In this document: piece after piece, positions 1-55,012 of the stretch
How positions within the stretch are numbered: the stretch's first letter is position 1
Layout of the letters: each line of letters starts with the position of its first letter
From: Candidatus Dormiibacterota bacterium
GTDB taxonomy: Bacteria; Chloroflexota; Dormibacteria; Aeolococcales; Bog-877
Direction: 5' to 3'
Assembly: GCA_027306655.1 (NCBI GenBank)
Contig: DAHUZL010000053.1
Location: 1 to 55,012, forward strand
DNA: 55,012 nt
The notes under the pieces: generated by a model
Told to the model about the DNA's origin: nothing
What the model saw: the letters and a program-made list of their open reading frames with translations, nothing else
Databases searched by the model: none
Position numbers and translations under genes: made by a program

Positions 1-211
1 TGAACTGGGTCACCTGGATGCCGTAGGTGGTGGGCGTCCACATCGGGAAGATCCAGTTGGGAGGGGCGTTCACCGCGAACGAGGCCGTCCCCGCCGGCCC
101 CGCCCGGGGCGAGGGCCGGACCGCCGCCGCCGCGCCGCCCAGGCCGACAAGCGCCGCCACCGTCAGGAGCGCGCCGATGGCGCCCCCACGTGTCACATGA
201 GCTCGCCGCAT
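1..211 (-). CDS. Family-5 (peptide/nickel type) ABC substrate-binding protein, N-terminal fragment truncated by the left edge
   Basis: Absent from the ORF track because there is no stop in the window. Hand translation from the ATG (complement of 209-211) gives MRRAHVTRGGAIGALLTVAALVGLGGAAAAVRPSPRAGPAGTASFAVNAPPNWIFPMWTPTTYGIQVTQF... It has a signal-peptide-like N-terminus. The mature start resembles the SBP at 16492-18321 (TFAQLVGAPPTYIFPLL). Confidence 0.55.
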   Translation of the reverse strand, partial: MRRAHVTRGGAIGALLTVAALVGLGGAAAAVRPSPRAGPAGTASFAVNAPPNWIFPMWTPTTYGIQVTQF

Positions 212-355
212 GACCCGCACCTCCCCGGGGGACCGCGCCGTGCCGGCCGGCCCGCCCACTCCCTCCTGCGCCCGTGACGGAGGACCACCTCCTCGTCCGA
301 GTATGCTCCCTCGCCCGACCCGCCGCCACTCCGCGGGCCCCGGCCGGGCCCCGCG

Positions 356-1525
356 TCAGCCGGTGCGGCCCTGCGCCAGGCGGTGCCGCGGCCGCGGCCA
401 GCGCCTCTCGCCGCGGACCGCGGCCAGGGTCGCGAGCGCGGCCGCGGCGAGGGCCAGGTAGGCCCAGGCGTCGCCGGTGGCCGCCGCCAGCGCCCCGCCT
501 CCCGCGGAGCCCACCGTCCAGCCGACACCCCAGGCGAGGTTCCAGAGCCCGAAGCCCAGCCACACCGACCGGGGCGCTCCGCCCGCGGACGCGGAGATCA
601 TCGACATCGCCGGCACCCAGAACGAGCTGTAGGCCGCCCCGGCCACCACCACCACGACCGCCAGCGGCCACCCTCCCGGCACCACCGCGAGGCTCACGGA
701 GACCGCCGCCGCAGCGGCCAGCCCGACCTGCACCGGGCGCCGATGCCCGCGCCGGTCGGTCCACCGGCCGAGCGCGGGATTCACCCAGGTGCGGATGGCG
801 GCGGCGACGAAGAAGACGGCGGCGATCGCACCCGCGGCGAGCCCCGCCCGGGCCAGCTCGAGCGGGGCCAGCACCGCCAGGACCGCGGTCAGGACGCCAC
901 CCAGCCCGCCCAGCCAGAGGCCGGCTCCGGCCCGCCACCCCAGCAGGCCGCGCAGCCGGCGGCCGAGCCGCTGGCGCCCCTCGTCGGCGGGGGCCGGCGT
1001 CCACCAGGTCCAGAGCACGAGGCCGGCTGTGGCCAGGGCGATCCCGGTGAAGACCGGGCGCAGGCCCACCGCCGCGGCGGCCCCCCCGAGCAGCGGCCCG
1101 AGGAGGGACCCCGCCGCCGATGCCGCCGCCGCGGTGCCGATCGCCCGACCCCGCCGCGCTCGCGGCACCGCGGTCACCAGCCAGGCGACGGCGCCGGTCC
1201 AGGCGAGCCCGTCGCCCACACCCTGCCCGAGGCGCATCGCGTCGAGCTGCACCACTCCGGTGGCCAGGCCGAAGCCCAGGGTGCACACGGCCATCAGGGT
1301 GAGCCCGGCCAGGACACCGAGCTTGAGGCTCCCCCGGGCCGCGACCGGGAGCGCCGCCAGCGTGCCCGCCATGCTGCCCACGGCGTAGGCGGCGGTGAGG
1401 AAGCCGGCGGCGCCCTTGCTGAGCGCGAGCGAGTGGGCGAGATGGGGCAGGAGCGGGGCGAGCGCGGCGAAGAAGACGGTGTCCACGAACGCAACACACA
1501 CCACGAGCCAGGTGAGATTGCGCAC
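356..1525 (-). CDS. MFS transporter
   Basis: 389-aa ORF with about 12 hydrophobic helices and Gly/Ala-rich membrane composition. Loop motif GRWTDRRGHRR is MFS motif-A-like. GTG start. Confidence 0.8.
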   Translation of the reverse strand: MRNLTWLVVCVAFVDTVFFAALAPLLPHLAHSLALSKGAAGFLTAAYAVGSMAGTLAALPVAARGSLKLGVLAGLTLMAVCTLGFGLATGVVQLDAMRLGQGVGDGLAWTGAVAWLVTAVPRARRGRAIGTAAAASAAGSLLGPLLGGAAAAVGLRPVFTGIALATAGLVLWTWWTPAPADEGRQRLGRRLRGLLGWRAGAGLWLGGLGGVLTAVLAVLAPLELARAGLAAGAIAAVFFVAAAIRTWVNPALGRWTDRRGHRRPVQVGLAAAAAVSVSLAVVPGGWPLAVVVVVAGAAYSSFWVPAMSMISASAGGAPRSVWLGFGLWNLAWGVGWTVGSAGGGALAAATGDAWAYLALAAAALATLAAVRGERRWPRPRHRLAQGRTG

Positions 1526-1567
1526 GCCTCGATGGTACGCGTGCCCCGGACCGGCGCCCCCGCGCCC

Positions 1568-2917
1568 TCAGGCCCCGGTCGCGGCCACCACGCCCGCGCT
1601 GGTCCCGACGAAGACCCGGTCCCCCCACAGGGTCGGCGTGACGAAGTGGGGAACCGGCCCGAGCGCCACCGCGGCGCGGACGGCGCCGCTGCGGGGAGCG
1701 AGCGCGTCGAGCACGCCGGTCCCGGTGTTGACGCTCCACACCGCACCGCCCCCGACCACCGGCGGACCGGACGCGCCCGCCCCGGTGTGCCACAGGACGG
1801 TGATCCCGCCGCCCCGGCCGACCGCCACCGCGCGGATGCCGTCCGCGCAGGGCACGTACACGGTGGAGCCGACGAAGGCGGTGCCCCCGAAGGAGGCGCA
1901 CACCGGAGCCGACGACACCGGGTGGCCGATGCCTCCCAGCGCGGACTGGCGGAGGACGTAGCCGATCCCGCTCTTGCCGGCGATGAACACGTAGCCGTCG
2001 GCAAGGAGCGTCGGCGAGACCGAGCCGAGGTCGAGGTCGGTGGCGTTGTCCTGGGCCCAGCGGGCGGGGGCGAAGCGACTGCGCAGCCGCAGCTGCGGGG
2101 TCAGCTCCAGCACGGAGTCGGTCCCGTCGTAGGGGGGCTGGTTGGCGGCCCCGTTGCCGGTCGCCACGTAGAGGTTGCCGTGGGCGTCCATCACCGGACC
2201 GGCGGTGGCCCAGACCGCTCCCTCGCGGGCGGTCGGGACCTCGTAGGTGATCGTCGGGCCGCGGCCGGTCGCCGGCACCCCGACGACCGCTCCTCGGTAC
2301 GCGCCGCAGTCCCCCCAGAGTCCGCCGAAGCCGAAGTAGACCATGCCGCTGCCGATCGCGAGCGCGGTCCGCTGCTGGGTGGCGAGCGGGGTGGAGAACG
2401 GGACGTCGACGTCACGTGACCACACCACCCGGCCGTCGCGCACGTCCAGCGCGAAGAGCAGATGCCGAGGACCGGTAACCTCCGCGACCAGGTAGACGAG
2501 CCCGGTGGCGGGATCGTAGGCGGGGGTCCCGGTGATGCCGAGAGGGTTGATGTCGCCGCAGGGAAGGGTGCTGAGCGGCACCGGCGTGCCCAGGTGACGC
2601 TGCCACACCACCCGCCCGTCGATGGGGTCGAGCGCGTACACGGTGTCGTTCTCGGTGGCCACGATGAGCAGCCCGCCGACCGCGAGCGGCTCGGCATAGA
2701 CGGCACCGTCCAGGGCCCGCGACCACGCCCGGCGCAGGCGGCCGAGGGGCGGAATACCCACCGCGACCCCGCTGCGGAGGGGGTCCCGGTGATAGACGGG
2801 CCAGACGGCGGTCGGAGCGGAGCGGGCGGCGATCCGGTGCCGGGGCGAGGCCGGGGGAGCGGTGAGCACTGCGGCGAGGAGCGCGGCGGCGGCGGCGGCG
2901 AAGGCACGGTGGGTCAT
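1568..2917 (-). CDS. PQQ-like beta-propeller repeat protein, secreted (BamB/YVTN-like fold family)
   Basis: The real start is MTHRAFAAAAAALLAAVL (signal peptide) at the complement of 2915-2917. Repeated propeller blades are visible: TVYALDPIDGRVVWQ, LLFALDVRDGRVVWS, GNLYVATGNG, STVYVPCADG. The upstream 235 codons of the tracked ORF are Arg/Pro-rich shadow sequence and overlap the GNAT gene. Confidence 0.8.
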   Translation of the reverse strand: MTHRAFAAAAAALLAAVLTAPPASPRHRIAARSAPTAVWPVYHRDPLRSGVAVGIPPLGRLRRAWSRALDGAVYAEPLAVGGLLIVATENDTVYALDPIDGRVVWQRHLGTPVPLSTLPCGDINPLGITGTPAYDPATGLVYLVAEVTGPRHLLFALDVRDGRVVWSRDVDVPFSTPLATQQRTALAIGSGMVYFGFGGLWGDCGAYRGAVVGVPATGRGPTITYEVPTAREGAVWATAGPVMDAHGNLYVATGNGAANQPPYDGTDSVLELTPQLRLRSRFAPARWAQDNATDLDLGSVSPTLLADGYVFIAGKSGIGYVLRQSALGGIGHPVSSAPVCASFGGTAFVGSTVYVPCADGIRAVAVGRGGGITVLWHTGAGASGPPVVGGGAVWSVNTGTGVLDALAPRSGAVRAAVALGPVPHFVTPTLWGDRVFVGTSAGVVAATGA

Positions 2918-3840
2918 GGGAAGCTCCCCTCCTCGTCGGTGGCGGCGTGCCGGCCGGGGACGGGCGGGGCGGCCGGGTGACCGGGCGATGGTACCCCCGG
3001 CCCGGCCCGGCGCTCGAACCGGTACACACCGCCGCGGCTGATCGAGGTCGCGACCAGGCCCTGGGCGAAGCACAGCTGGAAGGCATGGGCCGCGGCCGAC
3101 CGCCATCGCGCCGCCAGCGCCGGGTCCTCCAGACGCAGGCGGGCGTACTCGGGCGGGATCGCCACCTCGGCCTGGTCCGCGGGGACCACGGCGCACGGTC
3201 GGGGCTCCGGGCGTCCGCTCGGCTCGGCCGCATCGAGGAGGCGGACGGGCGGCGGGGTGGCGGCCACCGGGCGGCGCCCGCTCCCTCCCACCATCGCCGG
3301 ACCCGGGTCGGGCAAGGACCACCGCACCTCGAACCGGTCGCCGCGGTCCCCCCGATTCTGGAGGTCGTCCATCACCCCGTAGAAGCCCGGCAGGAACGCC
3401 GTCGCGACGGCGCCGAGGCGCACCAGGTTGAACCAGGCGTTGCGGACCAGGAGCGGGTCGTAGGTCCACCGCATCTCGTCGATCCCGAGCTCGAGGCAGA
3501 GCGCGCGCTGCCCCAGCTTGAGGGCACGGCCGATCCCGCGACCCTCCGCCGCCGGAACCACCCCGGCCAGATGGGAGTGGCAGTGCCACCCGCCGGCATG
3601 GCCGATGAAGCCGAGCGCGCATCCCACCAGCTCCCCCTGGGCGTCATCGGCGCCGACCAGGATCGCCCCCGCGTGCTGCAGGGCCCGGGCCAGCGGCGGC
3701 GGCACCTCGGTGGTGCCCCAGACCACGCGGGTGAGGCCCTCGATGCGCCCTCCGTCGTCGGGCCGGTCCAGCCGCCGCAGCGCCACGCCGGCACGGCGCG
3801 CGGCCGCCTGGGCCTCCTCCCACGGCGCCGGGTCAGTCAT
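2914..3840 (-). CDS. GNAT-family N-acetyltransferase (long, ~300-aa type)
   Basis: Acetyl-CoA loop AAEGRGIGRALKLGQ (R/Q-x-x-G-x-G/A). Start taken at MTDPAPWEEA (complement of 3838-3840). Its TGA overlaps the ATG of the downstream propeller gene (ATGA at 2914-2917). Confidence 0.7.
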   Translation of the reverse strand: MTDPAPWEEAQAAARRAGVALRRLDRPDDGGRIEGLTRVVWGTTEVPPPLARALQHAGAILVGADDAQGELVGCALGFIGHAGGWHCHSHLAGVVPAAEGRGIGRALKLGQRALCLELGIDEMRWTYDPLLVRNAWFNLVRLGAVATAFLPGFYGVMDDLQNRGDRGDRFEVRWSLPDPGPAMVGGSGRRPVAATPPPVRLLDAAEPSGRPEPRPCAVVPADQAEVAIPPEYARLRLEDPALAARWRSAAAHAFQLCFAQGLVATSISRGGVYRFERRAGPGVPSPGHPAAPPVPGRHAATDEEGSFP

Positions 3841-3989
3841 GCCGGTGCGCCCGGAGTCGAGGCATTTGCGACGTTCGCCCGACACGTTGGCGAATCAGCA
3901 CTCGGGTTTCGGGGCACCTGAACTCGACGGAGCCGCCGAGCCGTCGAGCGTTCCGACGGGGGGATCGTCGACCGGGGTGTTCAGCGCTG

Positions 3990-4259
3990 CTAGCGGCGAG
4001 TACGGTCCGGGACTCGACTACCAAATCCGCGAGCGTCGAGAACCCCCGCCATACCGAGCAGGCTGAAGCCGAGGCAAGCAAGCCCGATGAAAATTAGGCC
4101 CAATCCTCGGCGGTCACCCAGGACGATCGCTCCGAACAAGATCCACAGGATGCCCACCAAGAGGGGGGGCAGCCAGACGACCCGTCGGTTCACCGACCTC
4201 ACGAGGACGAGCCTACCACGGCGCTTGGAACGTGACAACGGATCGGCGCATGGGGACAT
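3990..4259 (-). CDS. Small membrane protein (2 TM), unknown function
   Basis: MSPCADPLSRSKRRGRLVLVRSVNRRVVWLPPLLVGILWILFGAIVLGDRRGLGLIFIGLACLGFSLLGMAGVL... shows two clear hydrophobic helices. It lies in a locally lower-GC patch. The start is uncertain. Confidence 0.4.
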   Translation of the reverse strand: MSPCADPLSRSKRRGRLVLVRSVNRRVVWLPPLLVGILWILFGAIVLGDRRGLGLIFIGLACLGFSLLGMAGVLDARGFGSRVPDRTRR

Positions 4260-4560
4260 CTGCACGCCGACGGCGGGGCAAGATCCGCCTGCAGTTGGGG
4301 AGGGTGAGCTATGTAGGACCGGTACGTTGCAATCCGCTGGGCTGGGAACTACCGGGTTGAAACGCCAGGAGCTGCTCACGGCCGGCGGGGCGGAGCGGAT
4401 GACGGCCGGGCGGTCGGCCCGGCGTGACGCCGCCGACCCTCCCGGCTGACGGCACGCTCACGACCTGACGGGAGCCTCGCCGGGCGCCCCCGTTCTGGTG
4501 ACGAGAGGGCAACGTCCCCCCTGCCGGCAGCGGGGCCAGCCATGGTGGGAGGCGATCCCC

Positions 4561-5352
4561 ATGGTCGCCTCAGCCCCACCGCGCTGTCCCGCCGTCCGCG
4601 GCCGGTCGCGCGCGGCCGTGCTCGGGCTGGCGGCCGGGCTGCTGGTGGCGGGGGCCGCGCTCCCGGCGCCGGCGACGGGGCAGTCGCTGGCAGTCCACGG
4701 GGTCGTCCCGCCGCAGCGACCGGCCGCCAACGTGCCCGCCGACCCCCCGTTCGTCGGCGTCTGCGCCGGCCTGGCGGGGGCGGGGGCGGCGTGCGAGCAG
4801 GCCGCGGTGGCCGCCCTCGACCGTGCCCGGCGGCGCGAGGGCCTCGGTCCGCTGGTCATCCCCGGCACCTTCCCGCGCCTCAGCCCGGCTGAGCAGCTGT
4901 TCGTGCTGGTCGACGAGGAGCGCGTCAGCCGCGGGCTGGCCCCGTTCCTCGGCCTCACCGCCGGGCTCGATGCCATCGCCGGGGAGGCGGCACGGGCCGG
5001 GACCGACCCCGTGCCGTCGGTCGGGTCGCTGGGGGGCGACGCCGCCCAGGCCTGGAGTGGCAACTGGGCCGAGGGCCCGGGCCCACTCGGGATCAGCTAC
5101 GGCTGGATGTACGACGACGGGTACGGCAGCGGCAACCTCGCCTGCGCCCGGCCGTCCGCGCCGGCGTGCTGGGGCCATCGCGACAACATCCTGGCGCGAT
5201 GGGCACCCGGGCCGAACCGGTGGCTGGTGATGGGAGCCGCGGCGACCGGGGGCAGGGGGCTCGCGAGCGCCACCGAGTCGATGGTCCTGCTGCGCGGACG
5301 CCGGCCCGCCCTCGTCTACAGCTGGTCAGAGGCGGTCCGGGCGGGCTGCTGA
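4561..5352 (+). CDS. Secreted CAP/SCP-like (YkwD-type) domain protein
   Basis: Signal peptide MVASAPPRCPAVRGRSRAAVLGLAAGLLVAGAALPAPA. LDRARRREGLGPL plus CWGHRDNIL resemble the bacterial CAP-domain N- and C-motifs (xxRxxxGLxPL ... GHRxNIL). Confidence 0.6.
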   Translation: MVASAPPRCPAVRGRSRAAVLGLAAGLLVAGAALPAPATGQSLAVHGVVPPQRPAANVPADPPFVGVCAGLAGAGAACEQAAVAALDRARRREGLGPLVIPGTFPRLSPAEQLFVLVDEERVSRGLAPFLGLTAGLDAIAGEAARAGTDPVPSVGSLGGDAAQAWSGNWAEGPGPLGISYGWMYDDGYGSGNLACARPSAPACWGHRDNILARWAPGPNRWLVMGAAATGGRGLASATESMVLLRGRRPALVYSWSEAVRAGC

Positions 5353-5401
5353 CCGGTCCGCCCCGGACCGGCCGATCTCCGCCGCCGCCTATACTGGGCT
5401 C

Positions 5402-6664
5402 ATGGCGATCCGCGGCTCGGCGACCCCCTCCTCCACCCCCGCCTTCGGACCGGCGCCATCGCTCCGGCGTGCGCGCCGGCGCTGGTCGATCGTCGTCACC
5501 ATCCTCGTGATCGCGGGCGCGGTGACGGCCACGACCCTGGTCCAGCTGGGGGTGATCTCGACGGCGCACGGCCTGGCACTCCGCCCATCGGCGCCTCCCC
5601 GTCCGGTGGTGCCGCCGTCGGTCACGCTGGCGTTCGCGGGGCCCGTCGCCGACGTCCCCCCCGCCTCCCCGATCACCGTCTCGGTGGCCCACGGCACGCT
5701 CACCGCGCTCACCGTCGCGCCGCTCGCCGGCGGCGCCGCGGTGGCGGGGCACCTGCGGGGCGGCACCTGGCTGCCGATCGCGCCCCTGGCCTGGGCCACC
5801 ACCTACCGGGTGGCCGCCACCGCCGCCGCGGTCGGCCACGGATCCGGCGGCCGCCCCCCGGCCCCAGTCACCGTGGTCCGGAATTTCACCACCCCGCCGG
5901 CGCCGCTGGCGATGATGTCGCTGGTGCCGAACATCTCGCCCTACAACGGAGAGCAGGTCGGCTGGGGCGCGGTCTTCGTGCTCCAGTTCCCGAATGCGAT
6001 CCCGGCCGCGGGCCAGGCCGACATCCTTGCCGCCCTGCACGTATCGATGAGCATCCCCGAGCCGGGCCGGTGGCGATGGTTCACCCCCAGCGAGCTGCAC
6101 TTCCGGCCCGAGCACTTCTGGCCGGTGGGCGAGCGGGTGACCCTGGAGGGCGACCTCAACGGACTCACGATCCTGGGCCACCGGCTGGTCGGGTCCCAGT
6201 TCACCTCCGCCTTCACCGTGGTGGACGACCACCTGACCGTCATCAGCGCCGTCACCGATCGCGAGCTGGTCTACAACAACGGGCGCCTGATCCAGAACTT
6301 CCCGGTCAGCCTGGGCAAGCCCGGCTTCCCCACCATCAGCGGGACATTGGTGGTGCTCTCCAAGGCCCCCTCGGTGTTCATGAACAGCGCCACCATCGGG
6401 TTCCCCGGTCTCTACGCCCAGGACGTCTACTACGACGTCGCCATCTCCACCGACGGCTACTACATCCACGACGCCTCCTGGGACGTCTACGACCACGGGG
6501 TGGCCAACGTCTCGCATGGCTGCGTGGAGCAGAACCCGGCCGATGCGGTCTGGTTCTACAACTTCAGCGTTCCCGGGGACGTGGTCGAGATCTCCGGGAC
6601 CGGGCTGCCGGCGGGCGAGGTCAACGGCGAGGCCGACTGGAACATCCCCTGGGCTCAGTACTGA
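5402..6664 (+). CDS. L,D-transpeptidase (YkuD domain) with N-terminal TM anchor and Ig-like domains
   Basis: Catalytic motif [21 protein letters not shown] (H...SHGC). The N-terminal anchor is [20 protein letters not shown]. The architecture resembles mycobacterial Ldt proteins. Confidence 0.85.
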
Positions 6665-6690
6665 GCCCGGCCGGCTGAGGCACGGCGCCG

Positions 6691-8232
6691 GTGCCGGCGG
6701 AGCAGGTCCGGCTTCGGATCGGCAACCTGGATCGGGCCGTCCTCATCACCGGGCAGGCGTACCAGGATCCCAAGGACGCGCTCAACGAGTTCATCTCCAA
6801 CGCGGCCGACGAGTACGCCGAGGCGGACCGGCGGGGCGGACGGATCACGGTCTTCCTGCGCCGGCAGGGACGCCACCCGCTGGTGGCGGTCGACGACGCC
6901 GGACGGGGCATGGATGTGGCCCGTCTCCGCCGCGTCGCCGGCAGCCTCTTCGACTCGTCCAAGGCGGGCGACCCGCGCACCCTGGGGGAGAAGGCGATCG
7001 GGCTGCTCGCCTTCCAGCAGCTGGGGGCCCGCTGCGAGGTCGTCACCCGCCCCGAGGGGGAGGCGCGCACCCACGTCCTCCGGCTGGAGCGGGGGCGCTC
7101 GATGGCCCGGCTGGAGCTGGACGAGCGGCGCCGGGCCCGGGTGGCGCCCGGGACCACCGTCTACCTCGCTGATCTCGACCCCGACGTGGTGCGCGTCCTC
7201 ACCCTGCGCAAGGTGGTGGACTACCTGCGCCGGCGACGCGCGGTGGCGCTGGCCCGCGGCGACTACAGCCTGGAGGTGGTGGAGGGCCGGCGCGCCGAGC
7301 TGGTCACCCCGGAGCGGCCGGACGGGGTGCGTCTCGCGCTCCCATCGCGGCCGACCCTGTGGGGTCGAGTGGAGTACGCCCTCTTCGTCGCCCCGCGGCC
7401 CGACCACCGGCGGCGGGTGGCGGTGGTGGGGCGCGCCGGGACCACCATCATCGACGACCTCTGCGAGCTGGAGGAGTTCGGTGTGTCGCCCTGGGGCAGC
7501 GACCAGGTGAGCGGCCAGGTCACCTACGAGGCGCTGGTGCAGACGGCCGGGCGGCGCGCGATCCTGCGCGACCGCGACGCGTTCCCCGCCTTCGTCGAGG
7601 CGGTACGAGCGGTCGAGCCGGCGGTGCAGAAGACCCTGGAGCGGATTGCGGCCGCCCTCGACCGCGACACCGCCGAGCGGCTCTCCGACGCGGTGCGGCG
7701 GATCTTCGCGCGGGTGCTGCGGGAGCTGGCCGACCTCGACAATCCGATGCGCACCGCGCTCGGCACCGAGACCGGAGACGGCGCGGTGCTGGCCACCCTG
7801 GCCCTCGCCGAGGCGTCCGATGGGGAGGCGCTCCCGGCCGGCAGCGCCCTCGACGTCGACCTCGACCTCCCGGCGCTGCAGCGGCCCGCGGAGCTGACCC
7901 ACCCCCCCGACCCCCCCGCCGACCCGGGGGTCGGCGCCGCCCTCGCCGGCGGGCGGCGGTCGCGCGCGCTCCCCAGCATCGAGCCGGACCCCGATCCGGG
8001 GCCGTCCCGCAGCCGCTTCGACCCCGAACGCGGCCTTGTCTACTACAACGCCGGCCATCCAGACTTCCTCCTCGTCAAGGACGAGGAGTCGGGCCTGCTC
8101 GACTACCTCGCCACCCTGGTCGCCAAGGAGTACGTGGTCTTCAACAACCCCCGCGCCCGCGCCGACGAGCTGGCCGAGGAGATGGTGCGCATGCTGGTGC
8201 GAGTGCGCCGCCATCTCCGCCAGCGGCGGTGA
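6691..8232 (+). CDS. GHKL-superfamily ATPase (HATPase_c_3 / MORC-like), orphan
   Basis: N-box [11 protein letters not shown]1 box VDDAGRGMD and G2-like [14 protein letters not shown], in the order expected for a Bergerat fold. These are followed by a ~200-aa middle domain, an acidic/Pro-rich linker and a conserved-looking C-terminal segment ([21 protein letters not shown]). GTG start. Confidence 0.7.
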
Positions 8233-8257
8233 CGGGGACGGCCCCGCCGCGGCGACG

Positions 8258-9298
8258 ATGACCGTCGTGGCCGCGGTCGACCTGCGCTCCGACACCGTCA
8301 CCCTGCCCACGCCGGCAATGCGAGATGCCATGCGCACCGCGGCGCTGGGCGACGACGTGTATGGGGAGGACCCCACCGTCAACCGCCTGGAGGCGGTCGC
8401 GGCGGATCGACTCGGCAAGCAGGCGGCGGTGCTGGTCCCCAGCGGGACGATGGCCAACCTGCTGGCGTTGCTGGTTCACGCGGGCCCGCGCCAGGAGGTG
8501 ATCGTCGAGGCCGACAGCCACATCTTCCAGTACGAGGCCGCCGGCGCGGCGGTGGTGGGCGGGATCCAGCTGCGTCCCCTGCCCAGCGCCACCGGCGTGC
8601 TCTCGGCCGAGCAGGTGGCGGCGGCGGTGCGGACCGACCACGATCCCCATCAGCCGCGGACCGCTGCGGTCGCCGTTGAGAACACCCACAACCGCCGGGG
8701 CGGAGTGGTGTGGGATCCGGGCCAGCTGGCGGCGGTGGCGGGGGCGGCTCGGGACCGCGGGATCGCGGTGCACATGGATGGGGCTCGTCTCTTCAACGCC
8801 GCGGTGGCGCTGCGGTTGGCGCCGGCGGCCATCGCCGCCCACGCCGACACCGTCAGCTTCTGTCTCTCCAAGGGGCTCGGCTGCCCGGTCGGCAGCCTCC
8901 TCACCGGCCCGGCGGCGGCGATCGCCCGGGCCCGGGAGTGGCGCAAGATGCTGGGCGGCGGGATGCGCCAGGCGGGGATCATCGCCGCCTGCGGCCTGAT
9001 CGGTCTGGACCGCATGGTGGACCGGCTCGCCGACGACCACGCCAATGCGCGCGTTCTCGCCGAGGGGCTGGCGGAGCTGCCCGGGGTCGAGCTCGACCCC
9101 GGGCGGGTCACCACCAACATCGTGATGGTGCGCCTCACCCGTCTGACCGCGGCCGCCTTCGTGGCAGCGGCGGCAGCCCGGGGCCTGCTCTGCCTGGAGG
9201 AGGGGCACGACACGGTGCGCCTGGTCACCCACCTCGGCATCGGTCCGGGCGACATCACCCGGGGCCTCGCCGTCGCGGAGGCGGTGCTCACCGGCTGA
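8258..9298 (+). CDS. ltaE: Low-specificity L-threonine aldolase
   Basis: [19 protein letters not shown]...[12 protein letters not shown]...PSGTMANL...SFCLSKGLG (PLP lysine) is the typical beta-eliminating lyase/threonine aldolase pattern. ATG at 8258. Confidence 0.85.
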
Positions 9299-9310
9299 CG
9301 GCGGCGGCGA

Positions 9311-9335
9311 GGGCCGGGCCGGGAGGCCCGGGCCC
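9311..9335. terminator. GC-rich hairpin between convergent genes (candidate bidirectional terminator, no U-tract)
   Basis: gggccgggcc-ggga-ggcccgggccc forms 7 + 3 bp with a one-base bulge. It sits between the ltaE stop (9298) and the stop of the minus-strand gene (9343). Confidence 0.3.
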
Positions 9336-9342
9336 CCCGTGC

Positions 9343-10380
9343 TCAGGCGATGGTGGCGGCCCCCAGCGGCACGGCCTTGACGGCGATCACCGAGGCCGTC
9401 TCCGCGATCACGTCCACCCGCCGCGAGGAGCCCGCGGGCGGGACCAGGGCGGCCACCGTCATCAGCGACGTGGTGGCGATCGAGCGATAGGACCCGGGGG
9501 CGACCAGGGGCGTCCAGGGCGAGCGGCTCGCGGCCTGCTGGAGCGAGCCCCCGGGAGGGGCGGTGAAGGCCTGCCGTGCCGCCACGGTGAAGAGGACCAG
9601 GGCGCCGCCGCCGCGCAGGCCCAGGGTGAGCTCGGGGTAGGGGGCGGGGAGGGCGGTGCCGCCGGCGGTGGCGCCGGTGGCGGCGAGCTGCTGGACGGTC
9701 TGCCGGTCGCTGGCCGCGAGCCGGCTGGTGAACGCCCCCGGCGCGAAGGGGTCGCCTCCCTGGAGCCGGTCGCCGCGGACGGCGAGCTCGAGCAGCCCGG
9801 CGTAGTCGGCGGCCACCGTGGCGGCGGAGAGCCGGAGGGCGCGGGCCTGCGCCGCCCCGTCGAGCCGCCGAGCGTAGCCGCCGGGCCCGATCGCCACCGG
9901 TGGCGCGGTGCCGGCGCCGGGGAAGGCCGGGGAGAGCGACTGGCGCCAGACCCGGTGGGGCCCGTCCCGGCGGAACACCATCAGGATCGCGCCCCGCCGA
10001 CCCTGGACCCGACTGCTGACGTAGGCGGCGAAGCTCTCCACCCCCCGGTGCTGGACCGGGACGTAGATCTGGATGTGGACATCGGACTGGGGCTGGGGGG
10101 CGCTCCGGCGCTGCCCCTGGGCGTGCAGGGCCGCGAAGGCGGCGTCGTCGATGATCGACTCGGGGGCGGTCTCGACCGCGTCCTGGGCCGGGATGCTGAG
10201 CTGGAGCGTGGCCAGGGTCTCGGCCCGGTCGTAGGCCCGGACCACCTGAAGGGCGGCGGCGGGCGTGACCCGGGAGTGGGGCGCCGCCCCGCTGGTGAGC
10301 ATGACCGCCACGATGGCCAGGACGATGATCGCGCCGATCAGCGCGAGAGCCGGTCCGCGTCGTCGCCGGGCGGGGTCCAT
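9343..10380 (-). CDS. Membrane-anchored extracytoplasmic protein, unknown function
   Basis: Start MDPARRRRGPALALIGAIIVLAIVAVMLT (N-in single TM), followed by ~300 aa of non-repetitive sequence. It lies 4 nt downstream of the CocE/NonD gene on the same strand. Confidence 0.6.
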   Translation of the reverse strand: MDPARRRRGPALALIGAIIVLAIVAVMLTSGAAPHSRVTPAAALQVVRAYDRAETLATLQLSIPAQDAVETAPESIIDDAAFAALHAQGQRRSAPQPQSDVHIQIYVPVQHRGVESFAAYVSSRVQGRRGAILMVFRRDGPHRVWRQSLSPAFPGAGTAPPVAIGPGGYARRLDGAAQARALRLSAATVAADYAGLLELAVRGDRLQGGDPFAPGAFTSRLAASDRQTVQQLAATGATAGGTALPAPYPELTLGLRGGGALVLFTVAARQAFTAPPGGSLQQAASRSPWTPLVAPGSYRSIATTSLMTVAALVPPAGSSRRVDVIAETASVIAVKAVPLGAATIA

Positions 10381-10384
10381 CCCC

Positions 10385-12340
10385 CTATTGAAGCCGACCC
10401 GGGTAGCGTCGGGCCCACCGGCGCTCGCGGGCGAGGCCCCCCCGCTCGGCGACCCGCAGACGGAGGCGGACCGCCAGCCCGTCGCCGTCACTGCGGACAT
10501 CGAGGTCGGCGCGGGCCGCACAGGTGGCCTCGGGGAACCGCACCACGTACGAGGCGCTCCCGGAGGCGACGGCGTGCCCGGGGTCGTCGAGGGACACCCC
10601 GACCCGGCCCAGGTACCGCTCCCGGAGCCAACCCCTCCCCGGCAGCACCGTGCTCCCGCCGTGGTCGATGACCACCCGGCGCTCACGGCGGAGGCGGTCG
10701 TCCTCCACCCGCCACACCACCCGCGGGGATGGGGAGGCGGCGGCGGCCGCGGGCGGCGGGAGCGCGAGAGCGGGCGCGGCCGCCTCCGGGCCGGGTCCGT
10801 CCAGCACCGGCAGGTGGAGGCGGAGGCTGGCGGGATCGACCTCCAGCCAGCCGCGGCGCGGCGGGGGCCAGATCGACGGCCAATCGCCGGCGGCGAGGGC
10901 GAGTCGGATGCGGTGCCCGGGCGGGAACACCCAGGAGGTGGCATCGAGCTCCACCGCCGCCGGCCGGGCGTCGCCGGGGGCCGGCGCAAGGGGCGCGGGC
11001 GGGAGGGCGAGGGTCTGGACCCCGCGGGCGACCAGCGCCGAGGTCCCGTCGGGGAAGACGTCGGCGAGCTTGGCGACGCAGGTCGCCACCCGGTCCGAGC
11101 TGCGCAGCCGCAGGAGGAGCCGGGGCATGCCCAGCACCTCCAGCGGCTGGGGCCCGACCGGCCAGTCCCAGACCAGCCCCAGCACCTCGTCGTCGGCCTG
11201 GTCCCAGGGCTGGCCGAACGGGAGCGCACCGGCGCACCAGATCGATGAGGTGACGCCGACCTCGCCCCGAAACGGGAGCCGCAGCGCTCCATCCGCGGCC
11301 GGGGCCACCGGGCCGATCGCGTCCTCGGAGCGCAGCACCCGCTCGGTCATCCGCTCGGGCGGCCAGCGGGGCTCATCGCGGAAGCGCCCCCGGACCCGAT
11401 CCAGGTCGGGGGCCGGTTGGGTCGCCTCGCGGACGAACACCGTGATCGGGGGCTCAGCGCGGTCGCCACCGTCCCGCTCACGGAGATGGCGGTCGAACCA
11501 CCGGATCAGCTCGGGGACGACATCCGCACGGGGTCCGGGGCGGGAGTGCTCCGGGCTCATGTGGGCCCAGGGGCCGATCAGGAGCCGGCGCGGGCCCCGC
11601 AGCTGCTCGAAGACCCGGAAGGTGGCGTTGTGGTACCCATCCGCCCAGCCCGCGATCAGCAGGGTGGGGCAGTGGATCCGGTCGGTCCCCGGCCGGATCG
11701 ACCCCCGCCGCCAGTAGGGCCCGTCGTGCGGCTCCGCCAGCCAGCGCAGCAGCCACGGCTCCAGCCGGTCCACCCGCTCGGCCCAGGCCCGGCGCCAGTC
11801 CGGTCCGACCAGCGACGGCACCGGGGGCAGCGCGTTGAGAGCCACCATGTAGAGCGGATAGTCGAGCAGGTCGAGGGCGCGGGGCACACCACCGCCGTAG
11901 TGGACGTCGTCGGTGTAGCGGTCGTCGCTGGCGAAGATGGCGCACACCGCGCCCAGCCGGGGTGGTCCCAGGCGGGCGGCGTGGAGCGCATTGAACCCGG
12001 AGTAGGAGGTCCCGAACATGCCCACCCGCCCGCTGCACCACGGCTGCCCGGCCAGCCACCCGATCACCTGGGCGAGGTCCTCGGTCTCGGTGGCGGGGTA
12101 CTCGTCGACGGCGACGCCGGTTGATGATCCGGTGCCGCGCACGTCGACGCGGCAGACGGCGAACCCGCCCTCGTCGCGCAGGCGGCGATACCAGCCGGCA
12201 TCGCTCAGGGTGGCGTCGTCCTTGCGGTACGGCAGTGCTTCCAGCAGCGCCGGGGCCGCTCCTGCTCCCCCGGGGCGGTAGACCGTGGCCGCCAGCCTCT
12301 CGCCGTCGGCGAGGGGGATCCAGGCGGGGTGCTCCGGCAT
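10385..12340 (-). CDS. CocE/NonD-family hydrolase (S15 X-Pro dipeptidyl-peptidase-like alpha/beta hydrolase)
   Basis: VDVRGTGSSTG, nucleophile elbow GMFGTSYSGF, and C-terminal beta-sandwich with WVFPPGHRIRLAL. Start MPEHPAWIPLADG at the complement of 12338-12340. Confidence 0.85.
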   Translation of the reverse strand: MPEHPAWIPLADGERLAATVYRPGGAGAAPALLEALPYRKDDATLSDAGWYRRLRDEGGFAVCRVDVRGTGSSTGVAVDEYPATETEDLAQVIGWLAGQPWCSGRVGMFGTSYSGFNALHAARLGPPRLGAVCAIFASDDRYTDDVHYGGGVPRALDLLDYPLYMVALNALPPVPSLVGPDWRRAWAERVDRLEPWLLRWLAEPHDGPYWRRGSIRPGTDRIHCPTLLIAGWADGYHNATFRVFEQLRGPRRLLIGPWAHMSPEHSRPGPRADVVPELIRWFDRHLRERDGGDRAEPPITVFVREATQPAPDLDRVRGRFRDEPRWPPERMTERVLRSEDAIGPVAPAADGALRLPFRGEVGVTSSIWCAGALPFGQPWDQADDEVLGLVWDWPVGPQPLEVLGMPRLLLRLRSSDRVATCVAKLADVFPDGTSALVARGVQTLALPPAPLAPAPGDARPAAVELDATSWVFPPGHRIRLALAAGDWPSIWPPPRRGWLEVDPASLRLHLPVLDGPGPEAAAPALALPPPAAAAASPSPRVVWRVEDDRLRRERRVVIDHGGSTVLPGRGWLRERYLGRVGVSLDDPGHAVASGSASYVVRFPEATCAARADLDVRSDGDGLAVRLRLRVAERGGLARERRWARRYPGRLQ

Positions 12341-12413
12341 GGGCGGGATGCTATCAGGGCCTCGCGACAATCGCGGCGCGACGGACGTGTGCGCGTGCGC
12401 GGCCGCTCCCAGC

Positions 12414-12443
12414 TTGACAGCCACGCCGGGCGGGCCCGACAAT
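12414..12443 (+). promoter_or_regulatory. Candidate sigma-70-type promoter for the oxidoreductase gene
   Basis: Perfect TTGACA (12414-12419), an 18-nt spacer, then GACAAT (12438-12443), about 95 nt upstream of the ATG at 12538. A perfect -35 hexamer in an intergenic region of DNA this GC-rich is conspicuous. Confidence 0.3.
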
Positions 12444-12537
12444 TCGGCGGCGTCCCTCGGGCACGCCGGCGGCCGCTGCGCACCGGCGGGGCGCGTGCCG
12501 CCCGTCGCACGGTCGCCGCCGACGGGGAGGGCCACCG

Positions 12538-14175
12538 ATGGAGGCGACCCGGTACGACGCCATCGTCGTCGGCGGCGGCCACAATGGGCTTGTCTGCGCC
12601 GCCTACCTCGCCCGCGCGGGGCAGCGGGTGGTGGTGCTCGAGCGCCGCGGCCTGGTGGGCGGCGCCTGCGTCACCGAGGAGCCGTGGCCCGGGTACCGGG
12701 TCAACACCTGCTCGTATGTGGTCAGCCTGCTGCAGCCGGACATCGTGCGCGACCTGGAGCTGCCTCGCTTCGGGTACCAGGTGCTCCCGCTCGACCCGCT
12801 CGCGTTCACCCCCTTCCCCGACGGGCGGTCGATCATGTGGTGGTACGATCCCAAGCGGACGGCGGCCGAGATCGCCAAGATCTCCACTCACGACGCGCTC
12901 GCGTACCTCGACTACGAGCATCAGCTGGACGAGCTGGTCCGGATCGTGCGCCCCCTCTTCGGCATGGTGCCGCCGCTGCCGGCGAGCCTCGGTCCCCGGG
13001 ATCTCGCCGAGCTGATGCGAATGGGCCGCCACCTCTACCGCCACCGTCGCGGCCTCCATCGGCTGGTCGACCTCATGACCCTGTCGGTGAGCGACTTCCT
13101 CGACTGCTGGTTCGAGGACGAGCAGGTCAAGGGGGCCATGTCGCCGGGCGGCGTGATCGGCGCCTGGGGTGGCCCCAGGTCGCCCGGCACCGCCTACGTC
13201 CTCCTCCACCACCGCCTCGGCGAGGCCGGCAATCAGCGCGGCGCCTGGGGCTTCGTGCGGGGCGGGATGGGCGCCCTCTCGGAGGCGATCAGCGCATCCG
13301 CGCGCAGCGCCGGCGCGGAGGTCCGCACCGACAGCCCGGTCGCCGCCATCGACGTGGTCGGCGGCCGCGCCATCGGGGTCACCCTCGCCGACGGGACGGC
13401 GCTGCGGGCGCCGGTGGTGGCGGCGGCGGTGCACCCCAAGACCGCCTTCCTCGATCTGGTGGAGCGCAATGAGCTCCCCCGCGACCTGGTCCAGGAGATG
13501 GAGACCTACCGCACCCGCGGCTCGTCCGCCAAGGTCAACCTCGCCCTCTCCGAGCTGCCCGATTTCACCGCCCGTCCCGGCACCGCGCCCGCCGACCATC
13601 ACGTCGAGTTCGAGATCTGCCCCTCGATCACCTACCTGGAGACCGCGTGGGACGACGCCAAGAATGGCCGGTGGAGCGCCCACCCGATGATGGACTGCGT
13701 CATCCCCTCGATCAAGGACCCCGGCCTGGCGCCCGAGGGCCGCCACGTCATGACCTGCTTCGTGCAGTACGCCCCCTACCATCTCGACGGCACCGATTGG
13801 GACCGCGAGCGGGAGGCATTCGGGGACCGCGTGGTGGAGACGCTCACCAGCTACGCGCCCAACCTGGCCGCTGCTGTGGTCCACCGCCAGGTGGTGACGC
13901 CGCTCGACCTGGAGCGCACCTTCGGGCTCCTGGGAGGCAACATCTTCCAAGGCGAGATGGCCCTTGACCAGATGCTCTCCTTCCGGCCCGCCTCACAGGC
14001 GGGCGCCTACCGCACCCCGCTCCAGGGCCTCTACCTGTGCGCCTCCGGCGCCCACCCGGGGGGCGGGGTGATGGGCACCCCGGCTCGCAACGCGGCCAGG
14101 GTCATCCTCCAGGATCAGCGCGGGGGCTGGCGCCGCCGGGCTGCCGCATCCAGGCGGCGGACGGCCGACCGATAG
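12538..14175 (+). CDS. Phytoene-desaturase-family FAD/NAD(P)-dependent oxidoreductase (CrtI/PYROXD2-like)
   Basis: N-terminal dinucleotide fold YDAIVVGGGHNGLVCAAYLARAG. C-terminal LYLCASGAHPGGGVMG is typical of the CrtI family. Confidence 0.8.
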   Translation: MEATRYDAIVVGGGHNGLVCAAYLARAGQRVVVLERRGLVGGACVTEEPWPGYRVNTCSYVVSLLQPDIVRDLELPRFGYQVLPLDPLAFTPFPDGRSIMWWYDPKRTAAEIAKISTHDALAYLDYEHQLDELVRIVRPLFGMVPPLPASLGPRDLAELMRMGRHLYRHRRGLHRLVDLMTLSVSDFLDCWFEDEQVKGAMSPGGVIGAWGGPRSPGTAYVLLHHRLGEAGNQRGAWGFVRGGMGALSEAISASARSAGAEVRTDSPVAAIDVVGGRAIGVTLADGTALRAPVVAAAVHPKTAFLDLVERNELPRDLVQEMETYRTRGSSAKVNLALSELPDFTARPGTAPADHHVEFEICPSITYLETAWDDAKNGRWSAHPMMDCVIPSIKDPGLAPEGRHVMTCFVQYAPYHLDGTDWDREREAFGDRVVETLTSYAPNLAAAVVHRQVVTPLDLERTFGLLGGNIFQGEMALDQMLSFRPASQAGAYRTPLQGLYLCASGAHPGGGVMGTPARNAARVILQDQRGGWRRRAAASRRRTADR

Positions 14176-14462
14176 CGTCGCGTCGAGCCGGGAGGGAGCA
14201 CGAGCCAATCGAAGCCATCATGGAAGCTCGCTCCCCCATGAGTCGGTTGAGCACGAGACGCGTGGGCGTCACGCTTCCGCTGATCGTGACACCGTGCCCG
14301 GCGCCGGTGCGGTTGCTGAGGATGAGCCCCGCGGCGGATGATCGTCAGTCGCAGGCGATCGCCTTGACCTGCTAGATTGCGAGGCGCGACACCCCGCCCG
14401 CGGGACGGGCCCCGTCCGCCCTGCGACACGGACCACGGTGGCATGCACGGGAGGGATCGGCG

Positions 14463-14717
14463 GTGCGAAGCGGCACTCGGTCGCGGTTCTGGTGGGAGGC
14501 GGTCCTGGCGGTACTGGCGGGCCTGACCGGGGTCGCCACCCTGGTGGCGCCGCGCTGGATCGAGCTCGTCCTCCGCGTCGACCCCGACCACGGCTCAGGG
14601 TCGGCGGAGCGAGCGGTGGTCGCGGTCTGCGCCCTCCTGCTGGTGGTCAGCGCGGCCGCCGCCCGCGTCGAATGGCGACGGAGAGCGCCGCGCGGGGCTG
14701 GGGCCGCCTCGGTCTGA
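14463..14717 (+). CDS. Small membrane protein (2 TM), unknown function
   Basis: FWWEAVLAVLAGLTGVATLV and AVVAVCALLLVVSAAAA form two helices. GTG start. There is no family recognition. Confidence 0.4.
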   Translation: MRSGTRSRFWWEAVLAVLAGLTGVATLVAPRWIELVLRVDPDHGSGSAERAVVAVCALLLVVSAAAARVEWRRRAPRGAGAASV

Positions 14718-14788
14718 CCGACGACGGACCGGCGGGGCCGATCGGCCGCCGGTGACCCGATCGCCGCCACGATCTTGAGCGACCGAGC

Positions 14789-16495
14789 CTACGGCAGTCC
14801 CGAACCGCCCACCAGCGGCAGCCACAGCCGGGACGGGTGGTCCGGGCCATGGTGGATGGTGTTGACCGCGACCCGCGGATCGCGCTGCTCCACCGCCCGC
14901 CCGGCCCGGTTGCAGTTGCGGGCGAACCAGGGGAAGTCGCTGCTGGTGACGGCGAGCACCAGGCGGTGCCCGGCGCGGAACACGTGGCTCGCCGGGTTGA
15001 GCTCGACCTCGAAGCGGGTGACCTCCCCCGGCACCAGCGGGGCGGGGTGGCTCAGCGAGTCGCGGCAGACGGCCCGCAGACACCCCGCCGCCACCCGGAT
15101 CAGCCCGCCGTCGGGACCCCGATCCTCCAGCTTGACGTGCCAGTCGGTGTCCTCGCCGTCGCTGCTGGCGAAGAGCTCCAGCCGGGGCCACCCGCTGATC
15201 GTGAGCGGCTCCGCCAGGGGTGGCGTGCTGTACAGGACCACGTCCGGGCGCCGGTCGAGGTGGCTCTCGTCGAGGCTCGGCTCATAGAACTCCTCGTAGC
15301 TGAGCCCGCCCGGCACCCGCACCGGGTCCCGGGGGTCATAGCGGTAGGCCAGCGGCGCTTCGGGGGCGGGGGCGGCCTCGCGGTCGAGGGTGGCGCCGGC
15401 GGGCCCGTGGCGCAGGTGGAGCGCCCGGCGCTCGCCCGCGAGCGGCCAGGCGGGCGGGGTGAGCCAGCGGTCGCTGCCGGTCTCGAAGAGCCGGACCCGC
15501 GGTTCGTCGGCCCATCCGTTGTCCTGCCCCTTCAGCCAGTGGTCGAAGAAGCGCAGCTGGATCTGGTCCATCTCCAGCGCGGCAGCGGCGCCGTAGTCGA
15601 CGCCGCCGTAGCTCGCCTGCGGGTAGCGGGTCCCGACGTGCGGCCAGGGCCCCACGATCAGCCACTGGTCACCGGCCCGCGGCGAGTCCCGCCGCATCGA
15701 CTCGTAGTGGTGGAAGGCGCCGAGCAGGTCCTCCCGGTCGTGCCAGCCGGCGACGTGGAGGCAGGGCAGGTCGAGGGTGCGGTAGTCGTCGTCGAGACGC
15801 AGCCGGCGCCAGAAGTCGTCGAGGGTGTCGTGGTCGCGCATGTCCGGCCAGGTCCCCGGCGCCGCCCCCAGGCTCTCCATCATGTCGGACACCGGGAGCT
15901 GCATCAGGAGCCGCTCCCAGTCGAGGTCGGAGCGGTTGTTCTGGATCCGGCGCCGGGTGCCGTGGACCCAATACGCGAAGTAGAGCTGAAAGACGCCGAA
16001 GGTGTAGGGGATCTCCTCCATCCAGCGGCCGGCGGCCGCGAACGACGCCATGCAGACGAGGTGGGGCGGGTGCTCGCGAGCGGTCGCCCACTGGTTCCAT
16101 CCGCCGTAGCTCAGCCCGGTGGTCCCCACCCGCCCGTCGCACCAGGGCTGCCGGGCCACCCACTCCACGACGTCATGACCGTCGGCGCCGTCGTGCACGT
16201 GGGCACGCCAGAGCCCCTCCGACTTGCCCCGGCCGCGGGTGTCGTAGGCGACGTACGCGTAGTCACGGGCCTGGAGGAAGCGTCCCTCGTCGACCGCGCC
16301 CACCCCCCGCTTGTCGTAGGGGGTGCCGAACACGACCGCCGGCACGGGACGTCCCGGGTCGGGGTCGGGACGGTAGACGTCGGCGGCCAGCATTGCCCCG
16401 TCGCGCATCGGCACCTCGACCTCGTCACGCCGGGCCGCCTGGGCCAGGGTGACCAGCGCCTGCCGGCGCTCGCGTGGGGTCGGGCGAGCGGTCAC
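14789..16495 (-). CDS. CocE/NonD-family hydrolase (second paralog)
   Basis: YDTRGRGKSEG, nucleophile elbow GTTGLSYGGW, and C-terminal HVFRAGHRLVLAV. The GTG start overlaps the stop of the upstream SBP gene (GTGA at 16492-16495). Confidence 0.85.
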   Translation of the reverse strand: MTARPTPRERRQALVTLAQAARRDEVEVPMRDGAMLAADVYRPDPDPGRPVPAVVFGTPYDKRGVGAVDEGRFLQARDYAYVAYDTRGRGKSEGLWRAHVHDGADGHDVVEWVARQPWCDGRVGTTGLSYGGWNQWATAREHPPHLVCMASFAAAGRWMEEIPYTFGVFQLYFAYWVHGTRRRIQNNRSDLDWERLLMQLPVSDMMESLGAAPGTWPDMRDHDTLDDFWRRLRLDDDYRTLDLPCLHVAGWHDREDLLGAFHHYESMRRDSPRAGDQWLIVGPWPHVGTRYPQASYGGVDYGAAAALEMDQIQLRFFDHWLKGQDNGWADEPRVRLFETGSDRWLTPPAWPLAGERRALHLRHGPAGATLDREAAPAPEAPLAYRYDPRDPVRVPGGLSYEEFYEPSLDESHLDRRPDVVLYSTPPLAEPLTISGWPRLELFASSDGEDTDWHVKLEDRGPDGGLIRVAAGCLRAVCRDSLSHPAPLVPGEVTRFEVELNPASHVFRAGHRLVLAVTSSDFPWFARNCNRAGRAVEQRDPRVAVNTIHHGPDHPSRLWLPLVGGSGLP

Positions 16496-18321
16496 GGGCC
16501 GCTGAGCGTCCAGTCCTCGGGGTAGATGTGGCCGGTGGGGTCTTGTGCGGTGATGCCGTGCAGGCGGCTGCTGATCACCGAGATCTGGTAGTCACTGTTG
16601 GGCAGCCAGAGGTCGGGAAGCTGGGCGGCGACGTAGTTCTCGTAGCGCTGGAGGGCGCCCAGGCCGGCGCCGATGTGGCTCTGGGCGATCAGCAGGTCGG
16701 TCCGCGCGTTGCTGTAGTGGCCGGTGTTGATGGGAGCGCCGGTGCCGAAGATGGTGCCACCGGTCGGGTAGTAGACCGGGACGTAGGTGATCGACGGCGG
16801 CCCCCAGTCGGCCAGCTGCCAGCCGCAGCCGGCCCCGGTCTTGGGATCGCACACCGCGGTGGAGCTGAGCACGTAGCTGTAGGGCGCCTGGCGCAGCCCG
16901 ATCTGGATTCCGGCCAGGGAGAAGGTGGACTTGAGCGCCTCCATCTCCTGGGTCACGGAGGGCACCCCGCTCTGGTACAGCAGGCTGAAGCTGAGCGGGG
17001 CCCCCCGCGCGATCCCGCTTCCGCACTCGCCCGTGCCGCCGCCCGGCCGCGAGCAGGTGCTGGTCCCCCCGGGCGCCACCGTCCATCCGTGGGAGCGGAG
17101 CAGGCCCTTCGCCGCGCTGAGACTGAAGGGATAGGGGTTGGTCCGCTCGAAGCCGGTGGCGTAGGGGTTGGCCGGCTGCACCGGAACCGGGCCGTAGGTG
17201 GGCCAGCCGAAGCCCTTGAAGATGCTGCGGATGTAGGCCGGCTCGTCGATCAGGTGCTGCATCGCCTGGCGCACGTAGAGCTGGCGGAAGATGGGGCCGG
17301 CCGCTCGGTTCCCGTAGTTGGGCTCGAGGAAGGTGAAGCCCCAGTAGAGCCACGACGCGACCCGGTAGCCCCGGCGGACCAGCTCGCCGCGCAGGGACAG
17401 GTCGGGGAAGGGAAGGTATCCGTAGTCCAGCTCGCCCGAGAGCAGGGCGTCGAACTCGGCGGCGTCGCTGGTGAAGGGGACCTCCTCCAGACGGGCGATG
17501 TGGGGCCGGTCCGGTCCGGAGTACCGGGAGTTGGGGACCAGCGTGGTGAACCCGTTGGCGGGGTCGAAGCCGCTCCCGCGGAGAAGCCGCCAAGGGCCGT
17601 CGACCACCTGCCACAGGGGGTTGGTGTCCCAGGTGACGCGGTCGCCGGACTGGGCGTTGAGGTACCGGTACACAGCCACCGCCCCGCGCGGGGTGGTGTC
17701 GTAGTTGCCGATCGGGCCCGAGGCCGACGTCCGGTCCCACGCCGCCTGCGGGATCGGGGTGATCTCGGAGAGCCCGTTGTCGGTCAGCCAGTTCTGGTTG
17801 AACGCCCGGGTGAAGGTCAGCTGCACCCGGTTGGCTGACGGGGTGCGGACCGCGGTCACCTGGTCGATCCAGTCGCCCGGCGAGTAGCAGCACCAATCGA
17901 TCTTGTTGGCGCGGATGAGATTGACCCAGAACGCGACGTCGCGGCTGGTGACGGGACGGCCATCAGACCACAGGTAATGGTGCAGGGTGATGGAGACGGT
18001 GCGGCCGCCGTTGGAGAAGACGGGCGGCTCGCCGATGCTGAGGCGGTAGTTGATGGTGGGCTGGACGCTGTGGCGGTGGCCGAACCAGTAGAGCGGACGC
18101 CACATGAGCGGTACGGTGTAGGTGAGGTTGTTGTTGCCCGAGTTGGCGCCGTCGAGGAGGGGGAAGATGTAGGTGGGCGGCGCACCCACCAGCTGGGCGA
18201 AGGTCACCGTCCCGCCCGACGCGGCGGCGCGCCCGGCGACCGCCGACACCCCCACCGTGCCCACGCCAGCGATAGCGAGGGCGGCGAGCGCCCCCCAGCG
18301 CCCGACCGGATGACGACTCAT
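16492..18321 (-). CDS. Family-5 ABC substrate-binding protein (peptide/nickel type), no cognate permease or ATPase in the window
   Basis: Start MSRHPVGRWGALAALAIAGVG (signal peptide), preceded by GGGAGAGGGAGGAG. It has the length and composition of the PF00496-type SBP fold (LWSDG.PVTS.DV.F). The upstream 122 codons of the tracked ORF are not protein-like. Confidence 0.8.
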   Translation of the reverse strand: MSRHPVGRWGALAALAIAGVGTVGVSAVAGRAAASGGTVTFAQLVGAPPTYIFPLLDGANSGNNNLTYTVPLMWRPLYWFGHRHSVQPTINYRLSIGEPPVFSNGGRTVSITLHHYLWSDGRPVTSRDVAFWVNLIRANKIDWCCYSPGDWIDQVTAVRTPSANRVQLTFTRAFNQNWLTDNGLSEITPIPQAAWDRTSASGPIGNYDTTPRGAVAVYRYLNAQSGDRVTWDTNPLWQVVDGPWRLLRGSGFDPANGFTTLVPNSRYSGPDRPHIARLEEVPFTSDAAEFDALLSGELDYGYLPFPDLSLRGELVRRGYRVASWLYWGFTFLEPNYGNRAAGPIFRQLYVRQAMQHLIDEPAYIRSIFKGFGWPTYGPVPVQPANPYATGFERTNPYPFSLSAAKGLLRSHGWTVAPGGTSTCSRPGGGTGECGSGIARGAPLSFSLLYQSGVPSVTQEMEALKSTFSLAGIQIGLRQAPYSYVLSSTAVCDPKTGAGCGWQLADWGPPSITYVPVYYPTGGTIFGTGAPINTGHYSNARTDLLIAQSHIGAGLGALQRYENYVAAQLPDLWLPNSDYQISVISSRLHGITAQDPTGHIYPEDWTLSGP

Positions 18322-18833
18322 CGCGCTCCTCCCTCTCCCGCCGCGCCCCTCCGGGGCTCGGTTCCGGTCCGCCGCCCAGGCCGGCTCGCACGTGCGAATG
18401 CGTGGACATGAGAGCAGATGCGTGGAGGCGATGTCAACCGCGGACCCGGGCGGCCCGGGACACGGTCCGCCAGCCACCCCGGCATCGCCGGGTCGGACCG
18501 GGTCAACACGCTGCCGGGCACCAAGGGAGGGGTCCGGGCAGGAGTCGCGCCGGCAGCCGCTCCGAGGTGGAGAGGAGCGGTCGGCTGCCGCCTCGCCGGG
18601 GCACCCGTCCCCGCCTCGCCCCGCTGCGCTCCGCCGCCAGCCGGCCGGTTTGGGCACGCACGCCACGAGGCCGCCTGGGGGCGTCACACCCTTCCCGTCA
18701 CGGTGAACACGGTCCGTCGCCGACCGCCTGGCCCGTGCCGAATGGTGACGATGCGGATCGGAAGCCCTGGGATCCGGTCGCCGGTCGGCTGGTCGGGACC
18801 GACAGCCCCACCCGCGGCCACAGCCCCGACCAG

Positions 18834-20018
18834 TCAGCGAGGAACGAGGGTCTCCAGCTTCGCGACGACCTCCGCGGGTGCCGGCATCGAGTGGATTTGC
18901 TCCCCCAGCCGGGCCGCGGCAGCCCCGTAAGCCGGGTCGGCTCTGATGGCGCGGAGGGCGTCGCGTACTTCGATTCGGGAGATCGGTCGGGTTGGGCAGA
19001 TCGCGCCGGCTCCCGCCTGCACGATCTGGGCGGCGATCTCATGCTGATCGGCGGCGACGGGCGCCATCACCAACGGCTTCGCGTGCGCGAGGGAGCCCAG
19101 CACCGTCCCGGCCCCCGCGTTGCAGACGATCGCGTCGCAGTGAGGCAGGAGCGTGTCCTGAGGAATGTACCGCTCGATGCGCACGTGGTCCGGCTGCGGC
19201 CCCAAGCGGTCGCGATCCCCGTTCAGGCCGATGGTCACGACCACGTTCACACCCTCCCCGTGCAGAGCCTCGACCATTGTCTCCAGGCAACCGGGGGTGG
19301 TGTTGTGGGTGGTCCCGGCGGTCACGTAGACCGTCCGGTCGTAGGGCAGGCCATCGAGCACCGCCGGGCGCGGCCAGGGGTTCGACAGCGGCAGCGCGTG
19401 GTCGGGCCGCAGCGGCCAGCTGTTCGGGTACGCCCACGGCCCAGCCTGCGTGCGCGCACCCGCCGGCCAGATGTCCAAGTAGTTATCCGTGACGTGCGAG
19501 TCCGCGCGGGCGGCGTCCACGCCCCAGCGCGCGTGGAGCTTCCCGAGCGCCGCGCGGACGGCAGGACGCGACGCCTGGGACTTTGGCGGCCCGAAGCCGT
19601 GGACCACATGGGGCACCCCCACCACGGTGGCGGCAACCTCGCCGGCCCACTCGGCGAGGTTGCCGATGACCAGGTCCGGGCGCCACGCCTGCGCCAAGGG
19701 CACGAGATCATCGGCCATCTCGGGAGCGGCGATCCCGATCAGGGCGTGAAGCACGAGGTGTTCCAACCGCTGTCCCGGCGCCAGCCGGGCAAGGGTCTCC
19801 GCCGCAAAGGCGCGACCGTAGCGCCGGGCCAACTCGCCCGCGGGCAACCCCGCCGGTACCGCGGTGAGTCCGGCATCCTCGATCCACCGGACCGCATCGG
19901 GTCCGGTGACAAAGACGACCTCATGACCAGCGTGCGCGGCGGCCGCGGCCAAGGGCAGCATCGGCCCGATGTGGCTGCGCACCGGCAGCGAGGCAAAAAG
20001 GACACGCACGACCACCAT
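18834..20018 (-). CDS. GT1-family glycosyltransferase (MGT / UDP-glycosyltransferase-like)
   Basis: MVVVRVLFASLPVRSHIGPMLPLAAAA (GT-B N-domain). C-terminal nucleotide-sugar motif HCDAIVCNAGAGTVLGSLAHAKPLVMAPVAADQ. Confidence 0.8.
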   Translation of the reverse strand: MVVVRVLFASLPVRSHIGPMLPLAAAAAHAGHEVVFVTGPDAVRWIEDAGLTAVPAGLPAGELARRYGRAFAAETLARLAPGQRLEHLVLHALIGIAAPEMADDLVPLAQAWRPDLVIGNLAEWAGEVAATVVGVPHVVHGFGPPKSQASRPAVRAALGKLHARWGVDAARADSHVTDNYLDIWPAGARTQAGPWAYPNSWPLRPDHALPLSNPWPRPAVLDGLPYDRTVYVTAGTTHNTTPGCLETMVEALHGEGVNVVVTIGLNGDRDRLGPQPDHVRIERYIPQDTLLPHCDAIVCNAGAGTVLGSLAHAKPLVMAPVAADQHEIAAQIVQAGAGAICPTRPISRIEVRDALRAIRADPAYGAAAARLGEQIHSMPAPAEVVAKLETLVPR

Positions 20019-20110
20019 CCCCTGGTCGGGGCGCACGGCAGCCACCCTCGATCGATGAGTGTACCAGACCCTGCTCGGCCGGCGATCGGCGACGACGATG
20101 ACCCGACCGC

Positions 20111-21103
20111 TCAGGCCAGTGCGAGCAGGTCGCGCTCCCGGATCGGATCCAGGCCGACGCGCACGCGGAGCGCCGTGGGGGTGGCAAGCTCGTGCGTGTG
20201 GAGTTCGCGGATGGTCTGGGCGAGCGGGCGGGGCCGCAGCCCAGCCGCGATCGCACGGCTCGGGTCGAGCGCGCTGACATCGCGGTCGAGGTCCGTCCCC
20301 GCCCAGAGCGGCAGCTCCGCCGGCGTCATGCCGGCCTCGGCCAGCGGATCGGCGTCGACCCACACGAGCCGGGTCCCCGGCGGCCCCACCTCGCCGACCG
20401 CCGCCGTGAGGAAGTCCTCGAATGAGAAGGGTGGGGCTGGGCTGACGGTGTGGAACGTCCCATGCACCGCGCCATGGGCCAGCAGGACGACGAACGGCGC
20501 CAGATCGCGGGCGTCGATGACCTGGAACGGGTTGGCCCGCGGACCGGGTGCCAGCACCTGGCCTCCTCGGGCGACTCGCTCGATCCAATAGGTGAACCGT
20601 CCGGTGTGGTCGTGGGGGCCCACCACATAGGTCGGGCGGACGATGCTCACCGCGTCGATCGGGCCACTCCCGAAGGCCTCCCGAGCCGCCCGTTCGCAGA
20701 GTGCCTTCAGTCCGCCGTAGGTCTGCCCGTCGACGACCTCGGTGGCTGGGTCGTCGAGCTCCGCCAGCGGGGCGTCCTCGGTCATGGCCGGCCCGGTCGC
20801 ACCACCGTAGGCGGAGACCGACGAGATCTGCACGTAGCGCCCGCCCCGGCGGCCGAGCGCCGCCGCCAGCGTGCGGACCTGGCGCGGCACGTAGGCGGAC
20901 GTGTCGACGGTGGCATCCCACTCGCCCGCGGCGAGCGCCGAGAGATCGCGGTCGCGGTCCCCCCAGCGATGCTCCGCTTCGGCGAAGAGCTCCGGGTTGG
21001 TCCGGCCCCGGTGGAACAGCGTCACATCGTCGCCGGCGGCGAGCGCCGCCTCGACGATGTGGCGCCCCACGAATTGGGTCCCTCCGATCACCAGGATGCG
21101 CAT
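20111..21103 (-). CDS. NAD-dependent epimerase/dehydratase-family (atypical SDR) protein
   Basis: MRILVIGGTQFVGRHIV Rossmann motif. Start at the complement of 21101-21103. Confidence 0.75.
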   Translation of the reverse strand: MRILVIGGTQFVGRHIVEAALAAGDDVTLFHRGRTNPELFAEAEHRWGDRDRDLSALAAGEWDATVDTSAYVPRQVRTLAAALGRRGGRYVQISSVSAYGGATGPAMTEDAPLAELDDPATEVVDGQTYGGLKALCERAAREAFGSGPIDAVSIVRPTYVVGPHDHTGRFTYWIERVARGGQVLAPGPRANPFQVIDARDLAPFVVLLAHGAVHGTFHTVSPAPPFSFEDFLTAAVGEVGPPGTRLVWVDADPLAEAGMTPAELPLWAGTDLDRDVSALDPSRAIAAGLRPRPLAQTIRELHTHELATPTALRVRVGLDPIRERDLLALA

Positions 21104-21334
21104 CCGCCCATGATCAGCCGATGTGACCGCCGGTGGCAAGTCTCGCGGAGCCGCCGGGGGCGAGATCGGCGGCCTGCGCACACGCCAAGCGAGCGCTCGG
21201 GTCGGTGGACCGTCGGCGAATCACTGCCAGGGGGTTCGCCGACATCGGGAGCGTCCGCCGGCCTCGGCATCGCTGCGGCCGGGAACGGATAATGGGGCGT
21301 GCGGCCCTCCCTCGTGAGGGCCCCTATCGAGCAG

Positions 21335-22297
21335 ATGACCCATCTCGGCCGGTCCGGGCTGCAGGTGAGCCGCCGCTGCCTCCGGACCATGAACGTCGGC
21401 CTCACACCGAGGAGGCCGACGCCCACCGCCTGATGGATGAGGCGCTCGAGCTGGGCATCACCTTCTTCGACACCGCCAACGTTTACGGGTGGCGGAGGGG
21501 CGACGGGGTGACCGAGCAGATCATCGGGCGCTGGTTCGCCCAGGGCGGCGGACGTCGGGAGCGGACGGTGATCGCCACCAAGCTCTACGGCTCGATGAGC
21601 CACTGGCCCAACGACACCTTCTGCTCGGCGCGCACCATCCGCCAAGCCTGCGAGGGATCGCTGCGGCGACTGCGCAGCGACCATCTCGACCTCTACCAGA
21701 TGCACCACATCGACCGGGGCACCCCCTGGGAGGAGATCTGGCAGGCGATGGCCGTGCTGGTGCAGCAGGGGAAGGTGGTCTACATCGGCTCCTCCAACGT
21801 CGCCGGTTGGCACATCGCCCAGGCCCAGGAGGCAGTTCGGGCGCGCCCCGTCCAGGGACTGGTCGGCGAGCAGTCCCTCGACACCCCGCTCCGGCACACC
21901 GTCGAGCGGGAGGTGCTGCCCCCGTGCCAGGCGTACGGCGCCGGCTTCATCCCCTGGAGCCCGCTCGGCGCGGGGCTGCTCGGCGGCATCCTCGGCAAGG
22001 GCACCGAGGGGCGCTCCGCCGCGGAGAGCGCCCACGCCAAGCTGGCCCACCACCGCGAGCGGGTGGAGCGCGTCGAGGGCTGCTGCCGCGACTGGGGCGA
22101 GGAGCCGGCCACGGGGGCGCTCGCCTGGCTGCTGCAGCGGCCGGCGGTCACCGCTCCGATCATCAGGCCCCCGGGCCTCCGCCCAGCTGCAGGGGTCGCC
22201 GCGGGCGCTGGACATTACCCTCGATGCCGCCCAACTGGCGCGGGTGGACGAGCTCTTTCCCGGGCCGGGAGGGACCGCCCCCGAGGCCTACGCCTGG
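21335..22297 (+). pseudogene. Aldo/keto reductase, disrupted by two frameshifts and lacking the family-typical stop
   Basis: Three frames must be spliced to read a normal AKR. The first is MTHLGRSGLQVSRRCLRTMNVG, from ATG 21335. After a -1 shift near 21398-21402 comes PHTEEADAHRLMDEALELGITFFDTANVYG...ALAWLLQRPAVTAPII. An extra A at 22165 then leads to GPRASAQLQGSPRALDITLDAAQLARVDELFPGPGGTAPEAYAW. Family members normally stop right after ...AYAW; here TGG is followed by GAG and the frame stays open to 25066. Confidence 0.7.
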
Positions 22298-23208
22298 GAG
22301 CCGGCGGGAAGGCGGGCGACCGCCTCGGCGAGCGCGGCGGCCGACACGAGCCCGGCCCGCGCGCCCCTCGTCCGGGTGGCCAGCGCCCCCGCGGCCACCC
22401 CGTGGCGCACGGCCGTCTCCAGGGGGAGGCCCTCCGCCATCGCCACCGCGAGCGCGGCGACGAAGGCGTCGCCGGCGCCCACGCTGTCCGCGACCGCGAC
22501 CGGGAGCGCGGGCTGGCTCCAGGCCGGCCGGCCCCGGCGCCGCAGCTCCGCTCCCCCGGCCCCGCGGGTGACCACCACCGCCCCGACCCCCAGGGCCAGC
22601 AGGTCCGCCGCCGACCCCGCGCCCAGCCGGTCGAGCTCGTGCTGGTTGGGGACCAGCACCGCGCAGCGTCGGAGCAGGCCGGACGGCAGCGGCCGCGCCG
22701 GGGCGGGGTTGAGGACGAAGGCGGAGCCGGCGGCCCGGGCGGCCTCGGCCGCGGCCTCGACCGCCTCGAGAGGCACCTCCAGGTCCGCCACCACCACGCT
22801 GGCGGGGCCGGCCAGTGCCCTGACCGCCTGGAGGACCGCCGGGGCCGTCAGCGCCCCGTTCGCCCCCGGGGCCACCGCGATGCAGTTCTCCCCGGCCGGG
22901 TCCACCCACACGCAGGCGGTGCCGGTCGGCAGAGGGGCGGTCGCGAGGTGGTCGACGTCGACGCCGGCCCGGACCAGCTCCTCCCGCAGCTCGCGGCCGG
23001 CGTCGTCATCGCCGACCGCCCCGACCAGGGCGGTCGAGGCGCCCAGCCGCGCCGACCCCACCGCGCGGTTCGCCCCCTTGCCACCGTGGCCGCGCTCGAG
23101 AACGCCGCCGCTCACCGTCTCCCCCGGCCCCGGCAGCCGGGGCAGGCGGACGACCAGGTCCACGTTGGCCGAGCCGACGTGGATGACGGCCGCCCTCCCC
23201 GAGCTCAT
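22288..23208 (-). CDS. rbsK: Ribokinase
   Basis: VIHVGSANVDLV, GGKGANRAV and the C-terminal DSVGAGDAF anion-hole motif. Start MSSGRAAV at the complement of 23206-23208. Confidence 0.85.
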   Translation of the reverse strand: MSSGRAAVIHVGSANVDLVVRLPRLPGPGETVSGGVLERGHGGKGANRAVGSARLGASTALVGAVGDDDAGRELREELVRAGVDVDHLATAPLPTGTACVWVDPAGENCIAVAPGANGALTAPAVLQAVRALAGPASVVVADLEVPLEAVEAAAEAARAAGSAFVLNPAPARPLPSGLLRRCAVLVPNQHELDRLGAGSAADLLALGVGAVVVTRGAGGAELRRRGRPAWSQPALPVAVADSVGAGDAFVAALAVAMAEGLPLETAVRHGVAAGALATRTRGARAGLVSAAALAEAVARLPAGSQA

Positions 23209-23233
23209 GCCCCGGGCCGCCGGCGCACGCCGC

Positions 23234-23947
23234 TCAGCGGCCGGGCGGCGCCGCCTCGGACGCCAGGGGGACCGCACCGATGGCGGGGTGACCGACCCGG
23301 CCCAGGGAGAGGAAGCCCAGGAACATCACGGCGATGCCGATCGCCTCGGCGGTGCTGAGCTGGCCCAGGGTGCCCCCGGCGGTCTTGGCGACGGAGAAGC
23401 CGAGGGCGATGACCAGCGCCCCGGCGGTGAGGAGGACGTTGCAGAGGACCCGGTCCACGCCCTGGCGGCGCCGGATGAAGCCCCAGGCGGAGAAGGCGGA
23501 CCCGCCCACCAGCACCACCGTGCCGACGATGTTGAAGAGGACGGCCGCGATCACGAGCGGGCTGCCGGTCTGGGCGATCGCACGGCCCAGGACCCCGGCC
23601 GGGGTCGCCAGGCGGGCGGGGTCGACCGGGACCAGGGCGGCGTCGACGGCCAGGAGCAGGGTGAGCCCGACCAGGACGGCGGCGCTGACGCGGCCCACCC
23701 GGGGCGGGGCGAGCAGGAAGACCGTCCCCAGGGCGAGGTAGATGACGCCCAGCACGCCGCCGAGGAGGTAGAACGCGCGGAACAGGGCCGGCGTGAATCC
23801 GGCCGCCTCCCCGGCCGCCTGCACCGCCGCCGCGGCGGAGAAGATCGCCAGCCCGACCGCCCAGGCGGCGAAGGCCGGACGGTGCGAGCGGAGCCAGCGG
23901 CCGGCCACCACCCCCGCGAAGGCGGCGGCGAGCGCCGCCGCCAGCAC
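23234..23947 (-). CDS. Polytopic membrane protein (~7 TM), unknown function
   Basis: Continuous hydrophobic helices (AVGLAIFSAAAAVQAA, FYLLGGVLGVIYLALGTVFLL, VIAAVLFNIVGTVVLVGG...). Proposed GTG start at the complement of 23945-23947, preceded by GGAG with a 5-nt spacer. It lies 25 nt upstream of rbsK. Confidence 0.55.
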   Translation of the reverse strand: MLAAALAAAFAGVVAGRWLRSHRPAFAAWAVGLAIFSAAAAVQAAGEAAGFTPALFRAFYLLGGVLGVIYLALGTVFLLAPPRVGRVSAAVLVGLTLLLAVDAALVPVDPARLATPAGVLGRAIAQTGSPLVIAAVLFNIVGTVVLVGGSAFSAWGFIRRRQGVDRVLCNVLLTAGALVIALGFSVAKTAGGTLGQLSTAEAIGIAVMFLGFLSLGRVGHPAIGAVPLASEAAPPGR

Positions 23948-24100
23948 CGTGACTCCGACCGTCTCCCGTCCTCCCTGGCCCGCCCGGCCGACTCCCGAGA
24001 CCGCTCCCGCTCCGCTCCCCGCCCGCGCCGGAGACGGCCGGATGGCGTGGGGCGAGGGTACCACCGCGGCGGGCCCCGCCCGGGGCGCCAAGATGGGGAG

Positions 24101-25066
24101 ATGCGGTGGGTGGAGGTGGACGGCCGCCGGGTCTCGGTGATCGGCCTCGGGTGCTGGCAGTTCGGCACCCGGGGCTGGGGATACGGGACGGTCTTCGGGG
24201 AGCGGGAGGCGCACGCGATCGTGGAGCGCGCCCTGGAGCTCGGGGTCACCCTGTTCGACACCGCCGAGCTCTACGGCCGCGGCGCCAGCGAGCGGATCCT
24301 GGGAAAGGCGCTGGGCGACCGGGTGGACTCGGTCTTCCTCGCCACCAAGTTCCTCCCGCTGCTGCCCACCCCGCGACGTCTGGTCGCCCACTGCGAGGCC
24401 AGCCTGCGCCGGCTCGGGGCCGAGCGCGTCGCCCTCTACCAGCTCCACCTCCCCAATCCCCTCGTGCCCCTGGGCCGGCAGATGGAGGGGATGCGGCGGG
24501 TGCTGGACCGGGGCCTGGCCGCCCATGCCGGCGTCAGCAACTACTCCCGCCACCGCTGGCTGGCGGCCGATCGGGCGCTGGGCCGGCCGGTGCTCGCCAA
24601 CCAGGTCCGCTACAACCTGCTCCAGCGCGGGGCGGAGCGCGACCTGGTCCCGTTCGCCGCCCGCGAGGGCCGCCTGGTGGTGGCCTACAGCCCCCTCGCC
24701 CAGGGGCTCCTCGGGGGTCGCTACGGGCCGGACACCCTCCCCGTCGACCTGCGCCGCCGCAACCCCCTCTTCACTCCCGCCAACCTGGCCCGGGCCGAGG
24801 TGCTGCTGGACACGCTCCGCCGGGTGGCATCGGGCCACGGGGCGACCCCGGGCCAGGTCGCGCTGGCGTACCTCTGCGCCCAGCCGCCGGTGGTGGTGAT
24901 CCCGGGGGCGCGATCGGTCGCCCAGATCGAGGAGAGCGCGGCCGCCGCCGACCTCCGCCTCAGCCCGGACGAGCTGGGCCGACTGCGCGCCGCCGCCGCC
25001 GCCTTCGTTCCGGACCGGCGGAGGGCCCTCGCCCAGCGGGTCACCCGGATGGCTCAGCGGCGCTGA
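24101..25066 (+). CDS. Aldo/keto reductase (intact)
   Basis: MRWVEVDGRRVSVIGLGCWQFG...LFDTAELYG...LATKF...LYQLH carries the AKR catalytic D/Y/K/H context. GGGGAG sits immediately upstream of ATG 24101. The 3' end overlaps the convergent DedA gene by 13 nt. Confidence 0.85.
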   Translation: MRWVEVDGRRVSVIGLGCWQFGTRGWGYGTVFGEREAHAIVERALELGVTLFDTAELYGRGASERILGKALGDRVDSVFLATKFLPLLPTPRRLVAHCEASLRRLGAERVALYQLHLPNPLVPLGRQMEGMRRVLDRGLAAHAGVSNYSRHRWLAADRALGRPVLANQVRYNLLQRGAERDLVPFAAREGRLVVAYSPLAQGLLGGRYGPDTLPVDLRRRNPLFTPANLARAEVLLDTLRRVASGHGATPGQVALAYLCAQPPVVVIPGARSVAQIEESAAAADLRLSPDELGRLRAAAAAFVPDRRRALAQRVTRMAQRR

Positions 25067-25728
25067 TCCCGGTCAATGGGAGTCGCCGCCGCCGCCTGTG
25101 CCGGCGGGGACGGGCCCTCCGGCCCCACCAGCCAGCGCTCGAGGCGGCCCTCCAGCCGGCGGCGCCCGAGGACCCACGCGATCACCAGCGCGAGGACGAG
25201 GACGCCGACCACCGCCAGCCCCACCGTGGCGACCGTCCGGAGGCTGCCCTGGGCGGTGTGCCCGAGCACGTCCGCGAGCCCGCCATAGAGGCCCGCCCAG
25301 GTGCAGCCCCCGAGGGCGTTGAAGAGGAGGAACCGGCGGTAGCGCATCCGGGCGGCGCCCGCCACCAGGGCGGTGAGGTTGCGCAGCACCGTGACGAAGC
25401 GGGCGAGGAAGACGGCCGCCGGTCCGCGCCGGTCGAAGAACCGCTCGACCAGGCGGACCCGCCTCTCGGTGAGGCCGATCCAGCGGCCCGGGCCGAGCAG
25501 GAGGGGTCGGCCCCCGACCCGGCCGATCAGGTACCCGAGGGTGTCGCCGAGGATCGCCCCGAGGGCGGCCGCGACCACCACCCCCAGGATGCTGAGGCGG
25601 CCGGTGGTGCCGGCGTAGACGCCGGCGGCGAGCAGGACGGTCTCCCCCGGGACGGGGAGGCCCATGCTCTCCAGCAGGGGGAGGGCGAAGACGATGAGGT
25701 AGCCGTAGCTGTGGACGAGGTGGGTCAC
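25054..25728 (-). CDS. DedA-family (VTT/SNARE-associated domain) membrane protein
   Basis: YGYLIVFALPLLESMGLPVPGETVLLAAG...FFDRRGPAAVFLARFVTVLR is the canonical DedA pattern. The GTG start overlaps the DUF72 stop (GTGA at 25725-25728). Confidence 0.8.
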   Translation of the reverse strand: MTHLVHSYGYLIVFALPLLESMGLPVPGETVLLAAGVYAGTTGRLSILGVVVAAALGAILGDTLGYLIGRVGGRPLLLGPGRWIGLTERRVRLVERFFDRRGPAAVFLARFVTVLRNLTALVAGAARMRYRRFLLFNALGGCTWAGLYGGLADVLGHTAQGSLRTVATVGLAVVGVLVLALVIAWVLGRRRLEGRLERWLVGPEGPSPPAQAAAATPIDRDQRR

Positions 25729-26621
25729 GGATCCCGGGCGTCCACCGCCAGCGGCAGCTCCGGCTGCCCCGGCGGCCGGTCGGCCCCGAGACGGGGCCGG
25801 GCCAGGCCGAGCAGCGCCGCCAGCTCGAGGGCGTTCAGGACGGCGTAGTTCTGCTGGTTGTTGTTGAAGAGCAGGTGGACCTCCTGGGCCTGGTCGCCGA
25901 TCTCCCGGATCGGCCCCAGCCACTCGCCGAGCTCCTCGGGGCGGTAGCGGTAGTCGAAGCGGTCGCCCGACCGCGGCCCGCCGCGGTACCAGGTCTGGCG
26001 GTTGCGGCCATGGAAGCGCACCATCGCCAGCTCCGGCGTGGTCACCGCCCGCACCGGGGGCATCGAGCCGGACCCGATCTGGGGCTCGTCGACGCAGCAG
26101 TAGGTGAGCCGTGCCTCCGCCAGGAGCTCGGACACCTGCGCCCACCGCTCCGGCTCGCCGAAGGAGCGGTGACGGAACTCGACCGCGATCCGGTCGTCGG
26201 GATGGCGCTCCGGAAGCTCGGCGAGCCGGGCCAGGTTGGGGGCGGAGGCGGTGAACCAGGGTGGGAACTGGTAGTGGATCGCCCGCAGCTTCCCCGAGGC
26301 CCGGAGCGGGGCCAGGGCCGCCTCGAAGGCGGTCAGCTCCCCCGCGGTGGGCGGGCGCGGGAGTCCGTCCACCCGCTCGTGGCCGGTCATGCTGCGGTGG
26401 GCCTTGACGTTGAAGACGAAGTCGTCAGGGGTGGTCTCCGCCCAGCGCTGGGTGCTGCGCGGCGAGGGAATGCCGTAGAAGGAGCTGTCCACCTCCACGA
26501 TCGGGAAGAGGGCCGCGTAGTGCCCGAGCCGCTCCGTCGGGGCCAGACCCTTGGGATAGAACGGGGCGTGGTCGGCCCAGTTGCAGGTGCCGACGAGGAC
26601 GCGGGGCGCCATCGCCGCCAT
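25725..26621 (-). CDS. DUF72 (YecE/UPF0759) family protein
   Basis: VLVGTCNWADH...FYP...LGHYAALFPIVEVDSSFYG...FVFNVKAH...YQFPPWF is the typical DUF72 signature. Confidence 0.8.
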   Translation of the reverse strand: MAAMAPRVLVGTCNWADHAPFYPKGLAPTERLGHYAALFPIVEVDSSFYGIPSPRSTQRWAETTPDDFVFNVKAHRSMTGHERVDGLPRPPTAGELTAFEAALAPLRASGKLRAIHYQFPPWFTASAPNLARLAELPERHPDDRIAVEFRHRSFGEPERWAQVSELLAEARLTYCCVDEPQIGSGSMPPVRAVTTPELAMVRFHGRNRQTWYRGGPRSGDRFDYRYRPEELGEWLGPIREIGDQAQEVHLLFNNNQQNYAVLNALELAALLGLARPRLGADRPPGQPELPLAVDARDP

Positions 26622-26668
26622 CGTCGCACGGCACGGCCGCCCCGCCCCCGGGGGTACGATGGGTCGGG

Positions 26669-28573
26669 ATGCCTCACTCGAACGGGCGGGGGGCCGCCGG
26701 TCCGCCCCACGGCGCCGGGGCCCCGCCCCGCGTCAACGACTTCACCGTGACCGCCGCCACCGTCAACGGCTCGGGGAGCCAGTCGGCCAACCTCGTCCTC
26801 ACCCGGGCCCTCTTCGCGATGGGGATCCCGGTCGCCCCCAAGAACGTCTTCCCCTCCAACATCGAGGGGCTGCCGACCTGGTTCAGCGTCCGGCTGTCGC
26901 CCGAGGGCTACCAGGCGCGCCGCGCCCGCACCGACGTCCTGGTCGCGCTCAACCCCCAGACCTGGCTCCAGGACCTGGCCCGGGTGGCACCCGGGGGGAT
27001 GGTGGTCCACGAGGAGCAGCTGGCCCGGGGCGGAGCGGTGTCGCGCGACGACTGCACCTGCTACCCGGTCCCCTTCCAGCGCCTCGCCAAGGAGCACGCG
27101 GCCGAGCCCGAGCTGCGCAAGTACCTCACCAACATGATCTACGTCGGCGTCCTCGCCGAGCTGCTCGGGATCGAGGACGAGGCGCTCGGGATCGCCCTCG
27201 ACGCCCAGTTCCGCCGCAAGCCCCGGGCCCGGACCTCGAACCTGGCGGCGATCGAGCTCGGTCGCGCCCACGTTCGCCAAGCGCTGCCCACGCAGGACCG
27301 CTTCCGGGTGGAGCGTCTGGACCGAACCCGGGACGAGATCCTTGTGGAGGGCAACCAGGCGAGCGCTCTCGGCTGTTTGATGGGCGGCTGCAGCGTCCTC
27401 GCCTGGTACCCGATCACGCCGTCGTCGTCCCTGTGCGAGCATCTGATCGCGCTCGCCGACCGCTACCGCACCGATCCCGCCACCGGCGAGCGGCGGATCG
27501 CCACCGTCCAGGCCGAGGACGAGCTGGCCGCGATCGGGGTGGTCCTCGGCGCCGGCTGGGCGGGGGCGCGGGCGATGACCTCGACCTCGGGGCCGGGGAT
27601 CTCCCTCATGGCCGAGTTCATCGGATTCGGCTATTTCGCCGAGGTGCCGGCGGTCGTCTTCGACGTCCAGCGGGTCGGCCCCTCGACCGGTCTGCCCACC
27701 CGAACCATGCAGGGCGATCTCGCCTTCGCCTACACCCTCTCTCACGGCGACACCCGCCACCCGGTGCTGCTCCCCGGCTCCGTCGCCGAGTGCTACGAGC
27801 ACGCCCAGCTCGCCTTCGACCTCGCCGACCGGTTCCAGACCCCGGTCTTCGTCCTCACCGACCTCGACCTCGGCATGAATCTCTGGCGCACCCAGCCCCT
27901 CCGCTACCCGGAGCGGCCGTACGACCGCGGCAAGGTGCTGACCGCGGCTGACCTGGAGCGGCTGGGCGGCCACTTCCAGCGCTACGCCGACGTGGACGGG
28001 GACGCGATCCCCCACCGGACCCTGCCCGGGACCGACCACCCCGGGGCCGGATACTTCACCCGCGGCTCCGGCCACGACGACCAGGCGCGCTACACCGAGA
28101 GCCCGGAGGCCTACCGCCGCACCATGGAGCGGCTCCAGCGCAAGCTGGAGACGATTCGGCGGATGATGCCGGCCCCGGTCGTGGACGAGCAGGGGGCGGA
28201 GGTGGGACTGGTCGCGTTCGGCAGCAGCGACGCGGCGGTGGTGGAGGCCCGCGACGTCCTCCGCGAGCAGGGGCTGGCCACCGACTACCTGCGCCTGCGG
28301 GCGCTGCCGGTGCACGACGACGTGGCCGGCTTCGTCGCCCGCCACCCGCGCGTCTACGTGGTCGAGCAGAACCGCGACGGCCAGTGCTTCACGATCCTCC
28401 GCGGCGAGCTGCCGGCCGAGCTCGGCCCGCGGCTCCGCTCGATCCGCTACTTCGACGGGGAGCCGCTTCCGGCCGAGGCCGTGGTCGAGCCGCTGCGCGA
28501 GCAGGAGATGTCTCGGCGCCGGGCGGACGCCCGGGGCCGGTCGCTCGCCGCCGCCACCGGTCCCGCCGCATGA
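26669..28573 (+). CDS. korA: 2-oxoacid:ferredoxin oxidoreductase, alpha subunit (gamma domain fused at the N-terminus)
   Basis: NDFTVTAATVNGSGSQSAN (gamma-like domain), then EGNQASALGCLMGGCSVLAWYPITPSS and TSTSGPGISLMAE (pyrimidine-binding domain). Confidence 0.85.
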   Translation: MPHSNGRGAAGPPHGAGAPPRVNDFTVTAATVNGSGSQSANLVLTRALFAMGIPVAPKNVFPSNIEGLPTWFSVRLSPEGYQARRARTDVLVALNPQTWLQDLARVAPGGMVVHEEQLARGGAVSRDDCTCYPVPFQRLAKEHAAEPELRKYLTNMIYVGVLAELLGIEDEALGIALDAQFRRKPRARTSNLAAIELGRAHVRQALPTQDRFRVERLDRTRDEILVEGNQASALGCLMGGCSVLAWYPITPSSSLCEHLIALADRYRTDPATGERRIATVQAEDELAAIGVVLGAGWAGARAMTSTSGPGISLMAEFIGFGYFAEVPAVVFDVQRVGPSTGLPTRTMQGDLAFAYTLSHGDTRHPVLLPGSVAECYEHAQLAFDLADRFQTPVFVLTDLDLGMNLWRTQPLRYPERPYDRGKVLTAADLERLGGHFQRYADVDGDAIPHRTLPGTDHPGAGYFTRGSGHDDQARYTESPEAYRRTMERLQRKLETIRRMMPAPVVDEQGAEVGLVAFGSSDAAVVEARDVLREQGLATDYLRLRALPVHDDVAGFVARHPRVYVVEQNRDGQCFTILRGELPAELGPRLRSIRYFDGEPLPAEAVVEPLREQEMSRRRADARGRSLAAATGPAA

Positions 28574-29631
28574 CCACCGCCCTGGTCCCGCCCGGCGCGC
28601 CGGCGCCGGCCACCGGCCCGCGCAACCGGCTCGGGCTCGGCCGCGACGTCTACAAGGGCCTCCCCACCACCCTCTGCGCCGGCTGCGGCCACAACTCGAT
28701 CACCAACCACATCATCAAGGCGCTCTACGACTCGGCGGTGCCGCCGCACCGGCTGGCCAAGATGAGCGGGATCGGCTGTTCGTCCAAGGCCACCGCCTAC
28801 TTCGTCGACTCCGCCTACGGCCTCAATGCGGTGCACGGCCGGATGCCGTCGATCGCCACCGGGGCCAAGCTCGCCAATCGCGACCTGGTGGTGGTCGGGA
28901 TCAGCGGCGACGGCGACACCGCCAGCATCGGGCTGGGCCAGTACTGCCACATGATCCGCCGCAATGTCGACTGCACGTACATCGTCGAGGACAACGGGGT
29001 CTACGGGCTCACCAAGGGCCAGTTCTCGGCCACCGCCGACCTCGGCTCGGTGCAGAAGAAGGGCCAGGTGAACGAGTTCGAGACCATCGACATCGCCGGT
29101 CTGGCGGTGGAGCTGGGCGCCTCGTTCGTGGCCCGCAGCTTCTCCGGCGACGGGCGCCAGCTGGTGCCGCTGCTGCGGGCGGCGCTGGCCCACCGGGGGA
29201 CGGCGGTGCTGGACGTCATCAGCCCCTGCGTCGCCTTCAACGACCACGAGGGGTCGACCAAGAGCTACGACTATGTGAAGGCGCACGACACCGTCCTCCA
29301 GGAGCTGGAGTTCATCCAGGCGCAGCCGGAGGTGGTGGTCGACTACGAGCCCGGGACGTCGACCACGGTCCGCTTCCCGGACGGGTCGGAGGTGGTGCTG
29401 CGCAAGGTCGGGCCCGACCACGATCCCCGCGACCGGCTGGCCGCGCTGCAGCTGGTCCAGGCCGGCCGCGCCGCGGGTCAGCTGGTCACCGGGCTCCTGT
29501 ATGTCAACCCCGAGATGGCCGACCTCGGCCAGCGCGAGCACCTGCCGCCGGGCCCGCTCCGCGACCTCGGCGAGGCCGAGCTCCGCCTCAGCCGCGAGGA
29601 GTTCGACGCCCTCCTCGCCGACTGGGCCTGA
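28570..29631 (+). CDS. korB: 2-oxoacid:ferredoxin oxidoreductase, beta subunit (TPP-binding)
   Basis: LCAGCGHNSI...GIGCSS...GISGDGDTASIG...IVEDNGVYGLTKGQ. The ATG overlaps the korA stop (ATGA at 28570-28573). Confidence 0.85.
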   Translation: MTTALVPPGAPAPATGPRNRLGLGRDVYKGLPTTLCAGCGHNSITNHIIKALYDSAVPPHRLAKMSGIGCSSKATAYFVDSAYGLNAVHGRMPSIATGAKLANRDLVVVGISGDGDTASIGLGQYCHMIRRNVDCTYIVEDNGVYGLTKGQFSATADLGSVQKKGQVNEFETIDIAGLAVELGASFVARSFSGDGRQLVPLLRAALAHRGTAVLDVISPCVAFNDHEGSTKSYDYVKAHDTVLQELEFIQAQPEVVVDYEPGTSTTVRFPDGSEVVLRKVGPDHDPRDRLAALQLVQAGRAAGQLVTGLLYVNPEMADLGQREHLPPGPLRDLGEAELRLSREEFDALLADWA

Positions 29632-29668
29632 GACTTCCCAGCGGCACCCGTCGGCGCCGGAGCGGCGG

Positions 29669-29739
29669 AAGACTCTCAGGTCCCTCTCAGCCAGGTCTCA
29701 GGCCCCTCTCAGGCGGTGGCACCGGGCCGGCCCTAGCGT
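29669..29739 (+). promoter_or_regulatory. Four TCTCAG direct repeats in exact 11-bp register plus a -10-like hexamer (candidate OmpR/PhoB-family response-regulator-dependent promoter)
   Basis: AAGAC then TCTCAG at 29674, 29685, 29696 and 29707. TAGCGT (TAnnnT) is at 29734-29739, exactly 21 nt after the last repeat. The start codon is at 29805. Confidence 0.55.
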
Positions 29740-29804
29740 CAGCACCGTTCCACTCGCCTGCGGCACCCGGCCTTCCCCGGGGCCGACGACCAAGGAGTTC
29801 CCCG

Positions 29805-30335
29805 ATGACGAGACTGACGACCCGCGGCATCCTCGTGAGCGCCGCGCTCCTGCTCGGCACGGTCGGCGGCACCGCCGCCGTCTCGGCCGCCACGGTCACC
29901 CCCAGCGTGCACGCGCTGCGCCACCCGCACCGCAACTTCTGGCGCTACTGGCACCGCACCCATCCCCGCAACCTCTACGTGGTGGAGAGCGTGTCGCCCG
30001 CTGGTGGGCTCTTCGGCGAGGGCCTGCTGACGGTGGAGAACTCCCAGAACGCGACGCTCACCATCAACCTCGACAACATGTCCCGGGCCTTCGTCACCGA
30101 CGGCCTGGGCGGGCGCGGCCGCTACCGGATCGCCCCCACCAGCCTCACCGCCGGTGACTTCGTGGTGGTGCTGAGCGAGGTCATCGACGTCCGCTCGTCG
30201 GCGCCCACCAGCAACAACGGCGTGATCCTGCTGGCCCTGCGCATCAACTACACCGGCTTCAACCCGACCGACCCCAACACCCCCGCCCCGATCGTGAACC
30301 CGAGCGCGTCCCCGACGCCCGCGCCCACCTCCTGA
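29805..30335 (+). CDS. Secreted protein, unknown function (beta-rich core; basic His/Arg/Trp-rich segment after the signal peptide; Pro/Thr-rich tail)
   Basis: Signal peptide MTRLTTRGILVSAALLLGTVGGTAAVSAA. This is followed by HALRHPHRNFWRYWHRTHPRN, the core ...GGLFGEGLLTVEN...TSLTAGDFVVVL..., and the tail NPTDPNTPAPIVNPSASPTPAPTS. AAGGAG lies upstream of the ATG. GC content is locally lower. Confidence 0.7.
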   Translation: MTRLTTRGILVSAALLLGTVGGTAAVSAATVTPSVHALRHPHRNFWRYWHRTHPRNLYVVESVSPAGGLFGEGLLTVENSQNATLTINLDNMSRAFVTDGLGGRGRYRIAPTSLTAGDFVVVLSEVIDVRSSAPTSNNGVILLALRINYTGFNPTDPNTPAPIVNPSASPTPAPTS

Positions 30336-30379
30336 GGCCGGCCTCGGGATCGCCGCACCGACCAAGACCCTGACCGTCC

Positions 30380-30408
30380 GGGCGGCGCCGAGCGGACCGG
30401 CGCCGCCC
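30380..30408 (+). terminator. Perfect 11-bp-stem hairpin downstream of the first secreted-protein gene
   Basis: gggcggcgccg-agcggac-cggcgccgccc. It has no U-tract. The arms are identical to the hairpin at 31093-31121. Confidence 0.5.
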
Positions 30409-30454
30409 CTCTCCTCCCCCGCGCCCGATCGCCCCGTCCCCGACGCCCGACCCC

Positions 30455-30503
30455 AAGACTTTCAGCCCCCTCTCAGGTAGGCGGTCCCAGGACCGCCTAC
30501 CGT
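30455..30503 (+). promoter_or_regulatory. Two T(T/C)TCAG repeats in 11-bp register, an 11-2-11 perfect palindrome and a -10-like hexamer
   Basis: AAGAC then TTTCAG (30460) and TCTCAG (30471). The palindrome is gtaggcggtcc-ca-ggaccgcctac (30477-30500). TACCGT at 30498-30503 is again exactly 21 nt after the last repeat. The start codon is at 30567. Confidence 0.5.
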
Positions 30504-30566
30504 GAGGGTACCCATCCACCCGGTCCCGGCCGCTCCTCCCCCGAGACCCACCCTGGAGGCCCCGCG

Positions 30567-31079
30567 ATGCCACGAGCGACTGGGCGGCGCACCCTGGGTG
30601 CGGCCGCGGTCCTGTTCGCCCTGGCCGGGGCCGGCACCGCCACCGTGACCGCCACCACGGTCCCGCGCGCCGCCATGGCCGCCATCGCCTCCCCGATGGC
30701 GGCCGCCCGGACCCGGACCCCGGGGCGGGGCCGGCCCGCGGCCCGGCCCCGCCTGCTGGCGGTCGGCACGGTGGTGGAGGTCACCACCATCGGGGGCCTG
30801 CTCCGGCACGGCGTCCTGCAGCTGCAGCGGGCCGACGGCCGGATCGCCCGCATCAGCCTCAGCCCGCGCACGCGGGTCCTCCAGTTCCGGGGCCAGGGCG
30901 TCCCGGTGGCTCGGATCAGCGTCACCGCCCTGGTGCCCGGCGACGTGGTGGTGGTGCGGGGCTGGGTGATCCCCGGTCGCGGCCCGGTCGCGCTCGTCAT
31001 CTTCGACACCAGCTTCAACGGGGCGGTCAACCCGGCAGCCGCGGGCCCGGCGCGTCCGCTCACGGTCGCCCGTCGCTGA
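30567..31079 (+). CDS. Secreted protein, distant paralog of 29805-30335
   Basis: Signal peptide MPRATGRRTLGAAAVLFALAGAGTATVTA. Arg-rich segment ARTRTPGRGRPAARPR. The core ...IGGLLRHGVLQLQR...ISVTALVPGDVVVVRG... aligns by eye with the first protein (GGL..G.L......L..GD.VVV). Confidence 0.7.
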   Translation: MPRATGRRTLGAAAVLFALAGAGTATVTATTVPRAAMAAIASPMAAARTRTPGRGRPAARPRLLAVGTVVEVTTIGGLLRHGVLQLQRADGRIARISLSPRTRVLQFRGQGVPVARISVTALVPGDVVVVRGWVIPGRGPVALVIFDTSFNGAVNPAAAGPARPLTVARR

Positions 31080-31092
31080 CCCCAGGCTTCCC

Positions 31093-31121
31093 GGGCGGCG
31101 CCGTACCGACCGGCGCCGCCC
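31093..31121. terminator. Perfect 11-bp-stem hairpin between convergent genes
   Basis: gggcggcgccg-taccgac-cggcgccgccc. It sits 14 nt after the stop at 31079 and 80 nt from the convergent citrate synthase stop. Confidence 0.5.
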
Positions 31122-31200
31122 GTCCCGGCTCCCCCGCCGGGGCCCGCCGCGGGCCCCGGCGTTCTGGGGCCGGGACCGCACCGCGAGCCGCCCCGATGGC

Positions 31201-32772
31201 TCAGGCGGCGGTGTAGCCGGGGGGGAGGGGCCGGGGCGCGGGGGGGCCCACGTAGATCGCCGACGGCCGGATCAGCCGATTGTGCTGGGCCTGCTCGCAC
31301 ACCGCCGCGGTCCAGCCGGCGAGCCGAGAGCAGGCGAAGGTGGGCGTGAACATGTCCCGGGGCACCCCGACCGTGTTCATCACCACCCCGGCGTAGAACT
31401 CCACGTTGGTGTACAGGCGGCGCCCGGGCTTGAGGTCCTGCAGCACCCGCAGCGCGGTGGCCTCGACCTGCCGGGCGAACTCCGCCTGATCCCCGCCCAG
31501 GCGCAGCGCCACCTCGCGGAGCAGGGTCGAGCGGGGGTCGTCGGTCTTGTAGACGCGATGGCCGAATCCCATCAGGCGGTCGCCGTGCTCGATCTGGTCG
31601 CGCAGCACCTGCTCGGCCCGGTCGGGGGTCCCGATGGTGTCGAGGGTGTCCAGGGCCCGCGACGGGGCTCCGCCGTGGAGGGGTCCGGAGAGGGCGCCCA
31701 GGGCTCCGATCACCGCGGCTCCGACGTCGGCGCCGGTCGAGGCGATCACGCGCGCCGTGAAGGTCGAGGCGTTGAAGCCGTGGTCCATCGTGAGGATGAG
31801 GTACTGCTCCAGCGCGCGGGCCGCCTCGGGCTCCGGCCGGCGACCGGTGAGCAGCTGGAGGTAGGCGGCGGCATAGCCCAGGTCGGGGTCGGCGTCCGCC
31901 GGCGGGTCGCCCCGGTGGGCGCGGTACTGGCGCAGGAGCACGACCGGGGCCACCGCGGTCAGCCGCAGAGCCGCGTCCATCACCTCCTCGCGGGTGGAGT
32001 CGAGGGTGGGGCGCAGCCCGAGGCTGCTCGCGACCAGCGAGAGCGCGGTCCGAAGGGCGGAGAGCGGCGCGAACGGCTCCACCCGGGTCAGCGGTTGGAG
32101 CAGGTCGGAGACCTCGGGCGCCAGCTCCCGGGCGACCCGGGCGCGCTCGCGGAAGGCGGCCAGCTGGGCTTGGTCCGGCAGCTCACCGATGAGCAGCAGG
32201 TGCCACACCTGCTCGAAGGAGCAGCGGCGGGCCAGCTCGGTGGCGTCGTACCCGCGGTAGTGGAAGAAACCCTCCTCCCCGCGCACGTCCCCGACCGCGG
32301 TCTCGGCGACCGCCACCCCCTCCAGCCCCGGCGGGGCCACCGTCGGGGCCGAGCCCGCCGGGCGGACGTCCTCGATGTGGGCAACGCGGACGATGTGCCG
32401 GATCGAGAGCATCCCCACCAGGCGGCCGCGCTCGAGCACCGGCAGGTGCCGGAAGTGGTGCTGGCGGAAGATCTCCAGCGCGATCGCCACCGGGTTGTCG
32501 GCGGTGAGGGTCACCGGGCTGGGGGACATCAGCGTCTCCACCGGGGTCGCGGGGTCGAGCCCGGTCCCGAGCGCGCGGAGCAGGTCGCGCTCGGTGACGA
32601 TGCCGATCACCCGGTCGTCGGGGTCCAGCACCGCGGCCGCGCCGACCTTGGCCCCGTCCAGGAGCCGCGCCAGCTCCGGGGCCGACATCTGCGGACGCGC
32701 CACCACCGGCGGCTGGTGCATCAGCTCGCGGACGGACACCGCTGCGGTCATCAGGCCCTCCCATCCGTCCAC
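31201..32772 (-). CDS. Citrate synthase (2-methylcitrate/citrate synthase type II fold) with N-terminal CBS-pair fusion
   Basis: The N-terminal ~135 aa hold two CBS motifs (VARPQMSAPELARLLDGAKVGAAAVLDPDDRVIGIVTERDLLRAL; VTLTADNPVAIALEIFRQHHFRHLPVLERGRLVGMLSIRHIV). The citrate synthase part reads GLEGVAVAETAVGDVRGEEGFFHYRGYD...SGPLHGGA...GFGHRVYKTDDPR. The alternative start MTAAVSVREL at 32751 is probably the real one. Confidence 0.85.
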   Translation of the reverse strand: MDGWEGLMTAAVSVRELMHQPPVVARPQMSAPELARLLDGAKVGAAAVLDPDDRVIGIVTERDLLRALGTGLDPATPVETLMSPSPVTLTADNPVAIALEIFRQHHFRHLPVLERGRLVGMLSIRHIVRVAHIEDVRPAGSAPTVAPPGLEGVAVAETAVGDVRGEEGFFHYRGYDATELARRCSFEQVWHLLLIGELPDQAQLAAFRERARVARELAPEVSDLLQPLTRVEPFAPLSALRTALSLVASSLGLRPTLDSTREEVMDAALRLTAVAPVVLLRQYRAHRGDPPADADPDLGYAAAYLQLLTGRRPEPEAARALEQYLILTMDHGFNASTFTARVIASTGADVGAAVIGALGALSGPLHGGAPSRALDTLDTIGTPDRAEQVLRDQIEHGDRLMGFGHRVYKTDDPRSTLLREVALRLGGDQAEFARQVEATALRVLQDLKPGRRLYTNVEFYAGVVMNTVGVPRDMFTPTFACSRLAGWTAAVCEQAQHNRLIRPSAIYVGPPAPRPLPPGYTAA

Positions 32773-32839
32773 CCGCCGGCGCGGGTCAGCTCGTCCGCCA
32801 TCGCCCCCCGCCCGTCGGCGGAGGACGGCCGCCGATCGC

Positions 32840-32992
32840 TCAGGGCCGCTCGGGCGGAGGGGTCCCGGTCGGGCCGGCCCGTCGCTCGCCCCGGTCCGCC
32901 CGGCGGAACAGGACGATCCATCCCACCAGGGAGCCCCCGGCGATGAGGGCCAGCATGCCCAGCGAGATTGCGATCTGACCGCCCGAGGTCAT
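32840..32992 (-). CDS. 50-aa single-TM membrane peptide
   Basis: MTSGGQIAISLGMLALIAGGSLVGWIVLFRRADRGERRAGPTGTPPPERP. A strong Shine-Dalgarno (GGAAGGAGGAGGCC) precedes the ATG directly. It lies 68-89 nt upstream of the CBS-citrate synthase on the same strand. Confidence 0.45.
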   Translation of the reverse strand: MTSGGQIAISLGMLALIAGGSLVGWIVLFRRADRGERRAGPTGTPPPERP

Positions 32993-33235
32993 GGCCTCCT
33001 CCTTCCGACCGATCGATTCTACCCGCCGGGAGACGGCGCCGACCGCCCGCGCCGACGGTGGCCGGGGTCCGCGGCCGATCCCCACCCCCACGCTATGCTG
33101 GCGAGGCCGGGACCGCGGGCGCGGTCCGGTGCCGGCGGCATCCGCGACCGACCGGCCGGAGGGGAGCGAGATCGGAGCCCGGCGACGGTGACAGCGGCGG
33201 GCGCCGGTCCGCGCCGCTCCCGATCGATCGGCGGC

Positions 33236-34408
33236 ATGCCCCCGGGCGTGATCGGCCTGGTGGCCGCCAGCTCGGTCGAGTGGGCCGGGGCCACTGCGGT
33301 GCTGCCGGTGCTGCCCCTCTTCATCCGGCACGGGGGGGCCTCCTACGCCCTGATCGGGGTGGTGATGGGGGCCTTCCTGGCGGCCAGCTTCCTGGTGCAG
33401 TACCCCCTGGGCCGCCTCTCCGACCGGCTCGGCCGCCGCCCGCCCCTGGTGCTGAGCCTGGTCGGCTACGCGCTCACCACCCTGGCCTTCGTCCTGCCCG
33501 TCTCGCCGGCGGTCTACATCCTGCTCCGGGCGCTGCAGGGGGCCGCCGCCGGCACCGTCCAGGTGGTCGGTCTGGCCATGATCGCCGACCTCGTCCCCGC
33601 CGACCGGCGCGGCCGCGCCTACGGCCTCCTGAACGGGTCCCAGTTCGGCGGGATGGTGATCGGCCCGCTGGCAGGCGCGCTCCTGTACGGGCTCCAGCCG
33701 CGGCTGGTGTTCGTGGCCTCCGCCGCCGCCGCGCTGGTGGCCGCGGCGACGGTGGGCGTGACCGTGCCCGCGGGCCGCCCGGCGGCCCGGCCCGCGGCGC
33801 CGGCACCCACCCGCCCCGACGCGGGGCTGCGCCGGCGGGTGGTGCGGGGCGTGCTGGTGGTCTCGGCCGGGACCGGCCTGCTCATCGGCGTCTACGACGC
33901 CGACTGGAGCCTTCTGCTGCGCTCCAAGGGCGCCCCGCCGTGGGAGGTGGGGCTCTCGTTCACCCTCTTCGCCCTGCCCCTGGTGCTGGCGTCATGGCCG
34001 GCCGGTTGGCTCGCCGACCACCGCGACCGGCGCTGGCTCGGCGGCCTCGCCACCCTGGCCGGCTGCGCCTGCGCCGCCGTCTACCCGTTCCTGCCCGGCC
34101 CCCCGTACCTCATGGCCCTCGGCGTGGTCGAGGCCACCGCGACCGCGATCGGGGTCCCGGCGGTGCTCTCCCTGCTGATGGACGCGGTCGGAGGCGGGGG
34201 CGCCGGTCGGGCCCAGGGGCTGGCCGGGAGCGCCCAGACCGGCGCCGCGGCGGTGGGCGCGACCCTCGGCGGCCTCCTCTTCGGGGTCGGCCCCTGGGCG
34301 CCGTTCGTCGGCGCGGCCGCGGTCGTCACCGCCATGACCGCCACGCTCCCCCACCTGTGGGGCTCCGCACGACGGTTCGCCCGCACCGAGGCGAGCCGGG
34401 CGTCCTGA
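33236..34408 (+). CDS. MFS transporter
   Basis: Motif A GRLSDRLGRRPPLV between TM2 and TM3, with ~12 helices. ATG 33236 was chosen; an in-frame GTG at 33188 is also possible. Confidence 0.8.
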   Translation: MPPGVIGLVAASSVEWAGATAVLPVLPLFIRHGGASYALIGVVMGAFLAASFLVQYPLGRLSDRLGRRPPLVLSLVGYALTTLAFVLPVSPAVYILLRALQGAAAGTVQVVGLAMIADLVPADRRGRAYGLLNGSQFGGMVIGPLAGALLYGLQPRLVFVASAAAALVAAATVGVTVPAGRPAARPAAPAPTRPDAGLRRRVVRGVLVVSAGTGLLIGVYDADWSLLLRSKGAPPWEVGLSFTLFALPLVLASWPAGWLADHRDRRWLGGLATLAGCACAAVYPFLPGPPYLMALGVVEATATAIGVPAVLSLLMDAVGGGGAGRAQGLAGSAQTGAAAVGATLGGLLFGVGPWAPFVGAAAVVTAMTATLPHLWGSARRFARTEASRAS

Positions 34409-34427
34409 CGCCTGCCGGGGCGGGAGG

Positions 34428-36392
34428 TCAGCCCTCCTGCCCCGGGTCGGTGAGGGCGCGCGCCCTCAGCTCCTCCAGCACCTGGGGGTCGGCCAGGGTG
34501 GTGGTGTCGCCGAGGGCCCGGTGCTCGGCGACGTCGCGGAGCAGCCGGCGCATGATCTTGCCGGAGCGGGTCTTGGGCAGCTCGCCGGTGAACACGATGC
34601 TGGCCGGCATCGCGATCTTGCCGATCTTCCGCCCGACGTGCTCGCGGAGCCGCTGCACGTGCGCGACCGATGGCTGGTGCTCGCCCTTGAGGGTGACGTA
34701 GGCCACGATCGCCTGCCCGGTGGTCGGGTCGCTGCGGCCGCAGACCGCGGCCTCCGCCACCGAGGGATGGTCGACCAGCGCCGATTCCACCTCGATGGTG
34801 GAGATCCGGTGAGCGGAGACGTTCATCACATCGTCGACCCGGCCCAGCAGCCAGATGTCGCCGTCCTGGTCGACGCGGGCCCCGTCGCCGGCGACGTACA
34901 CGCCCGGGAAGCGGCTCCAGTACGTCTCCCGGTAGCGCTCCGGGTCGCGGTGGATGCCCCGCAGCATCGCCGGCCAGGGCCGGGTGAGGACGAGGTGGCC
35001 GCCCTGCTCGCGGGCCACCTCCCGGCCGTGATCGTCGACCACCCGGACCTCGACGCCGGGGAAGGGCCGGCCGGCCGAGCCCGGTTTGCAGGTGGTCACG
35101 CCGGGCAGCGGCGTGATCATGATCATGCCGGTCTCGGTCTGCCACCAGGTGTCCACGATCGGCGTCCGGCCACCCCCGATATGGTCGCGGTACCAGATCC
35201 AGGCCTCGGGGTTGATCGGCTCGCCGACGGTCCCCAGCAGGCGCAGCGAGGAGAGGTCGTGCGCCTCCGCGTGGGCGGGTCCCCAGCGCATGTGGGTGCG
35301 GATGCTGGTGGGTGCGGTGTAGAGGACGCTCACCCGGTAGCGCTCGACGATCGCCCACCAGCGGTCGCGGTCGGGAAAGTCGGGGGTGCCCTCGTACAGC
35401 ACCGAGGTGGTGCCGTTGCAGAGAGGCCCGTAGACGATGTAGCTGTGCCCGGTCACCCAGCCGATGTCGGCGGCGCACCAGTAGACCGTGTCCGGCTTGA
35501 CGTCGAACACGTAGTGGTGGGTGGTGCTGACCCCGACCAGGTAGCCCCCGGTGGTGTGCACGATCCCCTTCGGCTGCGCCGTGGTGCCGCTGGTGTAGAG
35601 GAGGTAGAGGAGGTCCTCGGCGTCCATCGGCTCGCAGGGGCAGCCGGCCGGGTCGCCCTCCTCCGCCGCCACCAGCTCGTGCCACCAGCGGTCCCGTCCC
35701 GGCGCCATCGTCACCGCTCCGCCGGTGCGGCGCAGGACCACCGCCGTCCCCACCGAGGGGGCCAGCGCCAGGGCGCTGTCCGCGTTGGCCTTGAGCGGCA
35801 CCCGCTTGCCGCGCCGCCAGCCCTCGTCCTGGGTGATCAGCACCGCGCAGCCCATGTCCTTGAGCCGGCTGCCGAGCGCCTCGGCGCTGAAGCCGCCGAA
35901 CACCACCGTGTGGGGCGCGCCCAGCCGGGCGCACGCCAGCATCGCGATCGCCTGTTCGGGGACCATCCCCATGTAGATGCCGACCGGCGTGCCCCGCCCG
36001 ACCCCGAGGCGACGGAGCGCCGAGGCCAGCCGCACCACCTCGCGCTGCAGGTCAGCGAAGGTGAGCGAGCGGCGCTCGCCCTCGGGCTCCCCCTCCCAGT
36101 GGAAGGCGACCCGGTCACCCCGCCCCGCCTCGACGTGGCGGTCGACGCAGTTGTGGCAGGCGTTGAGGGTGCCACCGAGGAACCACCGGGCGTACGGGGG
36201 CTGCCAGTCGAGGACCCGCTCGAAGGGGGTGGACCAGCTCACCCGGGCGATCGCCTCGGCACCCCAGAACGACTCCAGGTCCCGCTCGTAGAGCGCCGCG
36301 GTGGCGTTGGCCTGGGCCGCGAACGCCGGCGGCGGCGGGAAGGTGCGCCCCTCCTGCTGCAGCGCCTCGATGGTGTGTCGCTCGGAGCTCAT
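34428..36392 (-). CDS. acs: Acetyl-CoA synthetase (AMP-forming)
   Basis: LLYTSGTTAQPKGIVHTTGGYL, WCAADIGWVTGHSY, DTWWQTETG and the C-terminal LPKTRSGKIMRRLLR are all Acs hallmarks. Start MSSERHTIEAL at the complement of 36390-36392. Confidence 0.9.
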   Translation of the reverse strand: MSSERHTIEALQQEGRTFPPPPAFAAQANATAALYERDLESFWGAEAIARVSWSTPFERVLDWQPPYARWFLGGTLNACHNCVDRHVEAGRGDRVAFHWEGEPEGERRSLTFADLQREVVRLASALRRLGVGRGTPVGIYMGMVPEQAIAMLACARLGAPHTVVFGGFSAEALGSRLKDMGCAVLITQDEGWRRGKRVPLKANADSALALAPSVGTAVVLRRTGGAVTMAPGRDRWWHELVAAEEGDPAGCPCEPMDAEDLLYLLYTSGTTAQPKGIVHTTGGYLVGVSTTHHYVFDVKPDTVYWCAADIGWVTGHSYIVYGPLCNGTTSVLYEGTPDFPDRDRWWAIVERYRVSVLYTAPTSIRTHMRWGPAHAEAHDLSSLRLLGTVGEPINPEAWIWYRDHIGGGRTPIVDTWWQTETGMIMITPLPGVTTCKPGSAGRPFPGVEVRVVDDHGREVAREQGGHLVLTRPWPAMLRGIHRDPERYRETYWSRFPGVYVAGDGARVDQDGDIWLLGRVDDVMNVSAHRISTIEVESALVDHPSVAEAAVCGRSDPTTGQAIVAYVTLKGEHQPSVAHVQRLREHVGRKIGKIAMPASIVFTGELPKTRSGKIMRRLLRDVAEHRALGDTTTLADPQVLEELRARALTDPGQEG

Positions 36393-36471
36393 CCGCCCCC
36401 CTCCACGATGCCCGCCGGACGTCTGGTCGGCCGGGCCCGGCCGCGATCGTAGACGGCCCGGGCCCCGGCCG

Positions 36472-37443
36472 TCAGTACCCAGCGCCGAGGTCGGCGACGT
36501 TGCGCAGCGGCCGGCCCGCCAGCCGGCGGCGCACCTGCGCCGCGAAGAGGTCGGCGCTCCGCTCGGCGAAGCGGGGCGACGACCAGCTGGTGTGGGAGGT
36601 GACCAGAACCCCCGGGGCCGACCACAGCGGCGACGACGCCGGCAGGGGTTCCTCCTCCAGCGCGTCGAGGTACGCGGCCGCTGGGCGGCCGGCGGCGAGC
36701 CCGCTGAGGAGCGCGGCCTCGTCCACGATCGCACCGCGAGCGATGTTGACCATGACCGACCCCGGGGCCAGAGCCTGCAAGACCCGGGCCCCGACGATGC
36801 CGTGGGTGGCCGCGGTCAGCGGCGCCGCCAGCACCAGCGCGTCGGCGCCGGTACAGATGTCGACCAGGTCGGCCGGACCGACCACCCGCGCCACGCCCGG
36901 GACGCCGCCCCGGCCGGGGTCCCGGCGGACCCCGGCGACGGGTGCGCCGAACGGGACCAGCCGGGCCGCCACCGCCCGGCCGATCGAGCCCAGGCCGAGG
37001 ATGACGACGCGCAGGTCCCCGAGCTCGCGGAGCTCGGGCGAGTGCCAGCGCCGGTCGCGATGCTGGGCGGCGAACGTCAGCAGCCGCTTGGCGTGCGCGA
37101 GCAGGCAGGCCACCACGAACTCCGCGATCGGCACGGCGCTGATCCCGACCCCATCGGTGACGGTGATCCCGGGACGGTCGACCTCCAGGCGGATGCGGTC
37201 GATGCCGGCGGCGCTGGTGTGGACCCAGGTCACCTCGGGGTGGTCCCGGAGGGCACGGCCCAGCGCCGCCGGCTCTCCGAAGCAGTGCCAGATCACGTCC
37301 AGCTGCATCCCCGGGCCGGGCCGCTCCCCGGGCCCGTCCGCGACCAGGGCGAGACGGTCCTCCGGCAGGGCCGCCCGCACCCGCGCCCGCTCATCCGCAC
37401 CGAGATCCCCGACCACCAGGCATCGGAGCGGGCGGGTGGGCAT
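36472..37443 (-). CDS. D-isomer-specific 2-hydroxyacid dehydrogenase family protein
   Basis: NAD fold LRVVILGLGSIGRAVAARL. The context ...NIARGAIVDE...LDALEEEPLP...TSHTS is typical of the family. Confidence 0.8.
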   Translation of the reverse strand: MPTRPLRCLVVGDLGADERARVRAALPEDRLALVADGPGERPGPGMQLDVIWHCFGEPAALGRALRDHPEVTWVHTSAAGIDRIRLEVDRPGITVTDGVGISAVPIAEFVVACLLAHAKRLLTFAAQHRDRRWHSPELRELGDLRVVILGLGSIGRAVAARLVPFGAPVAGVRRDPGRGGVPGVARVVGPADLVDICTGADALVLAAPLTAATHGIVGARVLQALAPGSVMVNIARGAIVDEAALLSGLAAGRPAAAYLDALEEEPLPASSPLWSAPGVLVTSHTSWSSPRFAERSADLFAAQVRRRLAGRPLRNVADLGAGY

Positions 37444-37504
37444 GGGAGGGCTCCTCGGTCCGGTCGCGGCGACGGCGTCGCCGCACCGCCCTCATGATGG
37501 GCCC

Positions 37505-38356
37505 GTGCCGACACTTCCCGGCCCGCTCGCCCGGCCCGACTGGGTCCGCCGCCATTCGGATGACGCCGCGCTGCGGCTGCTCGACTGCCGCTGGACGCTC
37601 GGGGTGGGCGCCCGCGGCGACCGGTACCACGCCGGACACCTGCCCGGGGCGGTCTTCATCGACCTCGACCGCGATCTCGCCGGGCCGCCGGGGGCGGGCG
37701 GGCGCCATCCCCTCCCCGCCCCCGCGGCGTTCCAGTCGGCGATGCGGCGGGCCGGGATCGGCGCCGGGACCGCGGTCGTCGCCTACGACGACGGCACCGG
37801 GGCAGCCGCCCGCTGCTGGTGGATGCTGCGGGCCGCCGGACATGCGGCGGCGGCCGTGCTCGACGGCGGCGTGGCGGCCTGGCTGGAGACGGGGGGGCGG
37901 CTCACGACGGAGGAGCCGCATCCGCCGCCGGGGGGGCTCACCGTCACCGGCTTCGACGGGGCCGTTGCGACCGAGGAGGTGGCTCGGCTGGTGTCCGGCG
38001 CCGGCCGGAACGGGACGCCGGTGCTGGACGCCCGGGCACCGGAGCGCTACCGCGGGGAGGTGGAGCCGGTCGACCCCCGGGCGGGCCACATCCCGGGGGC
38101 CAGGAGCCTCAGCGTCGCCGACCTCTTCCCGGAGGGGCGCCTCCTCGTCGGCCCGGCGCTGCCGGCGCGGATCGCGGCGGCCGGGGTCGGACCCGGCGAC
38201 GCCCCCGTGGTCTACTGCGGCTCCGGGGTGTCGGCCTGCCTGGTGCTGCTGGCCCTGGCCGCGGCCGGCGTCGAGGGGGCCCGCCTCTACCCCGGGTCGT
38301 GGAGCGAGTGGTGCCGGGACCCCGCGCGACCGGTCGCGGTGGGTCCGGAGCCCTGA
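37505..38356 (+). CDS. Thiosulfate/3-mercaptopyruvate sulfurtransferase (tandem rhodanese)
   Basis: Two rhodanese domains with active-site loop VVYCGSGVSAC and HIPGA motifs in both halves. The GTG start at 37505 is inferred: the nearby ATGs at 37494/37497 are out of frame, and the in-frame ATG at 37442 would overlap the divergent gene's start. Confidence 0.75.
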   Translation: MPTLPGPLARPDWVRRHSDDAALRLLDCRWTLGVGARGDRYHAGHLPGAVFIDLDRDLAGPPGAGGRHPLPAPAAFQSAMRRAGIGAGTAVVAYDDGTGAAARCWWMLRAAGHAAAAVLDGGVAAWLETGGRLTTEEPHPPPGGLTVTGFDGAVATEEVARLVSGAGRNGTPVLDARAPERYRGEVEPVDPRAGHIPGARSLSVADLFPEGRLLVGPALPARIAAAGVGPGDAPVVYCGSGVSACLVLLALAAAGVEGARLYPGSWSEWCRDPARPVAVGPEP

Positions 38357-38374
38357 GGCGCCCGGCGCGCCCGG

Positions 38375-39118
38375 CTACCCCGCCCGGTGGACCCGGTGGG
38401 CGGCGGCCTGCTGGCGCGGCCGCAGCACCAGCTCGTCGATGTTGACGTGCGGCGGCCGGGTGACCGCCCAGGCCACGCAGTCGGCGACGTCGTCCGCGGT
38501 CAGCGGCGTCACCCCGCGATAGACCTCCGCCGCGCGCGCCTCGTCACCGAGGAAGCGATTGCGGGAGAAGTCGGTCGCGACCATGCCCGGGTCGATCTCG
38601 GTGACCCGGACCGGACGGTCGACCAGCTCCAGGCGCAGGGTCCGGGTGATCGCGCGGACGGCGTGCTTGGCACTGGTGTAGCCCGCCCCGCCCTCGTAGA
38701 CCTCGAAGCCGGCCACCGAGCCCATGTTGACGATGTGGCCACTGCCGGAGCGCTCCAGCTGAGGCAGCAGCGCCCGCGTCATGCGCACCAGGCCGAGCAC
38801 GTTGACCTCCCACATCCAGCGCCAGTGCTGGTCAGTGATCGCGGTCACCGGATCCCGCCCGCGCGCCCCGCCGGCGTTGTTGACGAGGACGTCCACGGAC
38901 TCCAGCTCCGCCGCGAAGGCGGCGACGCTCTCGGCGTCGGTGACGTCGAGCGCCCGCGCCACCCCGCCCACCTCGTCGGCGACCGCCTCGACCAGGGCGA
39001 GCCGGCGCGCTCCGAGCCAGACCCGGAAGCCGACCGCCGCGAGCCGCCGGGCACAGGCCGCGCCGATCCCGGCGCTGGCGCCGGTGACGACGGCGACCCG
39101 GGCCGTCTCCCCGCTCAC
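38375..39118 (-). CDS. Classical SDR-family oxidoreductase
   Basis: [16 protein letters not shown] and catalytic YTSAKHAV (YxxxK). The GTG start overlaps the upstream gene's stop (GTGA at 39115-39118). Confidence 0.8.
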
Positions 39119-41211
39119 CGCGCCCCCAGCTGGACGCGCAGCGCCTCGGGGCCGGTCACCGGCAGACCGCAGACGGTCCCCCGGCAGACCAGCGCCGACG
39201 CCACCCCCAGCGCCGGCGCGACTTCCGCCGGGGCCGCGGCCGCCGAGGCGCCGACCGCCGCCCCGGCGGGGACGGCGGCGGGGACGGTGAGGCAGAGCAC
39301 CTGGGGACGGTACCGCTCCCGGACCACGGCCAGCAGGGCGGCGCCGTCGCCGGCGAGCCCGCCGGCGAGGGTGACGGTGACCGGCCCCGCGGCCGCCTGG
39401 TCGTGCGCCTGGAGCAGCCCGCCGAAAGCCAGCGGCACCCGCATCGCGGTCGCCGCCAGGGCGTCGAGCACCGCCCCCGCCGCGTCCATCAGCCCGGGGC
39501 GGCCGAGCAGCACGCCCGCCCGCTGCGCGAACAGCGTCGCCAGGGCGGTGCCGCTCGACACCGCGCCGTCCTCCAGCGATCGGGGGCGGACCGGGAGCCG
39601 CGCGTCGTGGTCCTCGGGGACGTCGAACCACCCCACCCCGGCCCGATCGCGGTAGCGGGGCAGGACCGCCTCCGCCACCCAGGCAAGGTCGTCCAGCCAG
39701 CGCGGGTCGAGGGTGGCCTGGTGGGCGGCGGCCAGGCCCAGTCCGAGGGCGCCGACATCGGCCAGGGTGGCGTCGACCGGGGGGGCCTTCGGGTGCCAGA
39801 GGTGGCGGAGCCGCCCCCCCGGGCGGGCGCGGTCGAGGAGGCACTCCAGCGTCTCCAGGCCCATCCGGAGGTGGTCGGGACGGTCAAGGATCAGGCCGGT
39901 GTCGAGCAGCGCGATCGCCGCCAGGGCATTCCATCCGGTGAGACGGGTGTCGTCGCGCCGGGGCGCGACCCGCCGCGCCCGCACCTCCCGCAACCGCGCC
40001 CGCCAGCGGTCCACCGCCGCCCGCAGCTCGGGTTCCGACCCGCCCAGCCCGGCCGCCACCTCCGCGAGCGGCCGGGGCAGGTGGAGGACGGTGGTCCCAC
40101 CCTCGAAGGTGCCGGCAGCCTCGACCCCGAACACCCGGGAGGCGAGGCTGCCGTCCTCGCGGCCCAGCGCCCGGTCGAGCTGCTCCTGGGTCCAGACGAA
40201 GTACCGCCCCTCCTGGCCCTCGCTGTCGGCGTCGGTGCTGGCGGCGAAGCCCCCGTCCGGGACGGCCAGCTCGGCCAGCCCGTGGTCGATCGTGTCCAGG
40301 GCCACGCGCCGCTCCTCATCGCCTCCGAACACCCGGTGCGCCCGGGCGTAGAGGCTGGCCAGCTGGGCCTGGTCCACCAGCATCTTCTCGAAGTGGGGGA
40401 TCCGCCAGGCCCGGTCGACCGCGTAGCGGTGGAACCCGCCCCCGACCTGGTCGTGGATCCCGCCGTGGGCCATGGCGCCGAGCGCCTGCCGCACCGCCCC
40501 CGCCGCGGTGCGCGGGGCGGACGACGTCGCCCCAGCGTCCGGCTCGGCGGCCGCCCGCCCCAGCAGGAACAGGAGGGCGGGCGCGTTGGGGAATTTGGGC
40601 TGGTCACCGAAGCCGCCGTGAAGCGGGTCAACCCCCTCCAGGAGCCGCGCGGCGGCCCGCTCAGGGACCCCCCGGGCCGCGGCCGGAGCGGCCGGCCCGG
40701 GTCGCGCCGGCAGGGGGGCGGGGGCGAGCGCCGACGTGAGCTGCTCGGCAGCAGCGCGGAGGTCGGCCCGGCGCTCGGACCAGGCGGCGGCGACCGCCTC
40801 CAGGACCCGCGGGAAGCCCGCCATCCCGCCCCGGTCGCGAGGCGGGTAGTAGGTCCCGGCGTGGAAGGGGCGCCCGTCGGGCAGGCAGAAGACCGTCATC
40901 GGCCAGCCGCCACGGCCGGTCATCTGCTGGACCGCGTCCATGTACACGGCGTCGACGTCGGGGCGCTCCTCCCGATCCACCTTGACGCTCACGACCAGGG
41001 CGTTCTGGCGGGCGGCGATCCCGGGGTCCGCGAACGTCTCCCGCGCCATCACGTGGCACCAGTGGCAGGCGGCGTACCCGATGCTGACCAGCAGCGGCCG
41101 GTCCAGCCGCAGCGCCTGGGCGAACGCCTCCTCGCCCCAGGGGTACCAGTCCACCGGGTTGTCGGCATGCTCCCTCAGGTACGCGCTGGCGGAGGCGGCG
41201 AGCCGGTTCAT
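39115..41211 (-). CDS. Thioredoxin-domain protein of the DUF255/YyaL (SPATA20-like) family
   Basis: [13 protein letters not shown]...[15 protein letters not shown] (thioredoxin-like CxxC), followed by a long alpha/alpha-toroid-like region ([17 protein letters not shown]). Start [12 protein letters not shown] at the complement of 41209-41211. Confidence 0.8.
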
Positions 41212-41277
41212 CGTCCCACCGTACCGCACCCCGCGGGCGGCCCCGTCCAGGCGCCCCGCGGATGGGACAATCGCGCC

Positions 41278-42039
41278 GTGCGGGCCCCGGATCCGGCAGC
41301 CGTCCCGGGCGGCCCCCCCCCGCTCCGGGTGGGCACGGCCGCCTTCCTGGACCACCTCGACGCCTGGCTGGCGAGCCGGGGGGAGCTGGAACTGCCGGCC
41401 GACCGCAGCGGCGTGGTGGTGGTGGACATGGTCCACGGCTTCATCGACGAGGGCCCGCTGGCGAGCCCACGCGTCCTTGCCCTGGTCCCGGGGGTGGCCG
41501 ACCTGGTCCGGGGGTTCGCCGCCGCAGGCGGGCGCTGGCTCTGCGTGTGCGAGGACGCGCATCCCCCCGACGCCCCCGAGTTCCAGGCCTTCCCCGCCCA
41601 CTGCCTGGACGGCACCCGGTCCAGCCGCAGCGTACCCGCGATCCAGGCGGCGGCGACGAGCGCGGGACTGGACACCACCTGGATCCGCAAGCCGACCCTC
41701 GCCCCCCAGGATGCGGGGCTGCTGGGGTGGGCGCGCGCCGCCGCGACCGCGCTGGGGCCGGAGCGGGCGCTGGTGGTGGCCGGCGCGGTCACCGACCTCT
41801 GCTGCTACCAGGCCGCGATGGGCCTGCGCCTGTGGGCCAACCGGCCGGCGATAGCCCACGAGCTGGGACCCCTGCGGGTGGTGGTCGGGCTCGACGCGGT
41901 GGCCACCTACGACCTGGCGCCGGAGGCGGCCCGGGCGGCGGGGGCGCTGCCCCACGACGGCGACCTGCACCACGCGGTCTTCGCGCATCACCTCGCCCTC
42001 AACGGGGTCGAGGTCGTGGCCCGTGTCCGCTTCACCTGA
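41278..42039 (+). CDS. Isochorismatase-family cysteine hydrolase (nicotinamidase-like)
   Basis: [10 protein letters not shown] (Asp), [15 protein letters not shown] (Lys) and [10 protein letters not shown] (Cys). The start is uncertain: GTG 41278 or GTG 41329. Confidence 0.65.
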
Positions 42040-42928
42040 GCCGACTCCGCCGGCGTGGCTGCGCTGGGGGTTCCTCGGCGCCGCCCAGGCGGTTCGCGCG
42101 CTCGGGACCCATCGCTACCGGGTCGCCGACGCGATCGGCAACGCGGCCTTCGCCTGCCAGCCGGCGCGGCGGCGGGAGACCGGGGCGAACTTCCGCCGCG
42201 CCCTGGGGCCGCTCGGCCCGCACGGAGGTCGCCGGCTCGCGGCCGCCAGCTATCGCGCCTACGCCCGCACCGCCGTCGACTTCCTTTACGTTCAGGCGCT
42301 CACCCGCCCGGAGGTGGTGGCGCTGACGCGGGTGGTCGGGCGGGAGCACATGGAGCGCACCGCCCGGAGGGGACGGGGCGGCATCCTGGTCCTGGTCCAC
42401 CACGGGAGCTGGGACGTGGCCGGGGCGGCGGCCACCGCCTACGGATATCCCGCCCGCTCGGTGATGGACGACGGGACCCACCCGCGCCTGACCGCGCTCG
42501 TGGCCTGGACGCGGGCCCGGCTCGGGCTCACCGTCACCACGCCCAGCGACGGCCCCGCGATCCTGCTCCGGACCCTGGCCCGCGGCGGGTGGGTGGCCCT
42601 CCTCGCCGACATCCCCGGTCCGACCCCCGCCGTAACCGTCCCCTTCTTCGGCCGGTCGAGCCGCTTCTCCGCCGCGCCGGGGATGCTCGCCGCCCGCACC
42701 GGCGCCGCGGTGCACGCCGTCACCTGCCACCGGTCCCCCGACGCCCATTACCTGATCGAGATCCATCCCCCGATCCGGGCCGCCCGCGGCGCCGACCCCG
42801 CGGACGCGATCCGGCCGCTCCTACCCATCTTCGAGGCGGCGATCCGGCGGGCGCCCGAGCAGTGGTTCCCGTTCGACCACGACCGCTTCCTGGGCCCACG
42901 GGCGCGCGGTGACCGGCCCGGACGGTGA
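42023..42928 (+). CDS. Lysophospholipid/lipid A-type acyltransferase (LPLAT; HtrB/PatA-like)
   Basis: HX4D motif in [10 protein letters not shown]. The length, the [11 protein letters not shown] tail and its position directly upstream of a GT4 gene resemble the actinobacterial patA-pimA arrangement. GTG start; it overlaps the previous gene by 17 nt. Confidence 0.7.
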
Positions 42929-44087
42929 GCCGGGCCGGTCCCGAGGCGACGGCCTCACCGTGAGCTGGTTCGGCCACGGCGCCGGCCGGCGGGCGGACGG
43001 GCTCTCCAGCTACTCCGACCAGGTGGTGGGGGGCCTCCAGCGCCGCGGCTGCACGGTCTACTTCCACCACCAGCGGGGGGACGGGACGATCGCCCCGGTG
43101 GACGAGGCCCACCGCACCGGGTGGCCGGGGCGCCGGTTCAAGACGGTCACGGTCGCGGCGCCGGGATTCCGCGCCGCCGCCCTCCGCCGTCTCGCCGACG
43201 AGCGCCCCGACATCGTGCACTGCTCGTTGAGCTTCAGCCTCGCGGACGGGTGGCTGGCGACCGCGGCGCATCGCACGGGGGCGGCGGCGGCGGTGACGTT
43301 CCACCTCCCCCACGGCCGCCGGACGAGCGCTCGCGGGCGGGTGCTGCAGGGGCTCTACCGCTACTGGGCCGGCCGGCTGCGGGGCTACGACCGGGTGATC
43401 GCGTTCACCCCCGAGCAGGTGGAGCGGCTGACGGCGGCGGGGATCCCCGAGGAGCGCTGCAGCGTGATCCCCAACGCGGTGGACACGGCCGCCTTCCACC
43501 CGGGGGCGTCGCAGCTGCGCCGTACCGAGCTGGCCGGCGCCCGCCTGGTGGTCGGGTACCTGGGCCGTCTCGACCCTGAGAAGCGCGTCGCCGCCCTGGT
43601 CGAGATCTTCCTCGCCGCCGGCCTGCCCGCGGACGTGCGCCTGGTGGTGGCGGGGAGCGGCCGCGACCAGGCCCGGGTCCGGGCGGCGGCCGCGCGGTCG
43701 CCGCAGGTGCGCTACCGCGGTCAGCTGGGCACGCCCGCGGCGCGGGCCGACTTCTGGCGCGCGGTGGACGTCTTCTGCCTCCTCTCCACCGCCGAGGGGC
43801 TCTCCCTCGCCCTCCTGGAGGCGATGGCGAGCGGGTGCGCGGTGCTGGCCACGGAGGAGGCGGGGGCGGCGGTGGCCGGCCCCGGGGGCGTGCCCCTCCC
43901 CGCCCGGGGGCTGGGCCCCGCCCTCACCGCGGAGCTCCGCCGGCTCGCCGGCAACCCCCAGGCGGCCGCGGACCTCGGCCGGCTGGCGCGGGCCGAGGCG
44001 GAGCGTCATCATGGGATCGAGGCCATGTTGGATCGGGTCCTGGACGTCTATCGCTCGTTGGCGCACCCCGCCGCCCCGATCCCGTGA
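42909..44087 (+). CDS. GT4-family glycosyltransferase
   Basis: GT-B C-domain with VVGYLGRLDPEKR and the E-x7-E region STAEGLSLALLEAMASG. It overlaps the previous gene by 20 nt. Confidence 0.8.
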   Translation: MTGPDGEPGRSRGDGLTVSWFGHGAGRRADGLSSYSDQVVGGLQRRGCTVYFHHQRGDGTIAPVDEAHRTGWPGRRFKTVTVAAPGFRAAALRRLADERPDIVHCSLSFSLADGWLATAAHRTGAAAAVTFHLPHGRRTSARGRVLQGLYRYWAGRLRGYDRVIAFTPEQVERLTAAGIPEERCSVIPNAVDTAAFHPGASQLRRTELAGARLVVGYLGRLDPEKRVAALVEIFLAAGLPADVRLVVAGSGRDQARVRAAAARSPQVRYRGQLGTPAARADFWRAVDVFCLLSTAEGLSLALLEAMASGCAVLATEEAGAAVAGPGGVPLPARGLGPALTAELRRLAGNPQAAADLGRLARAEAERHHGIEAMLDRVLDVYRSLAHPAAPIP

Positions 44088-44974
44088 TCCGGGCGGCTCG
44101 GACCGCCCTGGTCGTGGACAGCAGCGCCTGCCTGCCGCCGGCCCTCGGCGAGGCGCCCTGGGTGACGGTGGTCCCGATGACCCTGCACGTCGACGGCCGC
44201 GACCTCCGCGACGGCATCGACATCGCCATCGAGGCCTTCTACGCCCGCCTGCGCGGCCCCGGGCCGCTGCCGACCAGCAGCTCGCCCGCCCCCGGCGCCT
44301 ACCTGGAGGCGTTCGGCGGGGCCGACGCCGAGGCCGTCGTCTGCCTCACCATCCCCGAACGCTACTCGATGATGGGGAGGTCGGCCCGGCTGGCGGTGGA
44401 GCTGCTCCGCGAGCGCGACCCGAGCCGCGACGTCCGGGTGGTGGACACCGGGACCGCGGCCGGCGGCTACACGCTGGTGGCAGAGGCCGCCGCCGCCGCC
44501 TGCGCCGCCGGGCTCGGGCCCGACCGGGTCGTCGCCCACACCCAGGCGGTGGCCCGCGGGGCGCAGGTGATCGGCGCCCTGGAGACGCTGCGCTTCCTCA
44601 CCCGCAGCGGACGGGTGCCGGCGATCGCGGCGCTGGGCGGCGATCTCCTGCGGGTCCGCCCGGTCTTCGCCCTGAGCGGCACCGACATCCGCCGTCTGGC
44701 GGTGGTCCGCGGCACGCGCCGGGCGCTCCGCACCATCGCCGAGCAGCTCCGCGCCCTCACCGACGCGACCCGGCCGCTCCGGTTGGCGGTCTTCACCGCC
44801 GGGGCGGCGGAGACGGCCGACGCCCTCGCCGCCGAACTGTGCGCCACCTTCGGCGCGCAGCCGGTCGAGCGCCTCGCGCTGACCCCGGTGATCGCCCTCC
44901 ACACCGGCCCCGGCCTGCTCGGCGCGGCGGCCGTCCCCGACCTGCCCCTGCCGGACCCCGCGCCCCCGCGATGA
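44084..44974 (+). CDS. DegV-family fatty-acid-binding protein (FakB-like)
   Basis: ALVVDSSACLPP...VVPMTLHVDGRDLRDG...TSSSPAPGAYLEAF... is the typical DegV N-terminus. The GTG start overlaps the GT4 stop (GTGA at 44084-44087). Confidence 0.75.
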   Translation: MIRAARTALVVDSSACLPPALGEAPWVTVVPMTLHVDGRDLRDGIDIAIEAFYARLRGPGPLPTSSSPAPGAYLEAFGGADAEAVVCLTIPERYSMMGRSARLAVELLRERDPSRDVRVVDTGTAAGGYTLVAEAAAAACAAGLGPDRVVAHTQAVARGAQVIGALETLRFLTRSGRVPAIAALGGDLLRVRPVFALSGTDIRRLAVVRGTRRALRTIAEQLRALTDATRPLRLAVFTAGAAETADALAAELCATFGAQPVERLALTPVIALHTGPGLLGAAAVPDLPLPDPAPPR

Positions 44975-45624
44975 CCCCGGTCGCCCTGGTCGTCCTGCTG
45001 TTCGCCGGCGCCTACCTCGTGGGCGGCATCCCCACCGGGTGGCTGATGGGCCGAGTGGTCGGCATCGACCTGCGCCGGGTGGGGACGGGCAAGATCGGGA
45101 CCAGCAACCTCTTCCGCAACGCCGGCTGGCTCCCGGCGGCGATCGTCGGGCCGATCCAGTTCGTCCAGGGGCTGCTGCCGGTGCTGGTCGCCGAGCGCGC
45201 CGGCGCCCCTCCGGTGGTGGTGGCGGGCGCCGGCCTCTGCGCGGTCATCGGCAATGGCTGGCCGGCGTACCTGCGCTACCACGGCGGGCGCGGGGTGGCC
45301 ACCGCGACCGGGGTGGTGAGCCTCTGGTGGTGGCCGGGCTTCATCGTCCTGCTCGCCGCCTACCTGCTGGGGTGGCTCTGGCGCCGCCTGCCGGTGGGGG
45401 TCCTGGCCGGCTTCTCCGGGCTGCCCGTGGCCCTCTGGGTGAGCGGCGCCCCCGGGCCGGAGGCGATCGCCGCGGTCGGCCTGCTCGCCTGCATCTGCCT
45501 GCGTCGCCTGGAGGGGTTCGTGGACCAGCCCAAGGGACGGGAGGCGTCCCCCGACGAGTTCTGGCAGCGCATCGTCCACGACCGGCGCCCCGGCCAGACG
45601 CTGGTGGGGCCCCGGAAGCCATGA
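44971..45624 (+). CDS. plsY: Glycerol-3-phosphate acyltransferase PlsY (acyl-phosphate dependent)
   Basis: YLVGGIPTGWLMGR...DLRRVGTGKIGTSNLFRNAG...HGGRGVATATG. The ATG overlaps the DegV stop (ATGA at 44971-44974). Confidence 0.8.
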   Translation: MTPVALVVLLFAGAYLVGGIPTGWLMGRVVGIDLRRVGTGKIGTSNLFRNAGWLPAAIVGPIQFVQGLLPVLVAERAGAPPVVVAGAGLCAVIGNGWPAYLRYHGGRGVATATGVVSLWWWPGFIVLLAAYLLGWLWRRLPVGVLAGFSGLPVALWVSGAPGPEAIAAVGLLACICLRRLEGFVDQPKGREASPDEFWQRIVHDRRPGQTLVGPRKP

Positions 45625-47057
45625 TGGAGGGCGGGGACGACCGGGGCGCCCACCGCACCGAGCGGGACTCGATGGGCGAGATGACGGTGCCGGCCGACGC
45701 CTACTACGGCGCCTCCACCCAGCGCGCGGTGGAGAACTTCCCGATCAGCGGGATCCGCCTGCCCCGCCGGCTGATCGCGGCCCTGGGCCGGATCAAGGCG
45801 GCGGCGGCGGAGACCAACGCCGAGCTGCGACTGCTGGACCCGGACGTGGCCGCGGCGATCGCCGACGCCGCCCGCGAGGTCGCGGACGGCCGCTGGGACC
45901 GGGAGTTCGTCGTCGACGTGTTCCAGACCGGCAGCGGCACCTCGTCGAACATGAACGCCAACGAGGTGATCGCCAACCGCGCCCTGGAGCTGCTGGGCGC
46001 CGCCCGGGGGGCACGCGACCGGCTCCACCCCAACGATCACGTCAACCGCGGACAGTCGAGCAACGACGTGTTCCCCACCGCCATCCAGCTGGCGGCGCTG
46101 GACGGGCTGCGCAGCGACCTGCTCCCGGCGCTGGCCGAGCTGGAGGCGGCACTGATCGACCGCCGCGACGCCTTCTGGCCGGTGATCAAGACCGGGCGGA
46201 CGCACCTCCAGGACGCCACCCCGATCCGTCTCGGACAGGAGTTCTCCGGGTACGCCGGGCAGGTGGCCCGCGCCCGGCGTCTCCTCGCCGCCGCCGCCCT
46301 GGAGCTGGAGGAGCTCCCCCTCGGCGGGACCGCCGTCGGCACCGGCATCGGCCGCCACCCCGAGTTCGCGGCCCGCACGGTCGCCCGTCTGGCCGCCAGC
46401 TGCGCGGCTCCCGGGCTGCGGGAGGCCGCCAACCACTTCCAGGCGCAGGCGAACCTCGATGCGGTGGTCGCCGCCGCCGGCGCGATCCGCGTCACCGCCC
46501 TCGCCGTGCACAAGATCGCAACCGACATCCGCTTGCTGGGCTCGGGGCCGCGGGCCGGGATCGGCGAGCTGGAGCTGCCGGAGGTGCAGCCCGGCTCGTC
46601 GATCATGCCCGGGAAGGTCAACCCGGTCATCATCGAGTCGCTCTGCATGGTGGTGGCGCGCGTCGTCGGCAACGACGCCACGATCGGCTTCGCCGCCGCC
46701 ACCGGCTCGCTGCTGGAGCTCAACGTCATGCTCCCGGTGGCGGGCCATGCGCTCCTGGAGTCGATCGACCTGCTCAGCCGCGCCACCATCAACGTCGCGC
46801 GCCGCTGCGTCGGCGGGCTGCGCGCCTCGTCGCGGGGGGCGGAGCTGGTCCGTGAGGGCCTCGCGATCTGCACTGGGCTGGTCCCCGCGATCGGTTACGA
46901 CGCCGCCGCCGCGATCGCCCACGCCGCCCATGCCCGTGGACTGACGGTTCGGCAGGTGGCCCGCGAGCAGACCGACCTCGACGACGCGGCGCTGGACCGC
47001 CTGCTCGATCCGGAGCGGATGCTGGAGCCGGGGGTCGAGGGACCGGCGGGCGGGTGA
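45621..47057 (+). CDS. Class II fumarate hydratase / aspartate ammonia-lyase family enzyme (mostly FumC-like motifs)
   Basis: RTERDSMGEMTVPADAYYGASTQRAVENFPISG, QTGSGTSSNMNANEVIANRA, HPNDHVNRGQSSNDVFPTA, GRTHLQDATPIRLGQEFSGY and the SS-loop GSSIMPGKVNPVIIESL. The NPV in the SS-loop is aspartase-like rather than the NPTQ of FumC. The ATG overlaps the plsY stop (ATGA at 45621-45624). Confidence 0.8.
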   Translation: MMEGGDDRGAHRTERDSMGEMTVPADAYYGASTQRAVENFPISGIRLPRRLIAALGRIKAAAAETNAELRLLDPDVAAAIADAAREVADGRWDREFVVDVFQTGSGTSSNMNANEVIANRALELLGAARGARDRLHPNDHVNRGQSSNDVFPTAIQLAALDGLRSDLLPALAELEAALIDRRDAFWPVIKTGRTHLQDATPIRLGQEFSGYAGQVARARRLLAAAALELEELPLGGTAVGTGIGRHPEFAARTVARLAASCAAPGLREAANHFQAQANLDAVVAAAGAIRVTALAVHKIATDIRLLGSGPRAGIGELELPEVQPGSSIMPGKVNPVIIESLCMVVARVVGNDATIGFAAATGSLLELNVMLPVAGHALLESIDLLSRATINVARRCVGGLRASSRGAELVREGLAICTGLVPAIGYDAAAAIAHAAHARGLTVRQVAREQTDLDDAALDRLLDPERMLEPGVEGPAGG

Positions 47058-47067
47058 GCCGGGCGCT

Positions 47068-47592
47068 TCAGGCCCGGGGGACCATCGGGGCCGCCACGTA
47101 CCAGCGCGCGCCCTGCTCGACCGCCGCCAGGCTGGTGGCCAGCCCGAGCGGATGGCGGGCGAGCGGCGCGCACCGGGGCGGGGCCCCCGCGGCGTGGAAG
47201 CAGACCGTGGCGATGAGCTGGACCACCGCCCGGCGGCGGCCGAGCTCGACGCCGGTGACCACCACCGACGCGACCACCAGGTGCACGCCGCGGATCGCCC
47301 GGACCGAGCTGGTCAGCTGGGATCGGGCCGGCGGCGCCAGGTAGGCGAGCATCTCCGACGGGCTCCCCCGGCCCACCCCCTGGAGGTACCCCGCCACCGC
47401 GGCCGCCGGCGCCGCGTGGGAGGGTTTCGGGAGGGGGAGGGCGTGGAGGCCGCGCACCACCGCGATCACGATCAGGAGCACCAGCCCCACCAGGGTGATC
47501 TGCCAGCGCGCGCGCCGGGGGGGACGGGGCGATCCCCCCCGGGGCTCGCGGGGTAGGCCGGCGAGCGTCCCCGGCCGGGTGGGATCGATCAT
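47068..47592 (-). CDS. Membrane-anchored protein, unknown function
   Basis: MIDPTRPG...RRARWQITLVGLVLLIVIAVV (single TM), then a ~120-aa extracytoplasmic domain. The start is at the complement of 47590-47592. The upstream part of the tracked ORF is Arg/Pro shadow sequence. Confidence 0.55.
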   Translation of the reverse strand: MIDPTRPGTLAGLPREPRGGSPRPPRRARWQITLVGLVLLIVIAVVRGLHALPLPKPSHAAPAAAVAGYLQGVGRGSPSEMLAYLAPPARSQLTSSVRAIRGVHLVVASVVVTGVELGRRRAVVQLIATVCFHAAGAPPRCAPLARHPLGLATSLAAVEQGARWYVAAPMVPRA

Positions 47593-47857
47593 CGTCGGCC
47601 GGCGCGGAGCGGACCCGGAGACCGGGGGGTGACCGTCGGTGGGCGCACCGGGACTCCTCTGCCGAGGCCGACCGCTCGCGGGAGACGAGGGCCGCGACCG
47701 AGATCTTACGGCCAACCCGCCCGCTCCCAGGTGAAACCTTCCGGCCGTCCCCGGCGTTCCAGATTTGGGCACGGCGCGCAGGGCGCCTCCCCGCCCGTCC
47801 GGGTCCCGACCGTGCCGGCCGGCTCGGGCAGCGCGCCGTGCCCGAGTCTGCCAGGCC

Positions 47858-50185
47858 ATGTGGAACGCCCCCTCCCCCGGCGACCGCCTCACGCGCGCAC
47901 CGGGCGGCCGATCGCGCCCGGTGCGCGCGTCGCGGGGGGGACGGCCCGGGCGGCCGGCCCCGATCGGGAGCCGCCCTCGCTCCCGCCGCCGGCGCTCACA
48001 GGGAGTGAGCGGGCTGGTCGCGACCCTCCTCGTCCTGGTGTTCGCCGTCGCTCTCGGCACCGGCCCGGCGGCGGCGCTCACCCGGGTCCTGGGGGCGCTG
48101 CCCACCCCCCACCGGTTCCCGACCGACACCCTGATCTTCGCGGCGAACGGGACCGAGATCGCCGACCTGCACGCCCCCGGCCAGAGCCGGATCCCGGTGC
48201 CGCTCGCGCGCGTCGCCCCGAGCTTTCTCCGCGCGGTGGTGGCCACCGAGGACCGCAGCTTCTGGACCGGGGGCAGCATCGACTGGCCGCGGCTGGTGGC
48301 GGCCGCCCTCCACGACGTGCTCCACCACGGGACCCTGCAGGGGGCGAGCACCATCCCCGAACAGCTCGCCAAGCTCCGCTACCTCACCGACAACCGCAGC
48401 ATCTCGTACAAGATCCGAGAGATCCTGCTCGGCCAGGAGCTGAGTGCCACCGAGTCGCGGCGCACCATCCTCGACCAGTACGTCAACGACGTCTACTTCG
48501 GCGATGGCGCCACCGGGATCGAGGCGGCCGCGCTCACCTACTTCGGCGTTCACGCCAGCCAGCTGACCCTGCCGGAGTCGAGCCTGCTCGCCGGGCTGCT
48601 GCCCGCCCCCAGCGCGCTCGACCCGCTGGTCAACCTGAGCGGCGCGCGGGACCGGCAGCAGGTGGTGCTGGCGTCGATGGTGGCCGCCGGCGACCTGAAA
48701 CCGGCGCGGGCGCGGGCGGCGTCGGTCGCACCGCTGCCGCTGCGCCGCACACCGGCGACGACCCTCGACCTGGCTCCGTACTTCGTCGACCACGTGGAGC
48801 GCTGGCTCGCCGCCCGGTTCGGTCCCGCCGTCGTGGCCCTGGGGCTGCGGGTGCACACCCCGCTCCGGCTCGGTCTGGAGCGGCTGGCCCAGCGGCTGGT
48901 GACGGCCACGGTGGCCCAGGGGCAGCCGATGCACATGACGGACGGCGCGCTGGTGGCGATTGACCCCCGCACCGGCGACGTCATCGCCTACGTGGGGGGC
49001 GCCGGCGCCGGGGTGCCCGGCGGGCAGATCGACATGGCCGCCGCGCCGCGCCAGCCGGGGTCGACGGCCAAGCTGGTCACCTACAGCGCCGCCCTCGCCG
49101 CCCACGCGGTGACCATGACCACCCCCGTCCTCGACGCGCCGCTGTCGCTGCCGCGGGGCGGGCCGCCGGGCGGGCGCGGGCCCTTCGTCGTGCACGACTA
49201 CGAGGGCGTCTACCAGGGAGTGGTCCCGGCGCAGGTGGCGCTCGGCAACTCCCTCAACGTGCCCGCCGTCCGCGTCGAGCTCCGCACCGGGGTGCGGCGG
49301 GTGGTGGAGCTCGCCCGCCGGATGGGCATCACCACCCTGGGGGGGCCCGCCGCCGCCTACGGGCCCAGCCTCACCCTCGGGGCCTACCCGATCCCGCTCT
49401 GGGAGACCGCCCAGGTGGGGTCGGTCCTCGCCACCCAGGGGCTGCTCCGTCCGGCCCGCTTCGTCACCCGGGTGACGACGGCCGGAGGCCGCCTCCTCTA
49501 CACCGCCCCGTCCCGGGCGCGGCGCGTCCTCTCGGCGCGGGTGGCGTACATCATGAACGTCATCCTCTCGCGCAACGCCAACCGCCTGCTCGCCTTCGGG
49601 CCGGCGACCGACCTGGTGGTGCCGGGACGGACCGTGGCGGTCAAGACCGGGACGTCGAACGACCTGCGCGACAACCTCGCGGTCGGATGGACGCCCACCC
49701 TGGTGACCGGCACCTGGGTGGGCAACGCCGACGACGCGCCGATGTACGGCGGCGGCATCAACGGGATCAGCGGGGCGGCGTCGCTGTGGAACGCCTTCAT
49801 GACGGCGGCGCTCGCGCCCACGCCCAACCGGTACTTCCCCACCCCGCCGGGGCTCACGGTGGACGGGTCGGCGGGGCAGCGTGTCTACTACCTTCCCGGC
49901 ACCGGCCCCACGACCGCCGTTCTGGGCATCGCCGGCGGCGGCGCGGGCGGCCCCGTCACCAACGTCCGCTACCGCGGCATCTGCCGCTACTGGACCTACA
50001 ACAGCGGCAACTACTACTGGTGCGGCACCGGGCCGTCGGACCTCCCCGGCGACCCCGGACCGCGCCCGGTGACGGCGGCCGCCCCGGGGACGGCGCCCGC
50101 GGGCGACGGCCAGGGGCAGGGGCAGGGCGCCGGCCAGGGCAACGGCAACGGCCAGGGCACCGGCAACGGCCAAGGCACCGGATAG
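47858..50185 (+). CDS. Class A penicillin-binding protein (GT51 transglycosylase + transpeptidase) with C-terminal extension
   Basis: GT51 motifs are ATEDRSFW, GASTIPEQLAK and YKIREILL. Transpeptidase motifs are PGSTAK (SxxK), GNSLN (SxN) and VKTGTS (KTG). ATG 47858 was chosen; a GTG at 48005 is possible. Confidence 0.85.
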   Translation: MWNAPSPGDRLTRAPGGRSRPVRASRGGRPGRPAPIGSRPRSRRRRSQGVSGLVATLLVLVFAVALGTGPAAALTRVLGALPTPHRFPTDTLIFAANGTEIADLHAPGQSRIPVPLARVAPSFLRAVVATEDRSFWTGGSIDWPRLVAAALHDVLHHGTLQGASTIPEQLAKLRYLTDNRSISYKIREILLGQELSATESRRTILDQYVNDVYFGDGATGIEAAALTYFGVHASQLTLPESSLLAGLLPAPSALDPLVNLSGARDRQQVVLASMVAAGDLKPARARAASVAPLPLRRTPATTLDLAPYFVDHVERWLAARFGPAVVALGLRVHTPLRLGLERLAQRLVTATVAQGQPMHMTDGALVAIDPRTGDVIAYVGGAGAGVPGGQIDMAAAPRQPGSTAKLVTYSAALAAHAVTMTTPVLDAPLSLPRGGPPGGRGPFVVHDYEGVYQGVVPAQVALGNSLNVPAVRVELRTGVRRVVELARRMGITTLGGPAAAYGPSLTLGAYPIPLWETAQVGSVLATQGLLRPARFVTRVTTAGGRLLYTAPSRARRVLSARVAYIMNVILSRNANRLLAFGPATDLVVPGRTVAVKTGTSNDLRDNLAVGWTPTLVTGTWVGNADDAPMYGGGINGISGAASLWNAFMTAALAPTPNRYFPTPPGLTVDGSAGQRVYYLPGTGPTTAVLGIAGGGAGGPVTNVRYRGICRYWTYNSGNYYWCGTGPSDLPGDPGPRPVTAAAPGTAPAGDGQGQGQGAGQGNGNGQGTGNGQGTG
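50102..50182 (+). repeat. Coding low-complexity Gly-Gln/Gly-Asn repeat at the PBP C-terminus
   Basis: The degenerate ggc-cag/aac periodicity encodes GDGQGQGQGAGQGNGNGQGTGNGQGTG, immediately before the TAG at 50183-50185. Confidence 0.7.
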
Positions 50186-50232
50186 GCGACGGCCGGCCGG
50201 CGGAGGGACGGGCTACCTGAGCTGCGCCCCGT

Positions 50233-50787
50233 TCAGGCCAGCACCGCCTCCTCGGCCCCCGCCAGCACCTGCCACCTCCGCCGCTGACCGGCCCCGAGCC
50301 CCGCGCCGGTCGCGAGCGCGTCGCCCACCGCGGCCAGGAGCTGGGCCGCCCGGAAGGGCCGCTCCAGGTACACGAAGCCAAGGGCCTCCATCCGCCGGCG
50401 CAGCTCGGGGCCGGGGGTCCTGGCGCTGACGAAGACCACCGGCGTCGCATCCCACCGGTGGCTGTGGAGGAGTCGGCGGCAGAGCTCGAAGGCGCTGAAG
50501 TCGGGAAGGTGGACGTCCAGAACCGCGCACGCGACCCGGGTCTCGGCGGCCGCCTCGAGCGCCGCCAGGGCGCCCGCCGCCTCCACCACGACGAACCCCG
50601 CCCGGACCAGGATCGCACCGGTCACGGTGCGGCTGTCACGGTCGTCGTCCACGACCAGGACCGGCGGACGCGGCCCCGGGCCGAGGCCGCTCGGGGACGG
50701 AGAGGACAGGGAGGAGGGGGCCACCGGCCCATTGTCGACCGCGGATCTGACAATCCCTTCACCGACGCGCCGCACCTGCGCACCCAT
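50233..50787 (-). CDS. Single-domain response regulator (receiver only)
   Basis: PPVLVVDDDRDS (acidic pocket), AVLDVHLPDFSAFEL (phospho-acceptor Asp context), and PVVFVSAR. No output domain is present. It has a ~40-aa Ser/Pro-rich N-terminal extension. Confidence 0.75.
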   Translation of the reverse strand: MGAQVRRVGEGIVRSAVDNGPVAPSSLSSPSPSGLGPGPRPPVLVVDDDRDSRTVTGAILVRAGFVVVEAAGALAALEAAAETRVACAVLDVHLPDFSAFELCRRLLHSHRWDATPVVFVSARTPGPELRRRMEALGFVYLERPFRAAQLLAAVGDALATGAGLGAGQRRRWQVLAGAEEAVLA

Positions 50788-50875
50788 CCTGTGACGGGGT
50801 CGCGAGGTCCCGCCCCGTCGCCGCCGGCTGGCGGGACCAGAGGGGTGTGCGAACCGGGCGTGCGGAGGCGCTGCG

Positions 50876-52714
50876 GTGACGGGAGAGGGCAGCGGCCATT
50901 CTCCCGGCAGTGCCCATGCCGCGCCGCTGCTCGCCGCCGGGCTGGCGGTGCTGGTGTACGGCAGCGCGCTGGTGTGGCTGGCGGCCGGGATCAGCCAGGG
51001 GGCGCACTTCGGCCCCTACTCGGCCGGGCTGCTCCCCGACCTGCTGCTCCGGCCGGCGCTGACCCCGAACGGGATCGCGGCGCCCCGCCGAGCCGCCCCG
51101 GTCTTCTGGGCGGCCCTCACCCTCCTGGGGACGGCCTCAGGCCTGGCCGCCGTCCGCGCCGGGGGCTGGTGGCGGCGGCGGCGACGGCCCGTGAAGGGGG
51201 GCGTCCTGGGGCGGGCCGACCATGCACGCCGAGCGGACCTGGCCCAGCTCCGCGGCAGTTGGCGGCCGGCGGCGCTGGGGCTCGCCGCGCGGGCCGGGGC
51301 GACCCGCGGACGACCGGGGGCCGGCCGGGCGGCGGAGCCAGGCGGAGCGGGGTCGCGCCCCGACGGGGAGCGACAGGTGCCGACCCGCGACGGCTCGGCC
51401 CCGGGCGCGGAGTGCGCCGCCCCCCGGTTCCGGCTGGGCACCCACCACGGTCGCGCGCTCTGGAGCACCCCCGACGACCACGTCCTGGTGTTGGGCCCGA
51501 CCGGGGCGGGCAAGTCGAGCGGCTACGCGGTCCCGGCCGTGCTGGAGTGGCCGGGGCCGGTCGTGGTCACGGACCCCAAGGGGGAGCTGGTCACGCGGAC
51601 GCTGGCCCACCGCCAGCGGCTGGGCCCGGCCGCCGTCTTCGCCCCCATGCTGGCGCCCACCGACCGCTGGAACCCGCTCGGCGCCGTCGTCACCGCCGAC
51701 GACGCGCTGCGGACCGCGGGCCTGCTCATGGGTCGCGCGCCCGACCGCGACCCCTTCTGGCACGACCTCGCCCGCCAGCTTCTGCACGGCCTCGTGGTCG
51801 AGGCGGCGGTCGCCGGCCTCACGCTCGGCGACCTCCTCCGGCTGCTCCAGGAGACAGCGGCCGAGGAGCTCCCCGATGCCGTGGCCCACCCGGTCGCCCG
51901 CCGCATCGTCCAGGGCTCGCTGGCCGGGGGCGATCGCACCGCGATGGGGGTGGTGGCGACGTGCATCGCGCAGCTGGGCCCGTATGGGGCCGACCAGGTG
52001 GTGGCGGCCACCGGGGCCTCCGACTTCGACCCGGCGTGGATCGCCGACGGACGGCTGCGGACGCTCTACTGCGTCGTCACCCCTCACGACGCGATCCTGA
52101 TCCGGGGGTTGGTGGGCGCCCTGCTGTCGCGGGCCTGGCGGGCATGCTTCGCCAGCCCTCCGGCGCCCGCGGCGGCCTTCGTCCTCGACGAGTTCGCCCA
52201 GCTGACCCACCTCCCCGAGCTGCCCGCACTGACCCAGCTGGGTCGCTCCCAGGGGGTGCGGCTGTGCCTCCTGGCGCAGGATCTGGCCTCGGTCCGCGCC
52301 ACCTACGGGGCCGAGGCGGTCGCCGCCCTGTGGTCCAACTGCCGGGCCAAGCTGCTGCTGGCCGGCATCTCCGAGGTGGACCTGCTCGACCAGGCCAGCC
52401 GCCTCGCCGGCACCTCCACCTTCCATGTCCGCGGCTCCGGCACCGACAACGCCGCAGCGGCCCAGGCGCAGGCCGCCCAGCCCCTCCTCCACCCCGACGA
52501 CATCCGCCGCCTCGACCCGTGGGACGCCCTCCTGCTGCACAGCTCGGCGCAACCGGCGATCGTCCGCCAGCGCCGCTGGTACCGCGATCGCCGCCTGCGG
52601 GCCGCGGTGGGGCTGCCGGTTCCGTCGCGCGCCCGGCTGGGGCCGGCGCCGGGCGTCCCGCTGCAGGAGGAGGCACCGGTGGTAACCGCGGGCGCACCGG
52701 GCCGGGCGGGCTGA
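50876..52714 (+). CDS. Type IV secretion coupling protein (VirD4/TraG/TraD family ATPase)
   Basis: Two N-terminal TM helices (PLLAAGLAVLVYGSALVWLAAG; VFWAALTLLGTASGLAAV). Walker A in HVLVLGPTGAGKSSGYAVPAVLEW, followed by PVVVTDPKGEL. Walker B-like AAAFVLDEFAQL. ...LLLAQDLASV... matches the usual T4CP layout. GTG start. Confidence 0.8.
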   Translation: MTGEGSGHSPGSAHAAPLLAAGLAVLVYGSALVWLAAGISQGAHFGPYSAGLLPDLLLRPALTPNGIAAPRRAAPVFWAALTLLGTASGLAAVRAGGWWRRRRRPVKGGVLGRADHARRADLAQLRGSWRPAALGLAARAGATRGRPGAGRAAEPGGAGSRPDGERQVPTRDGSAPGAECAAPRFRLGTHHGRALWSTPDDHVLVLGPTGAGKSSGYAVPAVLEWPGPVVVTDPKGELVTRTLAHRQRLGPAAVFAPMLAPTDRWNPLGAVVTADDALRTAGLLMGRAPDRDPFWHDLARQLLHGLVVEAAVAGLTLGDLLRLLQETAAEELPDAVAHPVARRIVQGSLAGGDRTAMGVVATCIAQLGPYGADQVVAATGASDFDPAWIADGRLRTLYCVVTPHDAILIRGLVGALLSRAWRACFASPPAPAAAFVLDEFAQLTHLPELPALTQLGRSQGVRLCLLAQDLASVRATYGAEAVAALWSNCRAKLLLAGISEVDLLDQASRLAGTSTFHVRGSGTDNAAAAQAQAAQPLLHPDDIRRLDPWDALLLHSSAQPAIVRQRRWYRDRRLRAAVGLPVPSRARLGPAPGVPLQEEAPVVTAGAPGRAG

Positions 52715-52724
52715 GGCGTCACCG

Positions 52725-53027
52725 GTGCCGCCGCCGACCGCCGCCACGCTCCTCACCGGGCTCGACACCGTGATCCACACGGTGACCACCCTCGCGTTGG
52801 GGGCGATCGCGGTCCTCTGCCTCAGCGTGGCGGCGATCCGCTACATGACCGCGCTCGACAGCGCGCAGCGGCGGGCGGCAGCGCTGCAGGGGCTGGTGAC
52901 GGTGATGGTGGGAGTGCTCCTGATCGTCAACGAGGGGGCGATCCTCGGATTCGTGGAGGGGTTGACCGGCAGCAACACCGCGTGCACCAGCTCCGCCTGC
53001 GGGTCGACCAGCGCCACCGGACCGTGA
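52725..53027 (+). CDS. VirB2/TrbC-like small two-helix membrane protein (candidate T4SS pilin-like subunit)
   Basis: 100 aa. ...TLALGAIAVLCLSVAAIRYMTALDSAQRRAAALQGLVTVMVGVLLIVNEGAILGFV... forms a helix, a short basic loop and a second helix, as in the TrbC/VirB2 family. It sits directly after the T4CP. The tail is Ser/Thr/Cys-rich. Confidence 0.5.
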   Translation: MPPPTAATLLTGLDTVIHTVTTLALGAIAVLCLSVAAIRYMTALDSAQRRAAALQGLVTVMVGVLLIVNEGAILGFVEGLTGSNTACTSSACGSTSATGP

Positions 53028-53030
53028 GGC

Positions 53031-55012
53031 GTGCGCACGCCGTCCCGGGGCGGGGCCCGCCGCGCCGGGCAGCGGCTGCGCACACTGACGCTGACGCTGC
53101 TGCTCGCCGAGGGCCTCGGGGCGGCGCTGGCGGCCCCGCACCCCGGCCGTCCCGGGCCGGCCGGCTCCGGCGGCGCACCCGGCCTGGTCCTCCGCGCCGG
53201 GGCGCCCCGGCCGCGGAATCCGATCGGAGCGGATCGCACCAGCCAGCAGTGCGGGGGCATCCTCGACCCCGGCTGCACCATTCTCGACGCGATCGTGACG
53301 GGCCCGATCACCCTGATGGGCAGCCTCGACGGCAGTCCCGACCCGGCCCACATCGATCCCGTGTCGGGGGCGATCACGACCGGGCCCTGGCACTTCGTCA
53401 CCACGATGGTGGGCAGCAATCCCCAGGTGGACAGCTACGACGGCAGCCTGGGAGAGCCGGCCCACGCGTGCGGGGCTCAGGGATGCATCCCCTGGGTGGA
53501 GACCTTCGACCACCTCACCGTCCCCCTCTGCCTGGGCCTGCTGGTGCTGGTCTTCCTGGTGCAGGTGATCCTGTTCATGGCCGGGCAGCAGCTGCAGCTG
53601 CGCCGCCACGTGGTTCCCTGCCTGGTGGCGGCGGCGGTGCTGGCGGCCGATCTCCCCCTCCACGTCGCCGGCCGCATCATCGACGCCGGCAGCTGGCTGT
53701 CGCAATCGCTGGTGACGGCGGCGCTGCGCGCGCCGACCACCGCCCTGGCCACCCGCGGGGGACCGCTAAACATGATGACGGTGCTCGCCATCACCGCCTA
53801 CTGCCCTGCCGACAGTCCCATCGTGCATCCCGGGATCCACCTCGCCTGGCCGGGCACCTCCCCCCAGCTGGCGGTCCTGGTCAAGCCCTGGATGGATCCC
53901 ACCGACACCCAGTCCCACTGCATCGCCAGCGACGACCCTGACTTTGCCAAGGAGGTCCTCGACCGCAGCGACAACGTGCTCGGCCCTCCCCTCCACGACG
54001 TCAACTGCGACGCCACCGTGGTCGTCCCCAGCCAGCCCCTGTGCACCAACGTCGACAACTCCGTCAACGACAACCACAACCAGGACTGCCTCGAGGGCAG
54101 CGGCAGCGGCGACGGAGTCCAGGGCCAGCTCGGCGTCCTGCCGCTGCCGGGCGAGCCACGGGCGGGCCAGGGCCAGCGCGCCGCCGACTGCCGCTACGCC
54201 GACATCTACTGGGGGACCACCCCCACCTTCACCAATGTCTGGGCCGGCGTCGGCCCCCACGGACGCAACGGCTATGACGTGCCCGACGGTCTGGTGGGGA
54301 TGGTGGCATTCACCGTCCTCACCGGGCTGGCGGTGGTGGTCGCCTTCAGCTACCTGCTGCGCTACCTGGTGCTGTCGCTGCTGGCCGCGTTCAGCGCGGT
54401 GGCGGTGCTGGCGCTCGCCGTCCCCGGCGGCGGGGCGCTCTTCTCCCGCTGGTTGCGAGCCCTGGTCGGGCTCTCCCTGGTGGTGGTGGTGCAGACGGTG
54501 GTGTTCCTCGTGTTCGTGGCGGTGGTGTCGACCGCGTCGGGGCTGGCGCCCGCCAGCCCTGCGGCCGGCTGTCCGGTCCTCGCCCCGACGGCGGCGGGGT
54601 GCACCGCCGGGGCCGGCGGGGGCGTGCTCGCCGCGGTGGGCAGCGCCGCCCAGGGCGACCAGTTCGTCAAGTGCTGCTTCGCCATCCTCACGGTGTGGCT
54701 GATGCTGACCCTCCCCCGTCACCTCTTCCCCCAGGACATGGGGACGGTGCGGGCGGCTCGGCTGGTCGGTGCGGCAGGGCTGGCGACCGCCGCGGTCGGG
54801 GTGGGACTGGTCGCGCACGACGTGCCGCGGGCGGCGGTGCGGGCGACCCGGCGGATCGCCGGCGCCCCGATGCCGTCCGGGCCGCGGGTCGATCCCGCCG
54901 CCCCGGGCGACGGCTCTCCGCCAGCCGGGGCGGCCTCCTCGGACCGGACCGCGGTGGGGCGGTCCGCCACCACCCCGCCCACCGGGGCGCCGGCCGCGGC
55001 GCGCGGGCGCGG
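53031..55012 (+). CDS. Large cysteine-rich polytopic membrane protein, 5' partial (runs off the right edge); occupies the position of VirB6/TrbL
   Basis: Not in the supplied track because there is no stop in the window. The hand-translated frame is open from GTG 53031 to 55012. It reads VRTPSRGGARRAGQRLRTLTLTLLLAEGLGAALAAP (signal-like)...VPLCLGLLVLVFLVQVILFMAG...GLVGMVAFTVLTGLAVVVAFSYLLRYLVLSLLAAFSAVAVLALAV...LVGLSLVVVVQTVVFLVFVAVV...CCFAILTVWLMLTL... The composition is protein-like. The two tracked plus-strand ORFs and two minus-strand ORFs covering this region are Arg/Pro/Gly shadow frames. Confidence 0.7.
   Translation, partial: MRTPSRGGARRAGQRLRTLTLTLLLAEGLGAALAAPHPGRPGPAGSGGAPGLVLRAGAPRPRNPIGADRTSQQCGGILDPGCTILDAIVTGPITLMGSLDGSPDPAHIDPVSGAITTGPWHFVTTMVGSNPQVDSYDGSLGEPAHACGAQGCIPWVETFDHLTVPLCLGLLVLVFLVQVILFMAGQQLQLRRHVVPCLVAAAVLAADLPLHVAGRIIDAGSWLSQSLVTAALRAPTTALATRGGPLNMMTVLAITAYCPADSPIVHPGIHLAWPGTSPQLAVLVKPWMDPTDTQSHCIASDDPDFAKEVLDRSDNVLGPPLHDVNCDATVVVPSQPLCTNVDNSVNDNHNQDCLEGSGSGDGVQGQLGVLPLPGEPRAGQGQRAADCRYADIYWGTTPTFTNVWAGVGPHGRNGYDVPDGLVGMVAFTVLTGLAVVVAFSYLLRYLVLSLLAAFSAVAVLALAVPGGGALFSRWLRALVGLSLVVVVQTVVFLVFVAVVSTASGLAPASPAAGCPVLAPTAAGCTAGAGGGVLAAVGSAAQGDQFVKCCFAILTVWLMLTLPRHLFPQDMGTVRAARLVGAAGLATAAVGVGLVAHDVPRAAVRATRRIAGAPMPSGPRVDPAAPGDGSPPAGAASSDRTAVGRSATTPPTGAPAAARGR

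Follow-up and report, generated by a model that had tools for sequence, protein, structure and literature searches.

A T4SS locus with a divergent stand-alone receiver gene, conserved at one chromosomal site in Candidatus Dormibacterota

Genes at the locus and their continuation in relatives

The window (the whole stretch of DNA analyzed, 55,012 nucleotides) comes from a Candidatus Dormibacterota MAG and ends inside a six- to seven-gene T4SS operon, of which it covers the first half. To the left of the module lie housekeeping genes, among them those for fumarase, PlsY, DegV, and PBP1A; a first-pass annotation of this DNA had likewise described a left flank of core metabolism and cell wall functions. 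PBP1A, a class A PBP (47765..50185, plus strand; Pfam Transgly, 4.5e-48, and Transpeptidase, 2.7e-12), is found at this position in every locus; it is the left neighbor of the module, lies outside it, is convergent with the receiver gene, and marks the housekeeping boundary. The four genes that follow are those named in the first-pass annotation, with their reading frames present as stated: a stand-alone receiver, a T4CP, a VirB2-like protein, and a polytopic protein.

The receiver gene (REC; 50233..50724, minus strand) encodes a stand-alone CheY-like receiver of 163 aa (Pfam Response_reg, E = 2.7e-16), and a profile built from 20 orthologs matches PDB receivers at E ∼1e-15. Alignment with 31 orthologs places its start at a GTG codon at 50724; the alternative, an upstream ATG at 50787, would give a protein of 184 aa. 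With the GTG start, the divergent intergenic region is therefore 151 bp long, not 88 bp as first annotated. The rest of that earlier description, a divergent receiver-only regulator, holds, since Response_reg is matched and Pfam found no output domain. The phospho-acceptor Asp (VLDVHL) is invariant, and the acidic residues D26/D28 and S100 (Ser/Thr) are conserved. Of 32 sequences, 28 retain the conserved Lys; the window protein and its three closest relatives have Arg instead (ERPF), a substitution that may alter signaling in this clade.

The operon opens on the plus strand with a gene for a VirD4/TraG-type T4CP of 612 aa (50876..52714), which matches Pfam T4SS-DNA_transf (1.8e-44), TrwB_AAD_bind (2.7e-24), and TraG-D_C (3.8e-22), the first and last above their gathering cutoffs. 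The first-pass annotation had made this assignment contingent on a T4CP HMM match, which T4SS-DNA_transf supplies. A TM scan places the TM helices at the N terminus. The protein contains the motifs GPTGAGKS and VVVTDPKGEL, and orthologs show no variation in Walker A and B. NCBIfam VirD4-like families match as well, every one below its equivalog cutoff. Relatives at 51 to 75% identity fall into ∼63 clusters, of which the named ones are almost all Dormibacterota; the next relatives share ≤33%.

The second gene encodes a VirB2-like T4SS pilin of 100 aa (52725..53027, plus strand) and starts 10 nt past the T4CP stop codon, a gap given earlier as 11 nt. Taken alone, the window protein scores below the threshold of T4SS_pilin PF18895 (E = 7e-5; 23.2 bits versus a gathering score of 26.6); all 25 orthologs match this family (best, 5.6e-8) and 10 of 25 match TrbC/VirB2, which upholds the earlier identification as a two-helix, 100-aa VirB2/TrbC-like protein. 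The pilin is a two-TM hairpin with invariant Cys32, Cys87, and Cys92. Its mean pairwise identity (0.81) surpasses that of every other gene in the region, fumarase included; its dN/dS ranges from 0.02 to 0.24.

The third gene follows after a 3-nt gap, as first annotated, and occupies the VirB6 position. It encodes a lineage-specific polytopic membrane protein, delineated by translation, TM scan, and alignment (53031..55012, plus strand, open to the window end). Its 660 codons in the window include at least six TM helices; orthologs have 686 to 776 aa (∼750 to 765 aa at full length among the closest relatives), so ∼100 residues are missing from the window copy. The layout comprises a signal/anchor, a Cys-rich ectodomain, two TM helices, a large Cys-rich ectodomain, at least four TM helices, and a cytoplasmic tail, with >10 Cys residues invariant in the alignment. 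The C-terminal cytoplasmic domain is conserved and confidently helical in the AF2 model; that model is poor (pLDDT 54), and Foldseek run with it found no fold match. All 55 clusters of the family are from Dormibacterota and none from outside the phylum, and a search against 1.84 billion representatives returned only nine matches, all of the protein's own family: at the level of sequence, it is without a detectable homolog outside the phylum. Similarity to TrbL/VirB6 was found for 1 of 22 members, below threshold (E = 0.0045), and similarity to a 753-aa Embleya plasmid protein encoded upstream of PrgI was marginal (hhalign E = 1.2e-3, probability 19%; tblastn, 3e-4). Together with position and topology, this very weak similarity weakly suggests a VirB6-like protein.

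In orthologous loci, the operon reads T4CP, VirB2-like pilin, polytopic protein, PrgI/VirB3-like protein, full-length VirB4, and CHAP hydrolase, with an M23 peptidase gene preceding CHAP in the window's clade. PrgI PF12666 is matched by 21 of 21 orthologs of the fourth protein (best, 4.2e-8), single scores lying just under the gathering score, and the gene overlaps the start of virB4. VirB4 (685 to 803 aa; Pfam P-loop_TraG, 1.8e-17, and AAA_10) is encoded two genes downstream of the polytopic protein in all 30 loci that reach far enough. It is unsplit: a TrsD-like N-domain, matching TrsD-like proteins at 3.9e-18 to 2e-4, is fused to the ATPase. Directly after it comes the hydrolase that would act as VirB1, CHAP (3.6e-17) with an N-terminal TM helix or, in the window's clade, M23 (5.7e-19) plus CHAP. 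The first-pass annotation had tied its T4SS reading to a VirB4 or other T4SS parts downstream; loci at 73 to 75% T4CP identity carry genes for PrgI/VirB3-like protein, VirB4, and peptidoglycan hydrolases, and by comparison with these relatives the window's own genome presumably encodes VirB4 too. In most loci, neighboring operon genes are separated by about −10 to +90 nt, and 4-nt overlaps are frequent; a small number of larger gaps come from start codons that were called only approximately. The core set described for monoderm T4SSs comprises VirB1, B3, B4, B6, B8, and D4 (PMC12857230). Gene calls of the orthologous loci include no separate VirB8/TcpC-like (NTF2-fold) gene, for which one of the Cys-rich ectodomains of the polytopic protein could be a substitute, and the operon has no outer-membrane core parts.

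Synteny, codivergence, and mobility genes

We found the locus in at least 33 other Dormibacterota species genomes (GTDB), at the same site and perfectly syntenic. The shared order is LipA-acyltransferase, GT4, DegV, PlsY, FumC, a hypothetical protein, PBP1A, REC, T4CP, pilin, polytopic protein, PrgI-like protein, VirB4, CHAP, (MFS), UbiA, and UroD; it holds for each locus up to the end of the contig, with REC on the opposite strand. At 90% identity, T4CP, VirB4, and the polytopic protein each form ∼55 to 63 clusters, many of them nameless and the named ones almost all from Dormibacterota.

The module has diverged together with its flanks. Per-gene identity correlates with that of FumC/PBP (r = 0.83 to 0.95), distances from concatenated T4SS and housekeeping proteins correlate at r = 0.98 (Mantel p ∼0.001, intercept ∼0, slope 1.45), and the two NJ trees have 15 of 21 splits in common. 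The T4SS genes and REC are under purifying selection (dN/dS 0.02 to 0.36 versus 0.04 to 0.24 for neighbors). Base composition is like that of the flanks, as noted in the first pass: GC is 0.760 in the module and 0.752 in the rest, with a codon-usage cosine of 0.97. Distances that track housekeeping genes, low dN/dS, and native composition therefore argue for vertical inheritance and against an ICE or plasmid island. Patchy presence, a variable site, and atypical composition were considered and ruled out by the fixed site in at least 33 genomes, the correlation of 0.98, and native GC and codon usage, respectively.

Genes for mobility are absent in cis. No similarity to TrwC or Replic_Relax was detected in 663 kb (loci plus window); no relaxase Pfam was found in the gene calls of the loci or among the 16 large ORFs that were scanned from the window's left 42 kb, and no integrase in the gene calls of orthologous loci. 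There is no tRNA at the locus or in the window, no oriT-associated gene in cis in the operon loci, and a search for att or flanking repeats gave only chance-level short repeats inside genes. These scans agree with the earlier remark that the left boundary has no integrase, relaxase, tRNA, or att-like repeat. The right boundary, seen in at least 25 orthologous loci, lies four to five genes past the window end, where the module runs straight into UbiA/UroD; it too has no integrase, relaxase, tRNA, or flanking repeat.

The T4SS genes start abruptly after housekeeping genes, and the nearest outside VirB4/T4CP relatives lie on mobile elements that carry integrase and relaxases of the Replic_Relax or TrwC type; both facts might suggest a resident ICE or integrated plasmid island, with integrase and relaxase genes shortly past the window end. 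We regard this as very unlikely, given that at least 25 orthologous modules end four to five genes on without either gene, that one site is used in at least 33 species genomes and has codiverged with its flanks, and that there is no tRNA or att repeat and composition and codon usage are native. The same boundary, fixed site, and codivergence dispose of two readings offered in the first pass, an old resident ICE and a plasmid-derived island with its recombination genes beyond the window. They favor its third, a chromosomal T4SS-like apparatus; the non-conjugative role and phosphorelay control that it included are matters that we infer. It is scarcely credible that an ancient conjugative element left the module behind as a decaying relic without function, as the lack of a relaxase and of a recognizable VirB8-like gene could imply: all genes are intact in at least 30 species, dN/dS (0.02 to 0.36) is similar to that of fumarase and PBP1A, catalytic motifs are invariant, and the pilin is more conserved than fumarase. 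In our view, this is probably a domesticated, vertically inherited chromosomal T4SS of the monoderm (Gram-positive/MPF-FATA-like) kind and a conserved feature of Candidatus Dormibacterota.

The receiver, its control region, and possible functions

Alignment of 32 intergenic regions revealed a divergent control region between REC and T4CP (50725..50875) with blocks conserved across the phylum: ATTGTC (50731-50736; read on the minus strand as GACAAT, a −10-like box that precedes the start codon of REC by 6 nt), CTGAC (50747-50751), TTCACCG (50758-50764), CCTGTGAC (50788-50795), GTCGCG (50799-50804), and GGAC (50834-50837). The remaining clades have the blocks CAT-N7-AGTCTA (minus strand, TAGACT), CCTGTAAC, GTCGC, and GGAC, which do not vary among them. 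The conserved blocks suggest a REC promoter whose mRNA is probably leaderless. The intergenic region has no match to the sigma-70 consensus and no Rfam family, and its alignment yields no consensus RNA structure (−0.56 kcal/mol, 0 covarying pairs).

REC is present in all 32 loci that cover its position, its dN/dS is 0.02 to 0.22, and its identity tracks that of the T4SS and housekeeping genes. The first-pass annotation had suggested checking whether REC and T4CP co-occur. They do, in 32 of 32 loci; this does not amount to specific coupling, since the whole 20-kb neighborhood is syntenic, and adjacency therefore does not tie REC to the T4SS. Gene calls within ±10 kb include no histidine kinase (HisKA, HATPase_c). 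The only kinase-like match is an ORF with a borderline HATPase_c match 43 kb away.

It is thus possible, though we doubt it, that REC is functionally unrelated to the T4SS, serving for example PBP1A/cell wall control or an unlinked pathway, and merely sits between two conserved blocks. Besides the uninformative adjacency, such a reading draws on the convergence of REC with PBP1A (their stop codons are 0 to 40 nt apart in most loci), on the lack of a DNA-binding output domain and of a nearby kinase, and on the T4SS loci of Chloroflexi and CPR-like relatives, which are without REC. It sits less well with the divergent control region common to REC and T4CP, 150 to 250 bp long across loci and with phylum-wide invariant blocks, or with a REC identity that tracks the T4SS and housekeeping genes.

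From the known biology of these gene families we infer how the machine might assemble and form a pilus, what kind of substrate (protein or DNA) it might carry, and how REC might act. The CHAP/M23 hydrolases would make local openings in the cell wall; the polytopic protein, together with the PrgI-like protein and VirB4, would make up a membrane translocon; VirB4 would extract pilin from the membrane into a short wall-spanning or extracellular conduit; and the T4CP would recruit a macromolecular substrate and feed it to the channel. REC, phosphorylated by an unlinked kinase, would gate T4SS assembly or ATPase activity via protein-protein contact. The near-invariant pilin and ectodomains point to a conserved partner, probably of the same lineage, rather than an arms race.

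In many conjugative systems the T4CP is kept with its relaxase, and trans arrangements also exist. In Dormibacterota, the T4CP heads its operon and is maintained by purifying selection but has no relaxase alongside; we therefore lean slightly toward a non-conjugative role, in which protein would be exported or transferred through cell contact, or another cell-cell exchange would take place. Alternatively, the system could be a DNA transfer machine (conjugation-like, DNA release, or DNA uptake) that serves the host chromosome as built-in gene exchange, its relaxase or DNA-processing protein being encoded elsewhere. The TrwB-like DNA-binding-domain match (2.7e-24) of a T4CP retained first in the operon under purifying selection would suit such a machine, as would an ultra-conserved pilin and ectodomains (same-lineage mating) and the conserved, confidently helical cytoplasmic domain of the polytopic protein, which has no assigned role. 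We nevertheless consider it unlikely: there is no relaxase within ±10 kb of any locus or in the 55-kb window, the T4CP is not beside a relaxase as its nearest relatives are, and a non-conjugative role is assumed for the analogous system of Patescibacteria (PMC12102498).

Comparison with known systems

The closest VirB4s outside the phylum (30 to 37% identity) belong to Actinomycetota megaplasmids (Embleya, Streptomyces, and Miltoncostaea) and a Chloroflexota ICE-like element. In an NJ tree (578 columns, 200 bootstraps, small reference set), the Streptomycetaceae pair is a weak sister group to Dormibacterota VirB4 (bootstrap 65). These modules share PrgI with Dormibacterota, and the Chloroflexi element also has T4SS_pilin; between their T4CPs and that of Dormibacterota, only the P-loop is shared. 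Unlike the Dormibacterota module, they lie on plasmids or islands and include Replic_Relax relaxases, primase, FtsK, and integrase; a relaxase or integrase adjoins the nearest outside VirB4/T4CP relatives (Embleya plasmid, Chloroflexi element, and TrwC module).

The part list also matches that of MPF-FATA conjugation systems on plasmids and ICEs of Gram-positive bacteria (pGO1/pSK41 Trs, pCF10 Prg/Pcf, and pCW3 Tcp): T4CP, PrgI/TrsC-like protein, VirB4 (TrsE/PrgJ/TcpF), polytopic protein, and CHAP or another wall hydrolase, with an outer-membrane core missing from both. A CagC/VirB2-like gene plus TrsD is found on SAP079A, a pGO1-type plasmid. Indirect signs of such a relationship are PrgI and TrsD-like homology, best plasmid matches that are all monoderm, and VirB4 identity of 21 to 31%; against MPF-FATA VirB4 itself, identity is only 21 to 24%. 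In contrast to these systems, the Dormibacterota module has no relaxase, oriT, replication genes, or VirB8/TcpC-like gene and is not on a mobile element.

A minimal Gram-positive "type IVC" T4SS, that of Streptococcus suis 89K, has been reported to secrete the protein SspA-1 and not just to transfer DNA (PMC3464263; PMC12857230). As far as these accounts go, a monoderm T4SS can thus export protein. Likened here by description, the 89K system differs in that it lies on a mobile pathogenicity island and includes VirB8-like and relaxase functions.

The known T4SS regulators VirG, BvrR, BatR, and PmrA are DNA-binding response regulators, and we know of no described case of a CheY-like single-domain regulator gating a T4SS. 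PilG and PilH, which are CheY-like single-domain regulators, gate the ATPases of type IV pili, another surface machine. By analogy, REC may be comparable: it is receiver-only, adjoins genes of an envelope-spanning, ATPase-driven machine, and has no DNA-binding output.

In Patescibacteria, chromosomal monoderm T4SSs that lack a relaxase and have VirB2-like pilins have been described (Quinonero-Coronel et al. 2025, PMC12102498; PMC12857230); one of the Patescibacteria/CPR cases is Southlakia epibionticum (Wang et al. 2023, as cited in PMC12857230). Dormibacterota are a second single-membrane lineage, after Patescibacteria, with a resident T4SS that has a pilin and no relaxase in cis. Both systems are monoderm, chromosomal, and widespread in their phylum, have no adjoining relaxase, and include VirB4, PrgI/VirB3-like, VirB6-position, and hydrolase genes and VirB2-like PF18895 pilins (PMC12102498); a CPR-like locus, for example, carries pilin, PrgI, and VirB4. 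Their VirB4s are mutually among the best matches (33 to 36% identity, E ∼1e-80). In the NJ tree, however, Dormibacterota VirB4 forms its own clade (bootstrap 100) outside the CPR clade (bootstrap 99), and the node joining both with Actinobacteria/Chloroflexi has support of only 37 to 65. VirB4 is unsplit in Dormibacterota and divided into TrsD plus a short VirB4 in CPR (PMC12102498); the T4CP opens the operon in Dormibacterota and is usually distant in CPR; and a single ultra-conserved pilin contrasts with arrays of divergent ones. Only Dormibacterota have the lineage-specific polytopic protein and the divergent receiver gene, and their host genomes are 2.4 to 2.5 Mb, compared with sub-1-Mb CPR epibionts. 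There is a small chance that the Dormibacterota system is a core, host-serving, pilus-forming, non-conjugative monoderm T4SS with a CheY-like receiver as its post-translational switch, going back to one ancient domestication shared with the essential T4SS of Patescibacteria and hence older than the Chloroflexota/Dormibacterota/Patescibacteria split. If common domestication were true, this free-living lineage with larger genomes would offer a tractable view of the enigmatic function of the CPR T4SS.

A T4SS operon and its conserved surroundings

The 612-aa product of 50876-52714 (plus strand) is, from its sequence matches, unambiguously a VirD4/TraG-type coupling protein (T4CP): it matches Pfam T4SS-DNA_transf (E = 1.8e-44), TrwB_AAD_bind (2.7e-24), and TraG-D_C (3.8e-22), as well as NCBIfam VirD4-like models, the latter all under their equivalog cut-offs. 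Downstream on the same strand lie a 100-aa pilin-like protein consisting of a two-TM hairpin (52725-53027) and a polytopic protein without a Pfam match, whose frame begins at 53031 and runs for 660 codons to the window end without a stop. A receiver protein (REC; Response_reg, 2.7e-16) that lacks an output domain is encoded divergently on the minus strand, ending at 50233, and the gene directly left of this module encodes PBP1A (Transgly, 4.5e-48). The four reading frames claimed by the first-pass annotation are all present. Its divergent spacer of 88 bp needed redrawing: ortholog alignment puts the REC start most likely at GTG 50724 (163 aa), so the spacer measures 151 bp.

The rest of the window encodes ordinary metabolic and envelope proteins: L,D-transpeptidase, S15 peptidases, oxidoreductases, citrate synthase, acetyl-CoA synthetase, a DsbH-like thioredoxin, fumarase, PlsY, and DegV. 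The citrate synthase (31201-32988, minus strand) carries an N-terminal CBS domain pair. Paralogous S15 X-Pro dipeptidyl-peptidase genes (10385-12670 and 14789-16591, minus strand) flank a flavin amine oxidase gene (12418-14175) and adjoin a gene for an SBP_bac_5 peptide-binding protein; this group may be a peptide-use cluster. PBP1A ends in a low-complexity Gly/Gln/Asn tail (about 50090-50185; GDGQGQGQGAGQGNGNGQGTGNGQGTG).

The exact T4CP is recorded on only one other contig, which is shorter (20 kb; GCA_027313425.1) and ends earlier; sequence past the window end was read from orthologous loci. T4CP homologs at 51-75% identity fall into about 63 clusters, those with a named source being almost all Candidatus Dormibacterota metagenome-assembled genomes (MAGs), and relatives beyond these Dormibacterota-type clusters are at 33% identity or less. 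With each GTDB species represented by a single genome, a scan yielded at least 33 Dormibacterota loci, with flanks of up to 10 kb per side. Gene order, based on gene calls for two long contigs and on mapping 30 reference proteins to every locus by tblastn, was invariant across all loci mapped. Genes for a lipid acyltransferase, GT4, DegV, PlsY, FumC, a small minus-strand product, and PBP1A precede the module; the module runs REC (minus strand), T4CP, pilin, polytopic protein, a 116- to 175-aa protein, a 685- to 803-aa ATPase, and a CHAP protein; and an MFS transporter (sometimes), small genes, UbiA (minus strand), and UroD follow. The 116- to 175-aa protein is PrgI/VirB3-like (Pfam match in 21 of 21 orthologs; best E = 4.2e-8), and the ATPase is VirB4 (P-loop_TraG, 1.8e-17; AAA_10). 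L005 and L006, two loci of the window's clade with a 75% identical T4CP, have an additional gene, for an M23 peptidase, after the ATPase gene and before the CHAP gene; each wall hydrolase (M23, 5.7e-19; CHAP, 3.6e-17) has an N-terminal TM helix. The operon contains no VirB8/TcpC-like gene. Spacing within the module is operon-like, with frequent 4-nt overlaps; together with the ortholog gene order, this shows a T4SS operon of six to seven genes, of which the window contains the first three along with the divergent REC. The window stops short of VirB4, and we infer from its relatives that its own genome holds the remainder.

A second, larger CHAP-domain gene lies just past UroD, about 3-4 kb downstream of the operon (L004 20924-21662), in a position conserved in L012, L013, L015, L017-L019, L024, and L029. 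Extra sequence of 1.1-2.9 kb separates the small minus-strand gene from PBP1A in L005 (5969-7128), L006 (4655-6932), L007 (4884-7214), and L035 (4181-7080), and is absent from the window and most other loci. Some SMAG_* records with the Dormibacterota-syntenic locus (L005, L006, L012, L018, and L025; DATKRN01, DATLUG01, DATLTJ01, DATKSI01, and DATKSV01) bear the titles Verrucomicrobiia, Micrarchaeia archaeon, Acidiferrales, Micrarchaeaceae archaeon, and Nanopelagicaceae, which probably misstate the taxonomy of the deposited MAGs.

Is the module mobile or resident?

The first-pass annotation had left three readings standing: an old resident ICE, a plasmid-derived island whose recombination genes lie beyond the window, and a chromosomal T4SS-like apparatus. 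The insertion site is identical in all 33 species genomes recovered, among at least 33 with the locus. We found no integrase or relaxase families in the gene calls of the loci, no tRNA in the window or the loci, and no att-type flanking repeats except chance-level ones inside genes. Searches for a relaxase or other missing parts covered the loci and the window, with no TrwC or Replic_Relax similarity in 663 kb of loci plus window; these results bear out the earlier observation that tRNA, integrase, relaxase, and att-like repeats are lacking at the left boundary. Nor do the orthologous loci contain recombination genes past the window end, as the plasmid-island reading had supposed. The earlier view of base composition also held: GC is 0.760 in the T4SS part versus 0.752 in the remainder of the window, GC3 is 0.935-0.95, and the codon-usage cosine is 0.97.

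T4SS protein identities track those of FumC and PBP1A (r = 0.83-0.95; 276-496 genome pairs). For 24 genomes, concatenated T4SS distances correlated with housekeeping distances at r = 0.98 (Mantel p about 0.001; slope 1.45, intercept 0.035), and 15 of 21 neighbor-joining (NJ) splits were common to both sets, as expected for co-divergence from one ancestor. The T4SS genes and REC have dN/dS values of 0.02-0.36, compared with 0.04-0.24 for FumC, PBP1A, and DegV; such low values indicate that these genes are kept by selection. By contrast, the closest outside relatives occur in mobile contexts: an Embleya linear plasmid encodes PrgI, VirB4, T4CP, a replication-relaxation protein, and NlpC/P60; a Chloroflexi element encodes FtsK, TrbL_4, SLT, T4SS_pilin, PrgI, VirB4, primase, Replic_Relax, and integrase; and a T4CP relative lies in a compact module with a TrwC relaxase at its head.

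Since every test for a mobile element failed (site, genes, tRNA, repeats, co-divergence), we rejected the ICE and plasmid-island readings and accepted the chromosomal apparatus, the one option of the three that proved correct; the earlier interpretation is thus supported only in that part. The Dormibacterota loci hold a complete minimal monoderm T4SS gene set that is fixed in the chromosome, under purifying selection, and without a DNA-processing gene in cis.

Pilin, polytopic protein, and receiver

The window's pilin by itself falls just below the Pfam T4SS_pilin gathering score; among its orthologs, PF18895 matches 25 of 25 and TrbC/VirB2 matches 10 of 25. Its mean pairwise identity (0.81, versus 0.77 for fumarase) is the highest of the region's proteins, with Cys32, Cys87, and Cys92 invariant and a basic inter-helix loop. 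A PDB sequence search with the pilin profile returned nothing significant.

The polytopic protein begins with a variable signal/anchor, a conserved Cys-rich ectodomain, and two TM helices; continues with a second ectodomain of roughly 190 residues with six invariant Cys and at least four further TM helices; and closes with a variable linker and a conserved helical cytoplasmic end (LDAAYLNALRRGRL). A word-indexed search placed all of its 55 clusters in Dormibacterota, and exhaustive HMMER against 1.84 billion representative proteins recovered only its own family. From its position, topology, and faint TM-bundle similarity, it may be a VirB6 analogue: one of 22 members matched TrbL (E = 0.0045), hhalign aligned it with the Embleya protein upstream of PrgI (E = 1.2e-3, probability 19%), and tblastn similarity reached 3e-4; hhalign against S. 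aureus TrsF gave nothing. An AF2 model from a 50-sequence alignment (pLDDT 53.9, pTM 0.33) was poor except for the TM helices at 418-500 and the C-terminal domain. Pfam found nothing in that confident domain, the PDB sequence profile search gave only noise, and in a Foldseek search of PDB with the model, no match had an E-value under 8.

REC resembles generic CheY-type receivers: the phospho-acceptor Asp is invariant, the acidic residues and Ser/Thr are present, and a conserved tail of about 30 residues trails the domain. Arg replaces the conserved Lys in the window, L005, L006, and L007 (ERPF or VRPF, not PKPF), and the other 28 sequences keep Lys, a difference that may mean altered REC signaling in the window's clade. 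There is no kinase gene near REC. Among 16 large ORFs scanned in the window's left 42 kb, the sole kinase-like match is a borderline HATPase_c (6679-8232, plus strand; E = 1.1e-5, at the gathering score), 43 kb from REC.

In the REC-T4CP spacer (50725-50875 and its equivalents in L005-L037), several non-coding blocks do not vary from clade to clade. One reads TAGACT on the minus strand, or GACAAT in the window, and stands 6-7 nt ahead of the REC start codon, a position that would fit the geometry of a leaderless REC mRNA; leaderless promoters are known in Terrabacteria. On the T4CP side the blocks are CCTGT(A/G)AC, GTCGC, and GGAC. A riboswitch or structured 5' UTR was rejected: no Rfam family matched the spacer in either clade, and RNAalifold gave -0.56 kcal/mol without covariation and no conserved RNA structure, so we read the blocks as DNA elements. 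A sigma-70 consensus scan of the spacer found no match, and neither -35/-10 nor ECF-type boxes fit the T4CP promoter convincingly. The common control region suggests coordinated control of REC and T4CP. Since the whole neighborhood is syntenic, adjacency alone is no proof that REC serves the T4SS.

Proposed role and relation to known systems

Going by their families, the hydrolases would breach the cell wall; the polytopic protein, PrgI-like protein, and VirB4 would form the membrane channel; VirB4 would move pilin into a wall-spanning conduit; and T4CP would bring substrate to the channel. REC would gate the machine through direct contact, the weakest link of this explanation. Because T4CP has kept its place at the head of the operon and evolves under constraint (dN/dS 0.14-0.25), the machine likely transfers a substrate and does not solely assemble a pilus. 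The lack of a relaxase beside T4CP tilts the balance modestly toward transfer of protein or another non-conjugative substrate; it also counts against exchange of chromosomal DNA with a relaxase acting in trans, a live rival that we consider rather improbable. Conservation as extreme as that of the pilin and ectodomains speaks against an arms race directed at varied targets and would fit a partner that is itself conserved, possibly sister cells.

After Dormibacterota, the best VirB4 matches were one Chloroflexi protein and many Patescibacteria (CPR) proteins (33-36% identity); the best plasmid matches came from Streptomycetaceae and Thermoleophilia megaplasmids (30-37%), and Firmicutes PrgJ/TcpF/TrsE-type VirB4s were at 21-27%. 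In a coarse NJ phylogeny (578 columns, 200 bootstraps), Dormibacterota (100) and CPR (99) VirB4s were each monophyletic. Streptomycetaceae plasmids formed a weak sister group of Dormibacterota, and the linking nodes were weak (Streptomycetaceae, 65; Chloroflexi, 37; Dormibacterota/CPR, 39). With deep nodes at 37-65, the tree neither supports nor excludes sisterhood of the Dormibacterota and CPR T4SSs; given the weak linking nodes and separate clades, the system appears to belong in a broad monoderm (MPF-FATA-like) assemblage that includes the CPR T4SS, not in the CPR clade itself. T4CP and VirB4 differ in their nearest outside relatives, which could reflect a mosaic ancestral element, or the sequences sampled may be too few to decide. 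At 33% identity, the closest T4CP outside Dormibacterota lies in a compact module (L071; JGI 3300005573, Ga0078972_1000587, 570-11875) with a TrwC relaxase (minus strand), UvrD, a TrbC/DUF6112 small protein, two unknown proteins, a 430-aa AAA_10 ATPase, and T4CP, flanked by MurT/GatD and LPG-synthase genes; it looks like another chromosomal T4SS-like cluster, with a relaxase.

Patescibacteria T4SSs are chromosomal, mostly relaxase-less, equipped with VirB2-like pilins, and, in one species, essential for epibiotic growth (PMC12102498; PMC12857230). A 2025 review considers them unique among monoderms for these pilins and a host-serving role, and counts non-DNA functions of Gram-positive T4SSs among the questions that have long been open (PMC12857230). 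A Chloroflexi ICE-like element (L069 9303-9596), a pGO1-type S. aureus plasmid (L065 1-159), and a CPR-like locus (L070 291-563) likewise carry genes for VirB2-like pilins (PF18895 or "CagC family"); VirB2-like proteins thus seem more widespread in monoderm T4SSs than PMC12857230 states. Many Patescibacteria T4SS loci are reported close to oriC; in the complete 2.49-Mb Dormibacterota chromosome OY969577.1 (L023), the operon is found 97-104 kb into the record.

The literature searched, PMC12102498 and PMC12857230 included, contained no report of a T4SS in Dormibacterota. Judging from the genomes compared, theirs is a second phylum-wide domesticated monoderm T4SS, with a distinctive polytopic component and an adjoining receiver. 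It would add a second phylum with a minimal, pilin-containing T4SS that is chromosome-fixed, vertically inherited, and without a relaxase in cis; a new Cys-rich, strongly conserved membrane protein in the VirB6 position; and a candidate example of a T4SS with an attached regulator that consists of a receiver alone. It also corrects "conjugative element," the likely default label for such loci in MAGs, and its compact, sharply bounded operon is suited to heterologous reconstruction.

The Dormibacterota system offers a comparative partner for the CPR T4SS, which it resembles in being chromosomal, in lacking a relaxase (in cis for Dormibacterota), and in having a VirB2-like pilin. Whereas Patescibacteria are reduced epibionts, Dormibacterota are soil bacteria with 2.4- to 2.5-Mb genomes. 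Their VirB4 is full length, and a profile of its first 260 residues, with matches covering about residues 15-180, recognizes stand-alone TrsD-like proteins of Pontibacillus (3.9e-18), Geobacillus (3e-9), Miltoncostaea (1.4e-6), and S. aureus (2e-4, small database); the TrsD-like proteins matched precede short VirB4s in their own loci. Thus, where pGO1-type and CPR systems have TrsD and a short VirB4 as two genes, Dormibacterota have the unsplit form, a single VirB4.

Follow-up and report, generated by a model that had tools for sequence, protein, structure and literature searches.

An extended VirB6/TrbL-like protein with conserved cysteine-rich segments, encoded in a type IV secretion operon of one Dormibacteria family

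The DNA analyzed here (the window, 55,012 nucleotides) is an entire contig (C210) from a Candidatus Dormiibacterota genome. Its right end carries gene X (53031..55012, plus strand), which supplies the N-terminal 660 codons of an extended VirB6/TrbL-like protein of ~763 aa, as indicated by the open frame, the third-position GC content (GC3) and the homologues. The plus frame that starts at the GTG at 53031 is missing from the supplied list of open reading frames; as the earlier note had proposed, it is open to the window end (660 codons, 3'-open), and the four ORFs that were regarded as its shadows (52982-53941 and 53944-54702 on the plus strand, 52719-53705 and 53766-54818 on the minus strand) are all in that list. 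The GC content by codon position is 0.74/0.56/0.93, and 57 database proteins of 680-756 aa share 57-75% identity with the product, which public records name as a hypothetical protein. The gene is real and conserved, and it occurs in single copy.

Because the window is the whole contig, gene X is cut short at an assembly edge. The remainder sought by the earlier note is found at the right end of contig C213, where the final 98 codons and the stop lie at 38351-38647 on the minus strand, separated from the window end by a gap of ~5 residues, for a full length of ~763 aa. Contigs from three other public runs, which may derive from the source samples and would hence not be independent, span 52700-54935 or 52770-54879 and differ from the window by 4-6 substitutions, without any indel; by our own codon reading none of the substitutions makes a stop. 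These contigs likewise end at ~54879-54935. Among the 10 runs listed as holders of the sequence there is no RNA run. The start GTG lies 3 nt after the stop codon of the preceding pilin gene; read-through of that stop into gene X was considered and rejected, since X is in frame with the pilin gene in just 24 of the 39 cases that could be assessed.

Gene X belongs to a six-gene operon with the order VirD4, VirB2-like pilin, X, PrgI/VirB3-like, VirB4 and CHAP hydrolase, which in the window's own genome carries on along C213. Upstream of X lie a VirD4/TraG-type coupling protein of 612 aa (50876..52714, plus strand; PF02534 at E 1.8e-44, PF10412 and PF12696; 38/39 loci) and a VirB2-like pilin of 100 aa (52725..53027, plus strand; PF18895 at E 7.3e-5 and 23.2 bits, below the cut-off of 26.6), the latter also matching NCBIfam ICE_MMCAP2_0565 at E 8.7e-4 and being present in 38/39 loci with 71-90% identity. 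Downstream, VirB4 matches PF19044 and AAA_10, the CHAP protein matches PF05257, and the PrgI matches stay below threshold (E 4e-5 in the window's genome, 0.0077 in locus L027). The conserved left neighbor of the operon is a response-regulator gene (50233..50787, minus strand; PF00072 at E 2.7e-16; 36/39 loci), preceded by a class A penicillin-binding protein gene that serves as a housekeeping anchor (47765..50185, plus strand; PF00912 and PF00905; 36/39 loci).

This arrangement occupies one and the same chromosomal site in all 39 related loci, and its flanks are housekeeping genes. X is present in 39 of these loci, VirD4 and the pilin in 38 each, PrgI and VirB4 in 36 each and CHAP in 34; the order never varies, and genes are missing only from loci that a contig end truncates. 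In particular, X is followed by the PrgI-like gene and VirB4 in 36/39 loci and the remaining three end within or just after X, so that at every locus where the contig extends far enough X occupies the VirB6 slot, with the pilin gene on one side and PrgI/VirB4 on the other. In locus L027, no further ORF, for instance for a VirB8-like (NTF2-fold) subunit, was seen between VirD4 and CHAP beyond the six named. The operon contains a Gram-positive-type (MPF_FATA-like) set, comprising VirB4, the coupling protein, VirB3/PrgI, VirB6 and a wall hydrolase.

The protein is polytopic with a signal-like hydrophobic stretch near its N-terminus, as was claimed beforehand; Kyte-Doolittle segments lie at residues ~160-184, 194-214, 421-465, 475-502 and 546-562, with a weak one at 576-596. 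Residues 1-35 (53031..53135) form an Arg-rich N-terminus and the hydrophobic stretch (AlphaFold2 helix 10-32), which would act as a signal peptide or signal anchor, and residues 1-70 are poorly conserved (24% mean identity). Outside segment 1 (predicted; residues 36-158, 53136..53504) is defined from the alignment and carries the invariant C74, C82, C147 and C152; within it, residues 71-158 hold 38 invariant positions out of 88 and neither Lys nor Arg. Two putative membrane helices with a short Arg-Arg loop between them follow at residues 159-215 (53505..53675), with hydropathy peaks of 2.94 and 1.99 and AlphaFold2 helices at 154-192 and 194-205. Residues 233-420 (53727..54290) make up loop 2, also predicted to lie outside, delimited from the alignment and GC3; it contains the invariant cysteines C258, C297, C326, C338, C353 and C387 and the invariant motifs HPGIH, SHC and LHD-NCD, and in its residues 236-420 as many as 83/185 positions are invariant, with a mean identity of 71% and a GC3 of 0.92-0.95. 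The TrbL/VirB6-like membrane core spans residues 404-566 (54240..54728), as located by hhalign and by weak Pfam matches at 420-501. It is interrupted by loop 3 (residues 503-545, 54537..54665), which appears as a gap in the hhalign alignment, carries the invariant C514 and also C524, has no Lys or Arg and is absent from TrbL_4 proteins. Residues 567-660 (54729..55010) are the start of an Arg/Pro/Ala-rich tail, predicted to be cytoplasmic, with 20% mean identity, and the short loops at 186-193, 466-477 and 563-577 hold 2-3 Arg each. All these segments are on the plus strand.

The hand count of 16 cysteines in the 660 residues is exact (positions 74, 82, 147, 152, 167, 197, 258, 297, 326, 338, 353, 387, 514, 524, 548 and 549), and the cysteine motifs quoted earlier are all present. 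Twelve of them are invariant among homologues, as seen in an alignment of 23 X proteins (A1), and 11 of these 12 fall in family-specific segments predicted to lie outside, C548 being in a membrane helix. As judged from the alignments, the ~400 residues before the core and the one loop within it are specific to the X family.

The relationship to VirB6/TrbL suggested in the earlier note is borne out by the operon slot, by profile-profile comparison and by weak Pfam matches in family members, whereas the proposed HMM check against PF04610 and its sister families leaves X itself below the Pfam threshold. X (P0001) matches no Pfam family at E<=1 and scores 7.9 bits against TrbL_4, for a cut-off of 27. 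Comparison of A1 with an alignment of 49 TrbL_4/TrbL_3 proteins carrying PF19597, PF19590 or PF04610 (A3) gave an hhalign probability of 95.5% (E 1.4e-8) over 122 columns, pairing X residues 404-566 with TrbL 160-282; these columns are hydrophobic helices, for which profile-profile scores can be too favorable. A smaller TrbL set (A2) gave 86% and E 5e-6. Six of the seven columns that are invariant in A3 over the aligned span pair with identical residues invariant in A1 (TrbL to X: R199-R444, L203-L448, L206-L451, P220-P465, Q243-Q488 and P278-P562), the exception being TrbL P211, which pairs with X A456. In addition, Pfam searches of the 23 family members found TrbL_4 in 8/23 (best E 0.01) and TrbL in 2/23 (best E 0.0045), on the same stretch as the hhalign core. 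These comparisons show homology between residues 404-566 of X and the TrbL_4/TrbL_3 membrane core. X combines this detectable core homology to the TrbL/VirB6 superfamily with a score below the curated Pfam threshold, five clear hydrophobic segments by hydropathy, helices in the AlphaFold2 model, and placement with virB3/prgI and virB4.

Searches of other resources returned little beyond the family. Of 1.84 billion representatives searched with a HMMER profile, 10 matched, none of them a TrbL protein: nine (E<=1e-10) are the X family itself or its C-terminal fragments, and the tenth (P0066, 119 aa, E 8e-4) falls on the X core. The A1 profile against PDB sequences gave two chance-level rows only (E 1.3 and 1.7). 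In NCBIfam no match of X exceeds the cut-off, the best being the mycoplasma ICE protein MMCAP2_0566 at E 0.41. As a side observation, MMCAP2_0566 and MMCAP2_0565, the latter matched by the pilin at E 8.7e-4, are adjacent ICE genes, a coincidence that is suggestive at scores far below the cut-offs. ESM Atlas neighbors, all below the 0.9 bar, belong to TrbL_3, TrbL_4, DUF8208 and TrbL clusters, with a TrbL_3 cluster as the best structural row (TM 0.31/0.46), and we take them as leads only. Structure predictions were unusable both for the 660 residues of X (AlphaFold2, 23 sequences, mean pLDDT 44.6) and for loop 2 alone (40 sequences, pLDDT 38.9), and the ESM Atlas's own model (P0002) likewise has a pLDDT of 0.46. 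In the whole-X AlphaFold2 model, one continuous helix spans 421-463 (pLDDT 62-84). A four-copy complex prediction of X residues 400-600 scored 0.00 with no controls run and is evidence neither way.

Regarding its distribution, gene X is present as one copy each in 38 of the 41 genomes of one GTDB family of Dormibacteria, including 17/17 family genomes that are at least 90% complete and 6/6 genera, and in none of the 75 genomes of four sister families searched with the 181-residue loop 2 as query. The long A1 profile run on 151 genomes of the phylum had returned the own genome and one weak row only; this negative was distrusted because same-class genomes were in the sample and the query was long, and the search was repeated with loop 2. 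In five sister-family genomes the PBP and URO-D genes, between which a simple insertion of the operon had been considered, are not neighbors.

The operon contains no relaxase. Three relaxase families were searched for in the window's genome: neither PF03432 nor PF02486 gave a match, and TrwC is on another contig, 2,965 bases long; across the family, where TrwC was the only relaxase family searched, it occurs in only 10/41 genomes, often in multiple copies. The locus lacks the marks of a conjugative element: there is no relaxase with the T4SS, the flanks are housekeeping genes and the distribution is non-patchy. The absence of a relaxase from the operon together with vertical inheritance makes a domesticated system with a cellular role more likely than an active conjugative element.

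Compared with the TrbL_4, TrbL_3 and TrbL proteins (PF19597, PF19590 and PF04610), which are monoderm VirB6 homologues, X shares a homologous core, a polytopic architecture and a place in VirB4-containing gene sets. It differs from these proteins of ~300 aa in having ~760 aa, with ~400 additional residues before the core, a 43-residue loop within it and a tail of ~190 residues, and the extra parts before and inside the core carry 11 of the 12 invariant cysteines. In the VirB6 slot, X is read as an extended VirB6. Besides the MPF_FA homologues, extended VirB6 proteins include Rickettsiales forms and F-type TraG. In helix number, hydrophilic domains and size class, X agrees with them by description, having ~763 aa and hydrophilic segments at 36-158, at 233-420 and in the tail beyond 567. 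The MPF_FA forms are described as having at least five hydrophobic helices, large hydrophilic domains and 700-900 residues, and according to the same review what the added domains do has yet to be established; they are placed centrally or C-proximally and, in MPF_FA, lack structure (PMC12857230). By contrast, and again compared by description only, the additions of X lie mainly at the N-terminus and before the core, are extremely conserved and are cysteine-rich.

With respect to whole machines, the closest description is that of the chromosomal MPF_FATA-like T4SS of Patescibacteria/CPR, which comprises VirB4, a coupling protein, PrgI/VirB3, VirB6 and PF18895/VirB2-like pilins and is mostly relaxase-free, in a lineage presented there as sister of the Chloroflexota and Dormibacterota branches (PMC12102498). 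The operon of X shares with it the chromosomal MPF_FATA-like set, the VirB2-like pilin and the lack of a relaxase in the operon. In the accessible text of that account, no cysteine-rich extended VirB6 is described, and its single mention of 'cysteine' is in the name of CHAP (cysteine-, histidine-dependent amidohydrolase/peptidase) (PMC12102498). The nearest VirB4 relatives outside the host family belong to Actinomycetota (33-38% identity), in a word-based search that is biased to similar composition. A plasmid of the actinobacterium Embleya sp. (NZ_CP108778.1) encodes a 753-aa 'hypothetical protein' (L070:5110-7371) of the same slot and size class, upstream of PrgI-VirB4-VirD4, with a TrbL_4-like core (26.1 bits, E 6.8e-6). 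Its core lies at 256-404 and is followed by a long C-terminal extension, whereas the additions of X are mainly before the core; hhalign of X against this single sequence gives 39.5% over the core only. Moreover, the Embleya protein is in a mobile context, on a plasmid and beside a replication-relaxation gene, while the operon of X is chromosomal.

These observations have to be weighed against three other explanations. The earlier note had described a lower-GC, Asn/Asp-rich insert in X. The dip itself is real, if small: GC falls to 0.67-0.69 at 53825-54124 and to 0.67 at 53900-54049, against 0.753 for the window, which is what might be expected had foreign DNA recently entered an older gene, and similarly low values are also found at 53300-53600 within gene X. 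Inside the stretch, however, GC3 is 0.95, the same as in the rest of the gene, so that the dip stems from amino-acid content and not from foreign DNA. The Asn/Asp-rich stretch (residues 297-360) is part of loop 2, is among the best conserved parts of X (29/64 positions invariant), is collinear and present in 22/22 aligned homologues and in 39/39 loci, and has no repeats or mobile genes beside it. The GC3 and this collinear presence refute the insertion, to which we give almost no credence.

The earlier note had also raised a fusion of a VirB6-like channel with an adhesin-like domain, in which the loops would mainly bind another cell or a surface as an adhesin or target-recognition domain. Such a role would suit the ~350 cysteine-rich residues predicted to lie outside the membrane and an operon of six genes without a separate adhesin gene, in a context where Gram-positive T4SSs are described as depending on surface adhesins (PMC12857230) and the related Patescibacteria system as serving an epibiotic, cell-contact lifestyle (PMC12102498). 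Nothing found supports an adhesin: Pfam, NCBIfam and PDB-sequence profile searches of X revealed no family of the adhesin, lectin, Ig-like or repeat type, and the loops are enlarged versions of the N-terminal segment and the pre-core loop rather than a separable added domain. In addition, the outside parts are the best conserved of the protein (71% mean identity, with 83/185 and 38/88 positions invariant, against 20-24% at the termini and 20% in the tail), which is read against an adhesin because a contact surface that has to follow changing partners tends to change as well. We therefore hold this fusion to be unlikely. Less probable still, and in our judgment hard to sustain, is that X is no T4SS subunit at all and would instead be an unrelated membrane enzyme or transporter, its TrbL similarity being an artefact of hydrophobic helices and its invariant outside His, Asp and Cys forming a catalytic or metal site. 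X does have no curated family match and no HMMER-level relative beyond its own family; HPGIH, SHC and LHD-NCD are invariant in loop 2; and an ordinary TrbL_4 paralogue of ~300 aa lies ~25 kb away in the same genomes (C213:11723-12976, P0067), so that X is not the sole VirB6-like protein available. Against it, composition alone does not explain the match of six of seven invariant TrbL positions by identical invariant residues of X, X occupies the exact VirB6 slot with near-abutting neighbors at every checkable locus, and in the one actinobacterial plasmid examined the same slot holds the 753-aa protein with near-threshold TrbL_4 similarity.

Taken together, our findings point to X as probably a VirB6-family (TrbL-like), polytopic subunit of a six-gene MPF_FATA-like T4SS that is fixed in the chromosome of one Dormibacteria GTDB family. 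From the hydropathy and charge of the segments and the continuous AlphaFold2 helix at 421-463 we infer a topology for X, and we further propose disulfides and a platform role. The N-terminal signal peptide or anchor would be followed by three outward-facing parts, namely segment 1 (36-158), loop 2 (233-420) and loop 3 (503-545), and the short Arg-rich loops (186-193, 466-477 and 563-577) and the ~190-residue C-terminal tail would face the cytoplasm, with five membrane passes; alternatively, a helical hairpin at 421-465 would put loop 3 and its cysteines in the cytoplasm. The outward cysteines may form about six disulfides, made with a VKOR-type oxidase, a homologue of which is encoded in the window's genome (contig C220, 81 bits). 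The disulfide-braced outside mass would do the job of the periplasmic parts of VirB6, VirB5 and VirB8-10 in two-membrane systems, as a rigid platform above the membrane on which the pilin could assemble and which would give the substrate selected by VirD4 its way out of the cell.

A more far-reaching version of this model, which we put forward tentatively and consider doubtful as a whole, is that X is a self-contained extracellular stalk, in which the one Dormibacteria family would have expanded both outward segments of VirB6 to give a rigid module of ~350 residues, held by six disulfides and possibly metal-binding. This module would replace the separate VirB5- and VirB8-10-type parts and nucleate the VirB2-like pilus directly on the protein of the cytoplasmic membrane, within a relaxase-free, vertically inherited T4SS that would serve a cell function of free-living soil bacteria, for example by letting kin exchange DNA or protein, rather than plasmid transfer.

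X is of interest in several respects. Its product is covered by no Pfam family, and the invariance of 83/185 positions in loop 2 implies that the additions must have a fixed partner or activity. VirB2-like pilins in Gram-positive T4SSs are described as so far the exception, occurring only in Patescibacteria (PMC12857230), and the operon of X provides a compact natural case with six genes and a pilin and no mobile-element baggage. If the stalk model is true, the near-invariant loops with HPGIH, SHC and LHD-NCD would point to a new extracytoplasmic domain, one that has a definite partner or activity. The hosts of the operon are one family of uncultured soil Dormibacteria. In this free-living family a machine of the conjugation type has become part of the core genes, apparently not in the four sister families, and its presence in the one and apparent absence from the others date the domestication to a single branch.

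Gene X is an open frame on the plus strand that extends over 660 codons from a GTG at 53031 to the last base of the window, as the earlier note had proposed, and the four ORFs dismissed there as shadows are each present in the mechanical ORF list. Its codon-position GC (0.74/0.56/0.93, in a genome of 75% GC) follows the pattern of a real gene, in agreement with the claim that this is the protein-like frame, and the reported count of 16 cysteines is exact, with positions and quoted motifs as claimed. Since the window comprises contig C210 in full, the truncation of X is an assembly edge. The genome (2.8 Mb in 233 contigs, 92% complete, 3% contamination) also holds the C-terminal part of the gene: a profile search of its contigs flagged the right end of another contig, C213, where 98 residues plus the stop are encoded on the minus strand (C213:38351-38647, corresponding to 14352-14648 of locus L059) and align to residues 660-753 of P0002, the closest full-length homologue. 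In P0002, the alignment with the end of the window's part reaches about residue 650-654, and by this alignment the full protein, at about 763 aa, is recovered except for about five codons absent between the two contigs, whose ends show no exact overlap.

The X region is also covered (52700-54935 or 52770-54879) by contigs of three other public runs, which may derive from the samples behind this assembly and are not independent. They carry 4-6 substitutions, none of which creates a stop when the codons are read by hand, and neither insertions nor deletions. These contigs likewise end at 54879-54935, within a Pro/Ala/Arg-rich, GC-rich linker of X, and the break between C210 and C213 therefore reflects a recurrent assembly problem and no biological end. 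Beyond this variable linker, the C-terminal ~100 residues are conserved again (about columns 700-790 in A1, an alignment of 23 X proteins), with nearly invariant G, Y, G, D, A, Y and R. This predicted cytoplasmic end, which matches HTH_Tnp_1 weakly (E 0.005, under the cut-off), may constitute a small docking or DNA-binding domain.

The genes around X define its context. Upstream in the window lie, in order, a class A penicillin-binding protein (PBP), a response regulator on the opposite strand, a VirD4/TraG coupling protein (PF02534, E 1.8e-44) and, just before X, a 100-aa protein (the pilin) that scores slightly below the threshold of the T4SS pilin family PF18895 (23.2 versus 26.6 bits) and whose stop codon precedes the GTG of X by three bases; fumarase, PlsY, DegV, glycosyltransferase, citrate synthase and acetyl-CoA synthetase genes are found farther upstream. 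In locus L027, from a relative's complete 2.49-Mb chromosome, X is followed by a PrgI-like protein (129 aa, E 0.0077), a VirB4-type ATPase (793 aa; PF19044, AAA_10) and a CHAP hydrolase, and then by MFS, UbiA and URO-D genes. The same post-X genes are carried by C213, where PrgI (E 4e-5), VirB4, MFS and URO-D were detected by Pfam, and CHAP and UbiA by tblastn.

A tblastn survey of 39 species-representative related loci detected X in all 39, VirD4 and the pilin in 38 each, PBP, response regulator, PrgI and VirB4 in 36 each, CHAP in 34, UbiA in 28, URO-D in 25 and MFS in 22, with identical gene order and orientation. For the eight genes from PBP to CHAP, each absence coincides with a locus cut by a contig edge before that gene. 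At the pilin/X junction (53025-53033 in the window, and its counterparts in loci L009-L047), the pilin stop, mostly TGA and sometimes TAG, abuts X in frame in 24 of 39 assessable cases, the window among them, and the pilin lies in a different frame in 15; the in-frame arrangement probably reflects shared descent rather than programmed read-through.

The earlier note had suggested a VirB6-like channel fused to a surface or adhesin-like domain. Its VirB6-like part is sustained by the operon slot and by profile-profile comparison with TrbL, but the fusion is not. In pCF10, prgH (VirB6) comes before prgI and prgJ (VirB4), and it is as the polytopic subunit that homologues of VirB6 are recognised (PMC12857230); the operon position favours X being VirB6. 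Sequence evidence is remote but consistent with this assignment. X scores below every curated TrbL/VirB6 threshold, and Pfam and NCBIfam gave no family for it at E<=1 other than one NCBIfam row (E 0.41). A lax Pfam scan of the 23 members reported TrbL_4 in eight (best E 0.01), TrbL in two (best E 0.0045) and ABC2_membrane_3 in four (best E 0.13); residues 420-501 of the window's protein match TrbL_4 positions 144-224.

Genomes of the class also encode a separate, ordinary TrbL_4 protein of ~300 aa, over the curated cut-off in 25/41 of them and at E<=1 in 35/41. The copy in this genome (C213:11723-12976, minus, 29.5 bits) belongs to a second VirB4-type locus at C213:11723-18071, minus (7724-14072 of locus L058), ~20-25 kb downstream of X, which further contains a ParA/CpaE-like ATPase (422 aa), a VirB4-like ATPase (696 aa; PF19044, AAA_10), a 198-aa ORF of no family and a D-Tyr-tRNA deacylase, with housekeeping genes on its flanks. 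By hhalign, the X family matched an alignment of 11 of these TrbL_4 proteins at 86% (E 5e-6, 63 columns), and an alignment of 49, taken after a database search giving 71 proteins, most with PF19597, PF19590 or PF04610, at 95.5% (E 1.4e-8, 122 columns), pairing X 404-566 with TrbL 160-282. Within this span, six of the seven columns invariant in the 49 proteins pair with identical invariant residues of X (R444, L448, L451, P465, Q488 and P562). Opposite the remaining column, P211, X has A456, and a nearly invariant Trp of TrbL pairs with W474. Such agreement exceeds what hydrophobic composition would be expected to give.

Other comparisons provide leads only: language-model neighbours of P0002, under the 0.9 bar, are TrbL_3, TrbL_4, DUF8208 and TrbL clusters, and its best structural row is a TrbL_3 cluster (TM 0.31/0.46). 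An Embleya plasmid, found via its VirB4 protein, resembles the X operon in that a 753-aa 'hypothetical protein' precedes PrgI-VirB4-VirD4; residues 256-404 of this protein match TrbL_4 at close to threshold (26.1 bits), and the same core aligns with X (hhalign 39.5%). Neither HMMER against 1.84 billion cluster representatives nor PDB sequences linked X to VirB6, and none of the curated thresholds was reached; X is therefore best filed, from sequence, as a remote member of the TrbL/VirB6 superfamily outside any Pfam family, of the 'extended VirB6' kind. Proteins so named have five or more hydrophobic helices and large hydrophilic domains, with role unknown; in MPF_FA, VirB6 homologues carry added unstructured domains and can be 700-900 residues long (PMC12857230).

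For the X family, a word-indexed search of 5.8 billion proteins returned 57 relatives at 57-75% identity; complete members have 680-756 aa, every name given is 'hypothetical protein' (Candidatus Dormibacteria or Dormibacterota), and no precomputed Pfam domain is attached to any of them. The HMMER profile of the 23 members retrieved ten rows (one full-length representative, eight C-terminal fragments and a 119-aa row at E 8e-4), and at this level the family appears to stand alone. Invariant positions number 182 of 660 in the alignment and include twelve cysteines (C74, C82, C147, C152, C258, C297, C326, C338, C353, C387, C514 and C548); C197 is kept in at least 90% of the sequences. Mean identity to the window's X is 71% for both residues 71-158 and 236-420. 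It falls to 59-62% in the membrane helices, 50% in loop 503-545 and 20-24% at the two termini; by this measure, conservation is highest in the hydrophilic segments.

In this regard, the lower-GC stretch that had been read as an insert (residues 297-360) is real as a GC dip (0.67-0.69 at 53825-54124 versus 0.753 for the window), but not as an insert. It is collinear in 22/22 aligned homologues and 39/39 related loci, 29 of its 64 positions are invariant, and its GC3 of 0.95 confines the drop to codon positions 1 and 2; GC at 53300-53600 is equally low. The dip reflects the Asn, Asp and Lys content of these residues.

On the signal-like N-terminus and at least six strongly hydrophobic helices of the earlier note, hydropathy gives a signal-like stretch following five arginines, five clear segments (about 160-184, 194-214, 421-465, 475-502 and 546-562) and a weak, poorly conserved sixth (576-596). 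Membrane sides can be assigned by the positive-inside rule. Lys and Arg are absent from residues 71-158 and 503-545 and number 8 in the 185 residues of 236-420 by hand count; the three Cys-bearing segments are thus predicted to face outward. The short loops 186-193, 466-477 and 563-577 carry 2-3 Arg each, and the tail is Arg-rich. This points to five passes, with the N-terminus outside once the signal sequence is passed and the C-terminus in the cytoplasm, as reported for Agrobacterium VirB6. The assignment holds only if 421-465 crosses the membrane once; were it a hairpin, loop 3 (503-545), an insertion relative to TrbL_4 by hhalign, would be inside. The AF2 model draws 421-465 as one continuous helix (pLDDT 62-84), within a whole-protein model of low mean pLDDT (44.6); a model of loop 2 (residues 233-420) by itself reached 38.9, and neither yielded a fold.

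With a single crossing at 421-465, the outward cysteines (4 + 6 + 2) would suffice to form six disulfides, for which the closely spaced C74/C82, C147/C152 and C514/C524 are obvious candidate pairs. The genome encodes a homologue (81 bits) of VKOR, the oxidase type of Actinobacteria and cyanobacteria. The pilin C-terminus (52980-53024) bears a conserved Cys-x4-5-Cys tail, TACTSSAC here and TACATSSC in relatives, so that more than one subunit of the machine carries cysteines in outward parts. About 11 kb upstream of the operon, 39115-42114 (minus) is open for 999 codons from stop to stop and encodes a DUF255/thioredoxin-DsbH domain (PF03190, E 1.9e-68), with uncertain gene limits as the opposite strand is open as well. 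Our literature search on cysteine-rich VirB6 proteins found no paper on X or its operon.

A search with loop 2 (181 residues) detected X in 38/41 sampled genomes of its GTDB family, one copy each, in all six genera and in 17/17 of the genomes with completeness of at least 90% and contamination of at most 5%; the three genomes giving no match are 84%, 78% and 89% complete. Across the class, it occurs in 6/81 sampled genomes, all six of its own family, and in 0/75 from four other families. VirD4 orthologues at 59-76% identity are likewise confined to the family (5/5 sampled relatives), and homologues at 37% identity or less occur in 22/75 genomes of other families. The two whose surroundings were viewed lie in unrelated settings, one adjoining a MobA-type relaxase and a DNA methylase. 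The other, in sister-family genome G207, is a lone gene (tblastn identity to the VirD4 of the window 27.5%), with no other T4SS gene detected within 20 kb; directly before it, a 734-codon frame (L071:6948-9152, plus) combines 16 cysteines with an Rce1-like CAAX protease domain at its C-terminus. Relaxase families PF03432 and PF02486 were not found in the window's genome, which has a truncated TrwC-type gene on the 2,965-base contig C156 (2293-2958, plus, 198 bits). Across the family, where TrwC was the relaxase family surveyed, it is present in 10/41 genomes, often in several copies and with up to 6 matches in one, which suggests that these genes sit on separate mobile elements. The tallies include genomes flagged unpublished (G029, G180, G198, G222, G232 and G243), on which alone no conclusion rests. 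On these counts, the operon acts as a core locus inherited vertically within one family, and the relaxases act as passengers of other elements.

Patescibacteria carry a chromosomal MPF_FATA-related T4SS, mostly lacking a relaxase, with VirB4, coupling protein, PrgI, VirB6 and PF18895/VirB2-like pilins; that paper names Dormibacterota only as a sister branch (PMC12102498). VirB2-like pilins in Gram-positive T4SSs are described as an exception so far, seen in Patescibacteria (PMC12857230). A literature search on T4SSs in Dormibacteria found no paper on the six-gene operon or X. Beyond the family, the nearest VirB4 relatives are from Actinomycetota (33-38% identity, in a word-indexed search that favours similar composition).

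Taken together, X is a conserved, vertically inherited gene with a TrbL-like core, in the VirB6 slot of a complete minimal T4SS gene set. In the R388 structure, most of VirB6 makes up a pentameric platform situated above the membrane, a proposed dock for VirB5 and then the VirB2 pilin (PMC12857230). We propose that X would oligomerise in a VirB6-like manner in the cytoplasmic membrane, beside PrgI/VirB4 and VirD4, and that its two enlarged, disulfide-braced outward segments, together with loop 3, would build an extracytoplasmic platform. There, the pilin would be extracted from the membrane for polymerisation, and the substrate would leave the cell through a wall already opened by the CHAP enzyme. 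That the loops are so extremely conserved agrees with contacts to partners conserved to a similar degree, such as the pilin (71-90% identical across loci), and agrees less well with variable targets. Because the ComB uptake system lacks VirD4 (PMC12857230), the presence of VirD4 argues for a machine that would export a cytoplasmic substrate rather than take one up. X is an uncatalogued variant within the extended VirB6 proteins and offers a compact and very conserved case of the domains added in them.
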